From Takakia lepidozioides (taxonomy: Eukaryota; Plantae; Bryophyta), in NCBI GenBank assembly GCA_030704615.1, contig CM060732.1, positions 4,340,001-4,404,000 on the forward strand: DNA of 64,000 nucleotides, given 5' to 3'. Below, piece after piece: positions 1 through 64,000 of the stretch. The notes below the pieces were generated by a model, which worked only from the letters and a program-made list of their open reading frames with translations, did not search any database and had not been told where the DNA came from. The translations under genes and the position numbers were made by a program. How positions within the stretch are numbered: position 1 is the first letter of the stretch; each line of letters starts with the position of its first letter.

Positions 1-84
1 ATCGTTTGTCTTGCTCTGAAGTCCCAGATCATTGCCAGTTTTGTTAATGAAAGGTGGTGATGGGCTTGGCATGTCTATTTGCAG

Positions 85-360
85 GGGGCAGTGCGGATCA
101 GTGTGGCGGTACCAGCACTGGAAGGGGAGGGCAACCTGAAGGGCCAGACTCTGGACCTCACTGTTGTGTCTCTGTCAGAGACAATTGGAAGCCTCAAGGA
201 AAAAATTGCCACCGAAGTTGCACTGGCCGCCAACAAGCAAAAGCTCAGCACTGGCCGAGCAGGGTTTCTTAAGGATAATTTGTCTCTTGCATATTACAAC
301 ATTGGACCTGGGGAAAGTTTGTCACTGGGGGTCAGGGAGCGTGGTGGGAGAAAGAGGTAG
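85..360 (+). CDS. SF3A1: Splicing factor 3A subunit 1 (SF3a120/Prp21), last coding exon with C-terminal ubiquitin-like domain
   Basis: Acceptor TTGCAG ends at 84. The exon reads GAVRISVAVP...GNLKGQTLDLTV...SETIGSLKEKIA...ANKQKLS...GFLKDNLSLAYYNIG...RERGGRKR*, the typical plant SF3A1 C-terminus. Confidence 0.85.
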   Translation, partial: GAVRISVAVPALEGEGNLKGQTLDLTVVSLSETIGSLKEKIATEVALAANKQKLSTGRAGFLKDNLSLAYYNIGPGESLSLGVRERGGRKR

Positions 361-481
361 TGTATGGGACAGTGAGTTTTTTCCCTTTCCTGTCAAACAG
401 TTTCCATGGTTATCAATGTCAATTTGATGGACACCTTTTGCGTTACTGGAACAAGTTTGTAGTTGGATGTTTATTATAGGG

Positions 482-591
482 GAAGGGCAGCTGATGAGGC
501 CCTTCCACCGTTTAAGAATGCGTGAACGAGGGTGATAGCCCGAGTTCACGACATTCGAAAATGTTGGAAGGGCCTCATCAGCTGCCCCTTC
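482..591. repeat. ~110-nt fold-back hairpin in or near the SF3A1 3' UTR
   Basis: GAAGGGCAGCTGATGAGGCCCTTCCA (482-507) pairs with 565-591 with one extra base. There is an inner stem GAATG-CGTGAAC / GTTCACG-A-CATTC and a terminal GGG/CCC stem. Confidence 0.8.
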
Positions 592-1241
592 ACCGGCGTA
601 AAAAACCAACGTGGCCCTTCATGGCCCCCCCAAAATCGTCACCGTACGAATTTCGCAAGGCCCTAGGGGTCTTACGCCTGGCCTCCTGTCAGGATGAAAC
701 TTCCTGTCTGAGAAGGTAACAATTTTAACAAAGGGAATTTGTAGGCGGTTTCTTATGTATACGACTGCCCTCAACAAATGTGAAATCTGATAGGATCCGC
801 TATTTCACTCATTATGGTTTGGCTGTGTAGGGTCAAACTTAATTTGTGTCTATCACGGTCTGTCGGTTGCTCCGTTTATTCTTCCACCATAGAGGTGGGG
901 TGAGACATTGAGAGTGTAGCTCAAAGTTAGCAAGATAGGCATAGACAGAGGGTGGGGGATAGGATGAGAGAGATTGAGGCTTAGCATAGGATGTCGTGGG
1001 TTCATCTCACCAGCAATGATTTGGTGATATTATTATTTTTTATTTTTTTATTTGCCTCGTGGATCGGGAACCCCCCCCCCCCCCCACCCATCCCTCGTCA
1101 GTCTTCCACTTCTACCACTTCTACCCCTTCTCCAACACGCTTGAAGATCCTTTAATAAACTTGGCCACTAGGAGCCTGGAGAGTGGTTGTGGACAACAAT
1201 GTAGTTGTGTAGCGATATGTATGCGCACGACAATTGTCAAG

Positions 1242-1450
1242 AGTGTGAAACTAGCTAGGAAATAGTTATTGACATTTGGGATTGACCCAAGTGTCAATCC
1301 AGGGGCCAATATATGTTTGGGCACCTGACATTGTTATCTTCACGGCAGATCGGGGTGGGCTCATCTTTCTCGAGTTGAGCCTCACCGCGTCTAGCTATGG
1401 CGCCGTAGTGTGGATTCCCATGGAGTGGGGTACACTTGGCTCGACTTAAT
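1242..1450 (+). repeat. Terminal fragment of a dispersed repeat, inverted relative to 3885-4067
   Basis: GTGTGAAACTAGCTAGGAAA...TGGCGCCGTAGTGTGGA...GGCTCGACTTAAT is the reverse complement of 3885-4067. TGGCGCC is PBS-like. Confidence 0.7.
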
Positions 1451-2310
1451 AGGGAGAAGGATCTGTTGCATCCCTCGCTCTCCTTCTCACTGCTGGAACA
1501 GAGGGTCTGCTGGTCTCATGGATTACCACTCATCATGCGACTTACTACCAAGCAAACAAAGAAATTGAGCTCTCTCTTAAGTTGGCGGAGGATCTGTTCG
1601 CGAGTAAGCTCCCCATTTTTCGTCCCTCGCAAGAAGTCACCATCCATTTCAGCGCGTTCTGGGACAACGCCCCAGACTTTCCATCAGCTTCCACTATTCA
1701 TGTTTTACTTGTTCTCAAATGGAATGACATTGTCACTTGCCCTGAAGAAGTCTATAACATGCCTTGGGTTTCTAAGCATTCCCTTCATAAAAGACTCCGT
1801 CGATATGGTTGATCTTTCCAAGGGCGCGCTCCTTCTTTGGGCGGGCTTTGGGCGGGTTTTATTTTGCTTGATGCCATTCTGGGCTTTGTTTCATCACCCT
1901 AGCTCGCCCTTTGCAATGATAGGGTGGAGGGCCTAATTCTCTCTATCGCCTCCGCTGCAAACAAAGCGCAAGACATGCATTTCCGCTCCACAATCTCTCC
2001 TTCCCTGGGAGACGGGACATCCATGCAGATAAAGCTTAGCTTACTTTGCCTCCCCTCTTTTCATCTACCCTTCTCAGTCTATACAGTCGCACAGATGCCA
2101 AGTGCTGGCTCGTAAAATCTCAAATTGCACGGTTCTGCCGCATTTACTCTTTCTCCCAGCATCAAAGACTTATCTATTCCCTTTCTTAATAAGATAGTTT
2201 GGAAGCTAGGGATTTCCAATGTTGCTGAATGTTGTTGAGTTCTCAAAAAGAAAAAAAGACAGTTTGTTGACTTAATGGCTCCAAGAAAAGAGAGAGACAA
2301 TATTAATATC
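1450..2310 (+). pseudogene. Degenerate LINE ORF2 C-terminal remnant
   Basis: Broken, Trp-rich frames (WRRIC, FWDNAP, KW, PW) resemble the post-RT region of L1/Tx1-type LINEs. No intact motif is present. Confidence 0.35.
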
Positions 2311-2325
2311 AGTATCATCTATCTC

Positions 2326-2507
2326 GGACAACCAGCATGTAGCCCAGTGGTAATGGGCACATACCACATTGGATGTGGTTGTGGGTTCAAACCACTGTCT
2401 GGTGTGTCATGAAGGTGTCCACCTTCCTGCTGGAAGGCAGTAGTAGCCCTTCGGGGTCAAGTGACACCATAAGTTACGCTCTCTTCGGGAGGCGTCATAC
2501 TTTTTTT
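2326..2507 (+). mobile_element. tRNA-derived SINE with 13-bp TSD
   Basis: A box TAGCCCAGTGG (2340-2350), B box GGTTCAAACC (2384-2393), a structured 3' tail and an oligo-T end. The direct repeat TATCATCTATCTC occurs at 2313-2325 and 2508-2520. Confidence 0.9.
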
Positions 2508-2645
2508 TATCATCTATCTCACTCCCTCCCGGCCGGATTTTTTTGGATTTCTTCGCTGCCTCCTACTGACAGGAGACATGTCTTCTACCTCTCTTCCTCA
2601 GGCCATAATTTTGAGAAAATCTCTCAGCCCCCCTCCCTCCTTGCC

Positions 2646-2711
2646 ATGTTTTTTAATATTCGCTCCTGGAACATCAGAGGAATAGGCTCTGATGCTACGG
2701 GCCCTAATTAG
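2646..2711 (+). pseudogene. LINE APE endonuclease N-terminal stub
   Basis: MFFNIRSWNIRGIG matches the (S/T)WNxRG start motif of APE-type endonucleases. Confidence 0.5.
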
Positions 2712-2769
2712 TGAGCAAGGCTACGTCGCTAGGCCTCTTCCTTTATGTCTGACAACTCTTTGATTTTTT

Positions 2770-4067
2770 TGCTTCGAGCAGAAATACCTGGAGCTGATCA
2801 TATCATCTCCAACCTGTAACACGCTAGCTTCCCATGCGCAGCCCACATTCCTGCAGCTCGTTAACCTCGGCCTACAACTGAAGAAGACGACCACCAGTTC
2901 GCCCACTCGTGGCCAGCATCTCCTCCGCTTCACACTGAACCGCATACTCAGTTGCCATAGCGTTGAGCTAGCAACACTGACCGCCTCTCTATCCATTGCA
3001 AACCTGCAACTTGTTCGCCTTTGCACTCTATCCGCTTTGGATAGGCTCATGCACGAATCCCTGCACTCTAGGCTGAACCGTTTTCATGTTCTGAAAACAT
3101 AAGTGTTACAACTAATTCGAACCTGACACTCACAGACTCGAGCTGATCACTTCTCATGCATGTTCCCTGGCTCTAGGACGCCTCGCTGCTGCCCTTCCAA
3201 CCCCGCTCTTGCCACTCCAAGAGCCCTTACACTGCTGAGTTTCAGATTGAAACTCCAACTCAGCACATGCTTCACAAGTGCACTGATTTGCACACAAGAG
3301 GGACCAGCCCCCTCTCTTCACTCATACCTCTTCATGAGCTTGGAGCTGAAGCTTCCAGCAGGCTGCGATGCATCCCCTCGCAGCTCCACTATTCGGCTGC
3401 TCTTCATCTACCCGCAACAACTAATTTCGGGTAGAAATACCTGGAGCTGATCATATCATCTCCAACTTGCAACACGCTAGCTTCCCATGCGCAGCCCACA
3501 TTCCTCCAGCTTGTTAACTCAGCCTACAACTGAAGAAGACGACCACCAGTTCGCCCACTCGTGGCCAGCATCTCCTCCGTTTCACACTAAACCGCATACT
3601 CAGTTGCCATAGTGTTGAGCTATGCAACACTGACCGCCTCTCTATCCATCGCAAACCTGTAACCTGTTTGCCTTTGCACTCTATCCGCTTTGGATAGGCT
3701 CATGCACGAATCCCTGCACTCTAGGCTGAACCGCTTTTAATGATCTGAAAACACAAGTGTTACAACTAATTCGAACCTGGCACTCACAGACTCGAGCTGA
3801 TCTTTCTCGAGTGATAAAGAAAGAAGGATGCAAGCACACAAGCTCTCTCAAACTCACACACTTGCACATGAAAACATCACTCATATTAAGTCGAGCCAAG
3901 TGCACCCCACGCCATGGGGAATCCACATTACGGCGCCATAGCTAGACGCAGTAAGGCTCAACTCGAGAAAGATGAGCCCACCGCGATCTGCCGTGAAGAT
4001 AACAATGTCAGGTGCCCAAACATATATTGGCCTATCAAAACTAATTGTTTCCTAGCTAGTTTCACAC
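2770..4067 (-). repeat. Non-coding repeat element with internal ~650-bp tandem duplication
   Basis: 2780-3150 is repeated at 3433-3800. 3150-3420 recurs inverted at about 6120-6370. The right end is shared with 1242-1450. Confidence 0.75.
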
Positions 4068-4089
4068 TAGTGGTAAAATAACTTGACAA

Positions 4090-4278
4090 GGAGAAGCTGA
4101 GCCCTTTGTCTCCTGGCAAAGAAATGTCAATGAAACCAACAGAGAGACAAAGAGATTCCCATGCAGTCAATTCATCATGAGATAACATAGAACCAGAAGA
4201 ACCCAATCTACCAATAGGTCTTTCTGTCATGTTAAAGTCCCCGGCAACAATCCACTGATCAATATCCAGTTGCTGCAA
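4090..4278 (-). pseudogene. LINE (L1/Tx1-like) APE endonuclease fragment
   Basis: WIVAGDFNMTE...ELTAWESLC...GFID contains the GDFN catalytic motif. Confidence 0.7.
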
Positions 4279-4299
4279 GATATTGGACCTAAGGAGATT

Positions 4300-6030
4300 T
4301 CAAAAGGAGGTCTTTTTGTCAACAGAGTTCGGTGCATAGATGTTAATGTCGGACTCCAAACTGTTGACAGTGAAGATATGAGCCTCCATTCGCATCCTCT
4401 CTTCCCTAGAGGTGATCATGTTCCAATCATAAAAATCGTCTTCAATGTCGAATGCAGAATTAACAAGCTCTCATTCCCAGAACTTAGCATATGCCTCATA
4501 AACAATAGAGGAGGCCATGCCCTTTGTAGTTTCTTCTTCAAGGAGACTTGCCAAACCTTGATCCTCCAGCACCTCCTCGGTGCCTTCAGCCACATCTATA
4601 GCCTTTCTCAGCTCCTCTTCTCCTTGTGGCACATCCAAATCATCAATCAAGTCATCCCCAGATGTACTTTGCCACTCATCATCATCAGATTCTGATTCAT
4701 CACTGGTGGTAGTCTCCTCACTTGTATCAGACTCCACCTCCACCATGGTTGGAGAGCTGGTGATGTTCATAATGCCCTCATTTTCAACACCAAAGCTATG
4801 AGCTGCCCTGTAATCTGGCTCACGCCGGTTGACAGTATGTAGTGGAAAGTGTGTCATATCCTTGCCTGACCCATATCCAATTCTGATGGTCTCATTCTAA
4901 GTATCAACCACAGCCCCAAACTTCTTCAGAAAATCAAGTCCCAACAGCATGTGGTAGGTATCAATGTCAACAATCATAAAAGATAGCATGTTTGTGAGTT
5001 CCCCTACAGCACTTGACCTTGAGATCTTCAAGTCTTCCCATGGCTATTTCTACAGCCCCTGATGCCACCCTATAGGTCATGTCCTTATCATTTACAACTG
5101 ATCCCATCAATCCCAAATCCTTGACAGTGCTGGCAGCCATGACTGACAACATAGCCCCAGTATCCACTTGCCCCAAGACTTGATGTCCACCAATAGAAAC
5201 CATAGCATGCAAGGCCTTAACCTTCCCTGAATGTGTGTATACTATCTCAGCACGAGATTTCTTCTTATTGCCTGCCACTAGAGCAATAGTTGTTGGCTGA
5301 ATACCTGGTGTCAGCTTTGTTGCAGCCACCACATTTGTGGCCTCCTTTTGCTGATGCACAGCTTTCTCTACCACTTTCACAAGACCCTTCAACTTCTCCA
5401 ACTCTCCTACTACAGACACAATCAGATCCATAGGTGACAAGAAAATTCTCCCCTTATAGAAATGGTTGAGAATCCTAGATTTCATATTCCTTCAACATTC
5501 CTTGGTGTCCTGGGAACAACTCTTTCACTGTTTGGTGTAGCAGGGCCTGAACCCAGCTCCGATCCTGACTTTCACCCACCAGTGGCATCTGAAACAGGCA
5601 AAGGGACTGGTGTTCTATGCCTGGGTAGTCTCACCTCATTGATATCTCATTCCTTGATTAGGGCTGTCATCTTCATTGTCATGTAGTACACTTCCACAAA
5701 ATCGGGTGTAGGATTGGTGCTAGTGGTTTGCTCGATTATGTAGTGACATGCACTTTCCAGGTGCCCCATCATCTTGCAGTATGAACACCTCACTCCACAC
5801 ATCTCTGTTCGGTGGCCAGGCCTGTGACATTTCTTTTGTAGTCTGGGAGGGAAAGCATACCTGCAAATTGGGCCCTTCTAGGCAACCAGGAGTCCATTCT
5901 TGAAACAAAATTGGCCAGCCCTGGGGAAACAAGAATTGTCGTACCTCCCCTAGCGTCGGACACTGTTCTATTCCACCAGGCCAGGTGAGAGGCGAGAAGG
6001 AATGGCCCAGAGAGGCCATCTTCAAATCGT
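4300..6030 (-). mobile_element. Ty3/Gypsy gag-protease remnant
   Basis: Zinc knuckle CSYCKMMGHLESAC (~5745-5790) and aspartyl protease QVDTGAMLSVM (ORF 4967..5485), followed by a frameshifted YHMLLGLDFL-like motif. Confidence 0.8.
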
Positions 6031-6039
6031 TAAGCTTGT

Positions 6040-6500
6040 GCTCTAGGTGTGTATTTTCAGATTCATTTTTGTGAGCTTCATGAAGAAATGGAGCTTGTTT
6101 CTTCTTTCTTTATCACTTGTGGGTAGATGAGGAGCAGCCAAATAGTGGAGCTGCGAGGGGATGCATCGCAGCCTGGTAGCTCCAAGCTCATGAAGAGGTA
6201 TGAGTGAAGAGAGGGGGTTGGTCCCTCTTGTGTGCAAATCAATGCACTTGTGAAGCATATGCTGAGTTGGAGTTTCAATCTGAAACTCAGCAGTGTAAGG
6301 GCTCTTGGAGTGGCAAGAGCGGGGCTGGAAGGGCAGCAGCGAGGCGTCCTAGAGCTAGGGGATATGCATGAGAAGTGCATGTGCACCAAGTTTGTAAATG
6401 TGTGTATTTTCAGATTCGTTTTTGTGAGCTTCATGAAGAAATGGAGCTTGTTTCTTCTTTCTTTATCACTCGAGAGAGATCAGCTCGAGTCTATGAGTCT
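6040..6500 (+). repeat. Second copy of the 2.8-4.0 kb repeat family
   Basis: Reverse complement of 3150-3420 and 3790-3825, with an internal direct repeat (6047-6118 vs 6399-6470). Confidence 0.8.
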
Positions 6501-7501
6501 CGTTTTGTGGGACCTTGATAGGGAGGCTGGGCTTTGAAGAACAGCGGTTTTGAGCTAGCTGATCCGGTAGAAAAGTCGGAATTGCCTCCCTGTTGCATTT
6601 TAACAAAGGAGATTACTCCCCTACAGGTAATCTTTTCGGGTTTTCAGCCCAATTCTTAATTATGGGGGAGACCAGCCTGCAGGTAATTCCTTTGGACAGA
6701 ATGTTGTTGGGGCCTATATGTACCTCTATTTGCTCCATTTTTGAACCTTCAGTGAATGGCGTGGTTTCCTGAGGTGGTTCCAGGAATGGCTAGTGGACGT
6801 AAAGAGGCACTGGCAGACCCTGTGGAGGCTTGCATGGGGCCTTGGAGGCCAAGTTTCATGAGCTCATGGAGGGCGGTTTGAGGAGTGTCTACGGGATGCT
6901 CTCATGGTCATGCAAGTGAGAGAAGAGAGGAAAAAAAAAGGGTGTTGGGATGAGAGCGTACTGGGGATAGGCATTGCTTTAGTTTCTCTTCCTCGTAGTT
7001 TTCCACCTTCTCTGTAGGCGAGACGACCTTTCCATAGGTGGAGGCAAGAGTCAGTTCGGGTTTGGGCTGGGGTGTCCTTGCAGGAGCGACACTGTGGAGT
7101 TGTTTTTGGTGTGGGGGAGTTGTTGTTTTCATTCTTGTGTTTTGGATCCCCTCCACACCTGCATGCTTGATTGTGCGCCATGTTAGTTTTGTGTGGGCGC
7201 TTGATTTTATAGGTGGTTGACTCGGGCTTGATCGCCGATCCAACCCTAGAGCATGTTGTCGATGGTGAGGCTGGGTTGATGACTAGTCAGACCATCTTTG
7301 TTTCTCCTGTGGTGATGTTGGAGGTGATGACCAGCCAACCATGGGAGTGCCTGCGGTGGATGCAGGTGCAGGTGCAGGCTATGTTAGGAACCTAATATTC
7401 CAAACCATAAGCCGCATCAGGTTTCTCTATCCGGTTACCTTGTAAAGAGGGGGTTAGAGACAGGTTCATGACCGGTTGAGTGTCAGTTTGTCAACACGGA
7501 G

Positions 7502-10500
7502 GTGCCACTAGTTGCTGGGGAAAGTGCCGGTACGAGCACTAGCGATACTAGCGGGTATACGAGACGAGGTGTGCGGTTTAGGCCACCTTCGCCTCATGTG
7601 TCTTCTACGGAAGGTTCTGATTCGGATTGTGAATCAGAAGGACTCACACCGGTGGTGCAAGTTGTTTCCTTGCCATTGTTGTGGGACACAATGGAGGAGA
7701 TGTATGGAGCTACCAAGGGGCCACGAAGGTACTCTGGGGCGGTGGGCACCATTGAGTTGGATGATTTCATTCAAGAGTTTGATAGTTGGTGTGACGACTT
7801 GCAGCAAATGCGCAATCCACAACTGTTTACGCCTTTCATGGCATGGAAGGGGCTGTTTCAGGAGGGGTCGCCCATGGATGATTACCATGAGTTTAGGTGG
7901 AGGCACGATGTTGAGATCGAGGAGTGGAGGATGTACTGGTCACCCGACTATGTCTCCATCACTAGAGGCACAAGGGCAGCAGCCACACCGGCAGCTGCAC
8001 CAGCAGCTTCCACGAGCAGTAGTGGGACTAGTGGCACAGCAACTACGACGTCCACCCAAGCTATTGCTGTACCAGCACCAGTGGCCGTGCCTGCCTTCAA
8101 CCCTGTTGTGGAGTTCTTTGAAGAGTTGAGAAGGAACTACCAAGGGGTGAGGACAGAGAAGTTGAGAAGCTTGCAAGAGTTCCAACGGAAGCCTACTGAG
8201 AGCTTGAGGGAGGCTTTCACTCGCATGAGGCGCTTGATTAATGTAACCCAAGGGGTTATGGAAGCTCAGGCAGTCCAATTCTGGTATGGGATATTGGACA
8301 AGGAGCTGAGGAGAAGGGTGCGGGATGCAACTCTCCTACAAGTGGCCCAACCCACCTTAGCAAATGTGTTTTTGCTGGCAAAGCGGATAGAGCTCAACAT
8401 GGTGGAGGAACGAGTGGTCATGGTGGGATTTGCTAAGGAGGCACCACGGGGTAGTGGTGCTCCTAGCCAACCACTACCTCAACGTGCTCAAGGCAACAAG
8501 GGGGCTTAGGTGAAGCCCAGGGAAGGACAGAGAGGACCTCAGATGCAGGGGTCTCTCCCTTCATTTGCTGGCCAACAACGGGCGGATGTGGTGTGCTGGA
8601 CATGTGGAGGACCCCATGTCAAGAAGGATTGCCCAGAGGGAGGCAATGGTTTGACACCGGCACAGCCTGCACAATTGCAGTGTGGGCATTGTGGCAAGTA
8701 CGGGCATGGAGAAGCCCAGTGCTATGGTTTGCATCTTGAGTTGCGCCCAGGCCAGTTCCAAGGGAACAATGGTGGCCGGGGGCGAGGTGGAGTAACCCAG
8801 AGAGGACGAGGTGGCCAGGCACGAGGTGCAGGCCAAGGGCAAGCTCAACATGGCCAAGCACGTGGAGGTCAGGGTGTTGAACAAGGCATGGCGAACCGGC
8901 TTCAGCAGCTAGAGCAGAGGCTCGCTGCCATGGCCACAGCTCAGGTGGATGATCCACCTCCTGCTCCTGAGGGAGGAGACATGGGAGGCATGGGATTCAT
9001 GTGCGGGGCAGCACTACCACTAGTGAGGGGTGTCACTACCACTACCACTACCACTATGGGTGGGGCACCACTACCACTACCACTATGTGCGGGGCAGGAC
9101 TACCACTAGTGCAAGTGGAGTCAGCTGCGGCAGTGACTCGAGGAGCAACACGAGTTCCTGAGCCACGGGGTACGGAGGTGGAGTTGGATCCACGGCGTGG
9201 GGAGGCAAGCCGTCAGGCTAGGCTTCCTCAGTCATTCACATTGGCGGAGACAGTGTCGACGCCGTCCATGGTATCTAGTTCTCGTCCGACTGTTACCGAG
9301 GTGGAGGTTACTATGCCATTGGGGAGAGCTACACGGGCAGCAGTACCACTACCTAGTGTTGCCAAGGCTACGACAGCTAGTGTGCTGCTGGGAGCGGCCA
9401 CATCTGTGTGTCAGGCTCAATTGTTCTCGGCTACCATGATTGCGACGTCGTGGGTAAGACCAGCTGAGGTGTTCAGGCTGCCAGCGACACTCTGTGAGAG
9501 TGGGGAGGTTACTTCAGCTTCTGCGGAGATATTGGGAGGTGTAGTGCCGGAGGGATCCTCGGATGTGAGGGTCAAGACTGCCACGGCGGCGCCATGGCAA
9601 GCTGCAGCTGCCAGGTTGGCAGAGCTGCCAGCTAGGCCAACCATTGAACGTTGTCATGTTAGATGGCCTTTTCTGTTTGAGTGGACCGGCAGGCAAGAGG
9701 TACCGGCCATTGCGGGTATTGTTGGACTCAGGAGCTCAGCCACTGATGTTGGGCAGAGCTGCTATTGCAAACTTGGGCCTCACAGAGGCGGATATGGAAC
9801 CGTGTCCTTTCCAGATACAGACATCTCTGGGAGAATCGGAGTAGGCTCGGGGCATGACACGACGTGAGCTGGTGATCAGACTACAGCCAGATCATCGTAC
9901 AGATGGCTCAGTGATGAGAGCCAAGGCCATTGTGACAGACGCGGTCTCGTACGATGTCCTTGTTGGTGGGGCACTGTTGTACCCCATGGTCTTCACCCTG
10001 GGTTTTTGGGAGGAGTCAGCTTCCTATAGGCCTGTCCTTCCTATAGCCACTTACAGCTTCATCAAATAGTATCTCCAGCATACATCTTGGAGAATGTACC
10101 ACTGATGGGCGATTCTCGGGCCAGGGTGATGGTCAGTGTGCATCAAGTCCGGTCGTGGCTTGGGTTAACAGTGTTGCTAGATGCAGCTGCAGTGGGGTCA
10201 CGAGCTCATCGTCCACGGTATGGTGGACTAACTTGATGCCACCCGCATTGCTCAAGCGTGCATTTGATGGGGTGCAGCGGCCAGCACACCTCACAGTGGA
10301 TAGCATTTTGGACACAGGGAGGAAATCTCAACGTGTGAGACACAATGACCATTCACCTTTGGCAATGGTCAACAAGGTGGGTCAACCACGAGCAACACTA
10401 CCTACACTGCTCAGCTTCCCAAGATTGCATGCTTTCCGGGATAGTGGACCTAGCCTCCTGTGGGATGCTCAGTTGCAACAGTTAGTGGAGCCTAATGCCA

Positions 10501-11505
10501 ACGAGCGAGAGCGGGCTATGGGTTTTTCCACTGGGACCACGGCGGTGCCTTCTCTTTCTGAGGCATCACGTCATCAGGTGTTGGGGCAAGCGATGGATCT
10601 CAATTGCTTGACCTGGATTATCAGCTTGGCTATGGCTGAGCAACGTAGAGTGCGGAGTGCACTTCCCTTGACGGTCTCTCTGCCTACCAAGACGATACAG
10701 GCAGTGAGTGGGGGCGAGCCGGTGAGGACCATGGGGTGCAGACATCCATGGCACACGTGGGAGCTGCTCGAGGTCAGAGGGAGTTGGCAGCCAAGGCGGC
10801 TATGATGGATGAGGTTGAGGAGGTCCTCAAGGATGAATGATGGGGCAGGATGAGGCCTTGTCATTGACTGAGCAGGCAGGGAGTACTACTCAAGAGGTTG
10901 CGGCATAGCAACCACGGGACGTGTCCTCTACCTCTAGGTCTGCTGGATTTAAGGTTGCAGTTACGGAGGACAATTGGGAGCCTAACATTGGACCCATTGT
11001 CACTGGAGGAGAGAGACGATGTTTACGGCGGTTCTTGAGGGCTTACAGGAATTGCTTTGCCTTCAGTTTGAAGGATTTGGGAGCACTGAAGGGTCAGGAG
11101 ATTCATATTGAGTTGGCCACGGACACGCCAATCTTTCGGAGACCCTATAGATACAGTGTCATGGAGAGGTCTTTGATTCAGATGAGGACTCATGATCTCT
11201 GGGAGGCTGGTTTGGTGGAGCTCTCTGGTGGAGAGTATGCTTCAGCCACGGTGATGCCAGCCAAGAAGGATGTCTATGGCAATTGGACGGAGAGACGTAT
11301 GTGCGGTGATTACCTGTAAATCATCAAACCAAATTCGATAAGTATGCCATGCCCACACCAGAGGATATCTTTGATGCCATTGGGCATGCCAAGGTCTTTA
11401 GCACTTTGGACTTGCGGTCTGGATATCACCAGTTGCCGATCAAGGAGGCAGACAAGCAGAAGACGACATTCTGGGGGATCAATGAGCACGGGAAGGATTG
11501 CCTAT
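7502..11505 (+). mobile_element. Ty3/Gypsy retrotransposon (gag-PR-DNMT-RT), 3'-truncated and degenerate
   Basis: Gag has an in-frame TAG at 8507 and knuckles CWTCGGPHVKKDC and CGHCGKYGHGEAQC. Protease RVLLDSGAQ (~9715). RT IFRRPYRY...RRMCGDY and KVFSTLDLRSGYHQL, truncated at ~11505. Confidence 0.9.
10045..10650 (+). pseudogene. C5-cytosine DNA methyltransferase domain (motifs VI-X, DNMT3-like) inside Gypsy pol
   Basis: Frame 1 gives YILENVP (ENV at 10090-10098) and LLDAAAVGSRAHRPR. After a 1-bp frameshift, frame 3 gives WWTNL, LPTL, EPNANERERAMGF (motif IX) and VLGQAMDL (motif X). Motifs I-IV are missing, apparently deleted at ~10030. Confidence 0.85.
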
Positions 11506-14500
11506 ATCCACAAAACAGGATGCAACTTATGGGCTGTAAATGCTAACCGCCGAATATAAAGAAAACGCCGCAACCTCCTTCAAAAACCCTTACGCACACA
11601 CCTCGTGCTTGAAGCCTTGGAGTGATCAATCTCCCTCTTGCACCGTTCGTGGACCTATGCTAGAGACAACTAGATTGATAGCCCAAACGTTGCATAGAGG
11701 TGCGGAATTCATCCACGAACGTTCTCATCCAACAAGGTCATGCAGGATGATAACCCACAAACTTCATCCATATAAATCCACCAACAGATTTCATCAAGGG
11801 GCTTAGCCTAAAACACACCTAGGCTACTAACCCTTAAGTGCATCAAAAAGGAAAAATAAAAAAACAGGGCACAAGAATTTGCACCACATATGTGGTGTGG
11901 CTCCCGTTTTAAGTGACAGCGTCCCTGCGGTCTTTCTGCTGACTTGGATGTGCTTGTATTGCCTCATCTGCACATGGGTCAAGACATCCCTCCTCACCAG
12001 TCTGGATCGAATCAGATTCCATGTCCGTTGGCATTGATTGTGCTACTTCTATACCCTCACTGGTTGACAATTGCATCAGATACTTTTAGGCCTGGATCCG
12101 CCCCAAGTTGTCCCAGATTACGTGGAGGGACAAGAGAAAAACTATCCCTGCACTGCATGGATACTCGATGCTTCATGATGGTGAGACAGAGGCCTTCATC
12201 CCACTCGTGGCTTGGCAGCTCTTCCAGGGCTGATCTATCCCTCTGTGTAGAGTTTCCAGTACCCATTTTACCACACCTCCACATTCGGAACCCTTCCTCA
12301 CATGCTTGATGCCAAGGTCCTCACATGTCAAGGAGAACTCTCCTACCCAGTCTATGTCATCACTTGTCAATATGACCTCAGGGAGGCCATACAGAATTAT
12401 GATCTTTTTCTCCAAAAAACAAGCCGCTACATCAGATGTTCTATCTGTCACTGGGCTAATTTCCACCTTCCAATTGTATGGGTCCAGGGCTACAAGCATA
12501 CTTGCTGCCCTTCCTAGTTTCAAAAAAAGGAGCAAAGCTGATGGTGATGTGGTGGAACACGCTTACACTGCCACTGGTGCAGGATGAAGAATGTTCTGAT
12601 GCTTCCAAATCCTCTTTAGCGGGTAGATGCCTTGTTGGCAACACTGAATCAGCCTTGCAGTCATGGTGATGTTTCTATGCATGGTTACAGTACAAACACT
12701 CCTCGGTCTCCATGCTGACTACTAGTAGCTCATTACGTAGTTTTGAGACTGTATTTGGGGCAGCCTCACACCTGCCCACTATTGCATGCCCTACACCTTT
12801 TTCAGGTGTGTCACTTTCTGCCATCATTGACCATGCGCTCGTGTGCTCAGGGCTCTGTTCTCTCATCAGTTCTTGTTCCCTTGCCGCATCATGCACACCT
12901 TTAACATCCCCAATCGATGGCTCATGCTGATCAGTATCTGCTTCGTCCTCCCCTTTTTGGCACCTTTCCTTCTCGGTTGCCCTTGATTTCCTGACCCTAG
13001 CCAATTCTTCCTGGGATGTATGTCCAGATACCCTCTGTTCCTGTGGCATTTTTCCAATTGTGAGATTTCCAACTGTTTGCACGAGACCTTGCCTTTGTGT
13101 CCCATGCCCATTTCACAATGCCAGCACAACTCTTCAACACATGGCTTTGGCGGTATGATCATTTCGGCATTGTCAGTTTCATCCCTGGTGTGCTCATCAA
13201 CCGCATCCTTTCCCTTGTGTGCAGCACTTGCTGCATTCAAGCCCGATTCTTCTTTCACAGAGACTGAGTCTACTAGTGCCGTGATCTCCTACTCCTCTTT
13301 TGCTTCAGGCATTGTCCTTTCGTTCTGAACAACGTTGATTGATAGTAGGTATTGGCAATCCCTAATGCGGCCAGACTTACCTCCTCTTTTGACTGATGGC
13401 TGCCCAAGACAAGGCCTTCAACGCACATACTGGAAACACTCTCATTACTTGGTAACCATTTCAATATATTGGATCCAATCCTGGGATCCCAGATGTCTCT
13501 CTTGGCACTCAAACTCCTATCCTCACTCGTCATTTTTCCCTTGACATCTCTCACTGGGCTATGAAAACACTCACTGAACCCTTCTGTATCCATTGACTCC
13601 CAGACCTCACTTGGTCCTCTCATTTTCTCTCCCCTTGGATTGTAAATGGTATCCCAATCATGATAGGCTGATCCCTCCTGACTCCCATACAACTCATCTG
13701 AAGAATCTACCAGCACATTTCTATCACATACTGTTCCCTCATCCCTGGAAGCCTCATGTTCCATGCTGTCAACTATTTCTTCCAGGTAACATATAGACCT
13801 TCTCTCACCCATCACATATTTTCTCTCAATCTCACCAGGTCTATCCCAAGTCCCCTTTCCTACAAACTGAAAGGAGAAATTTTCCAACCCATTGGCTCGT
13901 GTGGTAATATCCATCCAAATGGGTCCAGCTTTGTGGAACCTCTATGGAGAGTAGATATATACTTGGGTCACTCTCATTTAGCTCTACTGGCAGAATATGC
14001 ACAATGCTATTTATCTCCAATTCCTCAGATTCTTGGGCTGCCCCCACAGGGTATCTACTCAAAGCATCGACGTTAGAGTGCTTGGAACCAGCCCTATGAA
14101 CTATCTTGAAATCAAAGTCTTGTAACATCATTATTCATCTCCCTCTCCTACCATAGGCGTCACTCATCGTGGCGAACCACTCAAGTGGTTTGTGATCCGT
14201 TCTGATAATGAAGTGGGTGCCATACAGGTACTGCCGAAAATGAATGACACCCCACACTAGGGCATACCATTCACCCTCCATGGGGTGATACTTCTTTTGG
14301 GCCTCGGACAATGCCTTACTGGCATATGCAATCACTTGCTCCCTTTGCTGATTCTTGTGAGATAGAATGGCCCCAACAGCCTTCCGAGACCAGTCCACAT
14401 CAAGAATAAAAGGTTTTGAAAAATTAGGACGAGCAAGCACTGGGGCAGTCAACAGATGCAATCTCAATGACTCAAAAGCATTATGAGCATCAACATTCCA

Positions 14501-15238
14501 CTTAAAGACAACATCCTTCATGGTGAGATAGAAAAGGGGCACACAAATGATGGAAAATCCCTCAACATATATCCTATAGTACCCACAGATCCCTACAAAC
14601 ACCCTCACACCAGTGGCATTCTTGGGCACAGGATAGTGCTGGATAGCAGCGATTTTGTTTGGGTCAATTTCAAGCTAGCACCCTCAAGCCTTTCCAACAC
14701 CTTCTCTAGGTGTTGAAGATGCAATTCCCAAGACTCACTATGAACATTGACATCATCAACAAACACCTTTGCACACTCCTTGATCTCAGTGGCTAGAATG
14801 GTGTTCATAGCTCTCTGAAAAGTAGCAGTGGCATTTTTCAAACCAAAAGGCTTCACCAACCATTCATACAAACCCCTCTTATTGATTACGGTGGTTTTCT
14901 TGATATCCCTAGGGTCCATCTTTATCTGCCAGAAACCACTCTGTAGATCCAAAGCTGAGAACCACTCAGCCTTGCCTAATTGTTCAAGGCATTGGGTAAG
15001 AGTCTCGCCTGGTCAGATTGATGACAGACCTATAGAAATATTCTTGAGCCATCCTTCTTTGGAGGCATGGTGACTGGACATGAAAATTCAGACTTACTCT
15101 CACGCTTCTTCTCCAAAGCAATCAATGATTCTATCTGCTTCTGCACCTCATTCTCTTCCCACTCTGAAAGTCTGTTGGGATAACTTTTGCATGGAGGAAA
15201 GCCTTGCGTGTCGACGACATGTTCTACAACGGAGCAGA

Positions 15239-16342
15239 GAGAGAAGACTCCGACCGAGGCCGGTGTAAGTAAGAGCCACTTCGCCTTGCGGCTACTGCCC
15301 CTTTTCAGGGGTGGGCCCTATGTAAAAATAACCGGTGTCCAGGGGACACCAAGTAGCCAGCTGGGGGGGGGTGGAAGCCCATGGGTGCCCGCCGAGTATC
15401 CAAATATATGTATCTAGGAGGCAAGAGCAGGGTTTGATTCAAGTTGTCGTTTGTTGGTGATGATAGCAGTGAGAGAACGGAGGGTCGTGAGGTGTATGGC
15501 TTTGAAGCATTTATGGATGGAGATGATCAGAAGATTAAAGTTATTTTTAAGTTCCGAGATGCTGGCCTTGTGGATGCCCCCTCTGGTGCCGGCAGTGATG
15601 ACAGTGAGGGGGCCTGTGGCCCATCCCCTCCGGCGGATAGCAAGAATGAGTGGTGCATATTTTTGGCGTTTTTTGAGGATGGAGGAGCTGGGGAAGCGGT
15701 CATTGCAAAATGTGAATTCTAAGAAGTGTATGGTAATGGCGGGGGGCAGAAGCATGTTACAGTGGCTCACTTTTGTCAGTCTACTCTAATCTACTCTCAT
15801 TTTTCATCTTCAAAACACAACAGCTTTGTTTGGAAACCAATTTTTGGGTGATCTCAAATTGAGTTGACAACAAAAATAAATTGCAACACCTAATTTGAAG
15901 TTCCTATGAAAAAAGATATAAATGAAAGTAGACAAGTTTAGACTGGACAAATTTTTTGCCAAGTGAGCCACTGTAGCATGCTTCTGCCCCCGGGGGACGG
16001 GGCAGAGGGCGGTGGGGCGTTGATGGGGAGCCCCTGGACTATGAGGATATCCGGACAGAGGCGGGAAGGGCATGTACATGATGTGTGGGGGCGACATATA
16101 CAGGGGAGTAGCCACGTAGGTACCGTGTGGTTTTGGGGCGACCTTGGTAGGTGCCCGCATTGATGAGTGAGAACCATCTGGTTTCATTACGTCGTTGTAG
16201 GAGTTTGTGGATGTGCCATACAGCGTGGTTGTGTCGTGCAATATGAAGTCCATGAATGACTGGGTGGGGGCATTGGTTAAGAAGGAGGAGCCAGGTATCA
16301 CGTGTGGCGTGGATGTGAGAGCACAGAGGGCAGTTTGGTGAG
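15239..16342 (-). mobile_element. 5'-truncated non-LTR retrotransposon 3' end (CCHC zinc finger + restriction-like endonuclease), Dualen/RandI-like
   Basis: 14-bp TSD TACAACGGAGCAGA at 15225-15238 and 16343-16356. Removing the insert restores the host RT (SVVEHVVDTQGFPP). It encodes CPLC...DTW...C.HP..HGLHIARHN, PDILIVQG and FLEFTFCND...KKRQKYAPL...GW...AGTRG, and ends in a CT-rich tail. Confidence 0.88.
15742..15991. mobile_element. MITE (250 bp) inserted in the RLE domain
   Basis: 31-bp TIRs GGGGGCAGAAGCATGYTACAGTGGCTCACTT with one mismatch and an AT-rich core. The TSD is ambiguous because of the G-run. Confidence 0.85.
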
Positions 16343-16783
16343 TACAACGGAGCAGAACCACAGGGCAGCCTTAGATAGGGCAAAACAGTGTTGCTTCTTT
16401 CTGAGTAATCTCTTAAGTCTTGCCGGGTGCTGCCGTATTCCCCGAAGGCTCCCCTATGACACTGCCATTCTCAAAAGAATCTCTGCAGTGTGTCTGTGAG
16501 ACAATCAGTCTTCTTGTCCAGCGGATTAACGTAGAATGCCTCATCAACATCCTCCCCACTCATAGGCTCGAGTGGTGTTTATCCCAGCTTCCGCAAGCCA
16601 ATCTCAATTTCCTTGGCAGTTTCCAAAGCCTCCTCTATATCAGTGAACCTCCTTCCCAGCATGGCCCTCATGATTTCAGGCCTAAGACCACTAATGAAAC
16701 GTTTTCGCTGCTCCAAGTCAGAAATTGCTCCCTTCATGAAGAGGCGAGTGAATCTATCATAATATGTTTGCACTCTCTGACGG

Positions 16784-17502
16784 GGGGGGGGTGTTTGTCT
16801 ATGAGCACAAAAAAACATGAGCAGAACCCCAAAAAAGAATATTTTTCGCATATTTCTGCGAATATTTCCAGGTTTCCGACCATCGGAACCTGTTTTTTGA
16901 CCATCCGAACCTGATTTTCAGTGTTACAAGTGCACGATTTTCCCTCATCATAGAACAATCAAGTTAGGTGCGGATGTAAAGCTAGGTTCGGGATTCCCCA
17001 TATTTGGACGTTGGTACCTTCTTTTTGAGAAGTCGGCACAGACTTCCGGCCGCCTACTGTCTTTTTTCTTCTTTTCTTTTTTTTCTTTTTTTCTTCTTGT
17101 TTTGAGAAGTCGACAGAGACTTCCGGCTGCCTATTTTCCAGATTATTGTGATTATTATTATTATTATTATTATTGAAGTCGGCACAGACTTCCGGCTTCC
17201 CAATTTTCAGTTTTTTTTAATATAAAATATTTTTTGAAAAGTCGGCACATATATATATATATATATTATTTTATTTTTGAGAAGTCGGCACAAACTTCCG
17301 GCTGTACATTTTCCGTTTGGCCCGCGCGGGTATAGGTGGTCACCTTCTATTTAGGAATATAACTTTGGTCCTTTAGCTTTGCTCATATCCCGAGCCTATT
17401 CCGAACCTGGAATCTGGCTTCGGGTTTGCTTCGGTGTAGGTTCGAAAACTCTGCTCATGGCTCATGGCTCGTCTGCTCATGGCTCATGGAAAATACAGAC
17501 CC
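16784..17502. mobile_element. Non-autonomous Mutator-like element with 9-bp TSD
   Basis: CTCTGACGG at 16775-16783 and 17503-17511. Imperfect GGG...ATGAGC termini. It splits gag (IKQE|RQRVQTYY) and contains five GAAGTCGGCACAGACTTCCGGC-like units. Confidence 0.75.
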
Positions 17503-18002
17503 CTCTGACGGGGGGGTTTCTTGCTTAATGGAATCCAATCTCATTTTGATCTTGGCCAGATCAACCATGCCAAACTTGACAATGATTGTTGCCTGAAAAT
17601 CCTCCCAATTGTCTGGCCTAGGGTTTTGTTTCCTAAACCCTTCATCAGCCCTAGACTTCAAATTAAGCCTAGCAACCTTAAACATCTTGTCATTAGTTAC
17701 TCACGAACTTCACCTGCCATCTGAATCCTCTCAATCCAGTCATTCACATCCTCACTCTCCCTTCCTGAGAAAGGGAGTTCTATACAGGGATCAAGGTGTG
17801 ATCCTTACCAGCCATAAAACCCTACATTGATGCTTCCGCTGCAACAACGACATACCCCTGACATATGCAATCGTTTATCTCATCAACATAAGGCGACCCG
17901 CGCCTGTTTCTTTTTCTCTTTTGCTGCACGACATCAGATGTCGGGTATGAATGTGAAGGGTAAGAAGGTTAGTAACTAGGGCTTTTGTGTAGGCCCCTTT
18001 TT

Positions 18003-18014
18003 TGGTATCAGAGC
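18003..18014 (+). promoter_or_regulatory. Primer-binding site complementary to initiator tRNA-Met
   Basis: Exact TGGTATCAGAGC. No clear LTR-terminal CA lies just upstream. Confidence 0.5.
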
Positions 18015-18059
18015 AGTTCGATACTTGTGGTTTGCAATGCTGTGTGTTTTGATGTTTCA

Positions 18060-18330
18060 TTGTGTTCCGGAACACATGACCGGAAGATTGAGGCAGAGAA
18101 TAATTGCAATTCATGGAAAACCAAAAGACAACAAGTGTCGACAGATTGCGGAGCTAGCAGAGCTCACTGATGACCAGGCAGCATGGCATAGGATGATGGA
18201 GGAAGAGATCACACTAATTCATGAGCTTGAAAGCACATTGCGGGACAATGTAGGTTCAGCACAGAAGGCACAGCAGCGAGCCTATGCAGCAAGGCATTCA
18301 AAGGGAAATGAGCTTACCATTTTACAAGAA
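18060..18330 (+). pseudogene. Gypsy integrase C-terminal fragment
   Basis: LRDNVGSAQKAQQRAYAARH resembles the N..AQ..QK..Y..R helix that follows the integrase core. Confidence 0.55.
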
Positions 18331-19739
18331 AGAGCTGGAAAACAGTGGAGTGAAGTATGGTGGGATTCATGGCGGGACTCAAAACTCATATTCCTGAGTG
18401 ACAAAACGTCAGCTGGAGTAAGCGTTGACTGGAGGGCCAGCCAGCTAAAAACGGGAGTGCTTACATCTGTAGGGCAAAGGCATGTGACCTAGGGAAATGC
18501 GGGAGAAAGCTAGAGCACGGAGGGTTATGGGGGGCTCAAGGATGCAATGAAGTCGCGATTTTTCATTGAGGAGAAGTGGATGAAATCGCCAATTTTTCAT
18601 TCAAACATGGATTGAGTACTAGATGGATGACGGGTTGGTAGAGGGATGAAATGTGAGAGAAAGATCGATTTATCATTGCTGGGATGAAATCACGGAAATA
18701 AAGGAGATGCAACAGTAATTTAGGAACGGGGTGGCCATATTAAATATTAACAAGTGACATGCAGCTAAAAGGGTGGTTGAGAAACAAAACACGTAGATAT
18801 AGTATGTTTTTAGAAGTTGGCCCGTGGCACAAAGGGGGCTAAGACCCGGTGACCGCCATACTTGATGTCCAAAAGCTGTAGGATCTTAAATATTGTTGGC
18901 TTGCTACTAAATAATCACGTGAAGGAGGCGGCGGGATAAGATGGAGTTAGGGATTAGCACAAGTATAAGATTAGTGGAGACTGGATGGTCATCTGGCTCC
19001 TTTTGTTCTAGTTTTCGGCTATCAAGTAAAGTACTGAGTTCACCGTGATGAAGTGTGGGGGCATATGAATCATTTTAGATTTGAAGTAGGAGGCGATGGT
19101 CATGTTTAGCTAGCATCAGAATGAGTGACAAGGATCATTGAGCATAGGATCCAACATGCGAGTTGTATTCACGTAGAATGAAGCTTGAGCGACTCCACTA
19201 ACATGTCGGGAAGATTAGAAATAGAGGTTGATCACGGGAAGTAGAGGGCAAGTCGTCCACCAGATTGCCTGCATAGCCATGTAAGATCGAGTTGTTAGCA
19301 TTGAAGCAAAGCATGATCGCACCTGAAGTATGAAGTAAGCAGCACTGCAGTGCCATATGCGAACAGTGAATGATGCAAATACAAAGGCCGAAGAAGTAAG
19401 AGGAATGATCAAAAGAATGCGACCACCTGCCCGGGATGATAAGAAAGACAATTAGCATGTTACTTCAAAACAAGAAGTCAAATAATCCAGGCTTTCTCTT
19501 CCGCTGCAGTCTGGGATAGATGGAGTACTAACGGGATGTGTGGCATAGGTGTTAGGACCCTCCATTTTTGCTTACAACACCACCTTTGGTTACAGAAGGT
19601 GGAGACTGATATGGAAAACTAAATGTATTTCTGTGATCTACAGCCTTAACTTCTGAAAGTATAAACCTACAGAAGACATTGAATGTTTAAAAACAAGCAC
19701 CACACATGTTATCAAATGATGTAGACAAGCCAACACACC

Positions 19740-20450
19740 AAAAGGTTGACTACAAAATTCTGGGGACACCACTTTCATTCGCCGAAGGTGGGCACAAAAA
19801 ACAGAAGGCATGGAGGTCCACAACATAATATGGGGGAGACGACCTTCTTTTGTCGAAGGTAGAAAAAGAATAAAACGTCTAAGAACTAATTTGGGGACAC
19901 CACCTTTGTCCGAAGAAGGTGGGCATAAAAATGAAAGATCCAAATTTTTTTTGGAGGAGACGACCTCGTCCGATGAAGGTGAGCATAGAAAACAAAGATC
20001 CAATTTTTTTTTGGAGGAGACCACCTTTGTTCAACGAAGGTGAGGAATAAAAGTCAAAGATTCAAAAACGTTTTAGTGGAAACTACCTTCATTCAACGAA
20101 AATGGGCATAGAAATCAAGGATCAAAGACAATTTATGTGGTAGACCACCTTTATTTGCCGAAAATGGGTAGAAAAATCCGAAATATTGCTTTGTGGATAC
20201 CATTTTAATCTGCCAAATGTGGGCATAGAGATCAGTAGGTCTAAGTCAATTTTGGGGCAGACCACCTTCGGCAAATGAGGACGTTGAAAATGTCTTCAAG
20301 AATTTATCATGGACACCACATCTGGTGAACGAATGTACATTTCTGGTGATACAAATAGACACATGGTGAGAATTCCAACCTTCTGTCAATGAAGGTGTTT
20401 TATTTTTCTTCCTTGTACCTTCGTCCGTTCGAAGGTAATTTTTCTTGGGC
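19740..20450. repeat. Degenerate ~62-bp tandem repeat with CCTTC...GAAGG dyad core
   Basis: Recurring GGAGAC(G/C)ACCT(T)...CGAAGGTG(G/A)GCATA unit, roughly ten copies by eye. Confidence 0.7.
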
Positions 20451-20579
20451 AACTTCAAATATTCTTGGTGACCTTTGTTGATCTTCGTCACTGATGGATT
20501 TGTGCTGATAACTGACAGAATATGAGCTCTTCTGCTCATAAGGAATCTATACCCCGTCACAAAGCGTCTATCGAGCTCA

Positions 20580-22850
20580 TCTGAATTTGAGTGTTTGTCG
20601 GATTTGTGCGTCAATGGTAGTTTTGGTTAGCCAGAAATGATTTGAGAGTTTATGGTGCAATACATTTGATTGAGTCCATTTTTGGATGTGTACTTTGGTG
20701 TGGCTGATGGAGGCTACAGCTTGTTTATTTGCTTCTCTAGTGAGAGTGGTCAGAAGGTTTCGGACTGGTCTGGGTACAGGGGGGTCCGGGACGGGGTGTA
20801 TCAACCAGAAGGGGTGGGTATGGGCGATGTGGATAGGGTCGGGTTGTGGGTTCGATTGTGGGTTGAGAGGCGCCGAGTTGAGCGAGTAGGTCTGCTTCCT
20901 CATTACCATGAATGCCAGTGTGCGAGCGGACTTTAAGTAAATGGACTGGATGGTTTTTGGAAATGGCGGCAATGAGGTTGCGGTCGGGGTGATAATGATG
21001 GGAAGAAGGGCGGGAGATGTGGTTTCGAATAAGAAATAGAGAGGTGAGGCTATCAGTGAAGATATAGTGGGGGGGGGGGGGGGGGGTCAAGTAGAGAGAG
21101 AGCGTCGTGGATGGCCATGAGCTCAGCCCTTAGAATTATAGCAGGGCCAAGGAGCCGGTGGGCAACACCCCGACCGCTGCCAGCGTGATAAATTCCATAT
21201 CCTGCATTAGGTTTGGTGAGGGATCCATCAGTGTAGTGTGAGTTTGCCAGGGGATACTTGAGGGCGGTGTTTTGCTGATATATTGAGGGGATTGGGGGAA
21301 GGGGTGTTAATGTTGGTATTACCTGGGGGGGGGTGCGGCTGTGCCATGCCCCAGGCTTTGTTTGTTTTGATCCAGGGAAATGTGGTGGTTGTGTGGGTGT
21401 GGAGGGGTGTAGCTGGGTAATGGATGGTGGCCTTCATTTTATGAGTTATGGTTAGCAACTGTTCTAGCTGGTGGAAAAAATGTGTCGGTATGTTTGTATG
21501 AATGGGGTTTTGGACGTGTAGAATCAGAGTTAGGGTAGGTTCTTTCCTTTTGAGGTACTTGGGAAGAGGGGGGGTATGAACATACTTAATCTGATTTGGG
21601 TCAATTGTGGCGAGTAGATTGACCCCTTCTGGGAGTTGTAGGAGAGGGTGGGGGGTGCTAGGTGTGTTTTGCTGTGTGAGGATGAGGATTGTGGAGGCAA
21701 GAGGAGAGGAGTGTGCTGCGAATATTGCCCATTAAAGAGCTTCATAAGCGAGGGGGCCATAGGGGGGGTGGGCAAAGCCCCTACCCTCCCAGGTATGCTG
21801 GGTAGCATTGCCGGTGGCTCCAAAGAGACAATCCTTGTGGTGCGGGTTGGAAAATGTGTGCAAGTCCATAGGACATATTAGTGGATTGGAGTAATATGAG
21901 TGAGTAAGCTGGAATGTATTGATAAGTAAGGCGAGAATATCTTGGGGTATGGCATGGTGTGCGCAGGCCATTTCCAGTCGGGTGAGGGATCGTGGCTTCT
22001 TGGGGGGGGTGTCTTTGAGGTATCGGTCTATGAGCCAATATAATTCGGTCGTGAAATCTTGTTTTGGGGGTTGTAAAGATTGTGGATATGAGTTTGCAGC
22101 AGAATACTTCTCCCACAACCATGTTAATCTATTATTAGGAATGACTCCAATGAAGCGGCCGCGTTGAGCATAAATATTGAAAAGGCGAGGGCCCATGCCA
22201 ATTAGTGGTTGGTCATGCTTGACATCTTTGTCGGGGTTACACTCAGTTATGCAGATGTGCACGTTAGGGGCAGAGATCAGCTGGTGAATGTATCAACTAT
22301 CTGTAGGTTGGGCGGGGTGGTGTGTTGTTGGTGAATGTGTGTTAAGTAGTCCGTGTTAGTATGTTTATGGAAGGAGGTGAGAAGGGCAAGATTGTGTTCG
22401 GGGTCGCAATCATCATGTGGGCCAAATAGGTCATCTTCTATCTGCCATGTATTGTCTTCTGAGGAGTAACCAGCCCATTATAGTGGTAGTATGTGTCAAT
22501 ACATGTGGCACCGAAGACATCGATTGACGTTTGGGTTTGACTCCTAGTATGGCTTCAATGATGTATGCATTATTATTGTCATCATTGTGTGGAGAAGGTG
22601 GGGAGGACGCTATGGTGAGTGGACGTTGGGAGTGGGTAGGGGAGCCTTGCGTATTAGATGAGGGGTTGAATGGCAGATGTAGGTTGTGGTCAGGTTTGGT
22701 ATGTTGCGTGTTAGGTAGATGAGAGGGGGGGTCGGGTTCTGTGACTGTGGGGGTATTGGCGGCATATGCCGTTTTAAGTGTTTGGTAGATGGAGGCAGTA
22801 GGGGGAGCGGGTCTTGAACTGTATGGGGATAGTAGAGACATCATGAAAAC
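20580..22850 (-). mobile_element. Internal fragment of a Dualen/RandI-like LINE: chromodomain, PCIF1-like methyltransferase, RNase H
   Basis: Chromodomain YIIEAIL...WAGYSSEDNTWQIEDDL (~22425-22565, frameshifted). MTase-like FQLTHSYYSNPL...DCLFGATG...GRGFAHPPY (HPPY at 21759-21770). RNase H YTDGS, RAELMAI, YIFTDS, KVRSHTGIHGNEEAD. Confidence 0.8.
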
Positions 22851-23984
22851 ATAGACTTCTAGTTAATACCCTCGAAAGAGGAGGAAAGAATACTAAGGTA
22901 CTAACCCAGGAGAGACCTGGACCATTTGTTTGTTTATGAGATCACGTGTGGGAAAGCTAGGGGTCAGGATAAGAGACCCTAGGGGGTATTTGTGAGATTT
23001 TCAGAAGGAAAAAAAGCCATGTATGTGATTGTTGGTAGCTTGTGTTGAGCTAAGAGGGTTGATTGAAGGCCCAAGGATCATTAGGAAGCTTTTTGGAAAG
23101 GGCCTAGGCCATTCAAAGAAGGCTAGGAGCCCAAAAGGGGAGGTTGAGATCATACCAGTAGAGGTAATTCTTGAGACTCCAAGAGAGTCATAGGAACTCT
23201 GGGGTGTTTGTGCAAGTAGATGCTTGCAAATTTAAGTTTGAGAGAAGGCCTAGGGTCCTCTAGGACCTTAGGGAAAGAATAGGCCCCTAAGAGGTGGGCT
23301 TCCATAGGCCATAGCACCTACCACCGATCATTTTGGACTGCTCCTAAGGTTGGAGACTCGAGGTTTCGAAGCGTTGAGGCACGTTCCCAGAGCGTTCCTA
23401 GGGGGTTCCCTTGGGCCCTTGGCGGTAATTTTTGGATCTTGGGAATCTGGAAGTGATTCCCCATCCAATGCTTATTCTTATTGTTTCTCTTATTATTCTC
23501 ATTTTCTAATGATTTTCATACTTGATTAAATCAGCTTATTTGGCCATTGAGCCCACAATTTATCCGGACCCCCTTAAAGTTAATTCCTCTTGCTTTGTAT
23601 GTTTTCATGGGAGCTAGAGTTGGAATCTAACACCATAGTTGCTTGAGGAGCTTAGATCCTAGCAAGTAGAACTCGAGCTTGCTAGTAGTAGAGAGCATTA
23701 TTTTGTGGGAGCTAGAGTTGGCTTCTAGCCCCACACCTCCTAGGCCTTGGAGCCATTTATAGTTTATAAAGAAGGATTTTCATATTACTAATAAAATAAT
23801 AAAATAATACTCATTAAAATAATGAGTAATAATAATAGTTTATTCAAATCTATTGGGCTCATTCATGAGGGTCCCATTTGATCGACGGTCATGATCGCCT
23901 CTCGCAATTGTTTAAAAAGTTTCATTTTATATTTTACTCCAGTTTATTGGGAAACTTGCTGACCAAGAAAGGAAAAATATGAGC

Positions 23985-24125
23985 CATGGATGAATGGATT
24001 TCATCCAATAGGATGGATGTCGTCCAATATATTTCATCCAACTGGATGTTTTTCATCCAATATGATGGATGATTATTGGCGTTGCTGCCGCTTGCGCTGG
24101 ATGGATGAAGTTCTCCGCTCATCCT
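23985..24125. repeat. GGATGA/TCATCC dyad repeat cluster, possible TE subterminal region
   Basis: Multiple GGATG(A) and TTCATCC motifs in both orientations. A related cluster lies at 18540-18700. Confidence 0.5.
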
Positions 24126-25271
24126 CAAATTTCCCTTGGCTGCTCCAGCCAATCTGCAAATAATGAATAAATCTCTTAAATAGGTCACCGCGAGTGCTCC
24201 TTGTCTCGTAATCCGGTGCCGTTACAAACCTTCACCAAAAATTCCCAAATTTTATGGATAATTTAGGTATGGACCTCTTGACGTTCCAGTAAATCCTTGG
24301 GCTAATCAGAGCCTTCTAACTCCATTTTGTCGACGTACTCTTTGCGTCCCGTTGCTCCAGAAGACTACAACTTTTGGGGAGTATCAAACTTGGTGGTGCT
24401 TCTTCGGGTCTTGACCCTGCCACTGACTCCCTGACCGTGGGAGACATCTCTTTTTGTTTCTAGTTTTCTAACTAATGTTTTGGTTTTGCCAGCAAAATGT
24501 CCGAACTAATGCCGGAGGTACAGCCGGGGATACAACGTATGGAGGTACAACCGGAGGTGGATCAGACAGAGAAACAGACGGGGGGGGGGGGGGGGGGGGG
24601 GGTGCACAATCGGCCTGCAAGCTGCTACTGCATGTAGGCGGAGATCATCAGATGAGGACACCGGATCAGGGGGACCGCCTGAGGACACAGGAGGGGGAGT
24701 TGGGCCTACTCGTCGCCCGCCATAACATCTGCGACACCTACGATACCCCTCGACCCTACGCATCTCATCTATCTCATGCTCGGGGAACCAACTGGTCACA
24801 TCAGGCACAAGCTCTGGCACAAATGGTGCAAGCACACCGGCGCGAAATGCCTCATGTGCAATGTGATTACGAGCTTGGGCATCAAGTCGTAGCTGCAATA
24901 TGTGTAGTATACGATGCATCAATACTTCCGTCGTAATTTGGGTTTACATATGAATACCAATTATACTATATTATTAAATATACCAAATGTACTATGAATG
25001 AACATTAATGAGAGGGGGTGGAAAAGACTCACCTTCGCCGCAACCGCAATCCCGTTCTTCCTGTAATGTTCTTCGACAATATGCGGTCACCGCCTCGGTG
25101 GTCTGGTGCTGCCCGGCGGTATCCATTCCTAACACTCAGTGCACCAACACTCCATCCTGTCGGGGGGTCAAAGGTGGACATGCTGGGGCGTTGTGCCTCT
25201 GGACTAGCAGGGCTCTCAGTGTAGATGCATATTTAGGTACATATTTATTTTTCAAGCATATTTTATCTTTA

Positions 25272-26000
25272 GGTAGACATCGTCAACCACCTCCACTTTC
25301 ATCTCCTCCGCCACCAGTACCACCTCCACCTCCATCTCTACCTCTACGTGGCGCATGTGCCCCGGCCCGAACCCCTAGGAGGGGTCGGCTTCGCCCTAGG
25401 TTTTCTCCCCTTCGGTTTGTGCGGCCTGAGGATCCTAACATTCAACAGAAGCGCATATGAATATGTTACTGAGGACCGTTCAGCCTCGTTGTTGGGGGAA
25501 TCATCTTGACCCTCCTGTCCCCATCCGAGAGAATGTGGAGTTCGAGTATTGGGGGAGACGGTATGTTGTAAGAGCCGCTACTAATCCTGCTATGGGTCGG
25601 GGTTTATTCATGGTCAATGATATTGTGGTTCCTCGTGGGAGAGACAGCATGGTGGACTTGTTTCCCTACTACGGTCCATACTACACCATAGGGGAGTTCC
25701 GCACATTACGCCTCGAAGCCCCATACATTCTACCATACATTTTGTGTATCAACGGACAGGATGTACGTAGACGGGGGTTGTCTCCCATTGACATTAGATA
25801 TTGTGATGGTGACCCCGATGTCTTCGGCAATGTTGCTGGGTTGGTCAACAGTTCTTTTGGTCAGCCTAGGATAATCAATGTAGTATGGGATGAGCGAAGC
25901 GATAGGCATAAGATATTTTGTGGTCATACGATATACTGTGAGGGGATATGATGACATGTGCTAGTAGGACTATTAGGACTGGCACCCAATATCATGGTAT
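25272..26000 (+). pseudogene. SET-domain-like gene, last exon (upstream exon remnants from ~24290)
   Basis: Pro-rich linker, then MGRGLF...I...LFPYYG...YIL...DGDPDVFGNVAGLVNSS. After a frameshift it reads MTCASRTIRTGTQ. These match SET motifs GxG, GNxxRFINHS and AxRDIxxGEEL. Confidence 0.7.
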
Positions 26001-26224
26001 ATATGGTGATATATATATATATATATATGGCTTTCACAAGATATCACAGCTGCGAGGGAGGCCGAAATAGTACAACGATCACACCACCAAGTCGGAAACA
26101 AAACAATGGAAGGTAAATTATTCATTGTATTTTCTCTTCCCTTATGTTCCATAACTAACAACAATCGGAAGCGCTTCAAGTGACGATCGGAATGGTTCAT
26201 CATCAAATATTCAACATGCTGAGG

Positions 26225-26515
26225 TCTTCTGTGATGTCTCTTGTTTCATAATGAGGTGCTTCTCCAGCTCTTGTTTTTCCTATGTATTAATGTTCTCCAT
26301 CTGGAATAGTTTCGCAAATGTATCGACAAAAACTTAAAAAAAACAAATGTTCATGAAAACTTGAAGCTTGCAAAAGCTTTTATGGTTGATTGGTATTTTA
26401 AGGATTTTCTGGGCAAATTTTTGAAACTGTTCCTAGTGGAAAACATAAAAACATTGGAGAAAGTAGACATGGAGAAGCACCGCATTACGAAACAAGAGAC
26501 ACTACAAAAACAGCT
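26225..26515. repeat. ~290-bp fold-back between the convergent SET-like and MULE genes
   Basis: 26235-26266 is the reverse complement of 26470-26501 (2 mismatches in 32). Degenerate pairing continues inward to ~26365. Confidence 0.8.
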
Positions 26516-26709
26516 TCAAAAGGCACAGGTACAAGACTAGACACGAAGTCAAGGTCGGCATGGCCGAATGCATGATGGATAAAGAAGAATCAATATGATC
26601 TTTATAACAATGGACAAAAGTACAAGATACTGGAACTCGACTTGAATACTGGAATGCTGGAAACTGGACCGGAGTACCAGATACTAGAAACTGGATTAGA
26701 GTACTGGAG

Positions 26710-28445
26710 TCTGGACTGGAGGAAACGATAGTGCCACCATGCTAGCCAACTGACCATTGCTCCCTCGTCTAATTTCCTTACAGCACCTGACGTTGTCCAC
26801 CAAGCCCGTATACATTCAAACTGTGTCTCTACATCATCCAAGGTGGGAGCACGCTTCCACGCAAGACACATGGAACGGTGCTCCTCTCTGAAATCTGGCA
26901 CCACGAGCCTGGTTGTGTACTGCGACAAGCTCTGCAGAAAATGGAACCCACAAGATCTCTCCTCGCCTTCATCGGAACATTGGGGTCTTCCCCGTACACC
27001 CTTCGGATGGTAGCCCAATTTGCTTGTGCGATGTCCGCCATGAAACCACGGAAATTGGGCGGGGGCAATCCCGCCCTGGCCATCTGTTCGTTTATTCCCT
27101 GCCAAAGAAGCATCTCCGATTGTGTGTCCTCCCCTTTCATCTCACAAATAGCAATTGTCATTAGCATCCTGCAATGGGTGTCGTAGACATGTGCACCCAT
27201 TGTCACCCACTGGTGATTTGTAATTCGCTTGATATGGTCGAACATGACCCAATTGTTTGACAAGTCCCCACTTATCATCCGGTGGACCAGTTCCATGCCG
27301 CTGCCAGGCCCACATGTGGACATTTTGAATACGAAACAACGATCTGCCTCAGTCCCTTGTCCTAGAAACCTACTTCAATGAATGTAGTCATATCCACATC
27401 GTCGCTTCACCTCCAGAATGGAGTGCATATCCAAGCCTCACCCAATTCCTTTTTTGCAGGAGACAATGTGGTTTCGGACATTCGGTGAACAAACGTGGGA
27501 CACTGACTCCAACAATGCCTCCATTTCCTTCTCATCGAGAGGAACTCTGTCGGAGCCATCTTCGGACATATTTCTGGCCAATGCCATCTTATGGGCGGCC
27601 TGCAGCTGTATTTGTTTGGGTTTGCCACCGGGTCTCAACTTAACCTCCTCCTGAATGAGCTGCTCTGCCTTGTGGGCAGCCTCCCGCGAGTTCCCCCTCG
27701 CCAATTTGTGACAATGCACACCAACGTGTATGCAAGCTCGTGTGAGGTCAGGGAAACGGTGCAACACATAGAACTGCTTGGCATTACAAATAGACATGCA
27801 ATGTGGTGGTTCTTTGCAATGCGCACACTTAAATGTAGAGTTTGGAACATTTTCCTGTGCTTGAAATGGTTGATGAGTTGTGCCCGTCCAATCCGTCTTG
27901 TTCTTGTGACCTTTGGATTTAAAGTGGAAGCAAGTTGGGGAGAAACACCGTAGCGCGCCCGCACACACAACGTAGCGCACCCGCACACCATCGAGCATCT
28001 TCATGCTGGTGGTTTTGGTGACGCACCAAGGATGACCGTCATGTTTCCTATCCATATCTGTCAACATTCCGGACGCCCTCGAATAGTCCGTTCGAGGAGG
28101 GAACTCAAAGAAGATATTGCCGTCGACATCTGCGGGAAGGCATGTCACGGATTTAATTGCGAACTTGCTGTAGTCCAGCCCAGCCAGCTCCGAGCGGTGT
28201 CCCTCCATGTGAAGCCCTCGCAGAATTTCAAGAATGGATCGAGTTGCTGAGCTCGTGCTGGGAATATGACTCTCTCGTCCGCTGATGTCCATTGAGGACT
28301 TGCCTGATCTCCAGGATGATCTTGGAACTTCCATGACCTTGTTTGAGTCGGACAGGTTGTAAACAACCCGGTTCTCGCTCATCTTCATTGATGGGGTCGG
28401 CTCTGGATTAACTTCGTTGTGGAGTTCTCTCTTTGAGGTACCCAC
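26710..28445 (-). pseudogene. MULE-type transposase copy 1 (GCM/WRKY-like domain + DDE), divergent and 3'-truncated
   Basis: DRKHDGHPW...CAGALRC...C...CAHC...C...C...GVHCH, then VMFDHIKR, FMADIAQA and WLAWWHYRF. Homology stops before the catalytic E and SWIM. Confidence 0.85.
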
Positions 28446-28553
28446 TCTCTGATTCGCGGATTGCGGGACGGGCTTGCGCGGCTTTGGTGCCTCCGAATCG
28501 TTGATCTGCAGTATCCGCCTGCATGGAACACTGAAGAGGCCAGGGGTTTGGAA

Positions 28554-31500
28554 ATGACAGATGCCTATGTAAGCAAGGGACGCACAGAAATGGTGGATCC
28601 CTCCAAGACAGCAGAAACAGGCAGTAACACACCGGCTGCATCCTTACCGGTTACACCATCGCGGGTGGGAGCAGCCCCCGCAATTACCCATACGGTGGAG
28701 ACTGGGGGGGGGGGGATAGAACACCACAAAGACCACGGAATGTGGGAGGTGGAGGTGAAGACGGGGAGAGGGCAATAGAGACGGGGAGAGGGCATGAGGT
28801 GCTTCCGCCGGTGATTGACGAAGTTGAGAACGACGAGAGGGACCTTTCTGACCAGGATGACATCCTCCCGGAGATCCCCAGGCCCCAAACCCGGAGCATA
28901 CAGACTGGATTTGGTGGTCCTGGTGGGCTGCTGGAGAACCCCCCTGGAGCAGACGTCATGTTGGAGGCGGATATGAAGCTGGCCGCTACCAAGATGTTGG
29001 AGGCAACCCACAGCAACATTGGCAGGGTCCTGGGGGGCATGGTGTACCCGGAAAAACTTTGGATTCCTCTCTACCGCTTGGTATCATTGCACGTGGTGAG
29101 ACCTGCCCTCCCAGGCGATATCGACAAGCATAAATTCTCTTTCCGGGAGGGATATCGAATGGGGTCTGCTATGTTTTATGTTTCCATTGAGAACGACCAC
29201 GGAGCTTCTCGTGCCCACACTTCCGATGAGGTGGACAAATGGGGTCCCCATTGGCAAAGGTGAAATGAGGAGTTCGAGAGATTGATTGCTACTGATCCCC
29301 TTTTCCACCACTTGTCCGGAAAGATGTTTTACGTGTGGGACGGCAATCATCGCCTCTTGGCATGGATGAGGCACATAGCCCAAGCCCACCCCAACGACCT
29401 GGATTGGCATTACGCCGTGGAGTGTGTTGTGCTGAAGGTTGCGGGGCCCAAAGATTGCAATCTTCTCAAAGCTGCAATGGCAGACATCAACTCGTAAGTT
29501 ACAATGCCTCTTGCTTTGGAACTTTGAATTTGAAACACTCATTTCATTGCCAATCGTCATATTTGTTGCAAATTCTCATTTCAGTATTGTGTAATGGAAA
29601 TGTGGCATTGCAGGGTGACTGAGAATGCCTTCATTGCCACCAACTTGTCCCACATGCTCTTCCAAGTGAAGGATGTCGGGAAGCAGGGGGTGCAAGAGTT
29701 TGCCAATTCGCTCAGTACCGACCTACTGCGCAAGTCGGAGGCAAAGGCAGACAAAACCTGGTATAGGCTGAGCATGGACGCCATGGTGGACTACATATTT
29801 TGGGTACAGCTCCCAACTCTTTTGTTGACCTAATCTGTCTTTGCTCCCCCAATAGAAGAAAAAGTGTGGACCAGGATTTCTAATCTTATGTGCGCATTGT
29901 TGACAGACAAAAATTCAGCAAGATTTGGCACATGCACGAAGGTTCTACATGGAGTCAGAGGAGAAGAAACTAACCCTCCCGACACTGGAATCGTATCTGA
30001 AAGCTGTGGAGGCGAAGGCTCGCATCAAGTACAAGTCGCGGATGGTGAAGTACGTGGCCATTGCTGATCCCGCCCTTGGTGCCGACTTTCTGGTGGAGGT
30101 GGGGAAGCACTACTCTTGCGCTCTTAAGCCCACGATTACACTGGAGAAGCTGCATCGTCTAGCTACAGCCTCTGTGGATGCAACAGAGAAGGTTATACAT
30201 TCTTAACCAAATTCTCTTGTGACAACAATTCGTTTTCGTGGTGTCTTGCGCTTACTAATATGCAAGGTGGTTGGACAGACCTGGTGGCTCCAAATCTGGA
30301 ATGGGTCCCAGAGTACAAGGGACATGTGGAGCTTCCCCAAACCCGACAAACTGTCTGACCCCACATTCGACATGTGGATGAGCCGCATGACATGGTGGTT
30401 TCAGGTACTTTCCCATGCTTCATTTGGCACTTCTACTCTTGTATCTGGTGGATTTCTTGTATTTATTAAGGAATGCGGTGAGATGGAGAATCTCCACAGA
30501 TGACGACGAATGCGCAAGAGCAGCTTGACACCCAAGCACATCAGTTCAAGCTGGAGATTTCTGGGGAAGCAGAGAGCCTACGCGACTATGTGACGAGGTA
30601 CTTTCTGCTCTACAAAACCGACCTGTTCTTTCGAGAGATACCGCATGCCCGCCAGAGCCACGAGTTCACCGACTAGCAGAACGCGGACAAAGTGACAATG
30701 TGCCTTCTGTACAGGTAAATATGCGGTGCTCCTCTTTGATCTGTGGCCATTGTAGTCCCTGGAGTTCGTGGATATAAAACGGCTTGTGTGGGGCATGACA
30801 ATTGGTTGTGAAGAAATGGCGAAGTCCCCGGGGTGACTGCCCCCGAGACAGGGAAAATGGACCCAGAATGGCTAAGTCCAATGAGGTGCTCGCCACGACA
30901 CGGGAAAAATGGCGCCGAATTTGCAGTTTAAGTGCCGTCCACCCTGGGGACAGCCATTTCTTGGCCCTGGAACTCGAAATTCGGCGCCATTTTCTCCCAT
31001 TTTGGCCCAAAAATGGCTGTCCTAGAAGGGGCTGGCCCCCAACCTGGAAAAATGGCGCCGAATTTCCAGTATCGGTGCCAGCCACCCCAGGGACTTGGCC
31101 ATTTCTGGGGCCCGGAACTGGAAATTCGGCGCCATTTTCCCAGGTTGGGTCCGAAAGTGCCCAAGTCCCAGAAAGGGTGGCCCCCAACCTGGAAAAGTGG
31201 CACCGAATTTCCAGTATCGGTGCCAGCCACCCTCGGGACTTAGCCATTTTCGGGGAACGGAACTGGAAATTCGGCGCCATTTTTCCAGGCTGGGTCCGAA
31301 AGTGGCGAAGTCCCAGAAAGGGCTGGGCCCCAACCTTGGAAAATGGCGCCGAATTTCCAGTTTCCCCAGGGACTTAGCCATTTCTGGGGCCCGAAAGTGG
31401 AAATTCGGCGCCATTTTTCTAGGTTGGGCCCCAAAACGCCTAAGTCCCAGAATGGGCTCCCTCGCCCTCGGGAAAAATGGTGCCGAATTACCACTTTCAA

Positions 31501-32420
31501 TGCACGGCACCCCGGGGAGCCAAGACCATCGGGCCCACCCCGCATAGAAATTCGGCGCCAATTTTGCAGTTTCTTGACGAAACATTAACCTCATTCCCAT
31601 GACCCGATTCTCTGTGGATTTCTTAAATGCAGGTACTGCAAGTTCTCCCTGTTGGAGAAAGGTCATCTGTCCTTTGAGCCGCCATTCTTCCTCGCATGGA
31701 GGAACCCTGGAGCTGATTCCATGTACGCTGACGTTATCGTGAAGGATTGGCATCTGGAGCATTTGCGCGATTGCCCTTGGTATGTGGACCTTCCGCCCGG
31801 AGGGCTCGACGCCTCCGAGTTTCAATTGAAGCTGGATGCTGAGGCCCGACGAAACCGGGCTCCGCTGCCTCCACTGGGTCCAAAGGAGGCGAAAGCGCTT
31901 GCCAAGTCCAGGAAAACGGCAGAGCTTGCTCAGGCAAGTATTCAGGAGAAGTTGAATGAGAAGAATAAAGGACAGAAGAAAAGGACACGGAATCAGGGGA
32001 CTGCAGTAACCCCCAAAAAACAGAAAACCACCGGGGCACGAGAGGAGGCGCAGGAGGAGCCCGAAGGGAGTGACTTTGACGACGACTTTGTGCAAGGTTT
32101 TGCGACTGTTGCTGCTGCTACCAAATCACCGGTAGTCCGGGTTCCCAAGTAAGGTTGGACTGGGACTGGCTCTGCCAAGAAGTTGGCATTTGAGTGCAAG
32201 CCTACATGGCGGTATTCGGTGGTGTCGTTTCCCCACAGGCCAAAGTTAGAACCCCCAGTTCAATCATCCAATGCGTCAATAAGAGCTTCCTTGACGCTCT
32301 GGCTGCCAGGGCGAAGAAGGTGGCACACAGCAAGTCTCTGGAGGAGCTGAAGGGGAAAGCGAAGAAGAGGGCTGCCGCTGCAGAGCCTAAAGACACCCCT
32401 GGTTTGGAAGCCATGATGGA
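28554..32420 (+). pseudogene. ParB/Sulfiredoxin-fold accessory gene copy 1, multi-exon
   Basis: IPLYRLVSLHVVRP...GYRMGSAMFYVS...FYVWDGNHRLLAW...AMADIN. GT-AG introns include 29494-29613 and 30715-31632. Lesions are a poly-G frameshift at ~28710 and TGA at 29261. The C-terminal tail is basic/acidic. Confidence 0.8.
30810..31570. repeat. Intronic array of alternating inverted GAAATTCGGCGCCATTTT / AAAATGGCGCCGAATTTC units
   Basis: About ten copies in alternating orientation with GGACTTAGCCA sub-repeats, entirely within intron 30715-31632. Confidence 0.9.
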
Positions 32421-33012
32421 ATTCTTCACGGCTATGAGCACTGTCGAGCGGCTTTTACTCACCCATCCCTTCGCTATCCGAGGAGGGAACTCCAAGATAG
32501 AAGAGTTGGATATCTCTAAGCACTCAGCCCGCCCAGAACAATCAATCATGACCTACAACTAGTGTATCATGGGAGTGCTTCATGTTTGTATTCCTTCTTG
32601 CCTTCATGTCAGCAAGTTACCTTACTGTTTATATTTAAGTATCAGATTGCTTCAGCAATCTACCAGGTTCCAATCACTCATCCATTCATTCCACAGCTTC
32701 ACTCAGGTCTCTCTACACAGGGTGAGTATGGAATATGTATCAGATTAAGATCTATCAAGTATCAGGCCGAAGCCATGGTGTCTCTAGTCTGCTCTACAAT
32801 ACAACTCTATAGCTTGCATCAATCAAGCATCATCTCCTCGTATGTGTAATCTCCATCCCCTGTGCTCCAAGATTGTGCTCTCCGCTTGACCTCCTCCCGT
32901 GATGTACAAGTCGTGATCTCCGAAGTATCCTCTCCCCATTGCTACTCTTCATTTTCTACCTACAAGCTGTTCTAACTGCCTAACTAACTAACTGTCATCC
33001 AGACAGATTATA

Positions 33013-33235
33013 CGTTCCCTCTGCAGATGTCGTTCCCACATAGTCGTTCCCTGCCATGGTAACCGTTCCCTGCGAATGCTGTGACGGCTGTGCCAAACTG
33101 TGTCGACTGTGACTGGCTATGTCAAACTGTGTCGAGCTGTGCTGGGCTGTGACTGGCTGTGTTGGACTGTGTCGAGCTGTGATAGACTGTGATAGACTGT
33201 GTAAGCCTGTATACCACCCCTAAAGCCTGTGTTGG
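33013..33235. repeat. CGTTCCC x4 followed by a 10-bp-period CTGTG minisatellite
   Basis: Directly visible, e.g. GTCGAGCTGT GCTGGGCTGT GACTGGCTGT GTTGGACTGT. Confidence 0.7.
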
Positions 33236-34229
33236 TCTAAGTCTACATCCGTAAGTCTGCGCAAAAATTAAGGGTACCCCTCAGAACCCGTAAAACTGTC
33301 TAAGTCCCAGATAGCCCTCTAACATTACCCCTCCCCCTCTCAAAAAGTCGTGTCCTCACGGTTTACTGTTTAGGATCAGCAAACCTCTGTGAATGAGCAC
33401 CCTTCTGTCGGTGAGAGTCCCGTGGAGGGCTCTGTGTGCGAGCTTGAGCCCTGTCGCTGGCTGATGGAGATGACTGTCCACCAAATACAATTGACTGCCC
33501 TTATTTTGGCTGATAAGGAGGTAACTTCTCAGGCATAGGAGATCCCCGTCGTTTCTTCTCCGCCATCTGTATTGCATAGTCCTCAGCCATGTCAAAAGGT
33601 TCCTCCATAGAACCCAACGACGCAATGGCGTGAGCGTTGTGCGTGAGCGCGCGAGCGTACGCTCACACAGGAGTGACGTGGCGCGAGCGTATGCTCACGC
33701 CAGCTGACGTGGCGTGAGCGTCATGTCGGCATGCTGATGTGGCGGTAAATGATGACGTGGCACTGTCCGTCATCTGCCACATCAGCATTAACATGCGCCG
33801 CCTATAACCGTGGATGGTCCTATGACCGTGGAATTAATGCAGGGAATCTTGCCTAAATAGAATCAAGACGAACGTTGAGGCCTACAATTGCAGCATCCAA
33901 CATTGTGCAATTACAAATGCTTGTTTCACTTTTACAATTACGAGGACGAAAAAATATCCTCACAAAGTGTGCGCCATAAAGGCTGCCACGGGAAGACCTT
34001 CCTCCCTCCTCAAATAACAATGAGAGTTAGGATCATTTTCAAAAGATGATTGTAGTGCATAGCGACAGCAAGACATGTAGACTTCGAACGGTGCAATGAC
34101 AAATGTGCACTACCTAAAAGTTGTCACTCAGAGCTCACTCCGTATAGTTGGAGGCCATATCATTGCACCGCCGACGAATTGATGTGAATTACACATTTCA
34201 AATCATGGTCGTCCACATACCACATTGCA

Positions 34230-37200
34230 TAGTTGATGCTACCCATGTGTTGTATCCCGCTGCAAAAGAGTATCGACCTCGTTGAACTCATAGTGGCCTG
34301 GTGAATGAAGTTGTCACGTTTGGGATCGCAAACCATCCTCTTCAAAAATATGAAATACAAATGTTTGCAGGGTATGAATTTACCTCTCTTGCCCAAACTG
34401 GTTGATAGCATATTCACAAAATTAGGACATGTGCAATTGGGGAAATTGGAAACCGTGATGTCGTAGGTCCTGTCATGAACAACAGATGTGGAAGTGATGA
34501 TTGTGAATACCCGACCATATCCTGGATCGGGTACTTCCGTGGTGCTTCCAACACGAGGTTGGAGCATTCTTGCGGACTCCACTTTGCCAAAGTGTTCAGC
34601 GGTTGGAGGGAAACGCCGAACGAGCTTTCCATCTCGTTTGGTTGGCCACAAGTCAGGATTTGCCAGGGGACCCGGGAGGACGCAGAAGTAGTAGCACATG
34701 CATGGAGTTGGGGTTGTCTCGCAAGGGAAAAACCTGCCTCCTCCAGCATTTCAATCTCCTGAAAGCTGAGATGTGTTCCCACCTTCACGGGCCAAACGGT
34801 TGGAGGAGATGGCTTCATCACTACGGAAGGACGCATAGTTCCATGCACACATCTGGCACAATCATCTGCGCAGAACCAGAACTTGTGGTTCTTGGCTTCT
34901 GGTTGACCGTATGGACGCATCAAGCCCGTGAAAGTCGGAGCAGGAGTTCGGGCACCACCTCTGGATATAGATGAAGTGCACTTCTCGAAATTAGTTGCCC
35001 TGATCGCTGTACATTTCACACGAGACCCTACACTTGTGCGTTCTATGTGCCAAACGTGGTCGGGGCATGCGGACTCAAGCACATCAAGGGGGTTGTTTCT
35101 CTCATGCACCATTTCAGTGGCACTGTTTGATGCTGGAGCTTGCCGTCGTGTTGGAGGTTCCTCCACAATGGAGGTTCCGGACATGGAGCTGTCATGCAGG
35201 GGAACACGAGGCTTCGAGAAGTTATCACGGTCTGCCCTGTGGGAATCTGAATCCGAACCAGGTGGAGTGTTCAATTTCCTCTTACAGGAGCCGAATCTCT
35301 TCTCCCCTTCAAGATGTGGAACTCTAGAAACAAGTGGCGTTCCCTGGGCATACATGCTCACCGCCCGTGCTATCTTGATTAGATCCCCAGATTTGTTTGC
35401 AGCACGCAACATCAACTCCCATTTGTCCGGACCCTTGTCACCAACCCCACCTCGTAAGAAATCACGGTATCGGGTTTGTTGTTGCAAGGCACGTATCAAA
35501 TCATCTGTTGTTGCCACATACAAATCCCGACCTCGTTTCCCAGACTGCTGCAACCATGCGTTGTGCACAGTTTCTGCCAAATTGCAAGATGGCATGTCCG
35601 CCATTTCCTCAATGGACATGTTCTGCAAAGTGCAGAACCACACTTCAAAACAGTGAACAGAAAACAACATAAAGAAAGCGATGACACAATAAAATGGAAA
35701 GCAAATGTATGAAAAAGCAATAAATATAAACCTCATACCAATGGCATGGCTGCTCCCCACTGTCTATACCGGAAGTGCCAAAACGCCAGCCAATCTTCCA
35801 ATGCTCTCATACTCTCAAGTGATGCAGCTCCAGAAGAGAACCACCAGGCACGAATTGTCTGGAACAAAGTGTCCGCCTCCTTCATTGTTCTAGCATCTTT
35901 GTACTCTTTGCACAATTTATGGTGCCGAGTCTACATCTCTGGTTTGATGTCCGACTTTGTATGTTTTTCCAGAGATTGTGTCCAATGGAATAGACATGTA
36001 CGCTCTCTTCCTGGCATAGGCACTTTTGGGTCGCCCGATCCGAAGACAATACGAACAGCATTGAAATCTGCTTGAGCACTATCCGCCATGAAACCTGCGA
36101 AATTTGGAGATGGCAGCCCATGGCAGCCCATGACACGTATCAGGGAATTCCACATGAGCTTCTGGGATTCCGTATCCTCGGATTGCATGTCACAAACTGC
36201 AATTGTCATAACTCGTTGGTACACTGGATCATAGACATGACAAGCCATTGTCGTCCAATCCTTCACTCGTTTCACATGATCAAACATAAGAAAATAGTTG
36301 TGCAAGTCCCCAGTCTTCTGCATCCGCTTCATGAGGCTAACCCCACTGCCCTCCCCAACAGTCGACATTTTGAAAAGAAAAACTTTGATGGCACCTTGAC
36401 CTGGGAATACATTGTCCTGGATGTAATTGTACTTGCTCACTCGTTTCAGCCTCTGATCCCAGAGCCCATTCTCAATGCATTGATCTGATGCCGAATGTTA
36501 GGTGAACTTAAAGTGGAGAAATGATCCATGACCAGGTCCAATGCTGCACCGTCAAGTTTAGTCCCCACAGAATCCCCTTCACTCAAAATATGGCTTTCCA
36601 AGAAGGACTTGCTTGCGCCAAGAGCAATTGCAGATGTTGTTGCGGATGGGTTTCTCCCGAACTCCTGTTTAATCAACCTCGATACTGTCTCAACACTCTC
36701 CCTATAATCCCCCTTCGAGACAGGATGGTTATGGAATCCGAAATGCACATAAGCTCTTGTCATTGTTTTCAAACGGTGGACAACATAGTACATTCTTGCT
36801 CCGCAGAGCGCCAAGCAGGATGACACAAGTTTGCAGAATTTGCAGACGAAAGTCTTTGCCGGTGGAGGGGCAGTCCCAGGCTGAAATGGATTTTCCGCCA
36901 GACCCTCCCATTCGCTTTGATTATGAACCCCAGACTGAAGAAAGTGTCTGCAATTCAAATTATCACACCTAAGGTGTCCATTGCAAACTATCCTCCTGAA
37001 AACAAGCTTGTCATCATTCTGAATATTGGATGTTTTTGTTCTGCACCACGGGTGCCCGTCGTGTTTCTTATCCATTCCATGCATCATGATTGTTACACCT
37101 CCAACTCGCGGAGGAGGAGGCAGCTCGAATAGGATATCGCCATCAAAAGTCTCCGGCAAGAACTTCACAGGCACCTGCTTCAAAGATTCCCAATCAATTC

Positions 37201-38534
37201 CCCGCAACTCACTTTTGAATCCAGCCATTCCTCCCATCGCCCGCAATTTTGGAATGACACTACAAATCTCTTCTTCATCAGCTTCTCCAACAGTAGGAAG
37301 GACTGGATTTGGAATTTCACTTATGTCATCATCGGAAGAATCTGAAAGCTCAACGATTGGGGGGAATGTAGAGGAATTTGATGTTCCTCTCTACCACTGC
37401 ATTGGATACATGCCAAATCTCTCTTGAACGTTCAAAATATAGTAAATCCAGTGCTCTGACATATCTCGATGGACTCTCTCTCTCATTATACTGCTCCCTG
37501 GCAGTCTACTGCATGGATAGTGTGAGAGAAGGTGTCCAAAAGTGAAGTGCACAAAAATGGGAGTGACAAACTGATGGAACTTGTTCTTGACTCAAAAGGA
37601 TTCCAGCGTCGTAAATGAGGGATTATCAGCTTGGCTATGGCTGAGCAACGTAGAGTGCGGAGTGCACTTCCCTTGACGGTCTCTCTGCCTACCGAGACGG
37701 TACAGGCAGCGAGTGGGGGCGAGCCGGTGAGGACCACGGGGTGTAGACATCCATGGCACACGTGGGAGGTGCTCGAAGTTCAGAGGGAGTTGGCAGCCAA
37801 GGCAGCTGTGATGGATGAGGTTGGGGATTCTTCTCGGGATGAGGAGGTTCTCAATGATGAGATGATGGGGCAGGATGAGGCCTTGTCATTGACTGAGCAG
37901 GAAGGGAATACTGCTCAAGAGGTTGCAGCATAGCAACCACGGGACGCGTCCTCTACCTCTAAGCCCAATGGACTTAAGGTTGCAGTTACGGAGGACAATT
38001 GGGAGCCTGACATTGGACCCATTGTCACCGGAGGAGAGAGACGACGTATACGGCGGACGTCTGTTCTTTTTTCACCACCACCTCCCTCTTGTCTTCAACG
38101 ACCGAAGCAGCAGTCCCGGGCGTCACATATGACCCAAGGGACTTTCGCCGAGGCTCTCCAAGTACTCTGTATTGACCAGGACGCACTCTCCACTGGCTGA
38201 TATGAGCCGGCTCATCACGGTTTTGGAAAGAGTATTTCAACAACTTCCCTTTAAGATCGTACACCTCTTTCTCCAAAAAGATGGAGCCATTCTGCAGCTG
38301 AAAACGGGTAGCCAAGACATGTTCCAGAACAATTGCAAATCCATTGTCAAGGACTTCCTCGGAGAACGGCGCTGGTTTGTCGTCAGAGAAGAACTCCGCT
38401 TCAGAGGAAGCCATCTTCCTTCCTCGCGTACGTTTGTACCTTGCTATCGCAGATCTAGTGTAAATCGGTTTACTGATGTCTCCAGAACACAGTTGAAGAA
38501 TGAGCACAGAATATGGCGGAGGAAGCTCAGACAA
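34230..38534 (-). pseudogene. MULE-type transposase copy 2 (GCM-like, DDE, SWIM), near full length
   Basis: DKKHDGHPW...CNGHLRC...CKFC...GFHNHP, LMFDHV (D), FMADSAQA (D), TCLFHW (CxxH), CNLAETVH (E) and SWIM CTCPNF...CKHL. There is an intron at ~35624-35738. Lesions are a short deletion at ~36450, TAG at 35931 and an insert at 37362-38055. Confidence 0.9.
37362..38055 (+). other. Composite filler insertion containing a piece of the DNMT-Gypsy
   Basis: Absent from copy 3 (compare 60575-60600). 37621-38055 matches 10615-11030. Confidence 0.85.
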
Positions 38535-39270
38535 CGACTGTGCATATTATGTTATTCTTTCCAGATATGCAGCCGTCCATTTTAATTACTTTTCTTGTGG
38601 GCCCAGTGGTCAGAGTATCCCTAGGAGCAGTGTCGGCAGCTGTTAAACCGTTAACCAGAACCCCATCAATAAACCCAATAACAAAGCCGACTTCCTGGAA
38701 GCATGCCACAGGATCTGAGGATGGGATTGCAGATTAAGTAAATGTATCTTTATACTACTACCAATGATCATGCGCACCTGGAAAGTTCCAAATGTGAAAC
38801 GAATGTGGGGTTTGGCTAACAAGGATGACCGTGTATGATATTCCAAGATTTGTCATCAAACTCTCGTTCATTTACATTTATTTGTGTAAGACTGTGCGCC
38901 AAGATTTCTGAGATTCGCTGTTATTTTTAAATATTGAAACCGTTCTAATAAAGAACACGCCGTTTATTCTGGGCGACACACGTCAAACATCCATAACTGA
39001 ATACGAACAGCTGTACACCAATTGCTGGCATGTGCACTAATAAGGGAACGACTATGTGTAACGGTCACGCGAGAGGGAATCCGATGCTTCTAGAGACACG
39101 CAAGAACGCAGGCAATCCCGCAAGAAATCGGGAGTCACTGCGTTTTTCTACTTTTCGCGCTTAGAGAGAGAGTGGTAGTCAAGCTGGAGAGGGTTCCTTC
39201 TACAATACGAAAGAGAAGAAAGTCTCTTTATTTTACTTCCCTTAGAGAGAGACGCAGAGCAAGAGAGCAA

Positions 39271-40555
39271 ATGACGAGGCATCGTTTGTTGGAGAACACA
39301 GGGCCAAGGCAGCAAGTGAACGCGGAGACTGATTCAGAAGAGCAGACGGAGACTGAGGCAGCGGCTGTGACACAGTCGGCGATAAGAGTGCGCCAGCCTG
39401 TGGATGCAGAGATGATTCGCAGGGACACTGAAGGAGGTGGAAGCACGCGGAACGCCGAACCGGGAGAAGGTCCAGAAACCCTAGAGCAGACAGAAATTCC
39501 AGCAGATGTGAGAGGGAAGAGGAAAGCTGCAGAAGGGGATCCAATTTCAAAACCTAAGAAGGCGCCAGTAAGTTTTATCTAACTTACATTTCATTGTTGA
39601 AGATATGCGTAGAGATTGAGTGGAATGTCCCAGACAGGGATTGTCGCTACCGACCATCACAAAGGTGATTAGCTTTCTATTCCTCTGCTAAGGGTTTACC
39701 GCACAATGAGTGGGTGACTATCGGTACAGTCATTCACTGTTGTTCAGATCATACAGTCTGTCTGATTGCCTTTCAAGGAGTCCCTCCTCTTCCCTTCTTT
39801 AGCAGGAACTACTGAATTGCGAGCGTCGTTAACGCCATTCGATTCTCCTCATGAGATTTATGTACCTATGTGTTTGAAGAGAGAGTGAGGGTCGGCATAC
39901 CGTCAATCATCGTTGTTCAGATCATACAGTCTGTCTGATTGCCTTTCAAGCAATCCTTCCTCTTCCCATGCTGGCGACGGTAATCACAGTGGAGTCAATC
40001 TGAATAATCTGCACTTACTGTCCGCCCTAAACTATACTGAATGTCGTTGCCGCCAATCACTTACACATAGATGTCATTACACAACACCGATCCGGCAGGT
40101 CGTTATCTTTTGTGATTGTCGTTAACACCGTTCGCTATCGCTCTCGCTTTTGTTTTGAATACGGCAGTATCAGCTTTGCTTGTGTAGATTGTGTTGAATT
40201 GTTTCACACCATTCATAGTGAGTTTCTTTGAGACAGAGTGATGGTCGTTACCGCCATTCACTATTTGCAAATTACTCAGTCAGAACTGAATGGCATCGTG
40301 CAGAAAACTGTGAGGTCGAAGCCTACAGGATCAGAGGGGAAAGGATCTGGAGATGGGGACGAGTCCGGAAAAAGCTCAGAGAATACAGATGAAGCAGATG
40401 AATCTGAAGTGCACTACCTTGACAAGGTGAAAGAACTCATGTCATTCCAGAAGGTAAACTCTCAGGAGGTTATAAGGGACATGCTCGTATCTGGAGGGCG
40501 TCTGGACATCCCTCTGTGCCGGATGATATCAATGCCTGTTGTGCGTCCACCTCTT
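39271..40555 (+). pseudogene. ParB-like gene copy 2, 5' part only
   Basis: Acidic/basic N-terminal exon, then QKVNSQEVIRDMLVSGGRLDIPLCRMISMPVVRPPL, homologous to copies 1 and 3. It is cut at ~40555. Confidence 0.75.
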
Positions 40556-41800
40556 TGTGCATCTCTGGCTTGCCTGGCTTGTTGTAATGGTTTTTCACCT
40601 CCAGAAGAAACTGCGATCCGAATGATGGGTCGACAATTCTCAACTGCTTAACAAAAGCACTCATAATAGTCCTTCTTGTGGCGGTCATCTCTTTCTTGAT
40701 GTGACTCTCAACCCCCTTTGCTGTCCTTCTCTCCTCAGGGGTAGAGCTGTAGTATTCGAGTTTGCCACGCTCTTCCGCATCTGCAATGTCTTGCTGCAAG
40801 GGAATGCACGAGAGTTGAATCAACCCAAGGGCAAGGGAAACAAACAGAAACAAACATGTGGAAGCAGGAATATTGAAAGGCCAGATGGTGGAAGATGTAT
40901 CTCACCGCGTACATATACTCCGTGAAAGCCTCACGGGTCAACGAGTACCACGTTTCTGATGTCTTGGAGCTTTCACACTTCTTGTACGTCTCTGCTGAAA
41001 GGATGGTCTTGAAGTTGGTCAAGGGCATCTGCCCGATCCTTTGTATCCTGTACAGTGTGTGAACCAGACTCGTTTTGACATGCGATGTCTCCGTCCCTCT
41101 GTAGAATGATATGTGAAAGTCAGAATGAAAATGAAGAACCGTCAATAGAGGACTGGAACAAAAGAACCAGGGAACCACAACAGGAACATGTAGAATGAGA
41201 AACCAACCTATTCACATCATTCATTGCCGTCAGAAGACCCATCATGTTCCCGTCACAATCCAGCACCATAAATCGAACAGAGTAATGCCACTCTTCCTCC
41301 TGTGAGTGTAGCCTCCCAATGACAGCCATCCATGTAAGCAACCGGTGGTTGCCATCCCATACGTGAAACAGCTTCCTTGAGAATGCTTGGGTCGAAGGTT
41401 TCCTAGAGAGAAGAAGTTCGAAGGATTCGTTCACCTGTCTCCAAAATGGGATCCCAGGAGTCCACGATTGACTCATCCACAAGGAGCTCATTGCCTCTGG
41501 AATCCTTTGTAGAAACGTAAAAGACTGCGGATCCATCCAAATACCCATGAACAAACTCGGCCTCCAGCTTCAGGATGTCCTTGATGAGGGGTGGACGAAC
41601 GACGGGCATGGAAACCAACCTACATAGGGGAATCTTCAACCTCCCACCCGGGGCAAGCATACTTTGCACCACAAGCTGAGAGTTTACCTTCTGACCCCCC
41701 ATCATCTCAGCGGCTTTGCTTTCATAGAACTCATCGTCCACATCAGCAATGATCTCCTTCCCCTCCCCCGAAGGGTTTTCATCCGCCACCAATTGCATCT
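40555..41800 (-). pseudogene. ParB-like gene copy 3
   Basis: IPLCRLVSMPVVRPPLIKDILKLEAEFVHGY...FYVS, FHVWDGNHRLLTW and LLTAMNDVN, with the same phase-2 intron as copy 1. Later exons TETSHVKTSL...WYSLT and QQDIA...IVDPSFGSQFL align to copy 1. Confidence 0.85.
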
Positions 41801-41859
41801 TCTCCTACACGGTTGTTCATTCAAACTGATATAAGAGAGAGGCAAGAACAGATGGTGTT

Positions 41860-42490
41860 TTGAGCATGGTAGGTAGGCCCGATGTGGCCCAATTTCACAT
41901 GAGAAAACAAGCATTGTGCGGGCCAAAAACAGTGTGCGTTGCCGCACACTGCTTGAGCTTCCAAATAGGGGTGTTTTCAGCATGACATTAGGCCCTATGT
42001 GGCACATTTCCACATAGAAAGACATGCAGAGAGGGGGCCACACACTGTTCGTTCTTCCAACTATGGGTGTTTTGAGCAACCATACTGGCTGTGTTTCGCC
42101 CAATTTCACATTAAAAAAACAAGCAGAGATGGGGCCCAAATCATTTGAGTTTCCAATTAGGGGTGGTTTGAACATGGCATAGTGGCCCTATTCTGACGAT
42201 TTTTAAATCAAAAAATAGGCAGTGAAGGGGGCACAAACAGTGGCCCCTGTGTGCACGATTTCCAAATGAAAAAACAATGACAAGGGGGGCTCAAACAGTG
42301 TGCGTCAACGTACACTGTTTCAGCTGCCACATAAATGTGGATTGAACCTGACAAAGATGCCATTTCTGGCCGTTATGAAAAAGAAAAACAAGGCAAAAAA
42401 CAAGGCAAAATGGGGGCTCAAACAGTGTGCGTTGCCGCAATAGGGGTGGAATGAACATTACAGAGAGGCCCCTGTGTGCAAGATTTTCAC
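41860..42490. repeat. Degenerate tandem repeats between ParB-like copies 3 and 4
   Basis: Recurring GGGGGC(T/C)CAAACAGTGTGCGT..., TTCCAA(A/T)TAGGGGTG and ATTTCACATGA units. Confidence 0.65.
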
Positions 42491-42499
42491 ATGAACAAT

Positions 42500-43030
42500 A
42501 GTGTGTGAACCAAGCTTGTTGTCACATGCGATTTCTCTGTCGATCTGCAAAAACATTGGAAACATTGCATTCCTTAACACTGTTTTTTGAGGATTAATAA
42601 GACACTACAGAGGGAATGAAATCTCCTGGATGACTTACTTGTTCACGTCGTGCATAATTGTAAGAAGCCTAGCGATGTCGTTTCCAGGATCCAAAACCAT
42701 TGCCTCCACAGCAACATGCTTGTCTTTGTCTTTCGCATGGTGTTTCTGAATGTATCCCATCCATGCCAGCAATCGGTGGTTGCCGTCCTAGACGTAGAAC
42801 ATGTGGTTGCAGAATTGCTGGGTGTTCTTTCCCATCATGAGGCCCAGCTCGAACTCCTCATTGGCATCTTTCCAGCACTCATCCCAGTTATCACTGATCT
42901 CTGGAGACACTGATGTGCTTTTCCCATTTATATCATCAGTGACACATAAAAAACTTGTGCACCAAGTCTATATCCATGCACAAAATCACTCTCCAATTTT
43001 GTTATATCATAGATTGCGGCTTTTATGACT
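42500..43030 (-). pseudogene. ParB-like gene copy 4 (fragment)
   Basis: DITKLESDFVHGYRLGAQVFYVS, MFYV*DGNHRLLAWM and LLTIMHDVN, then the same phase-2 intron and STEKSHVTTSLVHTL. Confidence 0.8.
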
Positions 43031-44084
43031 CCCATGGGTGCGTAGTCATGGCAGATTTGTGGCAGAAATGCCATTTGCAGTCGTAAAATGCTTTTGAAGT
43101 CATAATGCAAGTCTGGGGAAGGCGTATATGCGACTGCATGGCTCCGGACTCTGCGCAACACAGGTCAAACATGTTTGACCACGAATATTGGCATGGTACA
43201 TATGACTACTAGTCACGGTCATGGCTACACTGGAATGACGTGTACATATTGCTAGACAGACATATGACTTCATGACTCTCATTCTAATGCATTCTGCCAG
43301 ATCATCACATAGATGAATCACTACATGACTGCACGTGTCAACACATGCTTTTCTGGTTATATATATAATATATGAGTATTTATATTTTGAAAAAACGGAG
43401 ACTCTGACCACTAGAATGAATTAAAAAAAACAAAAAAAAAAGTGCAAAAAAATTTAAAGAAAAACACATGATAGAGTAAGTGGCACAGTGTGTCGCCCTG
43501 GTGGTTTGGGATTCAAACCCGCTGCCCTTATCCTGTATGTGGGATTGTTCGTGACGGTATGTCTGGGCGTTGATCATCATGTAGGTCTTATGGCCCATAA
43601 ATGAAGGCGGGTGAAATTTTCCCCCTCCTCAAGGGCCCGTGGTTTCCTTTAAGAAAAGAAAAAAAAGAAAAAAAATCAAAAATGGGCTTTTAGGGTTTAT
43701 AAAAAGGTTTAAAATCTTAAAAAGTTGCCCATCACGGTAGGGTGAACAGACTTAGAGCAAGTGGGAGGGAGGGAGAGAGATGGCTGGGACTTAGAGTGAG
43801 CGAGCGGGAGTGAGGGCAAACATGCATGGGAGTCAGCTTCGTCTTAGCAGGCCGTGTTTCAATCTCTACCCGCTCAGCCCTGATTTTACAGCACGGAGCA
43901 GAGCTGGCATTAGTTTCTTAAAGATCCTTCACGATGGTGGGACAACCGCAATCGCAAGGTGTGGCTTTTCCTTGGTTGAACGCCGTCATGTCTGTCTTCA
44001 TAGCCTACTTTCTTTGCTGCACGACATCTTGTATGTCCCCTTAGATTTCCTTTCTAAGCTTCTCCTAGACAACAAACAATTCAC

Positions 44085-47000
44085 ATGCAAAGGGCTGGCT
44101 TGCGGCTGGCCACTTTCAACTTCTCAGGGCTTACTAACCAAAGGAAACAACTCGAAGTTGGACAAGTCCTTCGGACTAATGATATTCATATCTGTGCTGG
44201 GCAAGAAACATGGGAAACTTCGGATAAACTGGTTGGAGATGTCAATGGTTATAAATGGGCAGGTAGGATGTGTACTCTCAAGGCAGCCTCTGCCAAACGC
44301 GGTCATAAAGGGGTTGGATTCTTTGTTCGTGTTCTCTTGTTTGATAATTGTGAAATTATCAACAAGGGTTTGAGGTACGAACATAGTATCTGGCTAAAAC
44401 TGAATCTGAAGGGCGGCATGAGTACGAAGGACCTCTTTGTGGGTTGTGTTTACATGCCCACAGAGGGGACCCTTAGTGCTGACGCAGACAAAGCCTTCGA
44501 AGATGTAAAGCTGGACTATGCTTCGTTCCTTGCCAAAGGTTAGGTAGTGCTATTGGGTGACTTCAATGCCCGTGTGGGCAAAGGGCTCCATCAGGACGAT
44601 ATCATTGGGCCTTTTGGTGAGGACGAGCTGAATTCTAATGGCAGACGGTTAATTAACTGTCTGGAAGAGCTTCAGCTTTTGACCTTTAATAACAGGACAA
44701 GAGGTGACCAAGTGCAGTGGACTCGTGAGAAATCCCAAACTGGGGAACGTTCCATTGTGGACTATATCATAATGGACAAAAATTTGTTTCCCCAGTGTGC
44801 CAATGTGTTGATCGATAGAACTGATATTGGTACCTCTGACCACTTCCTGGTTTGGACTGAGATCAAAAGGTGTTTTCCCAACACCAACAGATCTGTGAAA
44901 CGTTCGATTCGGAAGTGGCGCATAGAAAAAATCCATAATGAGGAGGTCAAGGCTGAGTACGTCCAGGCCTTGCAAGAGGCTCTCCCTCATTTTGTCCAAT
45001 CGCTCCAAGAACTTCAGTCTCGCTCTGACAACGCAAGAAATGAAGTCGAAAGAGCAGTGGACTCTTGGGAGAGTTTCGTCTCCTCCGTGGCTGACAAGAT
45101 CATTGGGAGGAAACTAATTGTCTGTGGTAGAGCTGTTAATTGGTGGACCAATGAGATCAAACTCAAGATAGCTGAGAGACGAGCCCTCTATAAAGAGTGC
45201 TGCAATTTGAAAACCAACAGAGAATTGTGGGTGAGGTACTATCAGCTCCGGAAAGATATCAATCAGCTTGTTAGGTCTCAGAAGAAATTATACTGGGATA
45301 AGTTATACAGTGAAATAAACTCAAACCACCATGGTGGTAATGACAAGAAATTCTGGTTGGCCCTTCAACGTTTGTACAAGCCTAAAAACGGTCAGCAAGT
45401 ACAAGCGCTGAAGACTACTAAAGGTGCAGTGGTGACTTCATCGGTTGACATTGTCAAAACCTTTGAAAATCACTACAGTATCCTTGGCAGAACTTCTAAG
45501 TCTAACAGTGAGGGGTCTTCTGCTGAATGGAGGGACACAGTTGGAAAAATTGTTCCTATGATTCAAAACAGCCCTGATGAACTGGAGTATATTTCAATGG
45601 CTTATAACGCTCCCATTAGTTCTTCTGAGATTGTGGAAGCAATTGAACATTTAAATGGATATAAAGCTGGTGGACCTGATGGTATTGTCAACAAGCTTAT
45701 CAAGCACGGTGGCGATCCCATGATAGAGGCCCTAGTTCTCCTCTTTAACCTTATCTGGAAGACTGAAATGATCCCCTTTCGCTGGCGACAGGGGGTCATT
45801 GTCAGTCTATACAAGAAGGGTGACAGAGAAGAACCGGGGAACTACCGTGGCATCACGCTCCTCAATGTTGTTGGCAAGACATTCTGCAGAGTTATAAGTA
45901 CTCGTCTCGAGGTTGATCTGGAGTCTAGAGGTTGTTTCCACGAAGGCCAAGCTGGCTTTCGGCAAAACAAGGGCTGTGTGGATCATATCTTCACTCTAAG
46001 CCAGATTATTCAGGGAAGGAAAAAAGAAGGGAAACCCACTTATGTTTTTTTCCTGGATGTCAAAAAGGCTTATGACATAGTGTGGAGAGATGGCCTATGG
46101 TTCCGCCTCTGGTCTTGTGGGATCAAGGGAAAGATGTGGAGAGTTGTCCACAACTTGAATGCTTACACCAAAAGTTGTGTCACTGTTAACGGACAGAAGT
46201 CCAACTTCTTTGACATAGACCAAGGTGTAGCTCAAGGATGTACTCTCTCCCCTCTGCTCTTCAATGTTTTCATCAATCAACTCCTCGAGGATGTGGAAAG
46301 TGAAGGATTTGGGTTAAGGGTGGGTGATACCACCTTATGTTTGCAGATGACTTTGCAGGCATAGGGGAGACTCCAACCAATCTCCTTAGAGGCTGTAGTG
46401 TCTGAAGCCATGTCTGTTGCCATGAGATTGTCTGATGAAAATGAAGTTAGGCAGAGAACTTCCTTGAACTTGTTTCCAGTCAGTGACATGGGGGTGGACA
46501 TCTTGGATGACCTCAAGGGTCTACCCACTCTCGGCACTAGACTGAAATTTAAACTCAGGGCAGGAAGCCTACCTTTGAACAGCAAACAGAAGCAGAGAAG
46601 AAAGGGAGAGTGCAATTGTCCGTTGTGTGGGCAATCTGAAGACAATATTCATTTTCTGATACGCTGTCCGGGGTTCTCTCACCAAAGAGACGCTCTCTTC
46701 AATTCTATCAAGGGAATTGTGCCTGTACCCCTGTTTACCAACTTTGAAAGTCTCGAGGCTGAGCCAAAAGCCCAGGCCCTCCTGAGGCCTAGTTTTTGGG
46801 CAAATCACACACAGCAGATTGATGCTTGTGTGAAGGGTTTTCTAGAGGATATCTGGAAAACCCGGATTAATTCCTTATATGATGGTAAGTCTTACTACCA
46901 ACGTCAGCCCTTGACGGAGGTAGGTTCTGTTCCTTGTGTTCCTGCTCAAACTGGGCGCAGGGTCAATGGCCACAAGGCTACGGCAAACAACGTCTTATGA
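44085..47000 (+). mobile_element. APE-RT non-LTR retrotransposon (RTE/RTEX-like), internally deleted
   Basis: APE ATFN...QETW...LLGDFNARVG...SDH, with an in-frame TAG at 44541. RT KAGGPDG, NYRGITLL, QAGFR, LDVKKAYD, GVAQGCTLSP and a frameshifted FADD at ~46340. C-terminal CPLC...HFLIRC. Confidence 0.9.
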
Positions 47001-47259
47001 GTACAATCTAAGCTTCTCTGTCAGCTCCGTAGGGTTTGTGTTATTGTATGGCAGCGTCCAATTTGTATTCCTAGTCATTTTGTTGGTTGATAGATTGCTG
47101 TCACAGTACGCGTGTCACAGTACAAGCTGTAAGAAAGCAAGAGATACATAGTTATACAGTCAAATAGACAACTATCAGTTTCTGTGGAATCTCTTCCCAA
47201 TGGCAGGATGGGTTGGGAACAGCCAAGTCAGGAGGCGAATGCCTGTCAAATTACCACAT

Positions 47260-47730
47260 GTCCTTCTGAACACTGCCCCTGCCCTGGTGGACATGTATGC
47301 CAAATGTGGGTGCATCGAGGATGCCAAGGGAGTGTTCAACACTGTGGCTGAACGAGATGTGGTGTTGTGGAGTGCGATGCTTGCAGGGTATGCACAGCTG
47401 GGGTGCGGGATGGAGGCTCCAACCTTTGAGCAAATGATGGGGGAAGGGGTGAAGGCCGTTGACATAACATTTGTGTGCGTTTACAATGCGTCTGGCAGCC
47501 CTAGAAAAGGGCAAAGAGATCCCTGGTAACATCATCAAATCTGCAATTGTACCAGATGTCATCCTGAACATTGCTCTGGTGGCCATGTATGCTAAATGTG
47601 GGAGCGTTGAGGATGCTAAGGGAGTGTTCAACACTATGGCTGAACCAGATGTGGTGTCGTGGAATGCGATGCTTGCAGGGTGTACAGAGCAGGAGCGCGA
47701 GATGGGGCTTTGGACACCTGAAAGCAAATG
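47260..47730 (+). pseudogene. PLS-class pentatricopeptide repeat (PPR) gene fragment
   Basis: Two ALVxMYAKCGxxEDAKGVFN...DVVxWxAMLAG units with an intervening ITFVCV...LEKGKEI motif, frameshifted. Confidence 0.9.
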
Positions 47731-48629
47731 ATGGGGAAAGGGGTGAAGGTACATTCTTCAACATATTTCACCCTGTTTTCCCTGCTAGTGTTTGCTTTGA
47801 CAATTTTAGGCTGTCATTGTCAGCTGCTAGCAGCAAGGTGAGGATATATGCATGATTTTGTGCAGAGGCATGGATAGCTGAAGGAGTAGGGATTTTGTGT
47901 GGGTCCAAGAGGGTCAGATTTCAAGCACGTTCATGGCACTCGCAGTCCACCCATCGACGGCCGTGGTAGAAGACGTGGTGTTGGGGCCAGAATCTTTGTG
48001 GATGACATAGCACAGGAGGTCGAGACTGATTCTGATGACTGTGACACTTGATATGAAGTTTTCTTTTGCTTTTATTCGGGGCCAAATTTGAAATGGGATG
48101 GTTGTGTGTCATTGTTGTCCTATTTGCGTGGGATGCAAATTCATGGAAACAAACTATTGTTGGAGATGGGGGTTGCATGGACTGCCCGGATTGTTCCTTC
48201 AATCTATTTAGTGTTTTGTGGACCTCACAGGCTTGAGTGCATTGCAAAAACAAACAAACGACTTTGGATCGTGTAGAGCATTCTCGCATCATTTGCTCGT
48301 TGGTCTCCAAACCATTCCTGCTAGAAGAATGCTTGGTAAATCCATCACGGTGAAGTCCACGTGATCAAAGAGCGTTCAGGCATTCTCAAATCTAGTGAGC
48401 ATCCATGATGCTCCCGCACATACCTGGCATGTTCGCAAGGGTGGTGAGTAAGAAAAGATTTCGCAGGGATCCGCTTTGGATGATGTCAATGTGCACCTCC
48501 TCACGACGTACCCACATTCCAATGCAGGGGCTTGGTATGTTGATAACGTCTGGATGGATGCAATGGATAGAAAGGATGGATACAATGGATGTAACACATC
48601 CAGTCTGCATTCCCGGGAAATGGCTGATC

Positions 48630-48753
48630 AACCCGCGGTAATAGGTGACACCCGCGGAAATAGGCCCTGTATGCATGCTGACGTGGCGTGAGCCTGTGTT
48701 GGGCTCACGGTTTCCTAGGCTCACGCCTCCGGGCTCACGGAATAGCACCCCCC
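48630..48753 (+). mobile_element. Orphan terminus related to the MULE ends at 33610 and 56809
   Basis: The reverse complement reads GGGGTGCTATTCCGTGAGC...CGTGAGC...GCTCACGCCACGTCAGCATG...CCTATTTCCGCGG...CCTATTACCGCGG. This has the same motif order as the ends of copies 2 and 3 (CCTATAACCGTGG...CCTATGACCGTGG). Confidence 0.6.
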
Positions 48754-49699
48754 ATAACCGCACTATGCTACTGCAGGAAATAAACTGGATCCCATGACTC
48801 CTCACTCTAGAAGGTCTTGAGATCTCAACACTAATCACTCGGGTCCCTGATGACTACTCGATGCGGGCTCGTCCTCCTCCTCCGAGGTGTACTCAATAGG
48901 TCCACTCGGGGAACTCTCTACTAAGGAGGTCTCATGTACCACTCAAAGTGGCAAACAGGGAAAATATGCCAAAGGAACCCTCCGGCCAAAAGAGAAAGAT
49001 ACCGGCTTGGACGGATCCGGCGGGAGAGACCTACGAACTGCAGGAGGTAATGAAATGAAAGAACTCTCTGCTGGGTGGCCTCTAACTGTATCTAGCAATG
49101 ACAGGGAACCGGATGCAACCAACTCACGAATAAGAGATGTTGGTGTGGTCCCTCGGTGATAGTATCGCGGTGGTAAGAACGGCTGGCAGGAACTCCTCGG
49201 ATATGGGAGACGCTTGCTCTCGAATCCAGGTCCTCTCCTGGGCCGACTCCAATCAGCCAATCCACGAAGGCAGGGCGGTGACCGCAAATGGCACGTCCTA
49301 CGCACTCCCTCAATGGAGCTGATCGCCGAGCGGTCCTCTGCGCGTGTATAACAAGGTATCTGTGATAGTGCGGCACAACGCACAACAAGCCAAATAGGCC
49401 ACCTGCCATGCAAGATGGACCTCAAGGGCCGAGTCAAAATGAATATAAGCAAGAAAAGGTGGCTGACAACAACCCGACCAACGTGTGTTGAACCGGAAAA
49501 AAATGGAAATAGGAGCCATCTGGGCTCCAAGGCCTCGGGCTCCAACCCGGGCAGAAATCCAATACCTGCGATACTCCTTTGCAATGGTCAAGATGTCGTC
49601 GCTATCCCTCAATGCATACTACCCAGCTTTCTATCTCCACCTTTTATCTCGATCTGGTGTTTACAGGGCCTACACGGATCAGTTCTACTTGTGATCCCG

Positions 49700-52600
49700 C
49701 CTAGCTACCCTCATCTTGAACCGGAGACCTTTCCCTGGATATCTCTCCCGTCGAGGCTCCAACCATTGTCCCACTTTGCCATTTTTGCTATTTTTTGTGA
49801 ATTTCCAGCGACCAAAAGTACTTGGAATTCCACATCTCCATCACCGCTTATCCAAAAATCATGAGACCAAGCCGGTGCACCCCTCCTCATCGAGGGCTTT
49901 CCAACGGCACCAAGCACCCGCGCTGGGGCCCTGCGGTTTGGGAGATCTCAACGACGCTACAAAACAAAACAAAACAAAGGTCTCCCTTCATATATTGATA
50001 GGGTAGCCTGTGCCGTTGGCCCAAGTATCCAATGTCATCTAAGCCCAAGTGCAAGATCTCCTATGTCGAGGCCCAACTGCGACCTCTAGGGTAGCCTGTG
50101 CCGTTGGCTCAAGTGTCCAGGGTCATCTAAGCACATGTGCAATCTCCTATGTATCCAAGCGTGTCTCCTATGTCGAGGCCCAAGTCGACATATACGGTAG
50201 CTTGTGCTACGGGCCCATGTGTGAATAATTGAAATCTAAGACCAAGTGCAATTTCCTATGTATCCTAGAGTGTGTCTCCTATGTTGAGGCCCATCTAAGC
50301 CCAAGTGCAATCTTTTATGTATCCAAGTGCATCTCCCGTGTAGAGGCCCAAGTGTCCAGTGTCATTTAAGCCCAAGTGCAATCTCCTATGTATCGAATGA
50401 CATCTCCCATGTGCGTCTCCTATGTCGAGGCCCATCTAGGCCCAGTGTGCAATCTTTATGTATCCAAGTGCATCTCCCGTGTAGATGCCCAAGTGTCCAC
50501 TGTCATTTAAGACCAGTGCAATTTCTTATGTCTCCCAGTGCGTCTCTTATGTTGAGGCCCAAGTGCGACCTCTAGTGTAGCCTATTCCGTGGCCTATGTT
50601 TGAAAAATTGAAATCTAAGCCCAAGTGCAATCTTCTATTCATGTATCCAAGTGCATCTCCCATGTAGAGGCCCAAGTGTGACCTCCAGTGTCCACTACAA
50701 TCCCCAATGTATCCAAAGACCTACAGTTTGGGAGATCTCTATGTCATTGCCCACCTTGGTATTTTTGCAATCTCCCTTCTCGAGGCTTCATATGTTGATA
50801 TATCCACTTTGCTATTTTTTGCAAATTTCCAGCGACAAAAAGTATTTGAAATTCCAAATCTGCCACATGATGGGCCAATCAGTGCTCCAGGAAAACCCAC
50901 TTTGCTATTTTTTTCGAATTTCCAATGACCCAAAGCACTTGAAATTCCATATCTCCCACACCGCCAGTCCAAAAATCATGAGACCAAGCTGGTGCACCCC
51001 TCCTCATCGAGGGCTTTCCAACGGCACCAAGCACCGGGGCTTGGGCCCCGCGGTTTGGGAGATCTCAACGACGCTACAAACTAGGGTTTACAAACTAAGG
51101 CCTTTGTCGTATGCATGCAGCTTGAAAGGGGGAGTAATACCCGCAAGTTTGCATTAAGACCTTAGAGAGAAGTTCACGTGACACCAGCATGGCAAATTTA
51201 TGAGGTAGGCAACGCACCGTCCGGTGGAAGGGTGGCTGAAGGGGATTTAGGAGTGAATGATGGAGGAAGACGGACTTTTTGGTATGACGGAAAGTAGGAA
51301 GAGGGTGAGATGGAGAACGTGGAGGTGGTATGGAGGTGGTGTTGGTAGTAAAATGGAGTGAGATGTTGGTGTTATGCATGCTCGTGTAGACTGAAAGTGG
51401 AAGCATTGTAAATTAGGAGTCATGTTTTCTTTTCAGCGATGAGTGTTGCTCAAGAAGGAGAGTGGCATGTAGTCTGAAAACGAGTGCATGGAGGAGTCCT
51501 CTTTGTCGTGAACTTGTAAGAACTTCATACGGTAAGCACCAAGTATCATGCAGTCCAACCTGTTGGGGCAGATTTGACAGTGCAGCCGTGAGAACTGGGA
51601 TGTAACGATCAGATGAGGAAGGTGGAACGTGCGAATAAACGGATCAGATGAACCATCGAGTGCTGACTTCTTTTTCTTTAGATGAATTAAAAGAAAACAA
51701 ACAAACAACAAAAAGAGTGATTGTGAAAGCGTAGAGAGAAGGGAAAGAGAAATAGCTAGGGGACTGGATGATGTTTTCCTCTTCCGCTGCAGCAGCATCT
51801 ATTCCTTGAGCACTAATGAAGTGGGACATGTGACAACAAGAAGTGCAGGGAGCCCCTCTTTTTGTACCACAACATCTCCCATGTAGAGGCCCAAGTGGGA
51901 CTTCTAGTGTCCACTACAATCCCCAATGTATCCAAAGACCTAGAGTTTGGGAGATCTCTATATCATTGCCCACTTTGCTAGTTTTGCAATCTCCCTTGTC
52001 GAGGCTTCATATATTGATATATCCACTTTGCTATTTTTTGCAAATTTCCAGCGATCAAAAGGACTCGAAATTCCAAATCTGCCATTTGAAGGGCCAATCA
52101 CTGCTCCAAGAAAGCCCACTTTGCTATTTTTCCCGAATTTCCAGTGACCCAAAGCACTTGAAAATCGAAATCTCCCACACCGCCGGTCCAAAAATCATAA
52201 GACCAAGCCGGTGCACCCCTCCTCATCGAGGGCTTTCCAACGGCACCAAGCACCGGGGCTGGGGCCCCGCGGTTTGGGAGATCTCAACGATGCTACAAAA
52301 CAAAACAAAACAAAACAAACGTCTCGCTTCATATATTGACTAGGGTAGCCTGTGCCGTTGGCCCAAGTGTCCAATGTCATCTAAGTCCAAGTGCATCAAT
52401 ATATGAAGGAAGCCATATCCAATCATTTTTTTTCCACAAAGCCTACGACCAGATTTGAACCGGAGACCTTTCCCTTGATATCTCCAAGTGCTATCCCCTA
52501 TGTATCAAAGTGTCTCCTATGTTGAGTGTCATCTAAGTCCAAGTGCAATCCCCTATGTATCAAAGTGTCTCCTATGTTGAGGCCCAAATGCAACCTCCAG

Positions 52601-53670
52601 GGTAGCATGTGCCATTGGCCCAAGTGTCCAAGTCCAAGTGCATCATTATATGAAGCAAGCCATATCCATTCATTTTTTTTCCACAGAGCCTACTATCAGA
52701 TTTGAACCGGAGACCTTCCCCTTGATATCTCCAAGTGCTATCCCCTATATATCCAAGTGCGTCTCCTATGTCGAGGCTCAAATGCGACCTCTAGGGTAGC
52801 TTGTGCCGTTGGCCCAAATGCCCAGTGTCATCTAAGCCCAAGTGCAAGATCTCATATGTATCCTAGTGTGTCTCCTAAGTGAGGCCCAAGTGCGACCTCT
52901 AGGGTAGCCTGTGTTGTTGGCCCAAGTGTCCACTGTCGTCTAAGTAATCTAAGTCTAATGATTTAGCCATAATCATTTTTTTTTCCACATAGCCTATGAC
53001 CAGATTTGAACCGGAGACCTCTCCCTTGTTGTCTCTCCTGTCGAGGCTCCAACCATTGTCCCAGGAATGCCCACTTTGCCATTGTTGCTATTTTTTGTGA
53101 ATTTCCAACAACCAAAAGTACTTGGAATTCCACATCTCCCTCACCGCTTGTCCAAAAATCATGAGACCAAGCCGATGCATCCCTCCTCCTCGAGGGCTTT
53201 CCAACGGCACCAAGCACCGGGGCTGGGGCTCCACGGTTTGGGAGATCTCAACAACGCTACAAAACAAAACAAAACAAAACAAACGCCTCGCTTCATATAT
53301 TGACTAGGGTAGCCAATGCCATTGGTCCAAGTGTCCAATATCATCTATAAAGTCATCTAAGTCTAATCATTTTTAACAGAACCTACGACCTGATTTGAAC
53401 CGGAGACCTTTTCCTCTGATCATTGTCCCAGGAAAGCCCACATTGCTATTTTTCGGGAATTTTCAGCGACCAAAAGTACTTGAAATTCCATATCTCCCAC
53501 ACCGCAGGTCCAAAAATCATGAGACCAAGCCGGTGAACCCCTCCTCATCGAGGGCTTTCCAACGGTACCAAGCACCAGGGCTGGGGCCCCTCGGTTTGGG
53601 ACATCTCAACTCTACAAAACAAAACAAATGTCTCGAATCATATATTGATACTCATCTAGGGTAGCCTGTG
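49700..53670. repeat. Complex non-coding repeat cluster, five copies of a ~250-bp unit plus CCCAAGTG/CTCCTATGT sub-repeats
   Basis: CCAAAAATCATGAGACCAAGCCGGTGCACCCCTCCTCATCGAGGGCTTTCCAACGGCACCAAGCACC occurs at about 49850, 50970, 52190, 53150 and 53510. 50655-51080 duplicates 51873-52300. Confidence 0.9.
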
Positions 53671-53967
53671 CCGACTAGCTGCATGTATAAAAAGCAGAAG
53701 TAAAGCAACTATGAATCTTTCAAAACTGGGCATACATGAACATACTACCTATTATTTTGACAAAAAATCTCAAATATACAAGTGTCGAGCAATGGCTAAC
53801 TGTTGAATGTTTTAAGTTGTAGTCCAAATGTGGGGATGACTTGTCGCGCACCTCACTTCGGTAAACTCCCAAACTGTCATAGTTACTCGCTTAATTTGGT
53901 GCACACGCCTAACTCCTAAACAGGCCACCGGGCCAACTTGGACATAACGGTCTCCTCATTTGTTTTG

Positions 53968-53998
<31 letters not shown>

Positions 53999-54110
53999 TT
54001 TGTTTTTTTTTGGTATACCGTAAATATTGATATACATACATATTATGTGTATGACCTATTTATTGCCTTGGTGATTATGTATGCGAAATATATATGTATT
54101 GAAGAGGGAC

Positions 54111-54200
54111 AAAAAAAAAATACTTCGGCCATAGCCGACGTAATTAAAAGTCACTTCACGTTGCGGCTTTTGCCTTTTTTCGAAGGTGAGGAAAAAAACC
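54111..54200 (-). mobile_element. Isolated LINE/SINE 3' tail related to 15247-15318
   Basis: GTCACTTCACGTTGCGGCTTTTGCC resembles GCCACTTCGCCTTGCGGCTACTGCC and ends in oligo-T on the minus strand. Confidence 0.65.
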
Positions 54201-54919
54201 TTGGGGATGCTTGGAATGATGACTATTATAATAATGTTTGACGCCCATCATCAACTACTTTAAAGGAGGACACATCACGAACCTCACCCAGCTTATACAG
54301 CCACTGGCAACCGACTCTTAACCCCCTGCGAATTCACTCTTAAACACTCTAGAGCTACTGCCAAAACCTGCCGATATCTTAGCTATCTTTTGCACTCTAT
54401 TCTGCCACCCCTCAGCCTCATGCACTCTTGAATGCGACTCTTGAATCAGAACTCAGACATCAACAGACACATTTGGTGCTACATGTGTAGATACGTACTA
54501 CCATTGCAAATGGGTTGGCTTCCCTTCAAAAGACAACAAGCAAATCGAAGACAACCTCTTTGGGTCACATGACGACTGTGACCCTACCCACAACCTTGTC
54601 CTCCTCACTACATTCCACAAACGGACCAACACTAATTACCTTACACACATTCATCAACAACAGGTCTCCCAGACACAACTCATAGATGCCCGCCATATAC
54701 ACAACCTGTTAATTTCACCTCATATTTAAGTCAGCACCACATAATGTAACCCTGATAAAGATATTGCACATGAATTCTCAATATGTAAAGGTCCACATAT
54801 GTCTAATATCTTTGACCAGCAAATGCAAGCCGTCAAGGCCGAGTGGTGCCCTAACGCCTTCATTGTCAACGACGCAGATGCGGAAATCGCATTCCCTCTC
54901 TCCCTTCTCACGCCAAGCC

Positions 54920-55112
54920 TCATCAAAGAACTCATAAGAGGCAAACAACTCTGAACCGGCCCTAATCGTACCATATGCACATTTCATAACAAAATTTGAT
55001 ATCTCGGGTGCTAGCCTGACTCCTCGTCATGTTACTCATCCCACAGTACATTGATCATTTTAGGTTTACCAATCGAACTATTGATGAACCCTGCAACATT
55101 CCCGAACACATC
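54920..55112 (-). pseudogene. SET-domain-like gene copy 2, C-terminal part
   Basis: DVFGNVAGFINSSIGKPKMINVLWDE, then MKCAYGTIRAGSELFASY. Clearly homologous to 25810-25990. Confidence 0.75.
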
Positions 55113-55600
55113 CACTACTGCCAAAAAAAAAAGGGCGGGGGGGGGGGGGGTTAGCAATGCCAGTCCGCGCCCCGTCGGTGGGCTCGGCACTGAGCCTGCG
55201 ACGGCGGCACAATGGCACGACGTGCAACGCCGTCGCGACGCAATCCGCTGAGCCCGCCACCATTGCGACGCCTCGGCATCGCTATTGCGGCCGGAACAGC
55301 ATGGCGGGCTGGCGCGACGCCCGGACGTCACATGACGGCAGGGCGGGGGCGCGGCGGCCCTGGGCACGCCGGAAGCCGCGGTTGGCACAGTGTGGGAGGC
55401 TGGCTGCGATGCCCGGACGTCGCACGACGGCCGGGCGGGGGCAGGGCAGCCCCGGGCACGCTGGAATGTGCGACGCCCAGCCGTCGCAGAAGGGCTGGCC
55501 TTGGTTCTGCAACGCCCAAATACTATTGCGACGGATGGGGGTCGCAGAAAGGGGGCCGTCTACGTTGCTATGCAAAAGGTCAGTGAGAGGGCCTTCGCCG
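55113..55600. mobile_element. CACTA (En/Spm) terminus with GC-rich subterminal repeats
   Basis: CACTAC begins exactly where SET homology ends, followed by repeated GCGACG/CGTCGC motifs. The opposite TIR was not found. Confidence 0.6.
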
Positions 55601-56808
55601 CGCGAAAGTTTTTGGATGGGGCAGGGGGTGGGGCTACGAAAGAAAAAGGGGAGGGCCATGGGATTAGAGGGTTTAGGGTTGTTAGACTGCGGGGATTAAA
55701 GTGCCGACCGTGACAACATGCCGGAAGGCCGGGCCGGAAGGTGATCAGCCGGGGGCCAAAGTACTGGGAAGTGGATGGAAATAACAGGGAATTAAGAGCA
55801 TGGTAATCAGGGGGGGGAAAGCTAGGGTAGGGGTCAAGGCCATGAAAAGACAAGGGTCGACTAGAGTGGCTGTGCGGGAGGGCATAGATGTAGATCACCG
55901 GGGGAGGCCGAGTAGAGTTGGAGATGACACTTGAGAGAACAATAAAAGTTCATAAAGATTTTATATAACCTGATATATGACAATTTACAAAAAACTCGAT
56001 TTTAAGTGACTTTAAATCGAGTTTTTTAAATTGAATAAAAAATCACTATGAAAACAAATTTAAATGATTTTATTAAGTTTATTGTAGATGTTTAGTAAAT
56101 ATTGTTGTTCCCAGAGAATCCATACCCTGATCACATCCCTAATCTGAATTGAAATCCTAGTTTTCTACAGTTTCACGGGTAGCACGGGAGACCTCCTATC
56201 CTTCGCTGTTGCTACAGTTTTTTAATATTAGCCTACAAAAAAATGCCAAACATTGTCACTCCAGAAGTACATGAGTATTATGTCTGTTGTCCCAAGTTCG
56301 ACATCTCCACTGAGGCAAGGGAGATCTCCTGATCTATGATTAGAACATAGTAAGATAGAAAGACATCCCGTTGAGATAAGTCTCAAAATGTCCAAAGTAA
56401 TTTATTAGAACATCACCAAACCAAATTTGTATAGACATATTGAGGTCCCTCGCTATGGGCACTAATCAACCATTATCAGCCCATAGGACCCAAAACCATA
56501 GTCTCCGACGCAAACCAATCCTGAACATAGTCTCTATAGAAGCCAATCCATTTGAACAGTTGGGCTCCACTGCATGTGCCCTTCGACAAGAGCATCAATC
56601 TCTGTCTATCATCGTCCTCGAGTCTCAGACTGGTTCCCCAAGAGCGTCCTCTATAAAATAAGAACCACCTTGCAAATTCCCAGGTCACCCGCATGGCCGT
56701 TCTGATTATGTTATATTCATGTAAGTCAAAGCTCCACGCACAAAAAAACATGCGAATCAAGACGGACGGAAGGTTTCCCCTCGAAATCCTAGAGGAACCA
56801 GCCACTGT

Positions 56809-59800
56809 GAGCTCAACGACGCAATGGCATGAGCGTGCGAGCGTACGCTCACGCCAGCTGACGTGGCGTGAGCGTGATGTCAGCAGGCTGATATGACGAC
56901 AAATGCTGACGTGGCGCTGCGCCGTCATATGCCACGTCAGCATGAACATGCGCCGCCTATAACCGAGGATGGTCCTATGACCATGGGATTAATGTAGGGA
57001 ATCCTTGGCTGAATACAATCAAGACTACCATGAGGCCTACAATTGTAACATCCAACATTGTGCAAGTACAAATGTTTGATTCACTTTTACAATTACAAAG
57101 ACGAGAAAATATCCTCACAAAGTGTGCGCCATAGGGGCTGCCACGGGAAGACCTTGCTCCCTCCCCAAATAACAATGAGAGTTAGGATCATCTTCTAAAG
57201 ATGATTGCAGTGCATAGCGACATGAAAACATGTAGACTTCGAAAGGTGCAATGATGCATGTGCTTTTAAAAGTTGTCACTCAGAGCTCAGTCAGTATAGT
57301 TGGAAGCATAATGGAGGGATAGGGGACGCCATATCATTGCGCCGCCGACGATGTTGCAAACGAATTGATTTGAATTGAATTTCCATGACAATGTTGCAAA
57401 TTGCACATTTCATAGCATGGTCGTCCACATACCACATTGCATAGTTGATGCTACCTATGTGTTGTATCCCGTTGCAATAGAGTATCGAGCTCATTGAAAC
57501 TCAGAGTGGCCTGGTGAACGAAGTTGGCACATTTGGGATCGCAAACCATTCTCTTCAAAAATATGAAATATAAATGTTTGCAGGGTATGAATTTACCTCT
57601 CTTGCCCAAACTGGTTGATAACATATTCACAAAATTAGGACATGTGCAATTGGGGAAACCGGAAACCGTGATGTCGAAGGCCTTGTCATGAACAGCAGAT
57701 GTCGAAGTGATCATTGTGTACACCCGACCATATCCTGGATCGGGCACTTCCATGGTGCTTGCAACACGAGCTTGGAGCATTCTTGCGGACTCCACTTTGC
57801 CGAAGTGTTCAGCGGTTGGAGGGAAACGCCGACCAGCTTTCCATCTCGTTTGGTTGGCCACAAGTGAGGATTTGTCGGAGGGACCCGAGAGGACGCAGAA
57901 GTAGAAGCACATGCATGCAGTTGGGGTTGTCTCGCAAGGGAAAAGCCTGCCTCCTCCAGCATTGCAATCTCCTGACTTATGAGATGTGTACCCACCTTGA
58001 CGGGCCAAACGGATGGAGGAGCTGGCTTCATCACCATAGAAGGACGCACAGTTCCATGCACACATCTACCACAGTCGTCTGCACAGAACCAAAACTTGTG
58101 GTTCTTGGCTTCTGGTTGGCCGTATGGATGCATCAAACTCGTGAAAGTCGGAGCAGGAGTCCGGGCATCGCCTCTGGATATAGATGAAGTGCACTTTTCG
58201 AAATTAGTTTCCCCGATCGCTGTACATTTCACACGAGACCCTGCACTTGTGCGTTCTATGTGCCAAACGTGGTTGGGGCATGCGACTCCAGCACATCAAG
58301 GGGGCAGTTTCTCTCCTGCACCATTTCAGTGGCACTGTTTGATGCTGGAGCCTGTCATCATGTCGGAGGTTCCTCCAGAATGAAGATTCCGGACATGGAT
58401 CTTTCATGCAGAAGAACACGAGGCTTCGAGAAGTTATCACGGTCTGCCCTGTGCGAATCGGAATCCGAACCAGGTGGGGTGTTCAATTTCCTCTTACAGG
58501 AGCCGAATCTCTCCTCTCCTTCAAGATGTGGAACTCTAGAAACAAGTGGCGTTCCCTGGGCATACATGCTCACTGCCCGTGCTATCTTGTTTGGATCCCC
58601 AGATCTGCTTGCAACACGCAACATCAACTCCAGTTTGTCCGGACCCTTGCCACCAATCCCACCTCGCAAGAAATCACGGTATCTGGTTTGTTGTTGCAAG
58701 ACACGTATCAGATCATCTGTTGTTGCCACATACAAATCCCAACCTCGTTTCCCAGACTATTGCAACCATGCGTTGTGCACAATCTCTGTCAAATTGCAAG
58801 ATGGCATGTCCGCCATTTCCTCAATGGACATGTTCTGCAAAGTGGAGAACCACACTTCAAAACAATGCACAGGGAACAACATAAAGAAAGTAAGGAGAGC
58901 AAAATTTGGAAAGTAAATGTATGAATTAAGCAAGCAATAGAAGACTTGCACCATTGTCATGGCTGCTCCCCACTATCTGTACCGGAAGTGCCAAAACGCC
59001 AGCCAATCTTCCAATGCTCTCATACTCTCAAGCGATGCAGCTCCAGAAGAGAACCACCAGGCACGAATTGTCTGGAACAAAGTGTCCGCCTCCTTCATTG
59101 TTCGAGCATCTTTGTACTCTTTGCACAATTTACGGTGCTGTATCTGCATCTCTAGTTTGATGTCCGACTTTGTATGTTTCTCCAGAGATTGTGTCCAATG
59201 AAATAGACATGTACGCTCTCTTCCCGGCATTGGCACTTTTGGGTCGCCTGATCCGAAGACAATTCGAACAACATTGAAATTTGCCTAAGCACTATCTACC
59301 ATGAAACCAGCGAAATTTGGAGATGGCAGCCCATAACATGTATCAGGGAATTCCACATGAGCTTCTGGGATTCCGTATCCTCGGATTGCATGTCACAAAC
59401 TGCAATTGTCATAACTCGTTGGTACACTGGATCGTAGACATGACAAACCACTGTCGTCCAATCTTTCACTCGTTTCACATGATCAAACATAAGAAAACAA
59501 TTCTGCAGGTCCTCATTCTTCTGCATCCGCTTCACGAGGCTAACCCCACTGCCCTCCCCAGCAGTCAACATTTTGAAAAGAAATACTTTGATGACACCTT
59601 AACCTGGAAAAACATTGTCCTGGATGTAGTCGTACTTGCTCAGTCGTTTCAATTCCAAAATGTTGTCTATGTAGCCTCTGATCCCAGAGCCCATTCTCAA
59701 TGCATTGATCTGATGCCGAATATTAAGTGAACTCAAAGGGAGAAATGATCCATGACAATGTCCAATGCTGGACCGTCAAGTTTAGTCCCCACAGAATCCC

Positions 59801-60915
59801 CTTCACTCAAAATATGGCTTTCCAAGAAGGACTTGTTTGCGCCAAGAGCAATTGCAGATGTTGTTGCGGATGGGTTTATCTCGTACTCCTATTTAATCAA
59901 CCTCGATACTGTCTCAACACTCTCCCTGTAATCCCCCTTAGAGACAGGATGGTTATGGAAACCGAAATGCACACAAGCTCTTGTCATTGTTTTCAAACGG
60001 TGGACAACATAGTACATTCTTGCTCCACATAGCGCCAGGCAGGATGGTACAAGTTTGCAGAATTTGCAAACGAAAGTGGTTGCCGGTGGAGGAGCAGTCC
60101 CAGACTTAAATGGATTTTCTGCGAGACCCTCCCGCTCGCTTCGATTATGAACCCCAGACTGAAGAAAGTGTCTGCAATTCAAATTATCACACCTAAGGTG
60201 TCCATTGCAAACTGTTCTCTTGAAAACAAGCTTGTCATCATTTTGAATATTGGATGTTTTTGTTCTGCACCATGGGTGTCTGTCGTGTTTCTTGTCCATT
60301 CCGTGCATCATGCTTGTTATACCTCCAACTCGCGGAGGAGGAGGCAGCTATAGGATATCTCCATCAAAAGTCTCTAGCAGGAACTTCACAGGCACCTGCT
60401 TCAAAGATTCCCAATCAATTCCTCGCAACTCACTTTTGAAACCTGCCATTCCTCCCATCGCCCGTAGTTTTGGAATGACACTACAAATCTCTTCTTCATC
60501 CGCTTCCACAACTACAGTAGGAAGGATTAGAGTTGGAATTTCACTTATGTCATCATCGGACTAATCCGAAAGCTCAACGATTGGAGTGGAGGACGTCTGT
60601 TCTTTTTTCACCACCACCTCCCTCTTGTCTTCAACGATTGAAGCAGCAGTCCCGGACGTCACATATGATCCAAGGGACTTTCGCCGAGGCTCTCCAAGTA
60701 CTTTGTATCTACCAGGGCTCCACTGGCTAACATGAGCGGTCTCATCACAGTTTTGGAAAGAGTATTTCAACAACTTCATGTCCAAATCGTACACCTCTTT
60801 CTCCAAGAAGATGGAGCCATTCTGAAGCTCAAACCAGGTAGCCAAGACATGTTCCAGAACAATTGCGAATCCATTATCAAGGGCTTCCTTGGAGAACGAC
60901 ACTGGTTTCTCGTCA
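56809..60915 (-). mobile_element. MULE-like element copy 3 with degenerate GCM-DDE-SWIM transposase
   Basis: Colinear and highly similar to 33610-38390 (LMFDHV, TCLFHW, CNLTEIVH, CTCPNF...CKHL), with multiple frameshifts. Homology to copy 2 ends at ~60915. Confidence 0.9.
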
Positions 60916-61339
60916 GGGGTATTTGCAGGATTGGGTGTCTCAGTTTTTGTGTAACATGGCAGTTTCTGCAGTGACCTCCCTCTATGGTTTTACCCATATT
61001 TGTCGAACAACTCAATATTTCATATAAATTTATATGGTATAGGGTTTCTAACTACAATAGGTATGTGTACCAATTATTAGATTGCAAAAACAATCATGTA
61101 CCAGAGAGCCATGGACTTTTAAAGTTGATTACTGTAGAGTGCAGATGTCCCGGTTATCAGCGTCACGTCCGTCAGTCAGTGTCACGTCACGTCAGACCTG
61201 ACGCTGACAGGACCTCCGTCACGTCAGGTTCCGGGAATATTCTAGTAAAAAAAGTACCAGGTAAAATATTATCACTTAAGCAGCCACGTCGCCAACACGG
61301 TGACGGTGACGGTGACAAATACATTTTGGAAAATAATAA

Positions 61340-64000
61340 AATAAATGCGACCGCCAATTCTGGCGGTCGCTTTATATTTCGGAAATTTAGAAATAAGAAC
61401 GACCGCCAATTCTGGCGGTCGCTTTATAATTCGGAATTTTAGAAATAAGAGCGACCGCCAACATGGCGTTCGCTTAATCTTTTTAATAAAAAAATAAAAA
61501 TTGGCGGACGCATTGGCGGTCGTCTAATTTTAAAAAAAAAAATAACAACCTCCGTATTGGCGATCACATAATTTTGAAAATATATAAAAACAAACGACCG
61601 CCAGAATTGGCAGTAGCTTGTTTTCAATAATACATAAAAAGCAAGGGACCGCCATAAGATGGCGGTCGCTTTATTTTACAACCATATTAAAAAAACCAGA
61701 GACCACCATAATCGTTGCATTTTCTGAAATTAAAATTATACAAGCGACCGCTAGTAATGGCCGTCGCTCCATTTATAAATATAAAAAAAAATAAAAAAAA
61801 ATAAATGCGACCAACATTACTGGCGGTCGCTGCATTTTCTGAAATTAAAAATATTTTTAAAAAACAAAAACAAAAACAAATCAAAACAACGACTGCCATA
61901 ATATATTTTTGGTTTTTTTTTTTTTGGAATTAAAGCAACCACCATAATATGGCGGTCGCTTTATTTTAAAAACATATTTAAAAAAACCAGCGACCGCCAT
62001 ATTATGGTGGTCATTATATTTTAAATATATTAAAAAATCCAGCGACCGCCATACTATGGCAATCGCTTTAATTTTTTTTTTAAAAAAATACAGCGACTCC
62101 CATAATATGGCGGTCACTTTATATTTAAAAAATAGTAATTTTTTTAAAAAACAATTCATTTCAGAAAATGCAGCGGCTGCCAGTAATGTCGGTCGTATTT
62201 ATTATTTAAAATAGAGCGACCGCAATTATTGGCGGTCGCTTTTGTTTTTGTTTTTTTTAAATACAGAGACTGCCATTACTGGCGGTCGCTTGTATAATTT
62301 TAATTAAAAAAAATGCAGCGACCGCCAGTAATGACGATCGCTTTTATTTTTTATTTTTTTAAATAGAGCGACCGCTATTATTGGTGGTCATTTAAAAAAT
62401 AATAATAGACCGACCGCCATTATTGGCGGTCGCTTGTATATTTTTAGTTTCTAAGAATACAGTGACCGCCAGTTATGGCGGTCGCATTTTTTTAATAAAA
62501 AAATAGATCGACCGCCATTATTGGCGGTCGATTTTATTTTTTAATTATTTTTAAATAGAGCGACGGCCTTTACTGACGGTCGCTTGTATATTTTTAGTCT
62601 GTAAAAATGCTGTGACCGCCAGTTATGGCGGTCGTTTTTATTTTTTATTTTAAAAAAATAAAGTGACGGCCATTACTGGTGGTCGCTTGTATATTTTTAA
62701 TTTTCTGAAAATGTTGCGACTACCAGTATTGGCGGGGGGTTTTTTTTTTTTAAAATTAAATTATATAATTAAATTATTATTAATTTAAATTATTTATTAA
62801 TTTAATTTTTTTAAATAATACGACCGTCGTTACTGGCGGTCGCTTTTTTGTTGTTTTTTAAAAATGTAGTGACCGCCACCATGGCGGTCGCTTTTCTAAA
62901 AGGTGTGCCTTACGCGTGGACCAAAGAATGAGAGGGGGGGGAGAGAGAGATAAGCCAAGGGAGACTCATTCTCCCCTCACTTCCTCTCCACACAACTTCT
63001 GTGCGACCGCCATTATTGGCGGTCGCTTTTGTTTATTATTTATTTTTAAATAGAGCGACGGCCATTACTAGCGATCACTTGTATATTTTTAATTTCTGAA
63101 AATGCTGCGACCACCAGTTATGCCGGTTGCTTTTATTTTTTAATTTCTTAAATAGAGCGACCGCCATTACTTGTAGTCGTTTGTATATTTATAATTTCCG
63201 AAAATATGGCGACTGTCAGTAATGGCGGTCGCTTTTGTTTTTTTTTGTTTTTTTTAATAGAGCGGCCGTCGTTACTGGCGGTCGCTTTTATTGTTTAATT
63301 TTTTAAATGTAGCGACCGCCATGAGGGCGGTCGTTTCTAGAAAGTGTGCCTTACGCGTGGACCAAGGAATGAAAAGGGGAGGGGGGGGGGCAGATAAGCC
63401 AAAGGAGGCTCATTCTCCCCTCACTTCCTCTCCACACAACTTATGTGCGACCGCCATTATTAGCGGTCGCTTTTGTTTTTGATTTATTTTTAAATTTAAC
63501 GACGGCCATTACTGACAGTCGCCTGTATATTTTTAATTTATGAAAATGCTGCGATCGCCAGTTATGGCGGTCGTTTTTTATTTTATTTTATTGCGATCGC
63601 CGTTACTGGTGGTCGCTTGTATATTTTTAATTTCTGAAAATGTTGCGACTGCCAGTTATGACGGTCGTTTTTTTTTTTTTTAATAGAGCGACCGTCATTA
63701 CCGGCGGTCGCTTTTATTGTTTAATTTTTTAAATAGAGCGACCGCCATTACTAGCGGTCGTTTTTTTTTTGTTTTTTAAAAATGTATCGACCGCCATGGT
63801 GGCAGTCGCTTCTAGAAGGTGTGTCTTACGTGTGGACCGAGGAATGACAAGTGGGGGTCAGATAAGCCAAGGGAGGCTCATTCTCCCCTCACTTCCTCTC
63901 CACACAACTTACGTGCGACTGCCATTATTGGCGGTCGCTTTTGTTTATTTATTTATTTATAAATAGAGCGACGGCCATTACTGGCGGTCGCTTGTATATT
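61340..64000. repeat. Array of GCGACCGCCA-N4-TGGCGGTCGC palindromes with AT-rich spacers, running off the window
   Basis: Roughly 50 units by eye. Three ~110-bp GTGTGCCTTACGCGTGGACC...CTCCACACAAC modules at about 62900, 63345 and 63820 define a ~450-bp higher-order repeat. Confidence 0.95.

Follow-up and report, generated by a model that had tools for sequence, protein, structure and literature searches.

A decayed LINE copy of probable Dualen type encodes a predicted PCIF1-fold methyltransferase-like domain next to its RNase H

Organization of the element in the window

The window, that is, the whole 64,000-nucleotide stretch of DNA analysed here, carries on its minus strand, at positions 22850–20580, the middle part of a decayed, 5'-truncated non-LTR retrotransposon, and this identification is confirmed (Table 1). 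The chromodomain, the methyltransferase (MTase) domain and the RNase H follow one another on this strand in the order given by the initial annotation, but the single LINE polyprotein that it described is broken into several frames rather than forming one ORF. The limits that it set (20580..22850) are too short, as the 3' part of the same element continues to approximately 15236. Its remark that the reverse transcriptase (RT) is absent from this copy is borne out; the truncation near 22850 removes both the APE and the RT. In DNA run X2, the summed contig depth falls there from 1776 (22516–22849) to 66 (22850–23183), with values of 66–98 immediately upstream of 22850, and tblastn with the full-length relatives gives no match upstream of this point.

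Table 1. Features of the element and of a second copy in the window, with positions in the window.
Feature	Position	Strand	Basis or remark
5' truncation point (~22850) and low-complexity linker	22570..22850	-	linker follows RT in relatives
Chromodomain with Y/W/Y cage	22410..22568	-	two one-base deletions, spread over three frames
Connector between chromodomain and MTase	22293..22409	-	aligns with P0001
PCIF1/CAPAM-fold N6-adenine MTase-like domain (predicted)	21432..22292	-	Pfam PF12237, profile against PDB, model and fold searches
RNase H, D-E-D-D	20850..21262	-	frameshift in homopolymer run near 21070-21087
RNase H-to-zinc-knuckle region, ending at insertion	20580..20849	-	matches P0167 residues 412-498
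Insertion of ~4.3 kb, unrelated repeats foreign to the LINE	16345..20579	.	gap in P0167 alignment
CCHC-type zinc knuckle and RHN motif	16135..16344	-	histidine ligand replaced in window copy
Restriction-like endonuclease, RLE (LCPDIL ... LEFT ... KRQKY)	15414..16134	-	MITE inside; stop at 15416-15414
MITE-like insert of 250 bp with ~30 bp terminal inverted repeats	15742..15991	.	inside RLE
3' UTR and likely 3' terminus	15236..15413	-	contig depth, loose ends
Second, shorter decayed copy: linker, chromodomain (one frame, one stop), MTase start	54240..54825	+	nucleotide alignment

The distal piece, on the 3' side of the 4.3-kb insertion, comprises the zinc knuckle and a PD...E...K endonuclease. 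Both pieces are colinear with a single relative, P0167, whose residue 498 lies at 20580 and whose alignment restarts with residue 519 at 16329. Furthermore, contigs from other copies join the two sides directly, one from 16245 to 20579 and one from 16304 to 20668, skipping 4,333 and 4,363 bases, respectively; therefore, the two pieces belong to one element that has been split by an insertion. No target-site duplication is found at the ends of the insertion, and for the LINE itself the only candidate is a 9-base match, which may be due to chance.

The window element belongs to a multi-copy family. The copies are judged from contigs of public runs, whose summed depth does not translate into copy numbers; in X2, this depth amounts to 4,700–13,000 over 20512–22515 and to 3,600–6,800 over 15502–16503. 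It reaches 61,690 in the bin 15168–15501, where 126 loose ends are located at 15236 and where joints lead from 15321 to five places at 15434–15487. The last 86 bases (15321–15236), which terminate in a CT microsatellite, greatly exceed the coding part in abundance, and their extra depth would be as expected from many short 3' ends. The 3' end has no credible Rfam match, and its RNA fold is not significant (z −1.39).

The copy in the window is dead. Its coding frame is interrupted by a stop at 21734–21732 and, between 22568 and 20850, shifts four or more times. The stop is specific to the window copy and is missing in all 15 other X2 contigs that span the site, and the frameshift near 22316 is likewise missing from other copies, appearing as an indel in three contigs of X2 and one of X5. 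The second copy in the window is 74% identical to the first over 194 nt. Elsewhere in the window, the segment 34417–35763 has no usable Atlas match.

In the case of the chromodomain, all three cage residues claimed by the initial annotation are present (Y at 22565, W at 22477 and Y at 22468), but they are distributed over frames separated by two one-base deletions, which were called relative to the second copy (54415–54810). The C-terminal half matches Pfam Chromo weakly (E 0.022) and gives a 46% alignment to the relative P0001, which itself passes the Chromo cut-off (E 4.3e-9). The cage is incomplete elsewhere, the second copy having no first aromatic residue and several members of the window's clade no third. 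A frameshift common to both chromodomain copies of the window was considered and is ruled out by the nucleotide alignment. In the RNase H, which had been described as complete, the D-E-D-D residues (D at 21229, E at 21124, D at 21054 and D at 20892) do align with those of intact relatives, but the frame is split by a homopolymer frameshift, and the two halves match Pfam separately with E values of 0.015 and 2.3e-5.

Domain order of the relatives and LINE class

A search of 1.84 billion representatives clustered at 50% identity yields 186 relatives at E≤0.001, every one of them found through queries that contain the MTase; the matches listed comprise 150 of the 186. The full-length relatives have 2,235–3,684 residues, with single open frames of more than 2,000 residues, and in relatives of 2,300–3,500 residues the layout is APE, RT, chromo-like domain, MTase, RNase H, CCHC knuckle and RLE. 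Both P0171/P0226 and P0176/P0224 contain the APE, followed by the RT, PF12237 (the Pfam family of PCIF1) and the RNase H. P0159 contains the APE, the RT, a PHD finger and PF12237, and its RNase H is scored in the cluster-mate P0146; in P0152 and P0177, the RT, PF12237 and the RNase H occupy one frame. The APE lies upstream of the RT in P0159, P0171, P0176, P0224 and P0226. The MTase of P0172 is degenerate and is detected with a profile made for this analysis (E 3e-34). P0173, with its APE, RT, RNase H and C-terminal region, shows no MTase even at full sensitivity, the corresponding region giving weak Tudor matches; therefore, the domain is not universal. Nevertheless, among 156 proteins examined, the RNase H is the next domain in all 14 that extend at least 150 residues past the MTase, and this constant order supports the view that the family regularly carries the MTase, a condition on which the initial annotation had made its reading depend.

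The RT profile of the relatives matches R2 (E 3e-70) and L1 (E 2e-42), which is the non-LTR type, and the family profile matches the C-terminus of the R2 protein (domain E 1.1e-6); the LINE identity proposed initially is thereby upheld. Seven RTs of the family split from three other LINE RTs with a support of 100 in a tree that includes no named Dualen reference. The RT tree and the MTase tree of six full-length elements have one topology, with weak inner nodes in both (42–62). In the full-length relatives, neither a tyrosine recombinase nor an integrase with an LTR-type RT is matched in Pfam. P0224 has a weak C48 peptidase match (E 0.062). The N-termini of P0159 and P0172, which may be Josephin-like, give no Pfam match to Josephin.

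The class of the element had earlier been given only as a tentative Dualen/RandI assignment, pending the APE, RT and RLE content of the family. The relatives possess the APE, the RT and an R2-like RLE, that is, both types of endonuclease, and the assignment is strengthened accordingly. In addition, the RNase H lies between the RT and the RLE, and positions 16344–15414 of the window, with the CCHC knuckle and the RLE, are colinear with P0167 and P0027. Within the window's own clade, the locus L001 runs from the RT-thumb region through the MTase and the RNase H to the zinc knuckle; its RT is limited to the thumb region, and neither an APE nor an RT core was recovered for this clade, in which an APE would nevertheless be expected. 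A metagenome scan with P0167 gave no match; a second one gave nine short loci (1.1–3.2 kb), none of which extends to the RT core, and scans of viral contigs with P0150 and with the 3'-terminal motif gave no match.

According to the passages covered of each source, on which all literature statements below rest as well, Dualen/RandI elements are characterised by the combination of an APE with an RLE (PMC5029228), and Dualen is the only LINE clade described with both endonuclease types, with an active member in Chlamydomonas (PMC9977147). The single long frame of the relatives with APE, RT, RNase H, CCHC knuckle and RLE resembles these elements (PMC5029228, PMC9977147, PMC8226300), and the PHD finger of P0159 and the weak C48 match of P0224 are of the accessory domain kinds named for Dualen. 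However, the published domain lists, compared by description only, include neither a PCIF1-like MTase nor a chromodomain: a SET methyltransferase is given for Dualen-1_GCr (PMC5029228), and a 2023 figure legend, for all the families in that figure, names RT, RNH, APE, RLE, JCP and PHD. The hosts named in these sources are green algae and cryptophytes (PMC5029228, PMC9977147, PMC8226300). With high confidence, the element is a Dualen-type LINE that carries a PCIF1-fold domain as a regular component.

Predicted fold of the MTase domain

In a six-frame translation, the frame 22292–21735 carries the peptides on which the initial annotation based its PCIF1-like call. It matches Pfam PF12237 with E 3.2e-5, although with 24 bits it does not reach the gathering score of 31.1 bits, and the domain continues beyond the stop at 21734–21732 to approximately 21432. 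SYYSNPL, at 21899–21879 on the minus strand, occupies the position of ECFASPLN in PCIF1, and HPPY is located at 21770–21759 on the same strand. An AlphaFold2 model of 22292–21432, with X at the stop and an alignment of 54 rows, has a mean pLDDT of 88.5. Foldseek with this model, a fold check that the initial annotation had proposed for the segment, points to Rossmann-type PCIF1/CAPAM: six matches pass E≤0.001 (5e-10 to 2e-8), and each of them is PCIF1/CAPAM of human or zebrafish. VIA-align superimposes 228 residues on residues 421–673 of zebrafish PCIF1 (Z 17.4, rmsd 3.8 Å), the next fold reaching 9.3. Together with the PF12237 match, the predicted model, which is closest to PCIF1/CAPAM and has the group-2 Rossmann N6-adenine MTase fold of PCIF1 type, speaks for the earlier call.

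The profile searches agree. The sequence profile finds zebrafish PCIF1 in the PDB at E 4.7e-10, and PF12237 is matched in 48 of 54 aligned relatives, against a single match to Dam (PF05869, E 0.055). The best named matches among viral models are giant-virus PCIF1-like proteins (E 1.5e-8), which rank above phage Dam enzymes. Single-sequence searches are empty, both for phmmer of the lone ORF against the PDB and for a word-indexed search with the window MTase among longer proteins. P0100, a member with the motif NPEY, was modelled without an alignment and reaches a pLDDT of 35.6.

Compared with PCIF1/CAPAM (PDB 6IRV-6IS0), the domain is predicted to share the fold over 228 residues, among them the last part of the helical domain, and the positions of ExFASPLN, DxxFG and NPPF align. 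There are also differences: the LINE domain is without the WW domain and without most of the helical domain and the cap contacts, its motif reads NPEY or HPxx, and it forms part of a retrotransposon polyprotein.

Active-site motif and selection

From 160 domain rows, the 54 that cover both motifs were kept, and 106 were dropped as fragments. In a FastTree tree of these 54 domains, midpoint-rooted and built without PCIF1 outgroups, the window's clade (n = 31, support 1.0) is separated from the remaining 23. Thirteen of the 23 form the NPEY group, in which the mean identity is 36%, NPEY occurs in all, NHW occurs in 12 and ExFASPLN is near-constant. Such conservation suggests a working active site, and on this pattern the NPEY members are rather likely to be catalytically active. 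The canonical catalytic motif is [DNSH]PP[YFW]; the mechanism requires that its first residue be polar and that an aromatic residue be present for stacking (PMC4738411). NPEY deviates from it at the third position; outside the window's clade, the exact motif occurs in 0/23 and the relaxed form [DNSH]Px[YFW] in 14/23.

Within the window's clade, 25/31 sequences begin the motif with H and 27/31 retain the aspartate preceding FG, the aromatic fourth residue is kept in only 3/31, and the glutamate of ExFASPLN occurs in 0/31, compared with 19/23 outside; many of the 31 sequences are fragments of decayed copies, so that this variation may partly be decay. For HPPY in the window copy, decay or inactivity had been raised as possible explanations. 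Because it fits the canonical motif and H is the usual first residue of the clade, it is not a decay of this copy. As to inactivity, the motif itself is canonical, but the other features of the clade do point to relaxed catalysis.

The MTase domain is under purifying selection: dN/dS is 0.08–0.33 in 15 of 21 pairs, the remaining six being saturated, and 14 of the 30 variants listed among host copies are synonymous, compared with 26% expected (p 0.013, a rough value). Among the variants listed for the host copies of the window subfamily, none at the codon of H or of the first P reaches 20%. At the fourth position, tyrosine forms the majority, with non-aromatic residues accounting for a depth of 236/964, 314/1006 and 120/256 in three runs of one sample. 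As the aromatic residue is rarely kept despite purifying selection on the domain, the window's clade is probably mainly non-catalytic, a likely pseudo-enzyme, and we read the pattern as a relaxation of catalysis in a domain whose fold is retained for binding. The HPPY subfamily of the window itself may be active.

This last point leads to an alternative in which the window subfamily, too, is an active adenine MTase, with H replacing N, that marks new cDNA or template RNA so that insertions escape silencing. The canonical HPPY, the stable HPP with its tyrosine majority among host copies, the retained aspartate and the purifying selection are all in line with it, and a cellular Monosiga PCIF1 carries HPPF (Iyer supplement, in the part available). 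Against these stand the scarcity of the aromatic residue and the absence of the ExFASPLN glutamate across the clade, together with the roughly quarter to half of host depth that is non-aromatic at the fourth position, and we consider such activity unlikely.

Conversely, the domain could be dead in all members and act as a structural or RNA-binding scaffold, as has been proposed for the methylases of DIRS elements. Iyer 2016 views the DIRS1 MTases as likely inactive binders, and expression of DAM-TE domains in E. coli gives no 6mA (bioRxiv 10.64898/2026.05.21.726589). The motif is altered in separate branches of the present family (HPDH, HPTF, HPPH, QCPL and FPNK), and NPEY is not the canonical PP form. 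However, N, P, E and Y are kept together with the neighbouring NHW and FASPLN loops in 13 sequences that are only 36% identical, and in four full-length NPEY elements the MTase identity of distant pairs (32–38%) approaches that of the RT (39–46%). A scaffold role throughout the family thus appears improbable.

Cap or RNA:cDNA hybrid as the ligand

The RNase H acts on the RNA:cDNA hybrid, and the MTase lies 25–195 residues upstream of it. In PCIF1, the cap is held between the helical and the MTase domains (PMC8287941), with contacts from Arg239, Arg269 and Glu563 (PMC11550742). The range aligned with the LINE domain begins at PCIF1 residue 421, and just 25 model residues precede it, with the chromodomain upstream; Arg239 and Arg269 are therefore without a counterpart. 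The column mapped to Glu563, a mapping inferred from the PCIF1 profile alignment, holds E in 4/31 of the window's clade and in 0/23 outside. No WW domain is matched in the full-length relatives; this domain is also missing in many protist PCIF1 proteins (Iyer supplement).

The initial annotation had suggested that the element may methylate its own RNA cap or cDNA adenines. The first of these proposals fares poorly, because the cap-contact region of PCIF1 is absent. A PCIF1-like role, in which the domain methylates the cap-adjacent adenosine of its own transcript and so stabilises or disguises it, would agree with PCIF1 being the nearest fold by a wide margin and with giant-virus PCIF1-like proteins being the top viral structural matches. 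It is contradicted by the loss of the helical-domain part that bears the two arginines (aligned range 421–673), by the rarity of E at the Glu563 column, by the lack of a WW match and by the adjoining RNase H, and is very improbable. RNA/DNA hybrids and ssDNA are further substrates of human PCIF1, N553A being dead (PMC9178792); compared with a cap analog, an internal adenosine is methylated by PCIF1 with an efficiency ~600-fold lower (PMC8931429). From the missing cap contacts, this activity of PCIF1 on hybrids and ssDNA, and the adjacency to the RNase H, it follows that a hybrid or a single strand is the likeliest ligand, and a ligand of this type, rather than the cap, is reasonably probable.

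Proposed role of the domain

The account that we lean towards, if with reserve, is that of a truncated copy of a LINE with Dualen layout, whose PCIF1-fold domain grips the element's own RNA:cDNA hybrid, methylates in the NPEY relatives and serves as a binding module in the window's lineage. During target-primed reverse transcription, the hybrid would exit the RT thumb, pass the MTase-fold domain and reach the RNase H, the chromodomain likely tethering the complex to chromatin. In the NPEY members, the RNA or the new cDNA would receive m6A with no cap required, and in the window's lineage the domain would likely be a non-catalytic binding module. That a fragment of a host PCIF1 was instead captured by chance between unrelated retroelement pieces in one or few copies, as the broken copy in its nest of repeats might suggest, is refuted by relatives with single open frames of more than 2,000 residues, and the number of relatives, their constant domain order and the purifying selection leave this chimera a negligible probability.

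A broader version of the favoured account can be put forward only as a tentative and somewhat doubtful proposal: Dualen LINEs may carry an overlooked, ancient and active PCIF1-derived MTase that writes m6A on their own RNA:cDNA, retaining its activity in hosts where 6mA marks open chromatin and being reduced to a binding module in a lineage with hosts from which this mark has disappeared.

Comparison with other methyltransferase-carrying retroelements

The DIRS and LTR elements that carry DAM (EpiLTRs) also encode a retrotransposon N6-adenine MTase of the broad PCIF1/DIRS clade, sometimes together with a chromodomain (PMC4738411), and a preprint proposes that DAM acts on the RNA-DNA intermediate (bioRxiv 10.64898/2026.05.21.726589). 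However, their domains are Dam-like and are located in DIRS and Ty3/Gypsy elements, whereas the LINE domain belongs to PF12237 and is located in a non-LTR element. The same preprint extends Dam-like domains to LTR elements and reports them as absent from Streptophyta; its accessible text contains no mention of PCIF1, CAPAM, Dualen or RandI. DAM is named only in DIRS and Gypsy elements in the portion of PMC6338049 covered. Iyer 2016 places the DIRS1 methylases, regarded as likely inactive, in the PCIF1 clade, and the entries covered in its supplement include no RT-fused and no land-plant PCIF1. SymbioLINE-Dnmt, too, is a LINE with a nucleic-acid methyltransferase of its own, but the enzyme there is a DNMT of the cytosine-C5 type, encoded by a separate ORF upstream, whereas the adenine-N6 fold of the window's family lies within the RT polyprotein (PMC5890265). 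The full-text literature searched, to which neither the original Dualen description nor Repbase belonged, describes no LINE with a PCIF1-like domain. The domain is real and apparently undescribed, in a known but obscure LINE clade.

An unannotated enzyme-fold domain of ~270 residues in a Dualen-type polyprotein widens the view of LINE protein content. It also brings a third class of retrotransposons, and an enzyme lineage that is PCIF1-like rather than Dam-like, into the question of why retroelements carry adenine methylases. The NPEY and HPxx members of one family constitute a natural test pair, in a domain that adjoins the RNase H where the RNA:DNA hybrid passes. An active PCIF1-type writer in Dualen elements, if such it is, would be without precedent among non-LTR elements as a writer of N6-methyladenine, and would mean that an enzyme of the cap had been converted to a role in retrotransposition. 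One public run with a small share of the window carries the label plant metagenome. If the host is a land plant, it would also be of interest that a Dualen-type element occurs there, and relaxed catalysis in the window's lineage would fit Streptophyta without abundant 6mA, as given in the available text of bioRxiv 10.64898/2026.05.21.726589.

3′ terminus and reader module of the MTase-bearing LINE

The 3′-terminal 86 bases of the decayed LINE that carries the predicted PCIF1/CAPAM-fold domain (MTase) have a depth about ten times that of its coding part, as summed over contigs of public runs (a sum that is not a measure of copy number), and are also found in RNA-labelled contigs, where their flanks are unrelated. 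Two GNRA-capped hairpins can be drawn in this terminus, together with an AGUA/GAA loop that we take to resemble the loop-E motif; the fold z is -1.39, and Rfam contains no match to these bases. The terminus may act as an RT recognition signal or represent a SINE-like partner.

The module preceding the MTase differs between the protein relatives P0159, P0177, P0178, and P0173. P0159 possesses a PHD finger inside a chromo-like region, the chromo matches of P0177 and P0178 are weak, with what look like tandem units, and P0173 has weak Tudor matches and lacks the MTase.

Other repeats and frames in the window

Features of the window (insertion into the MTase-bearing LINE, 16345-20579)
Feature	Position	Strand	Details
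Decayed Gypsy-like pieces	7472-15012	both	gag (7472-8506, +); RT, RNase H (14138-15012, -) matches
LINE 3′ terminus, 86 bases	15236-15321	-	contig depth
gag-like frame	16579-16917	-	inside insertion
Tandem repeat, about 60-bp unit	19756-20268		inside insertion
170-residue frame	25439-25948	+
Satellite-like array	30669-31547		145-bp tandem
Two-copy element, at least 3 kb	33876-36814; 57031-60038		copies 90-95% alike
Second LINE	44058-46997	+	APE, RT matches
Satellite-like array	49785-53705		70-260-bp family
Satellite-like array	61325-64000		about 52-bp units, internal palindromes

Within the insertion splitting the MTase-bearing LINE, 18613-18994 has high depth in RNA-labelled contigs. The second LINE is unrelated to the MTase-bearing one, and its RT is placed apart from that family in the RT tree.

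The two-copy element is possibly a DNA transposon. Its long frames, such as one of 449 aa at 34417-35763, are without a match in Pfam and Atlas, and frames at 26832-28643 look related to them. The 170-residue frame, unmatched in Pfam, may resemble the beginning of a SET-type domain. Satellite-like arrays lie at three places.
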